Positions 1 to 64,000 of a stretch of 64,000 nucleotides of DNA are shown here, one piece after another (position 1 is the first letter of the stretch; every line of letters starts with the position of its first letter). This stretch comes from Octopus sinensis (taxonomy: Eukaryota), in assembly GCF_006345805.1 (NCBI RefSeq), contig NW_021834231.1, positions 1 through 64,000 on the forward strand, in the 5' to 3' direction. The notes beneath the pieces were generated by a model that did not search any database, was not told the origin of the DNA, and was given only the letters and a program-made list of their open reading frames with translations. A program made the translations under genes and the position numbers.

Positions 1-129
1 CAAAAATATATCGATAGAATAAGTACCAGGCTTTAAAAAAAGAGCACTGGGGTTGATATATTCGACTATAAATTCTTCAAGGTTGTGCCCCAGCATGGCC
101 GCAGTCAAATGACTGTAACAAGTAAAAGA
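1..129 (+). mobile_element. SINE family A, 3' part
   Basis: GATAGAATAAGTACC...CAGCATGGCCGCAGTCAAATGACTG..AAGTAAAAGA matches the 3' end of about 10 other copies in the window. Confidence 0.8.
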
Positions 130-643
130 AAAAAAGAACAAAATAAATACAAGTGTATAATTAAACTGGTAATAGTCAGTGTTGTGTTGTGCAGGACGAG
201 AGCAGGAGTGAGAATAAAAGAGATTTTCTTATAGAACATGGAAGAATGCTGAATAAGCGAAGAATTGATAAAGAGAAGGTTGAAAACGATGAATGTTTCA
301 GATCATTTTAGTTATTATGTGATATAAAAACGGAGAGAAACCAAATTTGATGCACCCAGCAGAAATAGAAAGTTTATAATATGATACATGATCTCGATTA
401 AAAATCAGCTAGATAGAGAAAAGCCTGTACGTGGACAATTTCAGTTGCGTACAAAAAGAATATAAAATATCAATTTATTTCTACAAAATACATATATCAC
501 TTTTCAGAGGCAACGTTATTTCCCCAGTCGATAGCAAATAATATCAGATAGGATATAAATCAGACGGGATTTCTGCTATTACTGCATTAAATAGCTTAAT
601 TTGCATAAAAGTCGTTTACAGGTCTCATTATTAATCAAGATAG

Positions 644-648
<5 letters not shown>

Positions 649-686
<38 letters not shown>

Positions 687-766
687 GAGAGGAGAGAGAG
701 GAGAGATGAGAGAGAGAGATAAATAGATAGATAGATGTATAGATAAATAGATAGATATATAGATAA

Positions 767-852
<86 letters not shown>

Positions 853-950
853 TGATTGATTGATAAATAGATAAATTAATAGTTAGATAGGTAGATAGAT
901 TGATTGATTGATTGATTGATAAATAGATAAATTAATAGTTAGATAGATAG

Positions 951-1040
<90 letters not shown>

Positions 1041-1092
1041 ATAGATAGACTGATTGATTGATAAATAGATAGATTAATAGTTAGACAGATAG

Positions 1093-1153
<61 letters not shown>
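649..1153. repeat. (TA)n, (GA)n then long (GATA)n/(GATT)n array; 3' flank of the Tx1 element
   Basis: Direct reading; includes three copies of a GATTGATTGATAAATAGATA.ATTAATAGTTAGA interruption. Confidence 0.95.
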
Positions 1154-1688
1154 TGTTTCTTTATTAGCCACACAGGGCTGCACACAGATAGAACAAATTA
1201 CAAGGTAGAGCTTTTCTTTTGAAGGTATTAAAAAAAAAAAAAAAAAGGAAGGGGGGGGAGGTTCGATCAAAAGGGATCGTAAAAGGAGAGAGAGAGGACA
1301 AAAAAAAAAAGGGGGGTAAAAAAAAAAAAAAAAAAAAAGGGGAGAGGAAAAAAAAAAAAAAAAAAAAAAAAAATGATCAATAGGGATCGTTATCACAGAA
1401 ATGTCAATATGAAGTGTAAAGGGGAGGACAGGTGAGGTTTACCCGTGGAAAGAAAAGCCTACGGAAAAGACCACGGTAACCTCGGTCAATGAAGTCACAT
1501 TTTATATTCTTTTTTTTTTTTTTTTTTTTTTTTTTGCAAATAAGAACTCTCTGTTTTCGATTTTCTGGGTTCATAGGACTATGCTCAAGGTGGCTTCGTC
1601 ATTCATACGTGCCATTCTTGCTACATTCACCCATCTTTTTTTAAAACATTCGCTAGACAAAACTTGCCTCTCTACTCTCACTTTCTTT

Positions 1689-4600
1689 TCAAGTGGTACT
1701 TGAAGAAGTTGATGAGAGATTGACCAGAGAGAGGAAAGTGTTTGTCTCCAATCCTTTCAGACGCGTCCACCAGATACATTCTTTCGCCATAGCCACAAGG
1801 ATGATGAAAATAGCTCTTCCTTCCCGTTTGAAGGAAGGAGGCGTGACAATATTGACGATAGACTCAGCTGATAAACCGACTCGTCCCACACGTGACAGCA
1901 GTTGTTCGACATAAGCCCACAGGTCGGAAATTGTTGGACACTGAACGAGTGCGTGCAGAACGGTTTCGTCGCTCTGACCGCATCTCGGGCAGGTCGGCCC
2001 CGTGTTTCTCGAGCCGTGTCTGTAGAGCTTATCCCGAACGGGTAGCGCTTCTCGGTAGCACTGCCAGGCCAGGGATCTCTGGAAGTTGTCCATGGGCCCT
2101 GGCCCGAAAGTCGTCCCGAACAGGCGGGTCAGGTACTCCTCGTCGACGTCCAGGTTCGCCCCGAGCTCGTCGTCGTACCTCCCCTCCACTAAACCCCTAT
2201 AGAATGCTTTGGTTGTGTTGAAGTCACTTAAGGTCGACCCAGGACGGCAGAGTTGCTTGAGAGCAACGCGACACTCGCGGTGCCATTCGCCCTTCCTCGG
2301 CCTCTTTTGATCCACGACTGCAGTTCGGTCATGGAGACGAGCTGCGGGAAAGCGTGCCTCACAAACGGCGACCACACCTGTTCACCGTCGTCTACATAGA
2401 GCCAGAGATGTCGCAGTCTCAGCGCGTGTCTGCGCATCATCAACCACGGCATGCCCAGCCCTCCTTTAACGGGTGTTGACAGCAAATGGATCGCCTGACC
2501 ATCGGGACGCATCCTTTCCACGAAGCGAAAGAGGATGCGTTGTAGTTTGGTGATGGTAGGGTCGGGACAAGGTACGACGGTCAGGGCGGTAGTAGATGAC
2601 GGACGCGATGTACGTGTTCGCCACCTCCGCTCGACCTTTTAGGGACAGTTCCTCTCGGCCCATTGCCGGGCGAGAGTGACCACCCTACTCGTTATCTCGT
2701 TCCAGTTCTTCTCCACTTGGAGGTCCGGACCAAACCAGAACCCCGAGCAACTCAACCGGGCCGTCGGTCCAGCGTCCCACGACGGAGGCGCTGGTGGACG
2801 GCATGGGCTTGCTTCTCCAGGTGCCTAGTCGCAAGCCCACTGACTTTTCCCGGTTGATTTTCGCTCTGTCACCGCTTCGTAGTTTTTCAGTGTCTCGCCG
2901 ACCAGCTCGATGTGCTCGTGGCTAGACACTATGACGGTGACGTCGTCCGCGTATGCAGACACGCTCGTCCCGCATCCCAATTCTCGCGGGATGCCCCTTA
3001 GAGTCGCCAGCTTCCGCAGTAGTGGCTCAAGAGTCAATACGTATAGAAGCGCCGAGAGGGGGCATCCCTGACGGACCGAACGTGCAATGTCGAAAGGTCT
3101 CGATAGATGTCCATTTACGCGAATTACCGAACGGATGCCCCTGTACAAGGCAGCTATCCAGCCGCGGAAGACGGGACCGAAACCAGCCGCTCTCAGGACT
3201 GCCTCCAAGTATCGATGGTCTACCCTATCAAAGGCTTTTGATTGATCCAAGTTGATCAGGGCCCCACCCATGCCAGGTTCGTTAACTACCCTGTCTATGA
3301 TGTAGCGCATCAGATGGAGGTTGTCATGGATGGTCCGGCCTGGCACGGCGCATGTTTGCGCCCTGTCGACCAGTTTCTCGATGACAAGCGCCAACCTCTT
3401 GGCTAGCACCTTGGCCAAAATTTTCAAGTCTGCATTAAGCAGAGTGATGGGCCTAAGTTATCTATTACATTTCCCTTGTTTAGATCTTTCTTCAGCAGTG
3501 TTACGGCTCCTCGGCTCACAAAACCAGGAATGCTCCCGTTTTGCTGCCAGTTGCAGTACACCGCCGCCAAGAGATCTCCAAACAAGTCTGGCATACAATT
3601 GTAAAGCTCGTAGGGTAGACCATCCAAACCCGGTGATTTGTCCCTCGAGCATTCTGCCATCGCTTCCCGCACTTCCGCCGCCGTGATGGCACCTTCGCAG
3701 CACCCTGCTTTCTTGTCGAGAGTCGTGGTAGGCTATGTAGGTAGGCACTGAAGTCCACCCTACGTTCTTGCCCTCCACTCGTTCCGAACAGTCGGGCAAA
3801 ATGCTGCTGAAAGGCCTCACACATTTTACTTGGCTCGAGCAATTCGCGCCCCTGTTCATCTACCAGTGACCGAATGGTGGCTTTGTTGCCCTGTTGCGCC
3901 TCTGCCACCCGGGCCTCTCTCGCGGCTCCAACACCTTCGTTCCTTAGAGCACGCATCCTAGCTCTGACAGCACATCCTTCGTGTTTGGCGTTGAAGTGTT
4001 GGTCGAGGGCCAACCTCGCCGCCAAAACGTCGGATGCGATGCCGCTTCTAATTGCCTCTTCTAGCTTCTTAACTAGCTCACCCTCTACTCTATTTCTATC
4101 TATGGCTAGTGCTTTGCTGTACCTAATCGCTTCTGCTTTTACTGCTCTCTTGAGGGCAAACCACCATTTGTTGTTGATGATGGCTCCCGTCAAAGCCCTC
4201 TTTACTAGTGTGCTAATCCGGTCTCTGAAAACTTGTCTCGATGGGAAAGACGCGTTTAGTTTCCAGTATCCGGGACCCTGCCTAAGTGTCTTACCTAAGT
4301 CTAGCGTACATGTCACAAGTTTGTGATCCGTGTAGCTGACTATGTGGAATTGTGGACATCCTATGCTATCTCTATCTACTGTCCTACACAGTATCCTATC
4401 TAGATACGATCTCGACGACCCGATGCGGTTGCTCCATGTCCACGTTGGCGCATTCGGGTGGTCTAGTCGAAACCTGTCAGACAGTTGAAAGCGTCTGAGC
4501 AGGTCTCTGAGGCATTTGCATCCCCGTCTATTCCTATCTCTACCCACGTAGTCTACATGCGTGTCCAAGGTAGCATTCCAATCCCCCACTAAGAGTAAAG

Positions 4601-5002
4601 GACGAGACGTTCCCAAGAAAACTTCTAGACGTTGAAAGAAATCCGCCCGACCTGTTAAGGGCGGTGCGTAAACTGATACGAGTCGAAAAGCGCACCCATT
4701 GCTGCCGTCGACATCCAGGACGACCAGTCTACCCTCCGGGTCTACGAATATTGTCCTTACATTGAGATCCAGACTCTTGTGAAAAAGTACCGCGGTGCCA
4801 CTACCGCCCATTCTCGGCAGACAGGGGGAAAAATAAATGTTGAACTGTCCGCCAAACATGGTCTTTAGGGCCCGCGGATTGTGGAGTCTGGTCTCGCTTA
4901 TGGCTATGATTTCTAACTTATGTGACTTTATGTCATTTAAGAGGTACCTTGTTTCCAAGGGGACCCCAAGCCACGCGCATTTACACAACCAATCTTGATC
5001 AT
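1689..5002 (-). pseudogene. Tx1 ORF2 (APE endonuclease, reverse transcriptase, C-terminal zinc motif), multiple frameshifts
   Basis: MIKIGCVNARGL start; ISETRL, LVSVYAP, GDWNA, YLDRIL, TDHKLV, GPGYWKLNAS; KSPGLDGLP, DQSKAFDRVDH, VRQGCPLS, AYADDVT; CPRCGQSDETVLHALVQC, spread over several frames. Confidence 0.92.
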
Positions 5003-5032
5003 AGTTCTAATGAATTAGAATACAGAGGTTAC

Positions 5033-7039
5033 TTACTGCTCGAAAGTTTTTGCTTTCTCCTCCGTTGGTTTGTCCTCGAGAAGATCCCAGTACAGTTTCT
5101 TTGTGAGATATTTTTGGCATTTACCAACCGCACTGGGGAAAATGCCTTTGAGTGTGTGGTGCAGACTTTTGGAGATGTGTATTATTTTGATGTGGTCTGG
5201 TGGTGTTGTGTATGGGTGGTTGTTTGTTTTTATGTCATCTTCTGTTATGTTTGTTTTTGATTGGATGTATTCCATCAAATTGTGTTTTTGGTGTCTATGG
5301 CTGTGAGCATGTTTGCTGTATATGTTTTTGTGGTGTTGGTGTGTGGCTGTTGTTTGCGTTGGGTTTTGAAATGTCTTCGGGAGATGTATTTCCCCCTGCT
5401 TGTTCGTGTTTGCATTTGGTTTGTTGTGTTTCTGCTCTTTATTTTCCTTCTTTTTGTAGCTATTTGCCATTCCTCACTGGTTTCGTCTTCCGACGAAATT
5501 TCTGAGGAATCAGAAGGGGGTAGGGGTATGTTGTGGGCTTCTATGTATGTCTGTGTAAGTGGTTGTATTGTTGTTTTCGTTGTTGTTGGTTGTTGAGTGT
5601 TTGTGTGTGTTGAGTGCGGTATAAGGGATGGGGGATCAGTTTGTGTGTGATTTCTTTGTTTTTCTGTTCCTTTGGGTTTTGCTGTTGATGGTGGTGTTGG
5701 TATTTTTCCAGGTGTCGAGTGGTTTTTGGTTGATGACGGATTAGCTTGGTGTGCTTCTCTTGTCGTCTTCTGTGTGATGGTGGTGTGGGTAGTAGAGTTT
5801 TTTTCCGGAGTGCTTTGGTTGTGGTAGTGGTTGTTGTGTTGCTCTGGTGTGCAGTGGTTGGGCACGTCTTTTTCAAGTGTGTTTCGCTTCCACACAAATA
5901 GCAGCGTGGTCGCCTGCCCTCTACCACTATATAAGAGTTTGTAGCCTCCTGGCAGTTCTATAGCCGTGGGTATCTTCTCTCTTGCTGCTTCATCCAATTG
6001 AAGCAGGAATTCGATTGATTTGCCCACATAGTCTTTCTCTCCTAGAACCGCGATTTCCAGGATGTTTGTCTCTGACATTGTCTCTGACATTTCAAAGCAG
6101 ATGGCAGAGACCACCCATTGTGTTTCGACATCAAATGGTATGTTTTTTATTTGGACTTTCGTGACCCTTTTGTTTAAATAGACTGGTATCATTACCAAGT
6201 CGTCCGAATGTAGCTCCAATGTGGAAAAACGTTTTGCTAAACTTTCGTTGAGGAAACGTACTTGGACTGTACCAAATTTGTTCCCCAACTGATATATTCC
6301 TTGGAGTCCCATACAGGACGAAGGCATTTATCGATTTTTTCCTGCGGTGCATTTTCTGTTCTTCTTGTTTTTTTGTTTATTACTTATAAATTATTGTTTT
6401 TTTTTGCGTGTTTTCCACGATGTGTTGTGGAATATGAAGGTGCAATTTGTCTCCTTCTTTGGAGAAGAGTGCCTTTGTGCGGTTTATCTCTTGTGTGGTG
6501 AATGTTACAATTGTTCTTTTTTTTTTTGTTACGTCCGCAAAATTCGTTTTGAATTTGGCAGTAGAAGTGTTAATTGTGGCAGTAATTAATTGAAGTCATG
6601 GTGGTAGTGGTGTTGTGTTGGCGGTATTAGCAGCAGAAGGCTTGGATGTAGCATTTGACGTCGTAGTAGTGGTGTTGGTGTTGGCGGTGTTGTCTTTGGT
6701 AGGCGGCTTTGTGCCAATTTCGTTGTTGTTGTTGTTGGTGGTGATGGTGGTGGTGCTGGCATTCATGTTTTCGTTTGTATTCATTTTTGAAATCCCTTTC
6801 TCTGTCCCTTTATCATCAACAAGTGGTGTGGGGAGTGAGGGGAAATCTAAGTTAATGTCTTTGGTCGCGGCGATGGTGAATGCGACGTTAGATTTGTTGT
6901 TGTTGTTGTTGGTGGTGGTGATGGTGGTGACAGCGGTGTTCACGCTGCGATGTTTAGCAGCTAGTGGTAGCAATAGTGTTTTGCTACCGTTCTGCATGAC
7001 TGGCGGGCTAGCCACGTGGTTTCTAGTTGCCATTTTCAA
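5033..7039 (-). pseudogene. Tx1 ORF1 (gag-like), frameshifted; T/N-rich N-terminus, CX2CX4HX4C knuckle, low-complexity C-terminus
   Basis: ORF pieces 6596-7039, 5275-6327, 5541-5927 (CYLCGSETHLKKTC) and 5033-5470 lie end to end upstream of ORF2. Confidence 0.75.
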
Positions 7040-7252
7040 AATGAAAAATGGCTAAAAAACCCACGAAAGTTTTGAACGTTTTTTTGTAATTTCGCCCATA
7101 CAGGGGCGGAATTCTACGTGAATAATTCTCAGGTTTTTTAGTGAATGAATTTGCACAACGATTAAAACAAAATATTTGACAACAAGGAGTTTTAAACATG
7201 TAAAAGTGGCCAACTTACTTGGAGCCGATATGACTAGCGTCCGTCCATTGTG

Positions 7253-7253
<1 letters not shown>

Positions 7254-7296
<43 letters not shown>
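7254..7296. repeat. (GATA)n, 5' flank of the Tx1 element
   Basis: Direct reading. Confidence 0.95.
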
Positions 7297-8000
7297 TATG
7301 GACCACTCAGCGTTAATCTGGACGGCAAAGATAAAGATAAATATTCAAATGATATTGCTGTATTAAGGACTAGTAACAATTAAAAATCTTCTCTCAATGG
7401 TTTTGGTGTTCGGCAAAAGAGAGCAATATTCTACAGACTATTTCGCAGTTTTATGACCATCTCAAGAAAGACTAGTCTGATATCGTTCGCCAATCGATAG
7501 CATAGAATATTACGCTGCTATATATAAGATCATTTTTACTATTCTGGTTTGTGAGAGCAGCCGAGTTTATTTCAGATATTCTCATTTTAAAACTTATCTG
7601 TGGCTAATCATTGGGAGGGCGTTGGTGTTGCCTTGGCGGATGTTTGCGCGCTCTGAGTGGTCTTGTTTTATATGTATTGCATTATGACCGAATTATCCAA
7701 TCGGGAATTGGTTAGATTGCCATAAAAATGCATGCAATAGTACTTATATGCTTATTTATCATCAATTATTGATATTTCGAATTTTCGAATGCATTTAATA
7801 TGCACGTTTCAAGTGTTTGCATAAGAATTTCTTGTCAGAAATATATTCCCGCTAGTTAGCCATTACAAGCAAAATACGTTGGTAGTTTCTGTGTGTGCAT
7901 CTGTATGTGTTCGTGTGTGTGTGCATGCATACACATGCATATATATATATATATATTATATATATGTATGCATGTGTATGCACACACACACACACACACG

Positions 8001-8077
<77 letters not shown>

Positions 8078-8079
<2 letters not shown>

Positions 8080-8480
8080 TCTTTTACTCTTTTCAGTCAT
8101 TTGACTGCGGCCATGCTGGAGCACCGCCTTTAGTCGAGCAACTCGACCCCGGAACTTATTATTTTGTAAGCTCAGTACTTATTCTATTGGTCTCTTTCGC
8201 CGAAACGCTAAGTAACGGGGACATAAACACGCCAGCATCGGTTGTCAAGCAATGCTAGGGTGACAAACACAGACACACAAACACACACACGCATATATAT
8301 ATATATATACATATATACGACGGGCTTCTTCCAGTTTCTGTCTACCAAATCCACTCACAAGGCTTTGGTCGCCCTGAGGCTATAGTAGAAGATACTTGCC
8401 CAAGGTGCCACGCAGTGGGACTGAACCCGGAACCATGTAGTTGGTAAACAAGCTACTTACCACACAGCCACTACTGCGCC
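8078..8480 (-). mobile_element. SINE family A, full length (tRNA-like head, internal CA/TA microsatellite)
   Basis: Head GGCGCAG.AGTGGCTGTGTGGTAAGTAGC...GGTTCAGTCCC with A/B-box-like motifs; shared 3' end. Confidence 0.85.
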
Positions 8481-8599
8481 TATATGTATGTATATATACG
8501 TACATAAAAAGAGAAAGGCAGGTAGTCGGAAAGAAACAGAAGACTGTATAAGCCAATCCACAGAAAAAGATAGCACGGGAAAATTTATAAATAGAAGTA

Positions 8600-9003
8600 C
8601 AGTAGAACCTCGGTTTTCGAAGAACTCTAATCACGAAGAAATCTTACTTTATCTCCTGTTTGTCTCATATTCATTTAATACAGTAGTACTCGGCTTACGA
8701 ACGCCTCTGATTACGAATAAATCGTGCTTGATATATATAGCTTTCTCTCACTTTCTCTGTATATATATATATATATATATATATACATTCCTGTCACAAC
8801 CTGGGACGTTGAAGACTTCTTAAATGCAAGAAAGTATACTATTCCCTTATTATTTTATATTCAATATTTCATCAATTGAATAAGACAAGCAATACTTCAT
8901 TTCATTTTACTATATATACTATTTATACTATATATTCTATATTCAACATTAATGTTATAAAGAATATAAATAAAACATAAAAAACAGAGTTGGAATTCCT
9001 TTG

Positions 9004-9062
<59 letters not shown>

Positions 9063-9113
9063 CAAGGACTATTTATTTGCGATCAAAGTTGTTCGAAAAC
9101 CGAGGTACTACTG
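8600..9113. mobile_element. pogo/Tigger-like MITE
   Basis: TIRs CAGTAGAACCTCGGTTTTCGAA / TTCGAAAACCGAGGTACTACTG (21/22), TA on both sides; an extra left-end-like copy at 8681. Confidence 0.7.
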
Positions 9114-9559
9114 TACCACCAATGGAGGAATAATTAATAATAGTGTAATGATAAATAATCGTGCAATAAGCTTCATATATACAAATCGAGAAGACATTAA
9201 TAAATTATGCTCCCAAAGAAAAGACAATTAATTCTCAAGCAGGATTTGTAATGTAATTACTTTGCTGAAAATCTATGAGAACCTAATAAAATTTTTTATC
9301 CTCTTGTCTATAACACCTTCATGCCCTTGCTCTAATATGAAGCTGTGAGGCAATGAATTGAACTCGAATTAAACATATGTGATATTCGGGTACGCTTTAG
9401 AATATAATTTATTATTGTATACGTGTGGTAGTGGATAGTTTTTAATTAACCGCAAAACTAAAACACGGTGGATGTAACGGTAATGATAAACAATAAATTA
9501 ATGTTATTAATAACATTAAAGGTATTATTAAAAATAAAAGTGATAAACGTATCCTTATA

Positions 9560-10026
9560 TTAAGAATCCTTACATTAATAATGCTACTACCACCACAACT
9601 TCTACTACTACTAGTAGTAATAATAATAATGATAATAATGATAATAACGGCGGCGATGATGACGATGATGATAACGATCATAATATTAATAATAATACGA
9701 TAATGATAATGATGATATTAATGAAAATGATCATACTTGATGATGACAAACAATATCTAAAGATGCTGAGTAAAATGGAAAATGATAACAGTAACAATAA
9801 CAATGCTACTACTATTTTCAGTAATGATGATGATGATGATGATGACGATGAGGAGGAGGAGGAGGAGGAGAAGGAGTATGGTGGTGATGATTATGGTGAT
9901 AATGATGATGATGATGGTGATGATGACGACGACGATGACAGTGATGATTATGGTAATGATGATGATGTGATGATGTGATGATGATATAAGTTGATGATGA
10001 TGACGATGATGATGATGATGATATAA

Positions 10027-10086
<60 letters not shown>

Positions 10087-10090
10087 ATAG
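9560..10090. repeat. Compound trinucleotide repeats (AAT/GAT/GAG/GAC)
   Basis: Direct reading; all six frames give homopolymeric peptides. Confidence 0.9.
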
Positions 10091-10685
10091 AAATAATGAT
10101 AAAGGTTGCAAAATAAGTAATATTGCAAAACAAATTGAATTCTGATATTAGAAACGGATAAGCTATCGGACTGTCAATTCTCCGATGAGTTCAAATCTGA
10201 TGCAACTAATTTTTGGAGAAGAACACATAACTCTATGTCTATTAGTTTGCCAAATCGATGTCAGTCTGAAGATAATCTTCACGTGTGCTGGGAGAACACT
10301 AATGGAAACTCTGCTCTAAATAATACTTTATCAAGAATTGGCCAAGTGTCATTTTTCAGTTTGGTAGTTATTATATAACGTTGCTCAGATTTAGAAGAAG
10401 AATTTCAAGAGAGAGTCGTAGAGCAAAGTTTTGTTTTTCACGGTTGAAGAAAAACTTGCTGGCGAAACCGGGAACCTAGCTGCGAATGATTCAAGAGAGA
10501 TTACTTCAGCATATTTACATTTTCTATCAAATTATGAGAAATATTATTTCTCACACCATAAACTGGAAACTTTTAAGGTGAAATATAATTTGATGAGATA
10601 TATGCATTATATAAATGGATAACAGAATGTGGTATTCATTCCTTTGGCTATAGCTCTTAAAATAAAAGCTATATTACGAAATGAT

Positions 10686-11049
10686 ATCATATAACTGATT
10701 TTTGACTAGGCTTTCTGGAACTTCGATCATAAACTAGTTACTCATTAGATATCAAGATGAGACAAAATACAAAAAAATACTAGCTGTTTGAAGTCATTGT
10801 GTTGTCCAGTAATAGGGTAAATATGGTGACCCAGGTTCAAATGGACAAATATATATCATAGTGCTTAGAATGTATTATAAACTGAAATCATAACAGATTT
10901 TGATTAGGCTTTTTAGAACTCCGATCAGCATCTGGTAACTCATTAAATATTAAAATATGAGACGAAAAAATAACTAGCTCTTTGAAGTTATTGTGTTGTC
11001 CAGTAATAGGCTAAGTGATGTAAGCCAGGTTCATAACATAGTGCTTAGA
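10686..11049. repeat. Diverged two-copy tandem duplication, about 200-bp period
   Basis: ATCATA..ACTGATTTTTGACTAGGCTT...TTGTGTTGTCCAGTAATAGG...CATAGTGCTTAGA at 10686 and 10887. Confidence 0.75.
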
Positions 11050-11670
11050 TCTTGCCCAAACTGTTTCATTTCACTTACGACTCTACTGCTTTCAGAAGTC
11101 ACTAAATCTAAGTTTTTCGTTCTCATAATTAGTATAATGGAATTGTAGAAAATCAATAGAGTCAAAAGATATAATTGAAAACAGCGCTGTTTGAGAAATG
11201 CTGCTGTTTCTTTCGTTCGAAATTATATGAGTTATAAACACATGGACATGATGTGTAAAAAATTATTCTACCGAAGTACTTTGACGTGTTACGAAGTTGA
11301 GTGAGCTTAACACTGCCAACAATTCCCCAATTTCCGCAGTGTGAAATATCTTTAGTTTTCTACACGAAAGTGACGAAAGTTACTTAACAGTGCTGAAGTT
11401 AAAAAATGTTAAACAGTATTTCGGCTTTAACCAATAGGGAACTGAAAAATTCATTATAAACATTAATAAACAACACGGAAATCATTTTGACAGACGCAGA
11501 AACGCACAACGTAGCATGAAGAAAATTGTAATTTGACATTCTATTCACATTGAGTAATAATGTTATGGCGGTCACGAAATGTTTGGTATTCGTTAATTTG
11601 AAGTTGCGAACGTGTAGGACGTACAACTTGTTTATTATCAAAGATACCAATGTTCTAATATTTTTCTTAT

Positions 11671-12250
11671 ACTCTCTTTTACTTGTTTCAGTCATTTGAC
11701 TGCGGCCATGCTGGAGCACCGCCTTTAGTCGAGCAAATTGACCCCAGGACTTATTCTTTGTAGGCCTAGTACTTATTGTATCGGTCTCTTTTGCCGAACC
11801 GCTAAGTTACGGGGACTCAACACACCACCATCGGTTGTCAAGAGATGTTGGGGAAACAAACAAAGACACATAAACACATACACACACATACATATATATA
11901 TATATACATACATACAACAGGCTTCTTTCAGTTTTCGTCAGCCAAATCCACTCACAAGTCTTTGGTCAGCCCGAGGCTATAGTAGAAGACACTTGCCCGA
12001 GGTGCCACGCAGTGGGAATGAACCCGGAACCATGTGGTTAGTAAGCAAGCTACTTACCTATTTCTTTACTACCCACAAGGGGCTAAACACAGAAGGGACA
12101 AACAAGGACAGACAAACGGATTAAGTCGATTATATCGACCCCAGTACGTAACTGATACTTAATTTATCGACCCTGAAAGGATGAAAGGCAAAGTCGACCT
12201 CGGCAGAATTTGAACTCAGAAGCTACTTACCACACAGCCACTCCTATGCC
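11671..12250 (-). mobile_element. SINE family A interrupted in its head by a SINE-B insertion
   Basis: Family A body 11671-12058 and head remnant 12221-12250. Confidence 0.85.
12059..12220 (-). mobile_element. 5'-truncated SINE-B (Tx1-type tail) with 11-bp target-site duplication
   Basis: AGCTACTTACC at 12048-12058 and 12221-12231 flanks the insert. Confidence 0.88.
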
Positions 12251-12423
12251 TATAACCACAGCATTTGCTGGAAAATATCCTTTCTACATTCTAACTGATC
12301 ATTTTAAATTTGTTTACGATCAAATGGAAATCTGACTAAAATAAAAAAACAGCTGCTTCATATATTTAAATGGTTTTCATTACACTGCCCACAATGCTTA
12401 AATTTTTATATAATAAATAAAAG

Positions 12424-12870
12424 AAGTCGGCGAGGTGGCAGAATTGTTGGCAGGCCGAAAAAAAATGCTTAGCGGCATTTCGTCTGTCACTATGTTCAGA
12501 GTTCAAATTACGCAGAGGTTCACTTTGCTTTTCAACACTCTCAATGTTGATAACATAAGTACCAATAGAAGACTGGGGTCGATGTAATCGACTTACCCCT
12601 TCACCTGAAATTGCTGGCATTATGCCAAAGTTTGACACCAATATCATAAATAAAAGAAGGCGACGAGATGTCAGAAGGGTTAGTACAACGAGCAAAATGC
12701 GTAGCGGTATTTCGTCCGTGTTTACATTCTGAGTTCAAATTCAGAAGAAGTCGACTTTGCCTCTCATTCTTTTAAATAAAATAAGTACCAGTTGTGTACT
12801 GGATTGGATGTATCCAACTTAACCCCGCCCAAGTAATTGCTGGCTGCGTGCCAAAATTTAAATCCAACAT
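12424..12870 (+). mobile_element. Two diverged SINE-B copies with the alternative (non-Tx1) tail
   Basis: GGCGAG.TGGCAGAA heads, GAGTTCAAATT B-box-like motif, tails ...AATTGCTGGC..TGCCAAA.TTT. Confidence 0.75.
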
Positions 12871-14869
12871 TCTTAAACAAAAGCTAAAAGATTAAGAAAC
12901 AAACAACCGACAGCTGAAAACTTTAGCCAGCAATTGATTTTCAGCAGACGTCGAGTAACTATATTTGTGAGTCGGTCATTTATGTGCGTCAACATTTTCC
13001 CACTTCATATTTGGTAGAAATATAAACAAACTGAAAATAACAGCCTTCGTGTCTTCCACAATGGTTAAAACTTCTCTTCAAAATATAATTTAATATATAT
13101 TCATTCTGTCTCGTCAATTACTCTCGTGAACTGTGATAAAATAGAAATTGTGACTAGTAACTGAATACTTTTAGTTTTACAATATTTCTTTTCGCATTAT
13201 CATGTATTGAGTAACTTATTTACATGTTGGCAAATTCAAACATCTATATATATATATACATACAATACACACACCTATACAGATAGAATCATGTATACAC
13301 ATATACATATATTGTGGAAAATGAAGGAGTGTTGCTTTTTATGTGCGTGATTTCTGTGAGGAAATGCTTGAGTCACGCAGGCTTGGTCAGCCATCAGAGA
13401 ACTCATAATTAGTGCACAAAATGCACTTTTTAATCGTCAGTGCAAGCATAATCAAGACATACAAATAAACAAAAAAATAAACATACCAGATGAACACCAC
13501 ATGTATCCAGCATAGTACATAGAATTGTTCACCATTATATGTCTATGTAAGAGGCGGGCTTTTCGAATTGCATCTCGGTACACGTGTTTATTCAGAATAA
13601 AATTCAGCACTGAATATATTCCGGTTAAATTTACAATTCATAAATAGGATAAAATCTTTATAAGAATTTTTCAAGTAGTTAGCGTGAAAAACCTCATAAG
13701 GGAAAAAATCATGAAATCATAGGATTTGCAGCTGAATCTATTTTTAAAAGGCTCGCTTCGAGAGTTGCAGTCCCTCGCGTTCGGTACAATATGTTTATTA
13801 TGGTAGTTTTGACTTTAAGAGTCCCTCCTAGCATGAGGCATTGATGTATAGTAATGCCCTGAGCAAATAAACATAAAGATGGTGTAAAGTAAAGCCACAC
13901 AAATATGGTACACACTTCCACGTGCTTTATGCGTTAGATTCAGGAAACAGGATCCCTCTCTCTTTTTTAGAACTAAATTTGGAAAGAGCCAGGGATTTCC
14001 CCCACGGTGAAATACTGAACGGTACCAGCAACATGGATTTAATATTTCGAAAAAGAAAAACGAGAATATATCCATCGCTCAATCTAGGCTTATTAACAAA
14101 TATTTTCTCGAACCCTTTTTCACCGTTTTATTCTGTAACATAATTCTAAATATCATACTGAACCTAATATTATTGATAAAGGGAATCCAATGCACGTTTT
14201 ACTAAATGTAATTCATATGAAAAAAAACTATCAATAATAATAATAATAGTAATAATAATAATAAATCCATTGTTTTTCGAAATATAAAGAATTCAAGACC
14301 GTTAGATGCATACAGACGCCCATTGACATCAATAATTATATTTGCAGCGTGATACATATCATCAACTATATTTCGTTACAGAATAGAGAAATAAATTACA
14401 TTTTTTCGAAGAATCAGTCTTTTTTCTGTTTTCTACATTTTTCTTTCGTTTCATGTTTAAGTTTGATTTCACGAACACTACAAAAGCAAAACGTTGTCTT
14501 CCTGTCTAAGTTAAGACGTGATCTAGGAATAATGACTCCAGGAGATTTCATGATTCAGATGCACGTTTTCCTTTCATCAGAAAATATAATAAAGTTTTGT
14601 CTAGTTTTCACAATATCAAAGCTGCTGTTATTCTACTTTTTCGTTAATTTTTATAGTGAGGAATATATTTCTTTCATACATGACTGTCAAGCAAATTAGA
14701 TAAACAAGAAATAAAGATTTTGCAGCAAGATATAGGATCGCATGGATTTTTTTCAAAAAAATGTATTGGAAAAGGCACTCATGACAAGTGTTCATGACAT
14801 TTTACATAAATACACACACAGACTGATATGTGCGCCCACATGCACATATGCATATACTTAAATATATAT

Positions 14870-15480
14870 ATAGATAGATAGATACATAAAATATATAGTA
14901 TAATATAATATAATATGATATAATATAATATATATATACATAGATATATAATATATATACACATATATATATATAATGTATATACATATATATAATATAT
15001 AATATATATACATATACATATATATATATATAATATAATATATATATATACACACATATATATAATATAATATAATATATATACACACATATATATATAA
15101 TATATATATATATAATGTCTCTATATAGAACCTAATTCGGTATCTTTTACATATATATATTATTTATATACATATATATATATAACATATAACATATATA
15201 TATATAATAATATATACATATATATATTTAATATATACATATATATATATAATATGTAATATATATACATATATAATATATAATATATAATATATATGAG
15301 TGTGTATGTGTGTGTGTGTACGTAAATCTTTCCAATATGTATATGCAAGCAACTGTTGCAAGCTCAATAAGGATTCAAATACGTGTATATCTATATCTGT
15401 ATCTATATGTATGCATGTATTATGTATGTATGTATGTATGTATGTATGTATGTATTTATGTATGTATGCATGTATGTATG
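14870..15480. repeat. (TA)n-rich, (TG)n and (TATG)n low-complexity block
   Basis: Direct reading. Confidence 0.9.
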
Positions 15481-17118
15481 TGAGGACATTATAACTAATG
15501 GCGTAATAGGAGTGCTGTCATGATATAACAGCGTGTTGTGTGCATTTAAGTATTACAGAGACCGTTCACATCTAAGTTTTCACCGCAGTTGGTTTCCTCC
15601 AGAGGGAAATTGTGAGTGTGTATGTGCAGATCAGTTTGTGACTAAAGGCAAAGTACGTGCAAGAGAAACAGAGAGGAAAAAATCGACTCAGTATATAACA
15701 TTTTTTTCTTTATTTATAGGGCTCGAAAATATGCAAGGCAAAGTTTATCGCGACGGATTTTAAATTCAGAGCGCAGAGTGCAGAAACGTATGAGAAGAAG
15801 GCAGTCTATCGAATGCTGTGATGGTTTTGGTAATCGTGCATTAATACAGGTGTGTGTAAATATGTATATGTGTCTGCCTGAGTATACATAAAATGCTAAT
15901 ATGCATACACACACGTTTTAGAGGGACTTTTCAAAGAGCTCTTCTCACGTGGCAAGAAATGAAGCGATTGGGCATGATTACTTTTGTGCGCTCTGTACGA
16001 ATACAGTTAAAGCAGGATGCATGTATCCATGTGGTTCGTGATCAGTGTGGAAGCCAGATTATTAACTCAACAATATCACATTAGACGTCCTTGACGAAGA
16101 TTCTGCACTTCGTATTTGGACAACTAATTGGTGTAAGCATTTATTTGTCTGGATGATTGGTCGGCTGCTTTTTCTCTTCGTGATGCGCCTCATTTCGAAG
16201 TGTATACGATACGTTGATGGCACTGGACGATTAATAGGAACTGGATCAGGGAATGCGGAATCCTAAGACTCTTCAACCTCTATAATGGCAGCAGAGCTGA
16301 GCGGCATGATTTCTTTAAGTTTAAAGAAATCTAGTTGTCTAGCCACCGGAATTTCGTTTATGTACTAGGTTGGCATACAACCGTATCAGATAGGCTTGCC
16401 CCATACAAGTAAAATCCATAATCAGGGATGAGTAGACGTCTAAAATTTCGTGTCTGTCGACTACACAAGTAGTTATATGCTTGCATTGACTATGTGGGTG
16501 TAATCCGTAAATGGTGACGTAGCCATAATACGATGAAAATATCGTAACCAATGCTCAAAATATACAGTAGCCAGATTAGTCAGTTATTTAGACAGTACTT
16601 GAAACGGGTGATTGCAACAATCGAATATGGGGTGATCTTTTGCAGGGCAGCAAGAGCAAAACTAATGAAGTAAGTAGTTGTCCGGCGAGGAAATAGCCTA
16701 ATTTCCATTTTTTTATATACTTTACAATAAGCCAGACTGTTCGCCCTTATCATTGCAACCGCAGAGGAAAAGATAATTCACTGATTCTGTAAGCCAAGAA
16801 CTGGTGTCGCTGCTCAGGAAAACACCAAACAAAGAAAATATGATCAATAATGTCGGGCTCATAAATCTGCTGAGCGCAGAGTTAAAGATTCTAGCATCAA
16901 CAACCGCAATGGCACCGGCAACTGCTACATGAACAGCATCTCGGAAACTGCAGCAATATAAACAACAGGAAAACCAAGACAACAGAATCCACCACCAAAA
17001 CGCCAAGACATTTTGGTGGTGGGTTTTGCTTGATATGATTGTTGCTGCTAAAATCTTAAACCCTGTCTCATTACTATGTGTTTTATAATTACCTATTGTC
17101 GCCAATATAATCGCCTCT

Positions 17119-17184
17119 CATCTGGGGACACTTTTATCAGGGGGCGTATGATCATACGCCCTCTGATAAAAATGTCCCCAGATG
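17119..17184. repeat. 66-bp spacer-less palindrome
   Basis: CATCTGGGGACACTTTTATCAGGGGGCGTATGA|TCATACGCCCTCTGATAAAAATGTCCCCAGATG; arms match at 31/33. Confidence 0.95.
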
Positions 17185-18190
17185 TGTGTGACAGCACAGA
17201 GGACCTCCCCAGCAGAATCAATAAGTGTAACCATGCCTGATGAGATGCATAATAGGCAGTATGGATGTAGTGTCTCTATACCCATCAATTGATGTTGATT
17301 TTGCTGTGGATAAATGTGTGGAAGGGATCAGCAAAAGTGATGTGAAGTTCTGTGGTGTTGACACTGAAGCACGAGGTCTCCTCCTGAGACTGACATGCGA
17401 CAATTATTACTAAGATAAACATGACCTTAATTGCTTCAGCCCAACTAGATCAATAAGAGATAGACACCACCACTATAACTTCTATGGCGAAGAAGAGCCC
17501 TAAAGAGAGATTTGACGGGTTGATCAGAGCTATTCGGACCCTCGAAAATAATGATCGGGTTAAAAAGATGGTGGAACATGCGGTGGGTGCGAAACGAAGA
17601 CCACATTCAAGGGCCATATATTTAAGTTTAATAACAAGAATTTACACCTAAGAGGAAGGTGCAGCCATCGGTGTCAGTATTTCTGGCGATGTGGCTAACC
17701 TATTTTTGGTACGGTGGGATAAGATACTTAAAGAGAGATTAGCAGAGAACTTCGTAAATATAATCATGTACTCCCGCTACGTGGATAATATCAACATAGT
17801 AGCCAGAGCATCCCTACCAGATAATGTTGCTGATCTAGAAACTAACACTATGGAGAGCATCCTGCAAATAGCTAACTTCATCCACCAGGGTATAAAATAA
17901 CGATAGACTACCCTAGTAAGCACCCTAACTGCAGATTGCCCGTTTTAGACACTGAGCTCCGACTAGAAAGGAAGAACGGTAACGTCCAGATCCGTCACTC
18001 TCATTCTACCAAACTCATGGCCTCTAAGCACTTTGTTCACAAGAACGCAGCGACTGCAGACAACGCCAAGTTCAAAATTCTGATAGACGATTTGGTAATA
18101 TTAATGAGGAATGTGTCTCTCATGTGCGACCCTATGGAATTGGAAAGGCACATGCAACACTTCATCCACCGCATGCAGTTCTCTAGATTA
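17185..18190 (+). pseudogene. Penelope-like element reverse transcriptase remnant
   Basis: CDSTEDL, IIGSMDVVSLYPSID, EGAAIGVSISGDVANLFLVRWD, MYSRYVDNINIV, DYPSK...LPVLD, HFIHRMQFS; stops and frameshifts present. Confidence 0.8.
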
Positions 18191-18474
18191 GAATATACAA
18201 AGGGGCCAGGACTAAATACAAAGCCAGTATATAGTGAGATGCTGTATAGGAGTAAATTCTGGAACATCACGGAAAGGACCAGTAATAAGATAAATAAGGC
18301 CAACATTTGGTATGACCAACTCTTGGTATGACAACAAAAAAATACCAGAGTGTCATAGACTTCGTGCTAGCCCTAGCTGTAAACTTGCACACCTTTTTAG
18401 AAAAAAATTAATTAAGTCTAAAAATATCAGAAACAGGAAGAAAGAGTGAGAGAAAGTTGTGTGACGAACGAATA

Positions 18475-18628
18475 CAGTAGAATTCACCACCACCCCCTAC
18501 CGTAGTCTCATGGTGCTTTTAAGTGTTTTCGCTCAATAAACACTCACAACGCCTGGTCTGGGAATCGAAACCGTGATCCTGTGACCGCGAGTCCGCTGCC
18601 CTAACCACTGGGTCATTGCACCTCCACA
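18475..18628 (-). mobile_element. tRNA-like SINE family C, 5' part
   Basis: GGAGGTGCAATGACCCAGTGGTTAGGGCAGCGGACTCGCGG...GGTTTCGATTCCCAG with A- and B-box-like motifs. Confidence 0.7.
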
Positions 18629-19890
18629 TTAAGAGCTGTATAATGCGGAATTGTAATAGAGTTCGACAAAATAGTTTGCGGTATTTGTTCAGATTCCTAG
18701 CACGCCAAGTTCAGATCCTAGCGTGGTTGTCTTTGTTAAGTTTGAGGTCGATATATAAGTGAGAAAGCCCTTTCTCACAGTTTGCAGGGTTTTGCCTCAG
18801 TTAGAATCAATTATTATTGCGATTACTAGTTTCCCTAATTACACGCCGTATGGTTGCTGTGTGTGAAATTAGAACGACAGACATTGTTAAAAGGGTTTGT
18901 TTCTACGTTCAAAGGGTTGTCTCATTGTGAAATAGTACACAATAAAACTGAAACCGTGTTGCAAATTTTGATGAAGTAATTTGATATAGGGATGTATAAT
19001 TATCTCTCTGTATAAAGCTGAAGTTGCCTGTGTATGGCAGGTTTGGTAGCCTTCAACTAACACTATCTCCACCGAGACCCTGCGGTGCAAGTTGACCAAA
19101 ATTGACAGTATGATAGAAGAAGGCTTGCTCCTCCTTCCGTAGAAGAAACAATTCAAATCGGACCATGTTAACACCAAAATTTATTTACATCAAAAAGGTG
19201 CTTTTTTTCTATGAAAATCCCTATTTTTTACGATATTTTTACTGCTGTGTCGCCATCTTTCTGTGTATTTCAACCAGAAAAATGTTCACTTAAAGAGAAT
19301 AACAAGCTACATAATGCAAAACTTTTACTTTTCAAAAGTTCCAATTCTAAAGGGTCGATACAAGTCCGAGCAACGCCGGGCGATACTGCTAGTAGATGAC
19401 ATCTTTGCTTTATTCTCGACGTTATTCCTTAATCGTTGCTTTTCTTAGAAATGAATAGAAAGAATTTTACAGCTTAGTAACTTAGTAACAGACAAGAAGT
19501 AGTCTCTATATTTTTCGTATCATATAGTTGTAGATTATATGAAAATAATAACATTATTCTTTATTTTGAACAAAACTGATTTCGTCTAATATACATTAGT
19601 AAAACCTACAACTTTTTTCCTGTCCAGTTATATTAATTCGTAGACGATTGTTTATCAAAATAAAAATAAAAATATAGAATTGTATATTATTCTTATTTTG
19701 CTTCATTAAGTGTATTACAATATCTATGTTGCAAAAAATAACCTCTTCTACATAGGCGTTCACCATAATTTGCATTATGTCTATCGATCAGTTATTTGTT
19801 AAAATTTTTTAGTTGTGTGTAATATGAAAGAAAATATGTTAATTTGTCCGCTGCTGTATCTGTTTTGGCTTAACTTTTAATGGTTTCAAA

Positions 19891-20452
19891 GGCGGCGAGC
19901 TGGCAGAAACGTTAACACGCTGGGCGAAATGCGTAGCCGTATTTCTTCTGCCGTTACGTTCTGAGTTCAAATTCCGCCGAGGTCGACTTTGCCTTTAATC
20001 CTTTCGGGGTCGATAAATTAAGTACCAGTTACGCACTGGGGTCGATGTAATCGACTTAATCCGTTTGTCTGTCCTTGTTCGTCCTCTCTGTGTTTAGCCC
20101 CTTGTGGGTAGTAAAGAAATAGGTATTTCGTCTGCCGCTACCTCCTGAGTTCAAATTCCGCCGAGGTCGACTTTGCCTTTCATCCTTTCGGGGTCGATTA
20201 AATAAGTACCAGTTACGCACTGGGGTCGATGTAATCGACTTAATCCGTTTGTCTGTCCTTGTTTGTCCTCTCTGTGTTTAGCCCCTTGTGGGTAGTAAAG
20301 AAATAGGTATTTCTTCTGCCACTACCTTCTGAGTTCAAATTCCGCCGAGGTCGACTTTGCCTTTCATCCTTTCGGTGTCGATTAAATAAGTACCAGTTAC
20401 GCACTGGGATCGATCCAATCGACTTAATCCCTTTGTCTGCCCTTGTTTGTCT
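19891..20452 (+). mobile_element. SINE-B head-to-tail array (3 units, 184-bp period)
   Basis: Tail AAAGAAATA joined to internal GGTATTTC at 20122 and 20306. Confidence 0.88.
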
Positions 20453-20479
20453 TCGGGATTCATTTTTATATATGTCCCA

Positions 20480-21130
20480 CCGCCCTATTTCTCTTTCTTT
20501 TTCTTGAGAGAGTCTGAGTTTATTTTCGATCTCCAAGAGAGTTCCTTTGAGATATACATCTCTCTGTAATTAAGTTGTTTATCTAAAGGATTTGAAATAT
20601 TAGCTTTCCGTTTCGTGATGACTCTCCTGTATCGAGAAACACTGCTTTTTCATATATTGGCTCACCTCTCTGGCACTTATTTAATGCATATGGCTAGCTT
20701 ATTCACATGAATTCTTTGAATTTCATATCAGCATCCTGTACAGAAAGACTATTAAGCCAATTTTCTTTTGAGTCTCTTTTTCAATTCACTTTCAGCCAAC
20801 CTTGTAGGAGTTCAGTCAGGATAGGGAGTGTGTGGAATACATCTTTAATTAGCTTTGGGCCGTTGTCAGTTCTAATATGTCGTGGTCTGAGAGATTTGTC
20901 AGTAACACCTTTACATTCTGGATAAGTTCTATATTGTTGGTGAAACAGACGTCTAAGATGTTATTATTTCTGGTTGGAGAAAGCAGGATTTGCTCTATGA
21001 AAATTATTTTCCTGAAATCAAACAAAGATTCTGCTTGATCAAACTCTTTAAGAGTCACTCGGGAAATTATGTCGCCCTCGGGCCACCTGATGTTGAGGAA
21101 AGTGAATTCACCCATCAGAAATCATTAATG
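20480..21130 (-). pseudogene. CR1/L2-type LINE endonuclease remnant
   Basis: GEFTFLNIRW...QILLSPTRNNNILDVCFTNN...SDHDIL, the APE motifs GDFN/PTR/ILD/SDH. Confidence 0.7.
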
Positions 21131-22848
21131 CATTGATTTGCCTTTGCTGGTACTTCTTTTATCATCTTAAAGCTTTTCTCGTGTTTACCATTATGATTTG
21201 AGGTATCGGGTGGGCTACTTACTAATTTATTTTTCAAGTTTTCCTCTATTCTCATTGTAAAATATTCCAGTCCATAGGAACATTTTGGAATACTACAACA
21301 TATTGAAGATTTTACATGTAGGATACGTAACGATATTTCTCTTAGTTATACTACAGTCCCGCATCGTGAATGAAAATTGGTAAACGCCAATGCAGATGTA
21401 TAACTATCTTTGTTCAGTTCAAGAGACCAAAGAGCAGAGATATATTTATGTATGATCTTTTGAAATTTGAAAACAAAGAAAGCAAAGGAATTCAAACAAT
21501 AGATTCTCCATTGTCTAAAGAATATTTATTAGCGTTGTAAGTAGTACATTTTATAACAGCAATCAAATTATCAGATATCTGCTTCTCAATTTTAGCAGTG
21601 GTGCACGATTTGACAGGAACAGATTTCCGAATCATTGAATTTATGCGAAGAGTAATGGAATATTATTCATATATTTAAAGTATTTCGATATAAAATTTGA
21701 TTTATAAAATTCTTGTGGCCTTAATCTTACCGTTTTCGTTCTTGATATAAACATTTCAGTTCTATTTTTTAATAATTTATTTCGTTAATATATTTGGAAG
21801 TTGTACAGGTGCCAAAGACTTTGTTGCACAAACAACTTTTAAAAACAGCGGGGCGTTGCTACTACTCTCTAATAAACAATCATCGTAGAAACATGCTTTT
21901 GTTTGAATTTCGAAACTAGCTTTAATAACCTCCTGGTTATCGGTTGAACGGTTTCAGACTTGTTTATCATGTATATGTTCAATAGTGAATTTAGTTTCAC
22001 GAAACATAATGTAATTCCCGCGATCATTAGAGGTTCAAATGTTATAACCCTTATTCGTAAATGTTATCAATGGTTTCCCATCTTTCTTTGATCTGGACAC
22101 GACATTCTGTTTGATATTTTACTATGATGATATGATAATAATAATGACACTTAATCTTCAACCTTAGAATGATTTTGATCATTTCTAAAATTATTTTATT
22201 ATCAATCTTGATTGAGGATATTATAATCAATTCCTGCTCAAAATTTACCGTTTTCAAAATTCAAAGCTGCTTGAGTTAAATATATTTTAGATACAGTGTA
22301 TTCCAATCTCCTTATATTATATTATTTTCATTGGATTCTAACATAATATACCAAGAGAGTCTACTTTATTTTCTATCTTTCTAAGTAATGTAATAATATA
22401 AATTCAATTGTCAACAAACCTTCCATAAAAATTACGCTTATTTCATTCTTTCACATTACACAAACAATCATGCTAGATTGTTAGTTATTTTGTTCAGTAT
22501 TAAAAGGTTTCTTTATAGTTTATGATAGATTACTTAACTATATTAAACACAGCGTTGTATGTCTGTTAAGGATAGGAGTGTGTCGTCAGTCAAACCAATC
22601 ATGTTTCTTAACTATAACACCCAATCAATAAAATGTGTAATTGATCATATTGCTTGTCGTTTCCTTTTTCAATGAACTTGAGTTCAGAAGTGTGAAGTAT
22701 GGGGTCGTAAGTGGAAAATGATTGACAATGCTAAGAACGTCAGTTTCGAACTAATGTCTACTAAGTATAAGTATTAAAATATTGATGTTTTAGTATAAAA
22801 TTTCACTTCTTCAATTTTAGCCAGGCAATATTATAATTCCCAAATATT

Positions 22849-22909
<61 letters not shown>

Positions 22910-22957
22910 ACCCTGTACGACATGCGTTGGAGAATGTTAATATTTAGTAGAATACAG

Positions 22958-23718
22958 ATTGGCAGAGTTCATAACAGTCGAAGGATTTCTCAAGGTGAGA
23001 AGATCGATATAGTTTAAGCTGCTCTTTTTCTTGCTACTGAATGAAGGGAAGACATGAGAAGGCTGTGTGTTCTTATGTATTTTTTTTTCTTTTTTAAGGA
23101 AGACATATTAGATGAATTATTCAGTAGAAATTTTGATTGGGGCATCATGTTGTTAGAAAGAAGGTAATATGAACTGGCGTGATTTAGTTGAAAACAAACT
23201 CTGCTTGCTTATTCACCAACGAAGGAAATGTTGTAGTAATTAAAGTGAGATTGCAATTCCTCGGTGAACTAGTTACCGCATTTTTATGAATGAGAGATTT
23301 TTTAGGTCAATCTTCTTTAATATGATCTCTAAATTTTTTCTGTAGAAGTGTTGCCGCCTCATTTATGCAAGAATTTCTGTTTAGTGTAAAATTATGCTTT
23401 GTAGGGAATGGGGAGACATCAGCTGTTCTGAGACGGTACATTTTCTGAAGGTAAAAGAATCCTGCACTTGATTGTCAGAATTTGGTGAGCGGTAGCAACA
23501 GCAAATAAAAGAATATAGAAGAAGAGAATTTTATTCAGTTTACTAGAGAGAAATCGGTGTTGCCAAATTACAAACGCGGCAAACGAATTTGTAAGCTTTG
23601 GAAATGTTTCGTAAGAGAAAACAAAACCTAATTTAAAATGTAGAGTGTAACCAGACAAAAATGATTGGCTACAGGCAAAACTTCATTTTAGCTTGCATTC
23701 AAGAACTTCGAGATGCGA
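22958..23718 (+). CDS. Possible chain of four short exons (22958-22994, 23099-23163, 23405-23450, 23692-23718) of an unidentified gene
   Basis: AG/GT boundaries with compatible phases give LAEFITVEGFLKEDILDELFSRNFDWGIMLLERREWGDISCSETVHFLKLAFKNFEMR; boundaries chosen post hoc, no recognised domain. Confidence 0.3.
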
Positions 23719-24378
23719 GTAATTTCAATATACTAGTAATGTTATTTCATTCTTTTGAGGTGGAAGTGATATAATTAATGCACATATTCTGGATCAACAT
23801 TACAGGCTAACCTTAAAATCAAATCCGTTTTTTGTTTAAGGTAGACAAAGTGAATATGCACAGTATGATATATATCAATCAAGCAGGATAAATGTCTTTA
23901 ATGATACTGGTTATCTTAAGAGAGGAATAATTAAAACAGTAATTAAAACATTCTAAGCCTTAGTACAGTAATCATCTGCCACCGATTAATAAATATATTA
24001 ATGACCCTTAGGCGATATATGAGGAGACATTGTTATTGAGAAGATTACCAATTTATCAAATTTCGACTTTGAGGTTAATCAATATGAACACATCCTGTTA
24101 TATTTATACTTATCTCGAAAACAAACTCAGCGTCTTTCTTTGAAATATTTGCGAAGCGACAGTAATAGAAGACATTTTGTTTTATTGTTGTTTGTTTTTA
24201 CTTCTGAAAGATTCACTCATGCAAGGTTTTGGTGTCAGAATTTTCAGCAAACCAGAAGAGAAAACTTATAATTACATCAAGTGTTCAAGATAGTTTTCAG
24301 CACAGTGTGTGTGTATGTGTGTGTTATTCATATATATATATATATAACACGCACACAAACACACAGACGCAAACACAT

Positions 24379-24413
<35 letters not shown>

Positions 24414-24826
24414 AGCAAATAGATGTTCAAAACAATATTATATCAAAAATTTTTATGTAAATGTCAATAGGATTTAAGAAATTTACTGATGTAAAAGTCG
24501 CATTTTAGACCTTTCCGTAAGAGCTTACAATGGACCTTTTGTTTTAATGTCAAGGAGTGAAATGTTATTTTTTTCCTGTTGAATAGTTGTTTTCTTTGAT
24601 ACATCTGAATGACTGATATTTGAGAGCGCGTGTCATGCTGACGCTTTTGACGTTGAACCAAACAAATATTTCACATCTCATTACTTCTTCAATCATTTAG
24701 ATGAATACTATGGATTAATATAATATATATTAGAAGCAAACGTAATTTCACCTTTATATCTATGAAGATTGATTTACTTATCAAACTAAACTTTAGACTT
24801 AGAATACTGAAGAACGGAATTAACTC

Positions 24827-25225
24827 ACTCTTTTACCCTGTTACTTGTTTCAGTCATTTGACTGCGGCCATGCTGGAGCACCACCTTTAGTCGAGCAAAT
24901 CGACCCCAGAACTTATTCTTTGTAAGCATAGTACTTATTCTATGTTTTTTTTCCGAACCGCTAAGTTACGAGGACGTAAACACACCAGCATCGATTGTCA
25001 AGCGATGTTGGGGGCACAAACGCATACACACAAAAGTATACACACACATACATATATATATATGATGGACTTCTTTCAGTTTCCGTCTACCAAATCGACT
25101 CACAAGGCTTTGGTCGACCCGAGGCTATATTAGAAGACAGTTGCCCAAGGTGCCACGCAGTGGAACTGAACCCGGAACCATGTAGTTCGTAAGCAAGCAA
25201 CTTACCACACAGCCACTCCTGCGCC
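24827..25225 (-). mobile_element. SINE family A, full length
   Basis: Matches the other family A copies end to end. Confidence 0.85.
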
Positions 25226-27102
25226 TATAACTTGACTAAGGACAGAATTTATTACAGCAAGATTTGCTCATGAAATAATAGTAGTTTAGAGCTTACTTCG
25301 AATAGTTTTAACATAACATCAATGCGTTAGATTTGTTTTTATCGCGTCCTATTTGCAGTGCTTTTAACTAACTTTGAAAATTACAAATGAAGAAGATAAA
25401 CAGATACATTTTTGACAGATTAAGAATATTTTCATTAAAAACACTCGTCGTTGCCCCACTTAATTAATAGGTAACTGAATATGTAGATGTTTGTTGTTGA
25501 AGCGGGCCATGTCAGGTTTATATCAGGTAGATTCATGCTGAAAGGTATTCCAGAATAATTATCGCGTATTCTGGGATATCTAAAACTGCTTAATAAGACC
25601 ATTTTAAAAATATTGAGAAGTAATATTTCGGGGAAATGTGGTGATATATCATGAAGGTTTTAGCATCTCTAGTTAGCTTTTGACGAAACGTGTTGTTGGC
25701 GTCGATTGTTAAATGTTTCAAAATACGTCGGAAATTGACTGTTAGAGCTACTTTAACGGATATCCGAGTCATATTACGTTATTTTGAATTCTAAGAGTGG
25801 ATTAGATGTCTATACACAAGATTTTTAAAAATTTCTAAGACACCCCACACACACAGTCTCTCTCTCATACACACAGCCTTACACATACACATATTCATAT
25901 ATACTGTGCAATACATATAAAGATAGTATGTACCTAGAATATTATTAAGTGCTTGCGTTTATCATTGTATACTGTATATCATCATAATGCATTCTAGGGG
26001 GAATTTACAGTAAGCAGGCCGATAATTCAAGAAATGGTTTGTTTAGTTTGTGATTCTTGCTAATTGATATTTATTTGTCATGATTCATAAGTTTAAAAAA
26101 ATGTTAATATCCTTCTTTGTTTGGGTATGATCATTTGATATTATTTAAATATTATTAATGCGCCGGTAGCATTTTGCGGTTTGTGATCTTTCAGATAAAG
26201 AATAAATTAGCAATGCTGTTTTAGCTAATATTGAATTCGTTTCAATTACAACAATTTAAATATGAAAGGAGAAATAATAAAAAAAAAAGCAACTGAGACC
26301 GCTCTTTCAGAAGTGCTTGTGTGATTGGTGGATTGTATGTTAAAGGCATTGTAAGAGACTTCTATGGATAATTTATTTGTGTGTCACTGAATGCAACCGT
26401 AGTTAGGGGATTAATACCGTTTAATGATAAAATAAATTTCTCTTCTATCAACATTAATAGGATTCATGGATTTCTTTGAATTATGCTCTGTAAATAGAAT
26501 CCTGTATTTAAAAGGAAGATGCGTACTTGTGTATAAGTTAATGCTTATGTGGCAATGTGCGTGGACGGTTTTATTTATGATCAGACATAGGCGTTGTTTC
26601 TTTTCATTTTATTGTATCGGTGTATCTCATAAATCTTATATATGATGTATCTCCATATATCTCTATGGATTTTTACTTTGAAATGTTACATACATAATTA
26701 CTTCTACTGTTAATAATCAACAAGGAGAGAGAAAGCAGCATAAAGTACATATTTCAAATTACCCCAATGAAACTAATTACGGATTAATAACATCACCATA
26801 ACAATAAGTGGGCACTGCCCTTAAGTTCAATAAAACGTGTTACCGCCTGTTTTTTTTTTATCAGTATATAAATATTTATCGTTTTGTCGTTGTGTTTAAC
26901 CATCGAAACACATTTTATCTACTTGCATCTTATAATTATATTATTTATCGTTGAGTATCATTTTGTTCGTCACACTCTACGACCTGGCATACTCTCGTCC
27001 TCAGCGCCAATCTATGAAATAGATTATCATTGGAGAGTTACTGACTATATGATGAACACATTGCAGACTTAATCATGTATCAATATTATTTCAAAAGCCA
27101 AA

Positions 27103-28052
27103 GCGGCGAGCTGGCAGAAACGTTAGCACGCCGGGCGAAATGCTTAGCGGTATTTCGTCTGCCGCTACGTTCTGAGTTCAAATTCCGCCGAGGTCGACTT
27201 TTATCCTTACGGGATCGATAAATTAAGTACTAGTTACGCACTGGGGTCGATGTAATCGACTTAATCAGTTTGTCTGTCCTTGTTTGTCCTCTCTGTGTTT
27301 AGTCCCTTGTGGGTAGTAAAGAAATAGGTCTTTCGTCTGCCGCTACGTTCTGAGTTCGAATTCCGCCGAGGTTGACTTTGCCTTTCATCCTTTCGATAAA
27401 TTAAGTACCAGTTACGCACTGGGGTCGATATAATCGTCTTAATCCATTTGTCTGTCCTTGTTTGTCCTCTCTGTGTTTAGCCCCTTGTGGGTGGTAAAGA
27501 AATAGGTATTTCGTCTGCCGTTACGTTCTGAGTTCAAATTCCGCCGAGGTCGACTTTGCTTTTCATCCTTTCCGGGTCGAAAATTAAGTAACAGTTACAC
27601 ACTGGGGTTTATGTAATCCACTTAATCCCTTTGTCTGTCTTTGTTTGTCCCCTGTATGTTTAGCCCCTTGTGGGTAGTAAAGAAATAGGTATTTCGTCTG
27701 TCTTTACGTTCTGAGTTCGAATTCCGCCGAGGTCGACTTGCCTTTCATCCTTTCGATAAATTAAGTACCAGTTACGCACTGAGGTCGATATAATCGACTT
27801 AATCCGTTTGTCTGTCCTTGTTTGTCCTCTCTGTGTATAGCTCCTCGTGGGTAGTAAAGAATTAGGCATTTCGTCTCTCTTTACGTTCTGAGTTCTCTAC
27901 ATTTTGAGTTCAAATTCCGCCGAGGTCGACTTTGCCTTTGATTCTCCCGAGGTCTATAAAATAAGTACCAGTTGAGCACTGGGGTTGATGTAATCGACTT
28001 ACCCCCACCCCCCAAAATCATAGACTTTGAGCCAAAGTTTGAAACCAATATT
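27103..28052 (+). mobile_element. SINE-B array: one head, four Tx1-tailed units, last unit with the alternative tail
   Basis: Unit starts at 27149, 27327, 27505, 27688 and 27865, each of the last four following AAAGAA(A/T)TA. Confidence 0.88.
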
Positions 28053-28618
28053 TCTTAGTTATCAGACGACAATTGTTAACGCACAGAATGTTTAGTACCG
28101 TTTCTTCCGAATTTGTGTTCTGTGTTGCCGGGATCGTCTTTGCTATCTATGCTTTCGAAGTGGATAAAATAAGGGCCAGTAAGGACGATGTAATCAACTT
28201 AACCCTTTCCAAAATTTGCTGACCTTATGACAAAATTTGAAACTATTACAACCCAAATATGCTGCAATAGTTTTAGTTCCATCACTCGATACAGAACAAA
28301 TTGTTTGTCAGACTAGCGTAAATTTATGAAGATATATATTCTGATTCTTGGCTTATAATTAATATATAGATAGCATGTTTATCTTTCCATTTTTCCATAA
28401 GTAAATGATCTTGGCAGTCTTTATAGAAACCACCTAATAAGTAATTAAGTAAGTACATGAATGAATATTAATGATTCTATGTAATCTTTCCTTTTTAACG
28501 TTGAAAATTGATATACATACACATTTTACCTATTTTGGTTATGATATCATTTTTGATAATCTTAAATTTTATCTTTATGTAACATAAGAATATCGTATAT
28601 AAACAATCACCTATAGTA

Positions 28619-29020
28619 GGCGCAGGAGTGGCTGTGTGGTAAGTAACTTGCTAACCAACCACATGGTTCCGGGTTCAGTCCCACTGCGTGGCATCTTGGG
28701 CAAGTGTCTTCTGCTATAGCCCCGGGCCGACCAATGTCTTGTGAGTGGATTTGGTAGACGGAAACTGAAAGAAGCCTGTCGTATATATGTATATATATAT
28801 ATGTATGTGTGTTTGTGTGTGTGTTTGTCCCCCTAGCATTGCTTGACAACCGATGCTGGTGTGTTTACGTCCCCGTCACTTAGCGGTTCGGCAAAAAGAG
28901 ACCGATAGAATAAGTACTGGGCTTACAAAGAATACGTCCCGGGGTCGATTTGCTCGACTAAAGGCGGTGCTCCAGCATGGCCGCAGTCAAATGACTGAAA
29001 CAAGTAAAAGAGTAAAAGAG
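28619..29020 (+). mobile_element. SINE family A, full length, near consensus
   Basis: GGCGCAGGAGTGGCTGTGTGGTAAG...CAAGTAAAAGAGTAAAAGAG. Confidence 0.88.
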
Positions 29021-29558
29021 TACCCCATGATAAAATTTCCACTGTATTTACATCATAGATTTTATTATTGTAATTAACATCATGATTTAGGGAATTTCTC
29101 CACACAGCCTCCTTTATACCCAATTTACTACTCCTAATATCTTGACAATATTTATGACCATACCTAACCACGAGCTGTCAATTCACTCTTGCCCTTCATT
29201 CCAAACAGCCACAGTCTTCTAGTCTTAGATTTAGTAGTTGATAAAAAGACAAATAAATTAGAAATGAACCACAATGATTTACAAGATATGACACCAGTAG
29301 GCTTCATGCCTTTCTTCGAAGTGTAGTATATTCTTAGCTACAATAGTGACGACATGGGTTTCTTCTATCTTCTTGCTCTGTTAAAGTATTTGAGTAAAAT
29401 TGTATTGTGTCCGACTGATTAAAATTCTACTTATTTGTGCAACGGATGATAGCCCTGCATTTAAATTGATGTAATGATTGCATTATTCAATTAAATGCAG
29501 CCACTTGAAACGGTCGTACTGCATCACTTCTTGATATCATGTTGCTTGTTTTGATTAT

Positions 29559-29605
<47 letters not shown>

Positions 29606-30089
29606 AAAGAGAGAGAGAGAGCGCGCTGTATTTGCTACCCAACCACATAATCCTGGGTTCAAACTGTGTGGTACCCTCTACTTTATCCTCAAACCGATCA
29701 AAGACTTGTGAGTGGATTTGTTAGAAAGAAACTGAAAGAGGCCCGTGATACATATATTTATGCGTGTGGGTGTGTGAATATGATGGATTCTCTCATCGTG
29801 AACGACAAAGGAGTGTTTAGTAAAATAAAGCGATAATCATGTTTTTTGGATGGACGCAAATGGTCTCTTGAGGTCTGCTGGTGCCTTGCAAACCTTTTGG
29901 CAAATGAAACAAGTTGAGGACTCAATTTACTCGAGTACTTGTGGATCATTTACTCTGTGTTTTGTTAAGTGGGCGGCAAATCATGCTTTGCTTCGTACTA
30001 CAAAAACCACAGTGACGGGTAAGGCTTCCATTTAGATGAGCAGCGTTTTGCCAGAGTGCCTTCATACTATCACAAAGTTGGTTCCGATG

Positions 30090-31075
30090 CTGGAGTCGAC
30101 TTTACTCAGGTCTTTGAACTGAGGAGAAGCAAGACTGGCGCCAGATCCTGCGTTGTTATGCTTTGTTTTCCCAGGAAGAAAAGTGAATGTTTTGTATCGA
30201 TTCAGATTGTCTTTTCGTTTGTCTTTGAAGCGCAAGCGTGGTCTTCCAACTGAACTTTCCTATTAGAAGTAGCCAAAGAGAATTAACTTCAAAACTCTGG
30301 TATCACTCATACGCGAGAGATGGCCTGACCATCTAAGCGGTATTTTGATCAGGATGGCTTCAAAACCTGATATGGTGCATCTTGTTAGCACCTCACTATT
30401 ACGAATATGATCACTAGGTTTTATTTCGGAGATAGTCCGCAAGAATCGCTTATGTAAAGCGTCAAGTTTATTGATGTGCTTCTGTTACAGAGACCAAGAC
30501 TCGGCACCATAAAGCAATAATGTCAAAACCACTGGCTTATATACATCGACTTCCATCTTCAACAATACGTCGTGGCTGTTTCAAAGCCTTTGATAAAGCT
30601 TACTGAAAGTCGAACTAGCCTTCCTGATTCTGATCTCGATTTCTTAATCCATCTTAGCATCATTGGACAACAAGGAACCAAGATAAGTGAAGAAGGAAAC
30701 AGCCTTCCCATCAACATATACAGAAGGGGCGACAGCGGGAGGATGGACTGAAAGAGAAGCTCAGTTTTCTTGACGCTGATAGTCAGAACAAAAGCCTTCG
30801 ATGCACGCGATAAGTTGTTTAGAATCCATTGCATGCTCTCAAGGGTGTGTGCTATAATTGCACAAACGTCTGCAAAGAACAAATCTCGAACTGTTTGCTC
30901 CAAAATCTTAGTTTTTGCTTTGAAGCGTGGTTGGTCGAAAAAGCATCTACCTGTTCTGTATTCCAACTTTCTTCTTTAAAACCCTCGGACGCTGTTACCA
31001 ACATGAGAAATACAAAGCAAGTAAGAACGGCGCAAGAACACAGTCTTGTTTTGTCGCATTTGAGATTGATCTAAC
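30090..31075 (-). pseudogene. RTE-clade LINE RT/3' remnant
   Basis: DLFFADVCAIIAH, LTISVKKTE, EIEIRIRKAS, LLYGAESW, LRWSGHLSRM, GRPRLRFKD. Confidence 0.8.
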
Positions 31076-31692
31076 AGAAGCCATTATCCCTCGATAGGAA
31101 GAAGTGATGTCATGTATGTCAGGTCATTCTCGAGCGCTACTGGTAACATGTAACCCACCGACGACCCAGCTTAATCACCGAAGACCCACTTTCGTCTCGG
31201 ACGATACTATTTAGTCCCCTACGACCCGATTTAGTCACCGACGACCCATTTAGTCGCCAACTGTTGCATGGTCGAATCATCGGCGACTAAACTGCTTACT
31301 ACACCAACCTTGCTTGGTAAGGAGGGTGATCCTTAGACACTCTGCGGAACTCAGGTAAGATAAGCTTGACTCAGTGCATGAGGAGTCTGACCTTTTTAAG
31401 TTACAGGTACTGTCCATATAATTGGTTTTTACGTAATTTCTCTGTACATAATTTCACTCGCAATGTTTTGTTAAGACTACCTGTCGTAGTAAATGGCACT
31501 AACACACGATAACAAACAACGGGATTAAATCTATGACCTAACTCTAGTACATAAGCTTCTTACACATTCGCTCATATCTGCTCTAAACACTCTTAGATGC
31601 ATTAATCTCTACATATATAGTACCTACCTACCAACCTGCCAACATGCATAAATGCATACATATATACATGTAAAACTTAGTGAATAAAATAA

Positions 31693-31884
31693 TATTGCAA
31701 AATTCCGGTTTCTTTTGGGTATCTTCTCGTACGTGCATACGCAAGTACGTTTGTGTGTATGGCTATATGTAAGTATGGATACACGAAGCACATGGTGTAC
31801 CCATACATACATATATCCATACACAGACATACTTGCGTATGTACGTACGAGAAGATACCCAAAAGAAACCGGAATTTTGCAATA
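31693..31884. repeat. 192-bp palindrome built from two outward-facing mariner-type TIRs plus duplicated flank
   Basis: Outer arms 42/42 identical; inner arms of about 50 bp with 6 mismatches and a 2-bp indel; 10-bp spacer. Confidence 0.92.
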
Positions 31885-32760
31885 GGGGGAATTACAATCG
31901 TGTTTTGTGGTCTCCTACCACAACAGCTCCTTTATAGGATCCAGTTAGCTCAAGACATCACCAGGAGGAACCACGTCCGGTTTCGGCCCCTACTCCTCTA
32001 CCGTTTTACATGTTTACACTTTTATCACCTTCAAATTATTCTCCATTTAAAGCAACGCATCGATCCAGGCGCATTTTCCACTATTCGAAACAGTGCTGGA
32101 ACTCTCGAGAAGTGATGCCTTTTAGCGCCTCCGTCGTATTTTTGTTTCACTTCTTCCACATTTGTTTCATTTCATAGCACCAGTTTTCATCTCCAGTGAT
32201 GACCTTTGATAAAAGGTCTAGATTAACTTCCGACTGTTCGATCAGTTCACGACACGCATTCATTCGTGACTGATTTTGATCTTCCGTGAAAAAACGAGGT
32301 AACATTTCAAGGTAACTATTTTCATTCGCAATTCCTTGCCCAAAATTTGTTGGCAGAGTTCCAGGACACACCAGTCATATCAACATGTTCGTCAATTTTT
32401 CGATGATGGGCCCCCAACATCAGTTCATTAATTTTCATGATATAATCCTTCATTCGGGAAGTCGACGGTCGCCCTTAACGAGGTTGGTTTTCAAACGACA
32501 AATGAGAAAATCCCTAAAGCGTGAAAACCCCTTGTAAATTTATGTTTTGCTCATTGCAGTATCCTTGTAAGCTTTGTGTGACATGACAACTGTCTCGGTC
32601 GCCATATTACCTAGCAGAAAAGGGCATTTCACAGAGGCACGCTGTTCCTTTGCTTCATCCATTGCAAAAGTTGACGAACAGAGGAGAAGCCCTGCTAAAC
32701 AAAGATGCATCACGTGGCAGTATGGCCGCATTGAGCAAAGCCGGTCGGCAGATTGATGCC
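31847..32760 (-). mobile_element. Internally deleted mariner transposon remnant
   Basis: MDEAKEQRASVK..LLG..ATETVVM, LPRFFTEDQ..SRMNACREL...VITGDENW, EFQHCFE*WKMRLDRCVALNGEY; TIR-like TACGAGAAGATACCCAAAAG. Confidence 0.75.
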
Positions 32761-33112
32761 TGAGGATCGCATCAAGTGGCTTCTACTCACACTGCTTTGT
32801 GTACATACATATAGACGTACATAGATCTTGAGAATTAGTACCCACTACATTTTTAATATTATACTTTTGAAATCAAAGAACAAGTTATATCGAAATAGTT
32901 CTTACTGAACATAGGAAACTGTGTAATTTAAAACCATTACTATGAGACCAAAATTATCGAATGCTTCACATATTTGAGGTGGGGCTACAATTTCTTATAG
33001 GTAGCTTCGGCACCAAAAATTACCATTTTGTAAAGCATGACCTTATAAGTAAACAATGTATGATACAGTGCTTGTGAAGGGCTACCATGGAATAAAATCA
33101 AAATATAATAAT

Positions 33113-33333
33113 AATTGCAGCGTGGAAGGTGTTTATAAGTCATTTAAGAAGTACACAAAAGCCGTTAGATTCACTTCAACATTTAAATTTAATTTGTCAA
33201 AATGTTTTCGTCGCTTTGAGTCTGCGACCTATTCACTGACAAAACTTCGTGCTGCAAATTTAAATGTTGAAGTGACTCTAGCGGTTTTTGTGTGCTTCTT
33301 AAATGGCTTATAAGCACCTTCCACGCTGCAATT
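33113..33333. repeat. Inverted repeat, 78-bp arms with 65-bp spacer (probably inverted ends of a Penelope-like element)
   Basis: AATTGCAGCGTGGAAGGTG...CAACATTTAAATTT versus its reverse complement at 33256-33333, few mismatches. Confidence 0.85.
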
Positions 33334-33581
33334 GTTTTCATTCCAGCACACGATCTCAGATCAAGTCACTCGCTATGCAAGTACATCTCCGTAATATAAT
33401 AATATTATATTCATATATTCTAACATTCAACAGACAAATGAAGAAGCAAACCTAATCTAAGTACATGGGTCAGAATGTTAAAATCCAGAAATATTGTTCT
33501 TTTATGGAGATCAGTAGCAAATACAGATGAACATATCCTTGAGATGTATAAAAAAAACAAAAGAACCCACATTTATTCACG

Positions 33582-34075
<494 letters not shown>

Positions 34076-35101
34076 TGTAAATACAGTAAATAATGTACAT
34101 AATTCCCTATCTCTTAAATATAGAAATGAAAAAAAAAACGTACATTTGGGCAAATTGTGCATCTATCTGATAAAGTTGCATTAATATTCTTAAGCATTAA
34201 TGCACTTGGTTAACATAATAATAGTTTGTGTTCTTAAAACGTAAGATATATGATAGAATATGCAACGTTATATGTATTCTGATTTGAAAATTCACTCTTT
34301 CAACAGAACAGAGGAAGAATGCAAGACTTTATTAGATTATATAAAATATGTTTTTATTATGTACATTTAATCTACAGAGGTTTCTTGCTTTGTTGGAAAC
34401 TGAGAAGAATATGAAAAATCTGAACAAAACAGAAAAATCCTTGAATAGGAAATTCTTTAACCGAAAACCCTATTACTAACGAGCCATGAGCAGATATATG
34501 TCTGTCAGTAACCCATAAGGTATATGGCGAGGGCGAACAGAAGAAGCACTTCTGTATTATTAAGCAACTGTAAAGGATAAATGAAGATATTTTCACCTTA
34601 GATCAAGAAAGAAAATAAGAAGAATGATTTTTAACAATGAAGTACTGCGTCTGAATACAATAAAGTAACGTGATAGAGTTGAAGAGTGATACGATATTTT
34701 ACAGAATGGGAATCACGTGTATGCTTAAAAGAACTCTGGAAAACCAAATTATCAAACTGCTTTGTTATAACACACAATTTTTAACCGCTGCTCATGACAG
34801 CAACTTGCTAGGAAAATATAGACGTATTGCTTCAGGGGATAAACTTTTGAATCTAGATATCTATAGGAATGAAGTAATTAATCAAATATTTTTACCGAAA
34901 TGGAGAAAATAGATTACACATTTATAAGATTATTATATATCAACTTGTTAACTGAAGTTCATTGCGGAATGTATCACCGTGTTAGTAATCAACAGAAACT
35001 AGAATCTAAACATAAATATATACAGAAATATTATATAAATACATACATATATAAACACATATATACATACACACACAGACACAGACACACACATATGTAT
35101 G

Positions 35102-35151
<50 letters not shown>

Positions 35152-35489
35152 CTCTTCTACTGAAGAAGATATATCCTTTATAGGGATTAATTCCGAAATT
35201 GATTCAATATAGAGATAACGAAATTTAAATTTTCTAAAGGTTAGTTGCCCGCTTTCAGTTCAATTTTCCTGAAACATGTGGATTATAAGTGGATAAATCA
35301 GTGTATTGGCTATAGAATGACCTTCTTTAGCCCTTAATTATAAGATGTTTATACTTCAACCGTAAAGGTTTTTTTTAATATACTGCCACGCCTTTTCATA
35401 GAATCCTTTTCTGTAGAGAAAGGGACTTCATCCTATATTGTTAGTATATATATATATATACATATAGCAGTGTAAAATCACTACTGAAG

Positions 35490-36005
35490 CGATATTTCAG
35501 GAAGATGAAGAACACTTGGTGGGAGTATCTTGCTCGTGATATTCAGGCTGCTGCTGATGCAAATGACAGCAAGAAGCTTTACCATCTTATGAAGCAAGTT
35601 TATGGGTCTAAGTTGTAAATGAAACGTTGCTTGACATTATGCTCCTTAAATTCCACGCCTTCAATAGATGAAGTAATGACATCAATAAGTAAATATATCT
35701 TGGTAGGGCACCTGGAAAGGATGGAATCTGTGCTGAGATCTTGCGATTTTGGTGGTGATTACATCATACAGTCCTTTCATGAACTCAATAGTGTAGTGCG
35801 AAGGTATGGTGCAATACCTAAAGACTGGAAGGATGCAATTATTATTCCTCTCTATAAAGGAAAAGGAGCCAGAACAATGTGTGGTAACAGAAGTATTGCT
35901 CTACTATCAGCTGCTGGCAAGGTTCTGGCAAATATTATTCTTAACTGCCTGAATGGGTGTCTCGTAAGTGATGTCCTATCTGAATCTCAACGTGGTTTCT
36001 TCATG
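35490..36005 (+). pseudogene. RTE-clade LINE fragment (pre-RT and start of RT)
   Basis: IQAAADANDSKKLY, IPKDWKDAIIIPLYKGKG, SIALLSAAGKVLA, LSESQRGF. Confidence 0.75.
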
Positions 36006-36084
36006 TAAATTTGTTAGCGTAAATTTGATCCGTTTTCTTCGCCTAGATTCACCTAGACAAAATTATGTATGTTGCTACATCAGT

Positions 36085-36465
36085 GCTGTGTGATAAGAAA
36101 TTGCTTCCTGCTTCCCAACCACATGGTCCCGAGTTCAGTTCCACTGCGTGGCACCTTGGTCGAGTGTTTTCTACTATCGTCTTGGGCCGACCAAAGTCTT
36201 GTGAGTGAATTTGGTAGACGGAAACTGAAAGAAGCCCGTCGTGTGTATGTGTTTTGTGCATTTATGTCTGTGCCGCTCCATCACCGCTTGACAACCGGCG
36301 CTGGCGGATTTATGTTCTCCGTAACATAGCGGTTCGGCGAAAGAAATCGACAGAATACTACTACGCTTTAAAAAATTTTGGAGTCAATTTTTTCGACTAA
36401 GTCTTGAAGGTGGTGCTCCACCATGGCCGCAGTCAGATGATTAAAACAACTAGAAGAATTAAAGA
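36085..36465 (+). mobile_element. SINE family A, diverged
   Basis: Aligns to the family A body and tail. Confidence 0.75.
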
Positions 36466-36534
36466 ATGCACACACACATACACAGATATATATATATACA
36501 TATGTGTGTGTGTGTGTGTGCGTATGCATGTCTG

Positions 36535-36601
<67 letters not shown>

Positions 36602-36667
36602 CATACATACATACATATATACATATATATATACATATATATACACACATATATATATATATATATA

Positions 36668-37071
36668 TCTTTTATCTCTTTTACTTGTTTCAGTCATTTG
36701 ACTGCGGCCATACTGGAGCACCGCCTTTAATCGAGCAACTCGACCCCGGGACTTATTCTTTTGTAAGCCCAGTACTTATTCTATCGGTCTCTTTTGCCGA
36801 ACCGCTAAGTAACGGGGACATAAACACACCAGCATCGGTTGTCAAGCAATGCTAGGGGGACAAACACAGACACACAAACACACACACGCATATATATATA
36901 CATATATACGACGGGCTTCTTTCAGTTTCCGTCTACCAAATCCACTCACAAGGGTTTGATCGGCCCGAGGCTATAGTAGAAGACACTTGCCCAAGGTGCC
37001 ACGCAGTGGGACTGAACCCGGAACCATGTGGTTGGTAAACAAGCTACTTACCACACAGCCACTCCTTCGCC
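36668..37071 (-). mobile_element. SINE family A, full length
   Basis: Near-consensus copy, tail-to-tail with the previous one. Confidence 0.87.
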
Positions 37072-37121
37072 TATATTTTTTTTATTATTTAGTTTCAGCT
37101 CACAAGCTGTGGCCATGCTGG

Positions 37122-37190
<69 letters not shown>

Positions 37191-38985
37191 ATAAACATCT
37201 TATAAACAAAAGCAAAAAGAAAAAAATTCCATACATACACAGATGCAAACATGAAATGAGATGTAGGCATCAGTTACTCTCTGCCTAAAGTTGCTGTCAT
37301 CGTATTAGCGCACAACTGCAATATTTGTACTGATGAAGATTACTAAATCAAAACCGTATGTGTCTACTAAAATGATAGGGTAATATCAGAATGGGACTTT
37401 TAAATACTATTATTGCCTGTCAAAAGGAAATAAGTTCATTTCACAGACAGGTCTCGTGAAGAAGTGGGGAAAAAATACATGAAGATTTTAAATGCCATGC
37501 ATTTCGGAGAATGGTTATTATTTTTAAATCACTGACTGAAGCCTTTGAATGACAACATCCAACCCCGAAATCTTTAATATCAATGCATCATGATTTGACG
37601 CATGTTTTGTCTTTGACATCACAAATTGTATAGTGGACAATGACCGAATAAAAAACATAACTCAATAAGAAATAGCAAAAATAAAAAAAACAAACGGGAA
37701 TAAAAATGATAGATTTCGACCATAAGTGAATAATACAATAAGGAAGGATTATTTTCTTAATGTCAATACTGATTCACATTTTAACGATCCTGAAGCTTTT
37801 ACCGTGCTATGAATAAGCTACATAATGGAAAGGCACCAGTAAGGTTTGAATAATGACATGAGATATTAACGTTTTATAGAATGAGAATCACTTGTGTATA
37901 GAAATCAAAGTTGACATAACAATTTGGCGTGGCGTAGTACGGAAAAAGGTTTTAGGTGCTCAAGACATCGACTTGTCAGAAATGTATGGTCGTATTGACT
38001 GATTTATAAAATTGTGCCTCTGTCTCTGTCAATACTACCAAGACTAATGTGAACCCGATGCAGTAGTGACTGGTAAGTAAACTGTTCTGAAATACATTGT
38101 ATGAGAGCGTGCAGAACAAGTTTTATTTAATATGTGTTCTCTGAATTTTAAAAAAACACCTTAGAATCTTTGTAATCTTTTTATTACGAAAAAGGTGTTG
38201 TTGAAATCCTCACCCTCGTAACTGGAAGCAAAAATAAGGTCCTTGATGTTATATATCTTTAGGTGGGAATATTTTAGAAAAAGAATTTACGCTACAGTTT
38301 ATTTTGGCTCTAATTTTGTTTAGAAAAAAAATATAAACCGGAATTCTATAACGCTTCAACTCACACATGTATATAACCTATTTGATTACTAACATTTATT
38401 TACAATGCCAGCGATTCTCACAAATAAGACACATTTAATAACAGCGATTCCAGATCACATAGAAAAAGGAATTTGGCACAAGAAACATTTGTACGAGGTG
38501 TAAAACAAGAGAAAAACGGCTTTAATTGAAAAACATCGGCATTAATGTCAAGATCAGCTTATGAGAAAATTTGTTCAAATTTAGAGATAGAGAAAATTTG
38601 TGTACGACCTGCATCGAGGTTTAAAGGTTTTGTGTTAAAAGTATAAATTTTTCCCTTTGTAACAAAAGTCGTTGTTTATGTTAGTAAGTGTTGAAATACT
38701 AACGAGGAAAAGATGTCATGTTTGCTAACGGAGAAAATGTCTAAAGTTTGTCGCAGCGTATTTGATCTTTCGATAAAACAGCTGGGAAATACTATCCTAC
38801 GATTCAAATGATGTAGCATAACACTAGAAGTATCTTTTAAAAGAGAAAATAATATATTCAAGACACAAGTTTATTCCTGCATTTATGACTATATATACAT
38901 ATGCATACATGTGCGTATATGTATCTATGCATGTATGGATATATCTCTGTTTTATCTGTCTACGTATATGTATGTATATGCATAC

Positions 38986-39026
<41 letters not shown>

Positions 39027-39374
39027 GCCTTTGCACAGCTTCTAACGCCGGAGATGTACTACAGTGTCAGCTGTTCACTACCAGTGAACTAAGGTAACAC
39101 CTCTTATTTTTTTAGCCCTTTCCGGAGTATTCGAGTGGTCCCAAGCAGTGCTGTTTCCTGCAAGTGCTCCACCCTTATTGCAGCCCCTATTTGTTCCATA
39201 TACTTCTCGAGATTTTTGCTCACTGTTCCCAGGACTCCGACAATTATTGGTAATAGTAGTAGTAGTAGTAGTACAACTACTACTACTACTACTACAACAA
39301 CCACTACTACTACTACAACTACACTACTACTACTACTACTACAACTACCACTACTACTATCATTATTATTATTA

Positions 39375-39408
<34 letters not shown>

Positions 39409-39742
39409 GCCTTTGCACAGCTTCTAACGCCGGAGATGTACTACAGTGTCAGCTGTTCACTACCAGTGAACTAAGGTAACACCTCTTATTTTTTTAGCCC
39501 TTTCCGGAGTATTCGAGTGGTCCCAAGCAGTGCTGTTTCCTGCAAGTGCTCCACCCTTATTGCAGCCCCTATTTGTTCCATATACTTCTCGAGATTTTTG
39601 CTCACTGTTCCCAGGACTCCGACAATTATTGGTAATAGTAGTAGTAGTAGTAGTACAACTACTACTACTACTACTACAACAACCACTACTACTACTACTA
39701 CAACTACCACTACTACTACTACTACAACTACCACTACTACTA

Positions 39743-39773
<31 letters not shown>

Positions 39774-39780
39774 CGAGTGA
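39027..39780 (-). mobile_element. Tandem duplicate (382-bp period) of an R4/Dong-like LINE 3' end plus microsatellites
   Basis: PIIVGVLGTVSKNLEKYMEQIG...LQETALLGTTRILRK at 39027-39253 and 39409-39635, apparently identical; (AAT)n tails. Confidence 0.82.
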
Positions 39781-40235
39781 GAGAGCAGTGCATGCCATCA
39801 AAGTGGCACTGGGGTACAAATATACGAAGCCCAGTATACCCGCCATGACTACCCCTCTGATAAGGGTACACCAGGCTCATGAATCACAGCCATATGTGCG
39901 TGACATAGTGAGCTCATATCAAGATAAGCAGCACATAACTTTGCAGGTGAGGTCCAGTTAGAATTTTCTTCTGGTCGAGTAACCCATCCCGCTCAAAAGG
40001 TCCCTAAATAAGGATTGTTTAAGGATGTTGAACGAACCACCGGTGTTACCAAAGGTGAATTATCCAAACAGCCAAGAATTCCTTTCAACACACGGCTTTG
40101 ATACTCCCCCACTACTTCTGCTCATGATCAGAGACGCACATATCTTCAGCCACTAAGGGACATGCTCAACTGGTTAAGGTCAAACAACTGACAAGCATAT
40201 CTGTGGTATTGAGCAGAATATTTGCTTTAACCCAT
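39781..40235 (-). mobile_element. Unclassified interspersed repeat ending in (AAT)n
   Basis: GC-richer 450-bp block between (ATT)n arrays, ending ...GCATGCACTGCTCTCTCACTCGATAATAAT on minus; family assignment from recall only. Confidence 0.4.
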
Positions 40236-40262
40236 CTTTTATTATTATTATTTGCTGTAGCC

Positions 40263-40302
<40 letters not shown>

Positions 40303-40313
40303 TCCATTATCAC

Positions 40314-40364
<51 letters not shown>

Positions 40365-40492
40365 CATCATCATTATTATTGTTATTACTATTTTATTATA
40401 ATCATCATTATTATCATCATTATTGTTATTGTTATTATGATATTATTATTATTATTATTACTACTATTTTATTATTATCATTATTATTATTA

Positions 40493-40526
<34 letters not shown>

Positions 40527-40561
40527 CATTATTATTATTTTATTATTATTATCATTATTAT

Positions 40562-41005
40562 CATGGCAGAATCCCCAAGGACATACTCTACGGAGAGCTT
40601 GCTAGGGGTACTAGGTCTGTGGGTAGACCGATCTTACGTTACAAGGATGTTTGCAAAAGGGATATGAAGGCCTGCAACATCAACATTAGCGGTTGGGAGG
40701 CAGTCGCCGGCAACCGTGGAGAATGGCGACGTACAGTAAAAGAGGGTATACAGAGGAGTGACAGAAAGAGAGAGGAGAAATGAAAGAAAGGAAGAGACAT
40801 AAACAAGAGACCATGGCACTACAACCAGCCAGGAACAGTCTTCGCTACATTTGCAGTACCTGCCAGAGGGAGTGTTTGTCCATGATAGGACTACACAGCC
40901 ACAGCAAGAAATGTAACAGGAAATAAAATATAACAGCCGGACTAGACCTGGAAAAAAAAAATGCGCAACTCCATTGTCTCCCGAGACAGAAAGGATGCCA
41001 AACAA
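40562..41005 (+). pseudogene. RTE-clade LINE 3' end
   Basis: RIPKDILYGELA..RSVGRPILRYKDVCKRDMK; C-terminal CSTCQRECLSMIGLHSHSKKC; tail CCATTGTCTCCCGAGACAGAAAGGATGCCA. Confidence 0.82.
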
Positions 41006-41062
41006 ACAATTATCATTATTGTTATTATTATTATTATTATTTTATTATTATCATTATTGTTA

Positions 41063-41111
<49 letters not shown>

Positions 41112-41598
41112 CATCATCATTATTATTCCTTCTCTTTTATTATCTTATACATATATATGAGTGTCTGCGTGTATCTTTGTGTGTGTATGATTGTCTACAT
41201 TTTAACAGAGGTATATGAATATATATTTTGCATTTTTGTGCAAATGGATTTAGTTTCTAAGGTGAGACAATTTGGAATCATCATAAAACTCCTCTTTTGC
41301 ATAACTGATATTTCTACTACTACTGGTTGTGTTGTGACTACTCAGCGCATATTATTCATGCTATCGTTTTTATTACAATATTTATATATTTTTAATGTAA
41401 AATCGTTTATTATCCATTAATCGTCTATACTTCAAAGGAGGCATGGTTTCTCATTATTCATTTATTTGCTTATATTTAATTCACGATGAAATCTTACATG
41501 TGTCTGAAATATTAAAATATTCTTTCCTAAAAATTCTATCGATAATAATTATAATAATAATAATAATAATAATATAATAATAATAATAATAATAAAAT

Positions 41599-41668
<70 letters not shown>

Positions 41669-41672
41669 TAAA

Positions 41673-41782
<110 letters not shown>

Positions 41783-41829
41783 GAAGAAGAAGAAGAAAGA
41801 AGAAGAAGAAGAAGATGATGAAGAAAAAG

Positions 41830-42425
41830 TATGACAGAGTTGGAACCTACATACACAGGAAGCTATGCCAACATTATGGGATAACAACAGAAAAAAGATG
41901 GTATAGGCACACACCAGAAAAGGTCACAGAAAACGAGAAAGCAACCATACTCTGGGATATGCCGATACACACAGATAGAGAAATTAAGGCCAACAGACCA
42001 GATATAGTTGTCAGAGATCATGAAGAAAAAAATGCTTTCTAATTGATGTATCAATACCGGCAGATGACAACGTGTCTCTAAAAGAAATGGAGAAACTTTC
42101 AAAATACAAAGACCTAGAAATAGAGGTAACCAGAATGTAGAATCTAAAAACAGAAACAATTCCTATCATAGTAGGTGCATTAGGCATGATAAAAAAATAT
42201 TCAGACAAATACATAACAAAAACACCAGGACTTACAAACACATATAACATACAGAAAATTGCACTACTAGGCACTGCACACATCCTACGCAGAACACTTT
42301 CCATACAATAACCATCAGAGCATCACAACAAATCACAGCACATACCCAAGGCACACAGAGCTGCGCTCGGTAGTGAAGTGAAAGCACGCTATAAAAATAA
42401 AACTACTGAATAATAATAATAATAA
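41830..42425 (+). pseudogene. R4/Dong-like LINE 3' end with restriction-like endonuclease domain, in (AAT)n
   Basis: DRVGTYIH, ILWDMPIHTDREIKANRPDIVV, IDVSIP, KYKDLEIE, PIIVGALG, QKIALLGTAHILRR; ends ACTACTG(AAT)n. Confidence 0.88.
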
Positions 42426-42491
42426 TGCCAGTAGGCCATACATTATACGCTTTTCTACTCGAGGCACAAGGCCTGAAAGTTTTGGAGAGGT

Positions 42492-42665
42492 GGGTGCAGT
42501 CGATTAGATCGACTCCAGTACGCGACTTGTGCTTAATTTATCGAACCCGAAAGGATTAAAGGCAAAGTCGACCTCGGTTGAACTTGAACTTAGAATGTAA
42601 AGACAGACAAAATACCGGTAAGCATTTCGCCCAGCGTGCTAACGTTTCTGCCAGCTCACCGACTT
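42492..42665 (-). mobile_element. SINE-B, head and core only
   Basis: GGTGAGCTGGCAGAAACGTTAGCACG...GGTCGACTTTGCCTTTAATCC. Confidence 0.75.
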
Positions 42666-43039
42666 AGGCCAGGCAATATACTGAAGGACCTTAGACAAGC
42701 ATCATGCTTCCTCATCGATATGACTGTCCCAATCGACATAAATGCATGTCAAGACCTACCAAACACTGAGCAAGTATAAAGACCTTGAAATAGAAGAAGA
42801 AGAAGAAGAAGAAGAAGAAGAAGAAGAAGAAGAAGAAGAAGAAGAAGAAGAAGAAGAAGAAGAAGAAGAAGAAGAAGAAGAAGAGTAGCAAACAACATGA
42901 CCTTGTGAAGCGAGCTTCCGGGAAGCTAGATCAAACGTGAAACCATCACGAAGCAGGAATTAAGAACCCTAAAAAAACAATGAAAGTAAGCTGTGATTTA
43001 ATGTAAGTCATCTCCGGAAACGGAAGGGTGTTTTTCCTC

Positions 43040-43440
<401 letters not shown>

Positions 43441-43565
43441 AGGAAATAGCTTCCTTCAGATGCGCCGCCGCTGCAACAAGTGCCTGAAAATATAAACGGA
43501 TGATTGCAATACCAATACCTCTATTCGAAAATTGCAAAACTGTGAGGAAAATTCTAATCACAAAT

Positions 43566-44209
43566 AATAAATACTTGGGCAGTATCGTTACTTAAATACT
43601 GAGCAGCGTTTGTAGGTTGCACAAAAACTGAATTTTTAAAGCTAGACAGAATTAGGTAGGAATTCAATATGAATGGAGGACTCCAAGAGCAGGTGTAGCA
43701 AGATTATGCTTTCTTAGAAAGGAAAGTGGAAGAGGGTTAATATCAGCAGAAAACTGCGTGGAGTTAGCTGGAGAAGATGTAGGTAATAGTAAAGAAAATT
43801 TATTAAGAGCTGCTAGAGTCACAGCAAGACATAGGGAAATCTAAAAAAAACGAAACGAAGTTAAAAACCAGAAGAAATAGAACAGAAATTATCTGACTGG
43901 AAGAAGAAGGCTCTGCATGGCAGATCCCCAAATGTAGTTGCAGCAAATAGCAATAGTGTTATAGGATTATATTAGGCACATTAGGTATGATAAAAAAAAA
44001 ACGTTCAGACAAGTAAATAACAAAAATACTAGGACGAACATGTATATATAACATACAAAAAATAGCACTAATACGTACTGCACATTCCCTGCGTAGAACA
44101 TATTCAAAACAGTGAAAAGAAGAGCATCACAACAAACCACAGCACATAGCCAAGTCTCACAGAGCTGTGTTCAGTACTGCAGTGAAAGCACGTGATAAAA
44201 ATAAGACTA

Positions 44210-44230
<21 letters not shown>
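43566..44230 (+). pseudogene. Second R4/Dong-like remnant (post-RT joined to 3' end, internally deleted)
   Basis: INTWAVSLLKY, W.KKALHGR, GTLGMIKK, IQKIAL; 3' UTR homologous to 42310-42410; (AAT)n tail. Confidence 0.75.
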
Positions 44231-44263
<33 letters not shown>

Positions 44264-44334
44264 TTATAATAATAATGATGATGATGATGATGATGATATG
44301 ATGATGATGATGATGATGATGATGATAACAGGGA

Positions 44335-45615
44335 AGGAGAAAGTAACCTTTAGAAACTCCCCTCTCATGGAAGTTGAACACTTTTAGAAATATATTTGGA
44401 GTGATGAAAAGACTTAAAATGAAAATTTAGACTGGATTATACGCACAGAAGGATCCGACCGAAACGTGCCATAGCAAGCATGGGAAACATACCTAAGGAT
44501 GACACTTACGGAAGCTCATAAGTAGAAATTCCCTGGTAATGATAGGGTGCCAAGTTTCTGGCTCGCATCGCTCCCCTGCGCCCACGGAAAGTTAGTCCAT
44601 TTATTCAATGAAATTATGAGAGATTCTAGGAAAACACCTGATTGGTTAGAAAGAGGTACTACTTATCTACTCCCGAAGAATAATGAAACCAAATCTCCAC
44701 AAAACTATTGGCCCATAACATTTACCACGTATAAAATTTTAACGTCCATCCTCGTAGAGAAAAAATACAAATTTATGGTACAGAACGATATTTTCCCCAC
44801 TGAACAAAAGGGGTGCCGACGAAGCTCATATGGATGCAAAGACCGATTCTTAATCAATCGCATGAGCCTTGAGACGTATCATAACAATCACAGAAATCTC
44901 AGTTCTGCTTGGATTGATTATAAAAAGGCCTTCGACAGCATTACCACATTCATGGATCTTGAAATCGTTAGATAGTCAGAATTTCTCCGGTGATTTCAAA
45001 CTTCCTTAAGTACATGTCAGTGTGGAATACGAATCTCCAATTATGCCACCTTAATGGAGTACTGATCACAAAAATCAATAATATCAACTGCGGCATTTTC
45101 CAAGATGACACACTTTTGATTTTTTGTATAGCCCTAATACCATTTACAAGTGAACTTAACAGAACAGGGTATAGATATAGAATAGGCGACGAGAAAACAA
45201 ATCATATGTTTTATATGGATGAGGTAAAATGTTATGGCAAAGACTATAATGAGCTTGAAGGACTACTACATACTGTGAAAGCATTCAGTGATGACATTGA
45301 GATGGAATTTGGTCTTGATAAATGTATCAAGGCTTCTTTCCAAAAAGGGAAACTAAAGACCTCACATTCAGTGGTGTTGGATGTTGACGCAGGCATAAAA
45401 GAACTCGGGCAGGAGGAAACTTACAAATACCTCGGAATAAAGGAGAGCTCTGGCCTTCAGTATGCAAGTATGAAAGAGAAGATCAAGAAGCAGTGTTGCT
45501 GGAGAGTTCAAGCAATCCTAAAATCCGAGTTAAATGCACGTAACAAGGTGTTAGCTATAAATTCCTTAGCAGTTCCGGTTGTTATTTACAGTTTCAATGG
45601 GTTGAACTGGAATAT
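44335..45615 (+). pseudogene. R4/Dong-like reverse transcriptase remnant
   Basis: PDWL.RGTTYLLPK, NYWPIT, EQKGCRR..YGCKD, AWIDYKKAFDS, GIFQDD, HMFYMDEVK, MEFGLDKC, YKYLGI, NKVLAINSLAVPV. Confidence 0.85.
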
Positions 45616-45944
45616 CAGCAAAATATTCCAGTTCTTTATCTCCCCATTATTTTCTGTGATTACATTTTTTCATTTTCCTTTTTTTTCCTTTTTCTCTCTG
45701 TCTTTCTTCCTCTTTTTCTCTGTCTTTCTTCCTCTTTTTCTCTGTTACATGACTTTGTAAATGAACAATCTAGTGTGCTTAGCGCTTATTTTAATGGCTT
45801 GCCAATGTATACAGTGCGTTTCTCTGCCCTATGTGTCAAGAAGACACTCGGCGAAAAAAGGAAACAGAATTGAAAGATGATAATGAAAATAATAATAATA
45901 ACAACAACAACAACAATAATAATAATAGCAACAAAACAAATCTA

Positions 45945-46085
45945 CAACTAAGCAAAACAGATGTAGCATTTAAAAGCAATCCTACACTACCCAACCCAAT
46001 GCTACACACACAGCGGAATCAAAATCATAAAGTGAACGGTGCAGTAGAAACCTTCGTCAAACTAGTGGAAAACATATTAAAATGA
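45945..46085 (+). pseudogene. Possible Penelope-like ORF N-terminal fragment
   Basis: FKSNPTLPNP...NGAVETFVKLVENIL resembles the pre-RT region of Penelope-like proteins (recall). Confidence 0.3.
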
Positions 46086-46909
46086 AATTGTGATGATCAA
46101 AATCATTAAAACTTTGAAAATATGCATCTAAAATAATTTAATAATTCTTATACTCCCACGGTCAATCCGTTTCTAAAGAAATATGAAAGGAGATAAATTT
46201 AGTTTGGGATTTTAGATTTATTATGTACGACTATTCTCTTTTCCAAACAACATTTTACTTTGTAAATATGCCAGAATTTTCGTACATACTATCACAAAAT
46301 TATCTTCGATTTCAAATTGTGCAAACATTTTTGTTACGTGGACATATTTGCCAAAGATTTTCTTGCAAACTCTAGCTTAAAAATCAAACGCAATTTTCTT
46401 ATTTTGTTTCCTCCTTGTATTTAACTTAATGAGGCAAGAGAAATTGCTGAGCAAATTATTGGTTTAATTCAGCTAGACTTGTCTTGAACGGCAATCCTTA
46501 GTAAATCTAAAATGCGCAACCTCAATTATTGAGGCAAAATTGTGTTACAACAAATTACATACAGATCAATGGCTCACTAGACGTAGCCAGAATATGTTTA
46601 GCATTTCGTTTGATCGTTGCAGGAATTACAGAAATCTTACGCTTCTTGACAGTCTTGAGAATTATTCTAATGATTGATATAGGTCAGAGTTGTGCCAGGT
46701 TAAGAGAATTTTAGATTCTGCATAGAAGGAGAGGGAAATATAACTTCTCAGATATCCTTCTATATGATATTACAGCCTTAACAACATCAACAATAAACTG
46801 GAAAACAGGAATAAATGCTACATCTAAGGACTTTGCATGAACTCATTTGGAAAGCACAGACCTTTATTGCCATAATTTATGAAAACCTAACATAAAGATA
46901 ACACAGTTT

Positions 46910-47008
46910 ACTTATATATATATATATAATATATATATATATAATATATATATATATAAATATATATATGTATGTATATATATATATATATATTTATGTA
47001 TGTATATG

Positions 47009-47045
<37 letters not shown>

Positions 47046-47156
47046 GTATGTATATGTATGTATATATATATATATGTATATGTATGTATATGTATATATA
47101 TATATGTATATATATGTATATATATATATATGTATATATATATATGTATATATATG

Positions 47157-47214
<58 letters not shown>

Positions 47215-47250
47215 TGTATGTATGTATGTGTGTATGTATGTATGTACGTA
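46910..47250. repeat. (TA)n/(TATG)n array
   Basis: Direct reading. Confidence 0.95.
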
Positions 47251-47337
47251 TTATTAGGGTTATATATTCGTTTTGCAAAATGGCTGATCATTAGTAAGGA
47301 AAGACACACAAAAAAGAAAGAAGAAAGCAGCGGATCA

Positions 47338-47385
47338 CTGATGAGGTCACAGAAGTGTGACGAAAGAATTCTGGCCGAAATACGA
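47338..47385 (+). ncRNA. Hammerhead-like core, incomplete
   Basis: CTGATGA-G-GTCACA(GAAG)TGTGAC-GAAA-GAATTC; stem I and NUH triplet not convincing. Confidence 0.35.
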
Positions 47386-47589
47386 TTAATATAAAAAATA
47401 AGATAAAGCTGAAGCAAATGAACACCAAATATATAGTGCGTGTATTTTTATCAGTTAAACTGGCAACATGACCATCCCCAAATACAACAATACACACACA
47501 CATATATATATACACACAGACACATACATATATGAGTGTGTGCATGTGTCAGGTATATATACATGCTTAAATGTTTGTGTATATATATT

Positions 47590-47634
<45 letters not shown>

Positions 47635-48332
47635 GTATGTATATGTATGTATATATACATTTATATTAACATATAAGTATTCGTAAACCATTCTTATGTT
47701 TATAAACATTTATATACGCATACATACGTGCACGCGTGCATGCGTGAATGGACTTTTGTTTTTGAAATGAACATAATTTCTCAACGCATAAAATACCGCA
47801 TGCCTATATCTGGCAGTAAACTCATAGTATCAGTTTGCACATCACGAAATAATACTTAAAGGATATAATCAAAATTACCAGCAGGGTATATACTATACTT
47901 CATATATTATATCTTACTTTAGTTAATACCTATATTTATTTAATATGAAGGAACTACACGCGTAGGATTGTTGTTATTGTAGTAGTGAGCCTTCCATTTC
48001 ATTCTATCTATAAATTTTTTAGCTGGTTAATTAGGTCCTGTATATATTATTTCCTGCTGGGAATAGATATATCCTTCAAAGATGAGTTCCACTCTATCAT
48101 CTCAACCCTACCTGAAAGATCCATTTCTGACACATATAAGAAGTCCAAGTGGTAGAACCAATTGTATGATTAATATAAATAATTTGGGAAGACAAATTTC
48201 CAAATTAATTAAGTGCAACATTTCAGAGTTATATGCATCTACATATCACACTTTGGGGTATTATTTATCGTATATTTTTATATATTTACAACTTTTATAG
48301 CCAATATAATGAAATAAAGTAGTTTACTTACC

Positions 48333-50570
48333 TGTCTCGTGGTTAGACGTATTTTTTGGCGGTGAGTCAAACGTTTTGTTGAGTGCTGGATAATTTTTCT
48401 GTTGGAATTATTTATTGTTGAACATTTTCGAACTGTTGAACATTGTTGAACTGTTAAACTTTGAAAATGCTTGTGCTTTTTCCCGGTGACGAGAGAAAGC
48501 AATTGTTTGTGTAAAGCCATTTTTGCAATCGTGAACTGTTGAGATATTGAACTTGTTAAAGCCGTTGTAGACTTTATTGTCGTACCTACCACCAGCGGGG
48601 GTGGGATTCGAACTGTTATCGTCATTAAGAGGAAAAAAAATTATAGGTTTCCCGTTTCTAGGGATAATCAATTTATTATTGTGTGAAAATTTTAATTTTA
48701 GCCGTCGTAGGTTATACTGTGGCACCCCGCCCCTAGCGGGGTGAGATTTGAACTGTTGTCCTCGTTGTGAGAGAAAAAAACATATTATAGGTTTCCTGGT
48801 TTTTTTTGGATACCGTATTTTTATTCTTGTGTGAAAAATTGAATATCGACCGTTGTAGGTTTTGTTGTTATGGCTCGCTCCCCAGCGGGGGTGGGATTTG
48901 AACTGTTGTCCTCGTTGAGAGGAAAAAAAAGTAAAAAATTATAGGTTTCCCGTTTTCTAGTATTAAATTGTGCATAAATTTATTTCGAACGAATACGTCG
49001 ATCGAAGTAATTTCTGATAAAAATTCACTGGAAGAGCCAGTTAAGAAATTTTCAACAGTTACCGCGGTGGCTACTGAAAACGTCGAACTACCAAAGGGAA
49101 AGCTCTCAGAGTTTTTTGAAGAAATAAAAGAAGATGCGGGTGATATAAAAATATCACCCTCACCTAGTGTTGAAAAATTGAAAAGAAGGACAGTTGACAT
49201 AGATCTGGTCTGGACGGGTGTTGTCAATGCTAGGAAGGGCGAAGGCGGTGCAAATGTTTATAGCGTCGGTTACCACCTACCGCCTGGCCGTGGTGCTTTG
49301 CCCCGATTTGTGACTGAACAAGTTGGAGAGAATCCTTTTCCGCTTTTTGAGGAAGGGAGGGAATCCACTCGTGAAGCGCTCTGTCTGCTGCCAGAAACCG
49401 CTAAAGGGTGGGCTAAGGATGCTCTGGCTGAGGATGCGAAAATTCGCGTTAACGTTGAGGCACATCTGGCTTTACCTGGATGGGGATCAGGTGTGGTCAC
49501 CGCACGTCCGGTTCAACCTTCCGCAATTAACGTCCTTAACGGACATTGGGAATTGCATCAAGCAGAGACCTTGGCTGCGGGACTGGCAATTGGAGTGCCG
49601 CCAGGCACTTCAGCTACTCTCTCGGGCGGGCAATGCCGCCAATAGGAGTTCTACTGCGGATTTCTATAGTGGGTTAGTGGAGTTTAAGTCCGAAGCCTCC
49701 TTGGTGGAGAACCTGGGCTACGATGAAAATCAGTTGATCAACCTGTTCTGGAGAACTTTCGTGCCGGGGTATCAGGACAATTATCAGAAATCCCTGGCTT
49801 TGCAGTGCTTCCGTGCGGCGTTACCTGTTCTTGATAAACTGTCAAGGCACGGAAGTGCCTCGCCGACATGTCCGAGGTGCGGGCGGGACAGAGAAACCGT
49901 CTTGCACGCATTTTTGGAATGTCCGGAATTAACGAGACTGATAGTTTTCACAGAGCAACTGTTGTCATCGATGGGAAGAGTACAGCTATCGGCTGAGTCT
50001 ATCATTGAGATTGTGCCGCCTCCTTCCCTTAACAGGGAAAGGAAGGCTTACTTTTTCTGCGTAGTGGCCATACTGTAAGAAACAGTATGAAAGACGCGTG
50101 TGAGAGGCATAGTGACGGCTACTTTTGTATCCGGCCAGGGGTTGGTTAACTATTTTAGTTAGCACCTGAGTAGTAAATCATGTTGGAGAAGACGTATCTG
50201 TCACGAGATAGATTCATGAAAAGATGGAAGCCTGTGGCGAGGAAGCTGGGAGCGATTGGCACCAGATAAGTGGAGTCCCCCCCCAAAAAAAAGAAAGGGA
50301 AAGAGAAGGCAAGGGTTCCATCCTGGTGGTCGGGTGCCTTTCCTTCAGCGAAGTCATTGCAAATCGCAATGAGTAACATGTTATCATGTAATTGGTAATT
50401 AGTAATTTGTAAATTGTAATTTGTAAATAGTAATTTGTGATTTTCAAATTGTATGATAAATTTATCATCACAAATTTTTAAACGTTATGGCAGCTACTAC
50501 ACCTTTTTATGTTTGCCTGTCCGTGTTCGTCCCGTCTCTGTAATGCCTTCATGGCAAATTTTATGAAATA
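48333..50570 (+). mobile_element. Internally deleted (bipartite) Tx1-like element: 5' UTR plus ORF1 start fused to ORF2 C-terminus plus 3' UTR
   Basis: ORF1-like start about 48994-49195 switches to IWSGRVLSMLGRA...LERILFRF...CPRCGRDRETVLHAFLEC, homologous to 1689-2660; flanked by 20/24 direct repeats at 48309-48332 and 50563-50586. Confidence 0.8.
48561..48962 (+). repeat. Three 140-149-bp tandem monomers in the 5' UTR
   Basis: Units start at 48561, 48701 and 48850; each has CAGCGGGG(G)TG(G/A)GATT(C/T)GAACTGTT and TTATAGGTTTCC. Confidence 0.88.
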
Positions 50571-50965
50571 AAGTAGCTTGCCTGCCAACCACACATACAG
50601 GTGCATTCCCACTGCGTGACACCTTGAACAAGTGTCTTCCACTGTAGCCTCGGGTCGACCAAAGCCTTGTGAGTGAATTTGGTAGAAGGTAACTGAAAAA
50701 ACCGTCGCATATATATGTGTGTGTGTGTATGCGTGAATGTGTGTGTGTATGTGTGTGTGTGTGTGTGTGTATGTTTGTCCTCTCACCATCACTTGACAAC
50801 CAATTTTGGTGTATTCACGTCCCCGTAAGCTAGCGGTTCCGCAAAGGAGGCCGATAGAATAAGTACTACGCTTACAAAGACTAAGTCATAGGGTCCATTT
50901 GTTCGACTTAACACGGTACTCCAGCATAGCCGCAGTCCAATGACTGAAATGAAAGAATGAAAGAA
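50571..50965 (+). mobile_element. SINE family A lacking its first ~22 nt, joined to the Tx1-like 3' end
   Basis: Starts AAGTAGCTTGCCTGCCAACCAC, then the normal family A body and tail. Confidence 0.82.
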
Positions 50966-50976
50966 AGAAAGATATA

Positions 50977-51019
<43 letters not shown>

Positions 51020-51052
51020 GCATAAATATACATATATATGTATGTACGTATA

Positions 51053-51094
<42 letters not shown>

Positions 51095-51302
51095 TATATA
51101 CATATATGTATATATATATGTATACATATATATATATATATATATAATATAATATATACATACATGTATTTATGTTTATTATATATATATGTATACAAAA
51201 AATATATATATATATACATATATATATGTATGTATATGTGGTATGTATATATATAGATATATATATATATATATATAATATATATGTACATACATACATA
51301 AA

Positions 51303-51366
<64 letters not shown>

Positions 51367-51727
51367 AAACTTTTCATATTATGCACTATTTAACAAATTT
51401 ATTCGTTTATTTAATTTTAAATCTACAGCTGATGCTCAAAATGCCAGACGTTTGCTTAATATGAATTTAAACGTTCACACATGCATATTTAAACCCAGTT
51501 ACAAACAAAATCGATCCTTCTAATATTTTTACCTCATTCTTCTTAAGATTTTTCTTCCTGCTTCATTTCCTTCCTTGGATGCTATAACCTCGTTTGTCGA
51601 ATAATTTTTTTCTCATTATCAAGTAAGAAATCGAAGCTTTTAAATCAGATTTATAAACTTTCAACGCACGCAATCTCTCCCAATCTTTCTCCCTATTGAT
51701 CAGGTGATGTATATATGAATATATATA

Positions 51728-51950
51728 TATAGTTAATCCAAACATGAAAACACAAAGAGAAAATACAACAACGCGAGGACGTGGAACAAGTAAAGTGTTA
51801 TTGGACGTTCAGGAAAGGAAAGAAAGAAGGAGGATTTAACATTTCGAGCGGAGCTCTTCGTCAGAAACATGGGAAAAAGAAAGATCCAAGGAAGGGAAGA
51901 CGGAGCGAAATAAATGGCAAACGATACACAGCGGTCACATTTTAAATGTG
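51728..51950 (-). mobile_element. Hammerhead-bearing repeat (Penelope-type end), copy 1; motif at 51834-51868
   Basis: Near-identical to 63414-63600; GTTT-CTGACGA-A-GAGC(tcc)GCTC-GAAA-TGTT-AAAT. Confidence 0.75.
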
Positions 51951-51968
51951 ACATAGATAGATAAATAT

Positions 51969-52089
<121 letters not shown>

Positions 52090-53232
52090 ATATAGATAAG
52101 ATAGACAGATAAGATAAGATAGATAGATAAGATAAGATAGATAGATAAGATAGATAAAATAAGACACTTAAGATAGATAGATAAGATAGATAGATAAATG
52201 TGTGTGTTTGTATAACATCGCCTGAAAAATATATTCTTGAAATATGCAAGAAATGTATAGAGACATTGACATTTCTCATATTTAATATCTCTTCAACGTT
52301 ATTCAGTGTAAACGAAAGCAATACACACATACAATACTCCAGATTTGATCATTGTGTTAATATAATTGTAAGAAATATCCTGACCAATTCATCTACATAT
52401 GAAATAAATGGTATGTCTATCGATTTTCTTTGAAGGAAATATATCGTTACTTCGCATTGTCTTTCAGTTTGTCCTGTGTTTTCATATTCCAAAATTTATA
52501 TATTAGTCTCTGTTCCGCTATTGTGGAAATTGTGCTTCTTATAATCCTTACCGTTAGATTTAGGACCCATACATATGTATGTATGTGTGTTTTTGTGTGC
52601 AGCATGTGTTGTGCGTATTGAAAACGTGAACTGATGCATGTTAATGCGTTCGCTATAAGATGTAGGCTCATATAATATCTGACGACGATAAACGGAACAA
52701 AACAAAAATAATAAATCGCTTTCAAATTAAATATAATCCCATCCAATTGACAGTGATTATATATCTGCCTGGAACAGATTTCCCTCTGCATATATGCATA
52801 TATATTAGAAATTAAATGGAAATCCTCAAGAATGGTAAATTCAAACGCTATCAAGTCGTAGAACCAAAATTGAATAGTATATATAAATCAGTGTGATTGT
52901 GCGTGTATGTGTGTGTGTATGTACGTGCATACGTATACATATATATAATATACATGAAAATGCGTAAGGGTTTCCGATATGAAGTGCTTGGCTCTGTATT
53001 GGAAATGCCCTTCTTAAAGAGAGATCATTTCAACGAAATATATAATCTAGAATATTAAGTCAATTCATCTTCTGCTCAAGACAATACCGAAGCATATTCA
53101 TAAGGATTTTGTTCAGCGATTCTACAAGGTAAATCTTATAATTTATCTCGGTTCAAGTTGCTAAATAACCAAGTCTAAAACATGCTTATTTCATATTGGA
53201 GCTGTAGTTCCATAGTTTATAAAGGGTTGATT

Positions 53233-53637
53233 ACTCTTTTTACTCTCTTTTACTTGTTTCAGTCATTTGACTGCGGCCATGCTGGAGCACCGCCTTTAGT
53301 CGAGCAAATCAACCCCGGGACTTATTCTTTGGAAGCCCAGTACTTATTCTATCGGTCTCTTTTGCCGAACCGCTAAGTGACGGGCACGTAAACACACCAG
53401 CATCGGTTGTCAAGCAATGCTAGGGGGAAAAACACAAACACACACACGCATACATATATATATGTATACATATATACGACAGGCTTCTTTCAGTTTCCGT
53501 CTACCAAATCCACTCACAAGGCGTTGGTCGGCCCGGGGCTATAGCAGAAGACACTTGCCCAAGATGCCACGCAGTGGGACTGAACCCGGAACCATGTGGT
53601 TGGTTAGCAAGCTACTTACCTCACAGCCACTCCTGCG
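53233..53637 (-). mobile_element. SINE family A, full length
   Basis: Near-consensus copy. Confidence 0.87.
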
Positions 53638-54015
53638 AATAGATGCTTGGTTATAGGAATGACAGACTGAAAGAAGACTTAATAGATCTGTTCAATGCGT
53701 CAAGAACTATTGAAACTTACCTTGTGACATTTTAATAACGTTGAAAAACTTATAAAGTAAAACAACTCATTTATATGTGTGTTTCTGTATGTATGTTTGT
53801 ATGTGTGTATTTTATGTATTTTTTAATCAATCTTATTTCTATTAATCAATTATTTTAAGTATTTCTTGATTCTACAGAAATGAAGTTCAATATTGATACT
53901 GGTAATATTTGATGTAATTACATATATAACCAATTAACAGTAAATTAATTTACTCGAAGCACATCTGAAATAGGTCTTTGCACGAAGTGCGTTTCCAACA
54001 TGTATTTTGAAGGTA

Positions 54016-54236
54016 CTACTTGAGAACAGTGGTCCCGGTGCGTGCACTCGCGTACTCGCGCATCCGCGCTAGCTAGTCATGACTAGTCGATCCTTACTTT
54101 GTGTTTTTATGTTTTATTTACTTTGCGTAAAAAAATTATTTATTTTGTCTTTTATTTACTTTGCTAGGTAGTGGTTGTACGATCGACTAGTCACGACTAG
54201 CTATTGCGGATGCGCGACTACACTGTTCTCAAGTAG
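54016..54236. mobile_element. MITE with bipartite TIRs, TA flanks
   Basis: CTACTTGAGAACAGTG / CACTGTTCTCAAGTAG perfect; inner arms 54057-54092 versus 54181-54216 match at 33/36. Confidence 0.85.
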
Positions 54237-54765
54237 TACTTATTTTGGACTGATGAGAGGATAAAAAAGAAACGAAAAATTTAATTTTAAATTGCTTTTT
54301 TTCAAAAAAATTTCAAAATACTGTGTCTGATTATAACGAAAATTCATTGCATGGAATCGAATGTACCATTTATTTAAGAAAAGTGCGAACAAAATTGTTC
54401 GCATATTCTGTGAAATAGAGCTACGTTTACAATTATATATATTTGATTATACTAGGAATCAATAGCAATTCTCCAAAAATATATTTTCAATATACAAGTT
54501 AATTCGATAATATGGCTAGCATATATCGGAGTGATATATATAACGTTTTTCTATATAAATCACTTTTGTCATTCTGTAATTTCCGTTCTATAGATACTTC
54601 TTTAACACATGAACTGGATTTGCGAAAACAACAAAATATCGTTGATTGGCTGATACAAAAGTATTCAAAGTATAATGTGGCGTGGCAAATAAGAATAGAT
54701 GTGAATAAATAACAAGGAAGGTGTGTTGCTACTTACATATACGCAATACAAAAAAAAGGGAACTA

Positions 54766-54998
54766 CAGAGTGTTCATAAAGTATCTCCGCAGTAAGTATT
54801 TAATGGTTTTCGGGCGATTCTTTTACACTGGTCCTTTACTTGCTCCATAGATAAAATGGTCAGGCGGTGTTAAATTAGGTGATCTTGGTGGCCAATGTCC
54901 CTTAGAAATAATCCGTTCACTGAAAACCTCTTTAAGTAGCACCATGGTAATGCGCAGGAGGAAAATATTCACTGCGGAGAGACTTCTTGAACACCCTG
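54766..54998 (-). mobile_element. Internally deleted Tc1/mariner element (233 bp)
   Basis: TIRs CAG(A/G)GTGTTCA..AAGT.TCTCCGCAGT, TA on both sides; retains ERIISKGHWPPRSPNLTP.DHFIYG. Confidence 0.88.
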
Positions 54999-55720
54999 TA
55001 TATTCACCGTATAGTAGGTGATCGGGGGCGTGATTCATGTTCGGTTTGAGACTCAAATCTGGAAGTGTGACTCTGCTATAACATGGAAAATACAAAGGCT
55101 TACTAATTAAGCATTTTAAATTTCTTTTTTTTTATTAAGTCTAAAACGATAAACAATAACAGCGACAATTTGTCTAGAAGCTACCCGTTTCTAATTAGAA
55201 AACTGTGTTAATGAAAGAATACATATTTATTACAAGAACAAAAACATAAAATGTATCGCAGTAATTAGTAAAAAAAAATACCTATACCGATTATTGACTA
55301 ATATTTGCTATGCTTCCAATAATAAGTATTAAGTCAAAAACGAAAATAACTTGTAATTTCTTATGAAAAAGAAGAAAAAACTTTATTCGTCAATTAGTAC
55401 CGTTTCTTTCTTTTTTTTTTTTTTTACAAAATCTGCATATATGCTTCGTTTTTCGTATTTTGTGTGCTTTCACTGACAATATTGTGTTCCGCTGCAACAT
55501 AAGTATAAATGCCTTGCATTTAGGGAAGAACGATTGTTGACAAATGTGTGTGTGTGTGTGCATAAGCATATACCATATAAACACACACACACACACATAC
55601 ACACACACATACACACACACATACACACACACACAAAGTAATATACATCCAAATACATAGACGTACACATATGCGCACATGCAAATATACATACGTACAT
55701 ACATAGACGCATACATATAC

Positions 55721-55760
<40 letters not shown>

Positions 55761-55814
55761 GTATCTATTTATCTATATATCTCTATCTCTCTCTCTATCT
55801 ATCTATCTATCTTA

Positions 55815-55855
<41 letters not shown>

Positions 55856-56490
55856 TATATTCGTGACTAAAATGACAGAGGGTGCTAGTGAGCACCAGCA
55901 TTGCTAGAAAAAAAGAATCAAGACAACTCTTAGCCACGTGAGAGCACTTTTCTAACAACTGACAAGGGGGACAGGTTCCGTCCCTACGACAAACGAGATG
56001 GAATTATATCAGCGCTGAATTCAGATTTAATTAACCTTCATCAGTAACCCAGTACTGCGTCGCCGAAGGTTAAAGAACCTAAGTCTCCCTTGTCAGCCTT
56101 ATAGAGAACGTCATAGGAAACACTGACTAGTTCGAGAATGGTGAAGTGAGAATTATACATTTCTAGCGAATCACGTGCCATCAATAATGATGGCTAATTG
56201 TAGTAGTTCATATATAAATAAGGTACGAGATAAGGTACATCACAATCACACATACAAACATTCACATACTTTCCTTGTAAACGCACACACATACACATGT
56301 ATACTCACACAGAGTTGAAACGCGGATTTTTTTTTCACGCCTTCCTTCCTTATCCATCTATCACTCCTTCCTTTCTCTCATTGCTATTACTTTCTCTCTC
56401 AGTCCCTCTCAGTCAGGGCTATTACTCTCACTACTTCTCCGTCACTGAATTACGATTCTCTTTCCTCCTCCGCGTCCGGCGTGATTCTGG

Positions 56491-56533
<43 letters not shown>

Positions 56534-56576
56534 AATATATTGAAACACTATGCTCATTATTATATTAGGAGATTTA

Positions 56577-56687
56577 GGTGGCTATTCGCGATTTAGAACC
56601 AAAAGGCAACGAGTACAGTCGTCACTAAAATCACTTTGGTGATGACTAAACTTGTTGCCTTTCGGCTCTAAATTGTGAATAGCAACC
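56577..56687. mobile_element. 111-bp hairpin MITE, PIF/Harbinger-like
   Basis: About 50-bp arms matching at 41/51, begins with GG, TTA on both sides. Confidence 0.7.
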
Positions 56688-56944
56688 TTAATAATTCATA
56701 CAAACACACACACACACACACATCGTTAATGAGATATATTCAATGGGAATACAATATACTGAATTTCTAATAAATGCTCTTGGTAGGGAAATGTCTAAAA
56801 CATTAAAGGTATTTAGAAATTTAATAAGAGTGATTATATATCATATTATAAAATTAGGAGCAGCAAAATTACATCAAAAAATCATCACAGAAGATATACA
56901 TCCAAAATAATATTGTATTAATAGATAGATTTATAAATATATAA

Positions 56945-57960
56945 AACTTAGATAAAACTTAGATATGTTTCGACCAAAGATTGGTCCAGGTCATGTCTAA
57001 CTTAATAGTACCACCTGATAGGATTATCTAAATCCTTTTTAAGTCAAATTTTCTGGTATTGTAGTCCATTCAAGTAGTGAGTTCTTGTTGAGTGAGTTGT
57101 ATCCAGATATGGGTGGCTTATCTGCTATTCCTCGAAGAAATTTGTCCAGACTCCGTTTAAAGGTGATGGGATCCTTTTCCTCTTTAATCAGTTTTGGAAC
57201 AATGTTAAACAGGGCAGGGACAATGTTGAGGAAAAGAAATTATGTCGCAGTGTACCTATATGTTGTGATCCTGAATTGGGCAGGGGACGTATGGATCGTG
57301 ATCCCAGCTTTGGATGAACCTTGAAACTAATGTTCAGGTCGTTTGGGCAATGCTGGCGGTATATTCTCCACATCGGCGCTAGAGAGAGTAGAGTTTCAAG
57401 GCTTTAAGGCGGTCCCAATAATCAAGAGCAGCCATGTCTTCAATTCGTTTAGTGAGTGCCTACTGGGGTGATTCAATCCTCCAGATGTTTTGTTTTTTAT
57501 GGGGAGACTCCAACTGAGATTGTTATCAACAATTACATCCAGGTCTCTGATATTATTAGATGTCGTGAGCGGTTCACCATCTAATGGCTGTTTTAGTATA
57601 GTCATCACAGAAGATATACATGGCTGTTTTAGTATAGACTGTCTTCCAAAATGCATCAGCTCGAATTTTCCCTCGTTTAGTTGCATTTTGTTTTTGTCTG
57701 CCCATTGACTCATAGCATATAGATCAGAGTGGAGTTGAGTTCGTTCTTCTTCATTGATGATTTTCTGGAGCTTAGTGTCATCAGCAAATACTTTCACTTT
57801 GCAGTAATTTACGACGCTGGAAAGGTCATTTATGTAAATTATAAAGAGGAGCGGGACTAAGACAGTCCCCTGAGGGACACCACTGGTGACTTTTTCTGGG
57901 CTTGAGTGGACTCCATCGACCACAACTTCTATTCGCCAGGAAATATCTAATCCAGTGTAA
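56945..57960 (-). pseudogene. CR1-clade LINE RT/3' end
   Basis: VTSGVPQGTVLVPLLFIIYINDL, VFADDTKL, FKRSLDKFL; 3' hairpin GACC..GGTC then (ATCTAAGTTTT)2. Confidence 0.85.
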
Positions 57961-58143
57961 AAGTTTTCCAGGGATTCCAACATTTGCCAATTTTGGGAGT
58001 AAGATATTATGGTCAACCCTAAAAAGTTTAGAAGTTTGTAATCTTCCTGCTCTTATTTCATAATATAATATAATATTATATTATATATATATATAGGGTT
58101 GTTTGTTATGGCCTATCAGGGAGTAACCAGTGTTTTCGCACCT

Positions 58144-58409
58144 ATAAAGCGCTTAGCTTTATAGAAATTTAGAAATTTAATTTACCTCCGTTTACGCATA
58201 CATACGTATTTACATATATATATATGTAGAAACAAGCATACGAACAGATACAACTGAAAATGGCAGGCGTCCACTACTACACCGATACATTTGATGGAAA
58301 TCAAATTAAATTTTCTCATTAGAATCATGTGTCTATGTATGCACTTAATTATACATGTACACACACACAGACATCATAAATATATATACATATATATAAT
58401 ATATATTAT

Positions 58410-58441
<32 letters not shown>

Positions 58442-58444
58442 ATA

Positions 58445-58487
<43 letters not shown>

Positions 58488-59203
58488 CTATATATAATAT
58501 ATCTATATATATATTATATATATATCTTAATAGTTATCGCCAAGCTAATATGGTAGTCTATAAATTAAGACTAAAGCTGCCGCTGATTAAAGCGCTGATA
58601 AAGCGCTTAGCTTTATAGGTGCGAAATGGCTGGAGCGTTGGGCTCAATCCCATTGAAACATCAAAATTTCTTAAGGCAACTGGAAATCCGATGCAAGATT
58701 GATGTCTTGCAAAAAGCAGCCTTATTGGACACAGCGCATATCTTAAGGAAAGTATTATCTGTCTGAGGTCCTAGTTGTGACTTGACTGATGACTAAGGGC
58801 TACTCTGCAAATTTACCTACATTGTATTACGAAGAAATAATAATAATAATAATAGCATCCCCAACTGACCACAAGGTATGCGATAAGGAAGAAAGAAATG
58901 TCGATAGATATGACAGGTTAGATTGGGAAGTTAAGCAGTTGTGCTCGATGAAAAAGATGGTAGCAGTACCAATAATTAAGAACATGGATAAAGGGGACGC
59001 CACAATGACAGACAAGAATTTGTGTGGGAATTCAAATAAAGGATATGAATAGAGAAATTGAAAATACAATAAAATGCGATAGACATAGTCTACAAAGTAT
59101 GTGATAATATGAATGACAGAGTCCTCCTGATACAGGAGAAGCTCCAAGCAGGGCAGGTAGGAACTCCCCCACCCCATATAACATACATACATATAAAATA
59201 TAT

Positions 59204-59251
<48 letters not shown>

Positions 59252-59840
59252 GAAACATTAAAATTTCTAAGTCTCTCTAAAGGAGATTAATGGCAGCGGT
59301 ACTGGATATTAATAGTTAGCGCCAAGCTAATATGGTAGTCTATAAATATAAGACTAAAGCTGCTGCTGATTAGCTCCAAGAGGCCATCGCCTCTAGCTAG
59401 CTATATGACACACGAACCTGCGTCCATTATAACCTTCGAACAGGGGAGGTCAGACATCTGCAGACATGTTTCAGGGTAGTTGCCCTTTATCAATGCAGAG
59501 TAGCCAAACCCAGCAGATGTCGCTACTGACCGTCTGTTCGAAGGATTTATTTACCTAATTTCAGTAATCTCCGTAATCTCCTTTAGAGAGACTTAGAAAT
59601 TTTAATGTTTCTATTTTGAAAACAAGTGGATGTATTCCACTGAAATTAGGTAAATAAATCAAGCAAGGGGAAGCGGCTGACCTCCCCTGTTCGAAGGTTA
59701 TAATGGATGCATGTTCGTGTGTCATATAGCTAGCTAGAGGCGATGGCCTCTTGGAGCTAATCAGCGGCAGCTTTTAGTCTTATATTTATAGACTACCATA
59801 TTAGCTTGGCGATAACCATTAATATATATATATATATATC

Positions 59841-59878
<38 letters not shown>

Positions 59879-59920
59879 ATATATAATATATATATATCAT
59901 ATATATATTGTATATATATA

Positions 59921-59951
<31 letters not shown>

Positions 59952-59999
59952 ATTTATATATATATATATATATTAATATATATATTAATATATATTATA

Positions 60000-60044
<45 letters not shown>

Positions 60045-60342
60045 CTATATATATATATTATATATGTATGTATATACATCACATATATATATATATAATT
60101 TTATACAATATATATATATGTATATATATTTATGATGTCTGTGTTGTGTACATGTAATAATTAAGTGCATACGTAGACACATGATTCTAATGAAAAATTT
60201 AATTTGATTTCCATCAATGTATCGGTGTAGTAGTGGACGCCTGCCATTTTCCGTTGTATCTGTTCGTATGCTTGTTTCTACATATATATATATATGTAAT
60301 ACGTCGTATGCGTAAACGGAGGTAAATTAAATTTCTAAATTT
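58144..60342. repeat. Nested fold-back cluster of inverted and direct segments
   Basis: 58165-58589 inverted at 59757-60342; 59309-59453 inverted at 59677-59822; shorter inverted pairs inside; 21-bp direct repeat at 58144-58164 and 58598-58618. Confidence 0.85.
58670..58985 (+). pseudogene. Two R4/Dong-like endonuclease-domain fragments separated by (AAT)n
   Basis: LQKAALLDTAHILRKVLSV* and ASPTDHKVCDKEERNVDRYDRLDWEVKQL.SMKK..AVPII. Confidence 0.72.
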
Positions 60343-60536
60343 AACATTATTCACTTCTTGAAATGCCACGATGCAAATAAAATATCTGAGGACAAACTTT
60401 ATTCCACAATATTCTCTTAGAGTTTTTTATTTTTTAATTTTTTTTAATCTTCCTTTAGTTTGGAGGTAGATATATTTGTGCTTCACAGCATTTAATAAAC
60501 TTTTTGCTTAACGTTCTAGTAATCTCTCGTTTCCCT

Positions 60537-60576
<40 letters not shown>

Positions 60577-60817
60577 GTCTATTTATCTATCTATCTCTCA
60601 CTGCCTTGCATCTTCTATTTCTTATTTTCTCCCTCACTACTCCATTCTATATTTGTATATACATATATTGTTTTTTTTAAATTATTTATTTTACTATTTG
60701 CAATTTGGTTTCACCATTAAATTATTTTCAATGTAGGTTGCTTTTCATCTTCATCTAAAGATTAATAGTATTAATAAGAACACTAAGTGCGTGTGTAGTG
60801 TGTATGAGAGAGGAGAG

Positions 60818-60850
<33 letters not shown>

Positions 60851-60866
60851 TACATACATATATATA

Positions 60867-60901
<35 letters not shown>

Positions 60902-61661
60902 TTATATGGTGGATGAAGGGGTCTACTATTTCTAAATGAAAATATATATATATTATATATATATATATATGTATGTATGTATGTATATGTATATACATGC
61001 ATACATATGTACAAGTACATCGATCTGTGTGAGCTTATGTGTGTGTGTTAGATGTGTGTAAGTAAGTATGTATGCATATATATATACGTGCGTGTGTGTG
61101 CGTGTGTGTGTGTGTGTGTGAGTCTGTATGTGAAGCGCCTGGCGGCTGGGATCTATTTTCGAACATTGCTGTTTGTTCGACTGCGTATTGTTATCTTATA
61201 TTTTTTAAGAGTATATTGCCTGTTTCTGGAGTTGTTTGTTTGTTTGTTTGTTGTTGTTGTACATACATAATTATCTCACTTTAAGATTTCTTTCTGATTA
61301 ATTTCTCCAGTTGCAAATCTATTTTTGAAAAATTTCCTTCTGAGTTAGTTGAGCCTACTTTTTAACATAGCAGAAGCTTAGTAGTCTATCGCCTCAACCA
61401 CATCTGTAGGTAAATCGATAATAGAAAATGTTCGTTGGAGGAACATTGAACTAAACAGAATACTGAAGCAGTAGTGGCTTCGTGCCAAAATATCTCTTTA
61501 TCCGTTTATTTATTCATCTAATTATATATCTACAATCCGCTCTCTTTCTCTTTTGTTGTTTTGTTTTTCCAGAAGCATACACTTAACTATCCGGCTATCT
61601 CTACCTACATACATACATACACACATAAATACGTATATGTATGTATGTATGTATATTTATT

Positions 61662-61755
<94 letters not shown>

Positions 61756-62711
61756 GCATGATGTCTATATATATATACACATTATGCATATGTTTCTGTA
61801 TTTATTTCTTTATGGAAACTGATATATATATATATAATATATGTATGTATATATATATATGCATGTATGTATGTATATATATATATATATATATACATTA
61901 TGCATATGTTTGTGTATTTATTTCTTTATGGAAACTGATATATAATATGTATACCCATGTATATTATTTATGTATGGTTTACTCACACGTGCACACATAC
62001 ACACATTCTGTCTCTCACATAAAAACACACGTTCATAGACACATTCATATATGTGCAAACGCTCACGCACACACATACACAGAGAGACACACACACACAT
62101 ATTATGTATATGTGTGTGTATATATATTTATTTACTTAAGCTTGTATGTTTATATGCCTGCCTGTGCGTGTACAACTGGGAAAAAGAAAGAGAATGGTTA
62201 AATTACCAGATATATAATTAGAGTCCTAATAAATAGATGTGCTTGAAATTATAACAACGTATATGTATTTATCTGTGTGTTCGTGTGATTATACAGAGAC
62301 ACATTTCTTTACTTATTTCACTATACGAACACGAATGAAAGTGTATTTTTTTACACAAATGCCTCATTCAGATTATAGCGCGCGTGTGTCTGGGTTCTGA
62401 TGTGTGCGTATACCTATAAAAACTATGATTCTATAGTGACAGAAATATGTGTTGCAGGAGAATGCTGAAGTTATCTGCATATATGAATACACAAGATTAC
62501 ATAAGCATATACTTTTGAATATACATTCTTTTATTTTTCATTTGTTTCAGTCACTTGACTGCGACCATGTTTGGGACCCGCTTTTACTCGATCAAACCGA
62601 CCCCAGGACTTATTCTTTATAAGCCTATCGGTCTATCGGTATCTTCTATCTTCAAGCGTACGTGGAGGGACAAACACAAACGCACAAACACACAGACACA
62701 CATCTATCTAT

Positions 62712-62939
62712 GGCGAGCTGGCAGAAACGTTAGCACGCCGGGCGAAATGCTCAGCAGTATTTCGTCTGTCGTTACGTTCTGGGTTCAAACACCGCCGAGG
62801 TCGACTTTGCCTTTCATCCTTTCGGGGTCGATAAATAAAGTACCAGTTATGCACTGGGGTCGATGTAGTTGACTTAATCCCTTTGTCTGTCTTTGTTTGT
62901 CCCTTCTATGTTTAGCCCCTTGTGAGCAATAAAGAAATA
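62712..62939 (+). mobile_element. SINE-B with Tx1-type tail, flanked by ATCT repeats
   Basis: ATCTATCTAT|GGCGAGCTGG...GAGCAATAAAGAAATA|TATCTATCTAT. Confidence 0.9.
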
Positions 62940-62940
62940 T

Positions 62941-62960
62941 ATCTATCTATCTATCTATCA

Positions 62961-63048
<88 letters not shown>
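62941..63048. repeat. (ATCT)n
   Basis: Direct reading. Confidence 0.95.
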
Positions 63049-63413
63049 GTCTGTTTCCGTCTACCAAATTCACTCACAAGGCTTGGTCGGCCCGAGGCTA
63101 TAGCAGAAGACACTTACACAAGCAGTCACGTGATGGAACTGAACCAGGAACCGTGTGATTAAGTGATTGAGAAACGAGTTTCTCACCACACAGTTAGTTT
63201 TGTGTGTATATGTATATATTCACATGCATATATAGGTACAGGACGTCACCAACGGTGCAAATAACATAAAATACGTAAACAAATGAGGGAAAAACGAGTG
63301 AAATACGTAAACAACGAGACAAAATGGAAAACAGGACATACATACATACATACATATATATATATGTATGTGTGTGTGTGTGTATGTAGGTAGGTATATA
63401 TACACACACACAT

Positions 63414-63600
63414 ATAGTTAATCCAAACATGAAAACACAAAGAGAAAACACAACAACGCGAGGACGTGGAACAAGTATAGTATTATTGGACGCTCAGGAA
63501 AGAAGGAAAGAAGGAGGGTTTAACGTTTCAAGCGGAGCTCTTCGTCAGAAACATAGGAAAAGGAAAGATCCAAAGAACGGTACACACGCGGTCACATTTT
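63414..63600 (-). mobile_element. Hammerhead-bearing repeat, copy 2
   Basis: Homologous to 51728-51950. Confidence 0.75.
63518..63552 (-). ncRNA. Minimal type I hammerhead ribozyme motif
   Basis: GTTT-CTGACGA-A-GAGC(tcc)GCTT-GAAA-CGTT-AAAC; stem I GTTT/AAAC, palindromic AACGTT. Confidence 0.75.
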
Positions 63601-63602
63601 GA

Positions 63603-63634
<32 letters not shown>

Positions 63635-63654
63635 CTGTGTGTGTGTGAGTATAA

Positions 63655-63770
63655 CAATCTCAGTTGCAGTATCCGCATCAACAATAAGGTTGATATTGTT
63701 CGTAGGATGAGCTCCTGGATGTTAAGGACCTTCCGGTCCAGAGAACAAGGTGTCGTCATTCCAGTTTTGT
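63655..63770 (+). pseudogene. CR1-like fragment
   Basis: [31 protein letters not shown] resembles the CR1 post-RT region. Confidence 0.55.
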
Positions 63771-63844
63771 CCTCCTATATAAATATAAATTAATTACATA
63801 CATATATATATCTATATATATATATATTATATATATATATATAT

Positions 63845-63891
<47 letters not shown>

Positions 63892-64000
63892 TGTATGTAT
63901 ATATGTATATATGTCCATATATACATCCTACCTACCAACATATATGTAGGTGGGTACATATATATACATATATAAATTGAAAAGTGTCACGGGAAAGTAG

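Follow-up and report, generated by a model that had tools for sequence, protein, structure and literature searches.

SINE-B of Octopus sinensis and a LINE group, probably of the Tx1 clade, end in a common 3' tail with a hairpin

Described SINE/LINE pairs and how the octopus locus compares

Shared 3' tails of SINEs and LINEs are textbook knowledge, to judge from the reviews cited in PMC4824008. The model of a stringent pair is UnaL2/UnaSINE1 of the eel, whose LINE belongs to the L2 clade (Kajikawa and Okada 2002, as related in PMC4494074 and PMC4824008). In these accounts SINE and LINE share their last tens of nucleotides, including a conserved stem-loop and short terminal repeats, and the stem-loop is the proposed binding site of the LINE RT, which would start in the repeats. 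The octopus elements described here share this layout. Unlike UnaL2, for which the accounts describe proof by a retrotransposition assay, they belong to the L1/Tx1 superfamily, and the link between them is drawn from sequence comparison.

[quoted passage not shown] They come from plants and an alga, where maize and sorghum SINEs go with LINE1-1_ZM, and SINEX-3_CR goes with L1-1_CR of Chlamydomonas. As in the octopus, an L1-superfamily 3' stem-loop with compensatory changes is common to the SINEs (PMC3472496). The plant and alga pairs end in poly(A), whereas the present elements are animal and Tx1-like, with ends of the (TATC)n or (ATT)n type.

For the Tx1 clade itself, the nearest case is SINEU/Tx1-Mar of crocodilians (Kojima 2015, PMC4494074), in which a SINE was likewise assigned to Tx1-clade LINEs and both have common insertion targets. 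A preliminary description of the octopus DNA had called the combination of a SINE with a Tx1 enzyme an uncommon pairing; uncommon it is, and the crocodilian elements are its precedent. SINEU differs in having snRNA-derived heads and poly(A) ends in place of the microsatellite-like ends found here. Its link to Tx1-Mar was inferred from shared targets and 5' heads, while the octopus link lies in a shared 3' tail with a hairpin. This is the sole Tx1/SINE link that we found in the literature, and it concerns shared targets, not a shared tail (PMC4494074).

Tx1 families are also known for the places in which they sit. As summarised in PMC4494074, Kibi, Koshi and crocodilian Tx1 families lie in (TC)n, (TTC)n, (TTCC)n or (TTTC)n (Kojima and Fujiwara 2004). 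The octopus LINE resembles Kibi and Koshi as a Tx1-type LINE with one microsatellite on both sides. It differs from them in its unit, (TATC)n, and in having a candidate SINE partner, none being reported for the Kibi/Koshi families in that summary. In the octopus the microsatellite may moreover be the element's own terminal repeat, and not an endonuclease-defined target.

A final parallel is offered by MetaSINEs, CORE and Deu, in which one SINE body or central domain is found with alternative tails, read as a change of partner (PMC4824008, PMC4758252). The SINE partners reported so far in molluscs are CR1 and L2, with several unknown (PMC4824008). In contrast to those molluscan cases, both tail types described below pair with a single L1/Tx1-like group. 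A full-text literature search returned no paper naming the partner LINE of octopus SINEs; Repbase or Dfam entries may already note one.

LINEs and SINEs of the window

The window is a 64,000-nucleotide stretch of the O. sinensis assembly (contig NW_021834231.1, positions 1 to 64,000, forward strand). Its tail-bearing elements, and the tails found in Argonauta hians, are collected in Table 1.

Table 1. Positions of the LINE and SINE features under discussion (window coordinates unless a locus is named).
Feature	Position	Strand	Description
Compound (TATC)n array	650-1155	minus	~500 bp, reads GATA on the plus strand; directly 3' of the LINE1 tail
LINE1	7252-1156	minus	near full-length, 6.1 kb, frameshifted LINE of L1/Tx1 type
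LINE1 3' tail	1156-1197	minus	last 42 nt; ends ...GGCTAATAAAGAAA, then CA(TATC)n
LINE1 tail hairpin	1166-1179	minus	AGCC-CUGUGU-GGCU; direct reading, centroid fold and covariation across lineages
LINE1 3' UTR		minus	~420 nt
LINE1 zf-RVT	2375-1689 (C-terminal region 2584-1574)	minus	Pfam and tblastn
LINE1 RT	3427-2825 (RT pieces 3711-2714)	minus	pieces over three frames; Pfam RVT_1 and tblastn
LINE1 APE	4988-3516	minus	Pfam Exo_endo_phos and tblastn frame map with homologues
LINE1 CCHC knuckle of ORF1	5927-5541	minus	in shifted frame
LINE1 ORF1	6327-5275	minus	ORF list; frameshifted
(ATCT)n	7253-7300	minus	~12 units, directly 5' of LINE1
SINE-B, 5'-truncated	12056-12221	minus	SINE positions 70-235, in SINE-A head; target-site duplication G(G)TAAGTAGCTT
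Other SINE tails of the second type	12590-12665, 12820-12895, 27995-28065		
SINE-B array	19890-20454	plus	one full unit and two units from SINE position 50; period 184 bp
SINE-B tail of the preliminary description	20262-20303	plus	in array 19890-20454
SINE-B array	27103-28045	plus	one full unit and three more that start at position 50, with 93-96% identity to the SINE-B body
SINE with SINE-B head and body, other tail	42440-42664	minus	tail ...CCTCTCCAAAACTTTCAGGCCTTGTGCCT; head/body 84-86% identity
LINE2	~49209-50572	plus	5'-truncated; zf-RVT C-terminal region and 3' UTR; Pfam
LINE2 tail	50507-50572	plus	hairpin UGCC-UUCAU-GGCA; HMM E = 1.1e-8
SINE-A 3' portion	50571-50975	plus	from AAGTAGCTTGCC; directly after the LINE2 tail
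SINE-B, full	62712-62939	plus	ATCTATCTAT on 5' side; (TATC)n at 62940-63047, (TATC)26, on 3' side
Argonauta hians LINE tails	L001 7126-7188, 780-847; L005 16798-16856, 10761-10787		tail profile

LINE1, the carrier of the tail under study, has all of its reading frames broken by frameshifts, as seen in the ORF list and the tblastn frame map. Pfam recognises its domains with E-values of 2.2e-16 (Exo_endo_phos), 7.8e-23 (RVT_1) and 2.9e-8 (zf-RVT, above the curated cut-off). The best solved relative in the PDB is human L1 ORF2p, for the endonuclease (~3e-5) and the RT (3e-19) alike; R2 proteins are weaker than L1 ORF2p in this comparison, and the R1Bm and TRAS1 endonucleases gave no match in it. 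Judged by APE, RT, zf-RVT and these best solved relatives, LINE1 is a member of the L1 superfamily (L1 + Tx1). The CCHC knuckle of ORF1 is weak in LINE1 (E = 0.05) and scores 22-23 bits in the ORF1 of a second LINE lineage, L004, against a Pfam cut-off of 20.8; Pfam found no Transposase_22 in either protein. The N-terminal domains of the two ORF1 proteins are homologous (E = 2e-4), and an AlphaFold model of the ORF1 N-terminal domain, made without an alignment, has a pLDDT of 33, too low to be read for an RRM. Among database entries, one related RT fragment of O. sinensis bears the misleading name 'secreted RxLR effector protein 78-like'.

Domains and solved relatives thus carry the superfamily assignment, while the narrower label of the preliminary description, a Tx1 enzyme, is reached by elimination. 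A mollusc RT phylogeny includes Tx1, and no L1, among the clades that it names, which are the 11 of 14 in bivalves (PMC10294476). Octopus annotations give L1-Tx1 beside RTE, CR1, Dong-R4, Hero, R2, L2 and Penelope (PMC13282606, PMC8967140), and L1-Tx1 has been recently active in O. vulgaris (PMC13282606). Because these surveys name Tx1 or L1-Tx1 and not L1 proper, and because, of the clades listed for octopus, only L1-Tx1 agrees with APE, RT, zf-RVT and a CCHC ORF1 in one element, the LINE group probably belongs to the Tx1 clade. An L1-proper or other L1-like origin, under which the partnership would stand and only the label would be wrong, is unlikely. It can point to the nearest relatives, among which word-indexed and exhaustive HMMER searches and clusters returned only unnamed or 'hypothetical' proteins, none labelled Tx1. 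Beyond the surveys, it is opposed by the make-up of ORF1, since animal L1-superfamily elements with a CCHC knuckle and no Transposase_22 have been assigned to Tx1, as has the type-I-like RRM/CCHC ORF1 in animals generally (PMC5203782), and by microsatellite embedding and head-to-tail LINE arrays, both of them Tx1 habits (PMC4494074).

The protein of LINE2 is 50-56% identical to the homologues also used for LINE1 (P0001-P0003; tblastn). By this comparison LINE2 is a copy of a second lineage within the LINE group of LINE1.

SINE-B is represented in the window by eight complete tails, distributed over two arrays, a single full copy and one 5'-truncated copy. True SINE-B copies are 88-100% identical (blastn-short). 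The last unit of the array at 27103-28045 is older, with 85% identity, and has the other tail type (CCCC...AAAA...hairpin). ARAGORN found no tRNA in the SINE head, and Rfam returned nothing over the whole window at the gathering threshold or over the SINE region at E <= 1. By eye, the SINE-B head contains a B-box-like GAGTTCAAATTCC and an A-box-like region, and the head of a 158-bp SINE of Argonauta looks clearly tRNA-like.

The common tail and its hairpin

The comparison began from two counts in the preliminary description, and both were reproduced exactly: 34/42 ungapped matches between the LINE1 end (1156-1197; reverse complement TTTGTTCTATCTGTGTGCAGCCCTGTGTGGCTAATAAAGAAA) and the SINE-B tail at 20262-20303, and 18/21 between SINE-B 20248-20268 and LINE2 50512-50532. 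In local alignment the LINE2 match grows to 28/31 with one 2-nt gap, and the LINE end of Argonauta locus L001 agrees with the SINE-B tail at 47 of 53 positions. To assess significance, the terminal 70 nt of each LINE were aligned locally with SINE-B, giving scores of 24 for LINE1, 21 for LINE2 and 27 for the Argonauta LINE. Dinucleotide shuffles had a mean of ~8.5 (sd 1.4), and 0/2000 reached the observed scores (z = 8-13 overall; 11.9 for LINE1 and 8.1 for LINE2). Of 3412 genomic 70-mers taken elsewhere in the window, none matches the SINE-B tail, the best control matches being to the SINE body or central domain common to several SINE families. The match always joins the 3' terminus of a LINE to the 3' terminus of a SINE. 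The similarity of the LINE and SINE tails is far beyond chance.

Since blastn-short is too insensitive for diverged tails, an nhmmer tail profile was used instead. It detects the LINE1 tail with E = 5.6e-12, and over the window it had no matches beyond SINE tails and the ends of APE-RT-zf-RVT LINEs. In metagenomes, neither a protein-pattern scan nor an exact 25-mer SINE-tail scan gave further LINE 3' ends. When viral contigs were scanned with a degenerate 17-mer, 43 matches came up on phage-like contigs; they were taken as chance hits of a short degenerate pattern.

Over the tail, LINE1 is 81% identical to SINE-B, and LINE2 diverges in the hairpin; the donor lineage is therefore unseen. The two LINE copies of the window, both dead, are not themselves the source of the SINE-B tail. 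No LINE copy with a tail at least 90% identical to SINE-B was found in the window and the fetched cephalopod DNA, the cephalopod DNA compared amounting to ~110 kb in total.

The tail is not a peculiarity of one LINE copy. It closes the 3' UTR in LINE lineages from at least three sources, namely the window, Argonauta hians and a Logan assembly, and its position is always the extreme 3' end of the LINE (LINE1, LINE2, four Argonauta ends and the Logan LINE). Protein identity among the tail-bearing lineages is 50-74%. A partial A. hians protein, from L001, is among those closest to the LINE1 C-terminus; 366 nt past its ORF2 stop comes ...TGTCTCTGTATCGTCCCCTCTATGTTTTTGCCCTTGTGGCTAATAAAAGAAAT, followed by (ATT)n. 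The distance from ORF2 stop to tail is similar, ~370-420 nt, in LINE1, LINE2 and the Argonauta LINE. Running the tail profile on all fetched cephalopod DNA added three more Argonauta LINE-type ends, which have the upstream UTR motif CATGTAAACYCCCCATGT in common. The end at L005 16798-16856 reads GGCTAATAAAGAAACA(TATC)n, letter-identical to LINE1 of the window. The Logan relative (L050/L051; 57% protein identity) ends ...CCCGTCTTTGTTTAACCCTTGTGGTTTGAATAAA, and an independent copy of the LINE1 family (L003; 82% protein identity) follows LINE1 colinearly along the 3' UTR and reaches the first tail bases before its contig stops. No recognisable tail was found in L049. In Argonauta the tail is also carried by SINEs, the 158-bp tRNA-like SINE and a SINE-B-like one, and many such tails are present. 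LINE lineages of at least two cephalopod genera have this tail as their conserved, integral 3' end. A more distant LINE relative (L054; 33% identity) lies on a contig that ends before the 3' terminus.

All of these ends follow one layout. A pyrimidine-rich stretch (UGUCUGUCC..UGUUUGUCC..CUCUGUGU) is followed by a GC hairpin of 3-5 bp, by UAAUAAAGAAA and by a short terminal repeat, which is (UAUC)n/(UCUA)n, (AUU)n or UAGG. LINE1 and the SINE-B copy at 62712-62939 both end AAAGAAA(C/T)A(TATC)n, and the other SINE-B copies have UAGG. In Argonauta the LINEs end in (TATC)n/(TCTA)n and the SINEs in AAATCTAT.

The hairpin stands ~12-15 nt before the end of every tail and mostly has the loop CUUGU. 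The preliminary description had seen a small GCC-loop-GGY hairpin in LINE1, SINE-B and LINE2, and it is there, as AGCC-CUGUGU-GGCU in LINE1, GCCC-CUUGU-GGGU in SINE-B and UGCC-UUCAU-GGCA in LINE2. Across the collection the stems are compensated: AGCC/GGCU in LINE1, UGCC/GGCA in LINE2 and GACC/GGUC in Argonauta L001 780-847, to which are added AACC/GGUU in the Logan LINE, GGCC/GGCU in an Argonauta SINE and GCCC/GGGU in SINE-B. The second tail type has the stem reversed, AAGGC/GCCUU, again around a CUUGU loop. The covariation check that had been proposed was carried out on a 12-sequence alignment with a 4-bp stem, which was anchored by hand on the hairpin, mixes the two tail types and holds LINE1, with its 6-nt loop, one column out of register; in it the paired fraction of cells is 91.7%, and shuffles, with 67.6%, did not reach it (0/500). 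Both partners are changed in three of the four pairs, and in controls with the partner shifted by 1-3 columns pairing was lowered to 11-50%. Folding predicts the hairpin in the MFE or centroid structure of 5/6 tails, with no excess stability (z-scores ~0 for most tails). These comparisons show a predicted hairpin that has been kept through compensatory changes in its stem.

A second pair repeats the pattern. The tail of the SINE at 42440-42664 matches the 3' end of LINE lineage L004 at 26/30 positions, with a score of 20 (shuffle mean 8.7, sd 1.3). L004 has an intact APE+RT ORF2 and 352 cluster members, and lies in a head-to-tail LINE array. In these alignments the two SINE tail types each have their counterpart in a separate LINE lineage, both lineages being of one group, so that a single SINE body is combined with alternative tails.

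Insertion sites, partnership and meaning

LINE1 sits inside one microsatellite, as (ATCT)n at its 5' side and (TATC)n at its 3' side indicate. The full SINE-B copy at 62712-62939 is placed in the same way, between ATCTATCTAT and (TATC)26, and 4/7 independent (TATC)n arrays in the window and the Argonauta loci begin directly after a tail. LINE2 and the truncated SINE-B copy at 12056-12221 entered one SINE-A site, within 2-4 nt of each other and in the same orientation; SINE-A heads are interrupted at that site in two of seven cases, the other five in the window being intact. All SINE-B arrays have the same junction, AAAGAAATAG followed by GTATTTCGTCTGCC, where a tail is joined to SINE position ~49 (GCGGTATTTCG). 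This array site resembles the SINE-A site GTGGTAAGTAG. The older last unit with the other tail is what would be expected if a resident SINE had received young SINE-B units at the junction site.

In Argonauta the SINE copies end in AAATCTAT and continue into varied, AT-rich flanks. With this diversity, the description of the enzyme as sequence-specific is not established, and a strictly site-specific endonuclease was set aside. A handful of insertions, in which LINE and SINE share (TATC)n tracts or one SINE-A site, suggest homing by tail homology. In the simplest reading of these few cases, the RNA would pair with the nicked target through its terminal repeat or 3' flank, and an endonuclease that reads sequence would be unneeded. 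Pairing of the RNA end with a nicked target has been proposed for other LINEs with microsatellite-like ends.

The homology of the SINE tail to the LINE 3' end points to a SINE/LINE partnership, and the core of that proposal is strengthened by the same tail on the Argonauta and Logan LINEs and by the compensated hairpin. SINE-B is probably a non-autonomous retroposon with a tRNA-like head, whose last ~60 nt would be the recognition tail of co-resident L1-superfamily LINEs, most likely Tx1. Given the common ~60-base tail with its hairpin, these LINEs most likely copy the SINE. By analogy with stringent-type recognition in eel UnaL2, the LINE ORF2 protein would bind the tail stem-loop on its own RNA and begin target-primed reverse transcription within the terminal repeats. 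The SINE, transcribed by Pol III, would present the same tail in its RNA and be copied in trans. Pairing of the RNA end with the target in the way described above would then bias insertion towards (TATC)n and towards sites that resemble the tail end (GYGGTAW). Such a bias would explain the shared microsatellite, the two insertions at one SINE-A site and the head-to-tail SINE arrays.

Other accounts of the common tail have to be set against the evidence. Chance, or composition, would make it a pyrimidine- or TG-rich low-complexity sequence running into an A-rich end, and the tail is indeed compositionally biased, with similar TGTTTGTCC strings inside SINE-A. The shuffle and genomic-control statistics led to the rejection of this account, and a match that is positionally exact at both 3' termini and recurs across species leaves it a negligible probability. 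It is also very unlikely that the LINE tail is a 5'-truncated SINE-B fragment, inserted behind the LINE or transduced, without any partnership. SINE-B-type elements do insert at each other's 3' ends and form arrays, so that an abutting SINE remnant is conceivable. A fragment landing behind one LINE copy is disfavoured because the tail recurs in related LINEs across species, and at a like distance from the ORF2 stop in LINE1, LINE2 and the Argonauta LINE. The LINE tails carry LINE-specific variants (GGCTAATAAAG), in Argonauta together with a LINE-specific upstream UTR motif, L003 runs colinear with LINE1 into the tail, and the 81% identity of the LINE1 tail to SINE-B falls below the range of true SINE-B copies.

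A different objection accepts the shared tail and assigns the movement of the SINE to a LINE of another clade, or has the LINEs take their tail from the abundant SINE. Octopus has active RTE, CR1 and Dong LINEs in large numbers (PMC13282606, PMC9115989), no LINE tail reaching 90% identity to SINE-B was seen, and ~110 kb of cephalopod DNA is a small sample. Nevertheless every tail-bearing LINE 3' end that was found belongs to the APE-RT-zf-RVT group, the tail HMM matched nothing else in the window, and that group also supplies the LINE matched by the second tail type. LINE lineages of different genera, with no more than 50-58% protein identity, have the tail in common, as would be expected of an ancestral LINE feature. 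We therefore regard this alternative as quite unlikely and retain the partnership of SINE-B with the L1-superfamily LINEs whose tail it carries.

A broader picture can be put forward tentatively. An octopod radiation of Tx1-clade LINEs with stringent stem-loop recognition might drive the very large SINE expansion of octopus, with SINE subfamilies that change tails and with them pass from one co-resident Tx1 lineage to another. Through priming by tail or flank homology, LINE and SINE might both home to their own terminal repeats, and so seed (TATC)n microsatellites and build head-to-tail arrays of SINEs and LINEs.

The mechanism of such a partnership is ordinary; the LINE group is unusual, and it is the host that makes the partnership relevant. 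SINEs make up about one tenth of octopus genomes, and in O. vulgaris, of 900 SINE families with recent activity, 893 stand as unclassified and lack a named partner LINE (PMC13282606). Two or more SINE tail types tied to L1/Tx1-like LINEs would name the enzyme source for part of the octopus SINE expansion. They would also add an animal case of stringent 3'-end recognition within the L1 superfamily and give mutagenesis a defined RNA target, the 4-bp stem and its CUUGU loop. If true, this would be stem-loop recognition of the template in an animal branch of the L1 superfamily where it is otherwise almost unknown.

Insertions within SINEs

SINE-B, whose 3' tail and hairpin match the LINE 3' ends, forms two head-to-tail arrays in the window. 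Units in both begin at SINE position ~50, and the junction of AAAGAAATAG with GTATTTCGTCTGCC is common to the arrays without exception. At 27103-28045 the last unit is older and carries the other tail type, which suggests that a resident SINE was entered repeatedly by SINE-B at one site, the 5' joint being made by homology.

A common insertion point lies between GTGG and TAAGTAGCTT in the tRNA-like head of SINE-A, another SINE family, where both a SINE-B (12056) and the unrelated, 5'-truncated LINE2 copy (50571) are inserted in the same orientation, at most 2-4 nt apart. The window contains seven SINE-A heads, and two of them are interrupted at this point. The short remnant at 48290-48335 matches 50535-50585 at 31/40 positions and represents either a third insertion at the SINE-A site or a local duplication.

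Coordinates of LINE, SINE, microsatellite and reverse transcriptase features
Feature	Position	Strand	Detail
SINE-B head-to-tail array	window 19939-20451		184 bp x 2.8
SINE-B head-to-tail array	window 27149-27895		178 bp x 4.2
Intact SINE-A heads	window 8444, 25189, 28636, 37035, 53603
Short remnant ...TTTTATAGCCAATATAATGAAATAAAGTAGTTTACTTACC	window 48290-48335		repeats LINE2 tail/SINE-A junction
LINE array	L004 (ENA ERZ21867824) 1-14307		three copies in succession
Truncated LINE 3' end with (ATT)n, then SINE tandem	L001 (Argonauta hians) 780-1355
SINEs with second tail type	window 42440-42664 (-), 12590-12665, 12820-12895, 27995-28065
LINE1 3' UTR stretch with noted features	window 1215-1480
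Degraded reverse transcriptase, two ORFs	window 44547-45760	+	weak RVT_1, E = 4e-4
(TATC)n/(GATA)n directly after tail	window 650-1155, 62940-63047; L005 (Argonauta hians) 10790-10805, 16859-16914

Tandems at other loci

LINEs of the LINE1/LINE2 group also form head-to-tail arrays. In Patella caerulea (cluster of protein P0176), a series of ORF2 genes, each encoding 1153 aa and bearing near-consecutive locus tags, lies on a single contig. At L001, three full 158-bp tRNA-like SINE units in tandem directly adjoin the LINE (ATT)n end, each terminating in the shared tail ...GGCTAATAGAGAAATCTATT.

Tails, 3' UTRs and reverse transcriptase fragments

The second tail type consists of a C-rich run, AAAA and a hairpin (GGC-CUUGU-GCC or UGGC-loop-GCCA), carried by SINEs of the same body type; 26/30 of its positions agree with the 3' end of a different LINE lineage (L004 10083-10190). 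In the 3' UTR of the near full-length LINE1, very long stretches of T and of A lie at 1215-1375. The UTR also contains an inverted repeat at about 1441-1478, ACCCGTGG...CCACGGT, and a GATCCCTWTTGATC motif that occurs repeatedly; the inverted repeat and the motif were both found again in an independent copy of this family, L003.

The degraded reverse transcriptase is unrelated to LINE1 or LINE2. An Octopus sinensis protein (P0100, NCBI) is a reverse transcriptase fragment with 58% identity to that of LINE1; its public record name, 'secreted RxLR effector protein 78-like', is an annotation artefact on a retrotransposon fragment.

Microsatellites at element ends

(TATC)n/(GATA)n arrays start immediately 3' of a LINE or SINE tail in four of the seven independent arrays seen, and this microsatellite may be seeded or extended by these elements.
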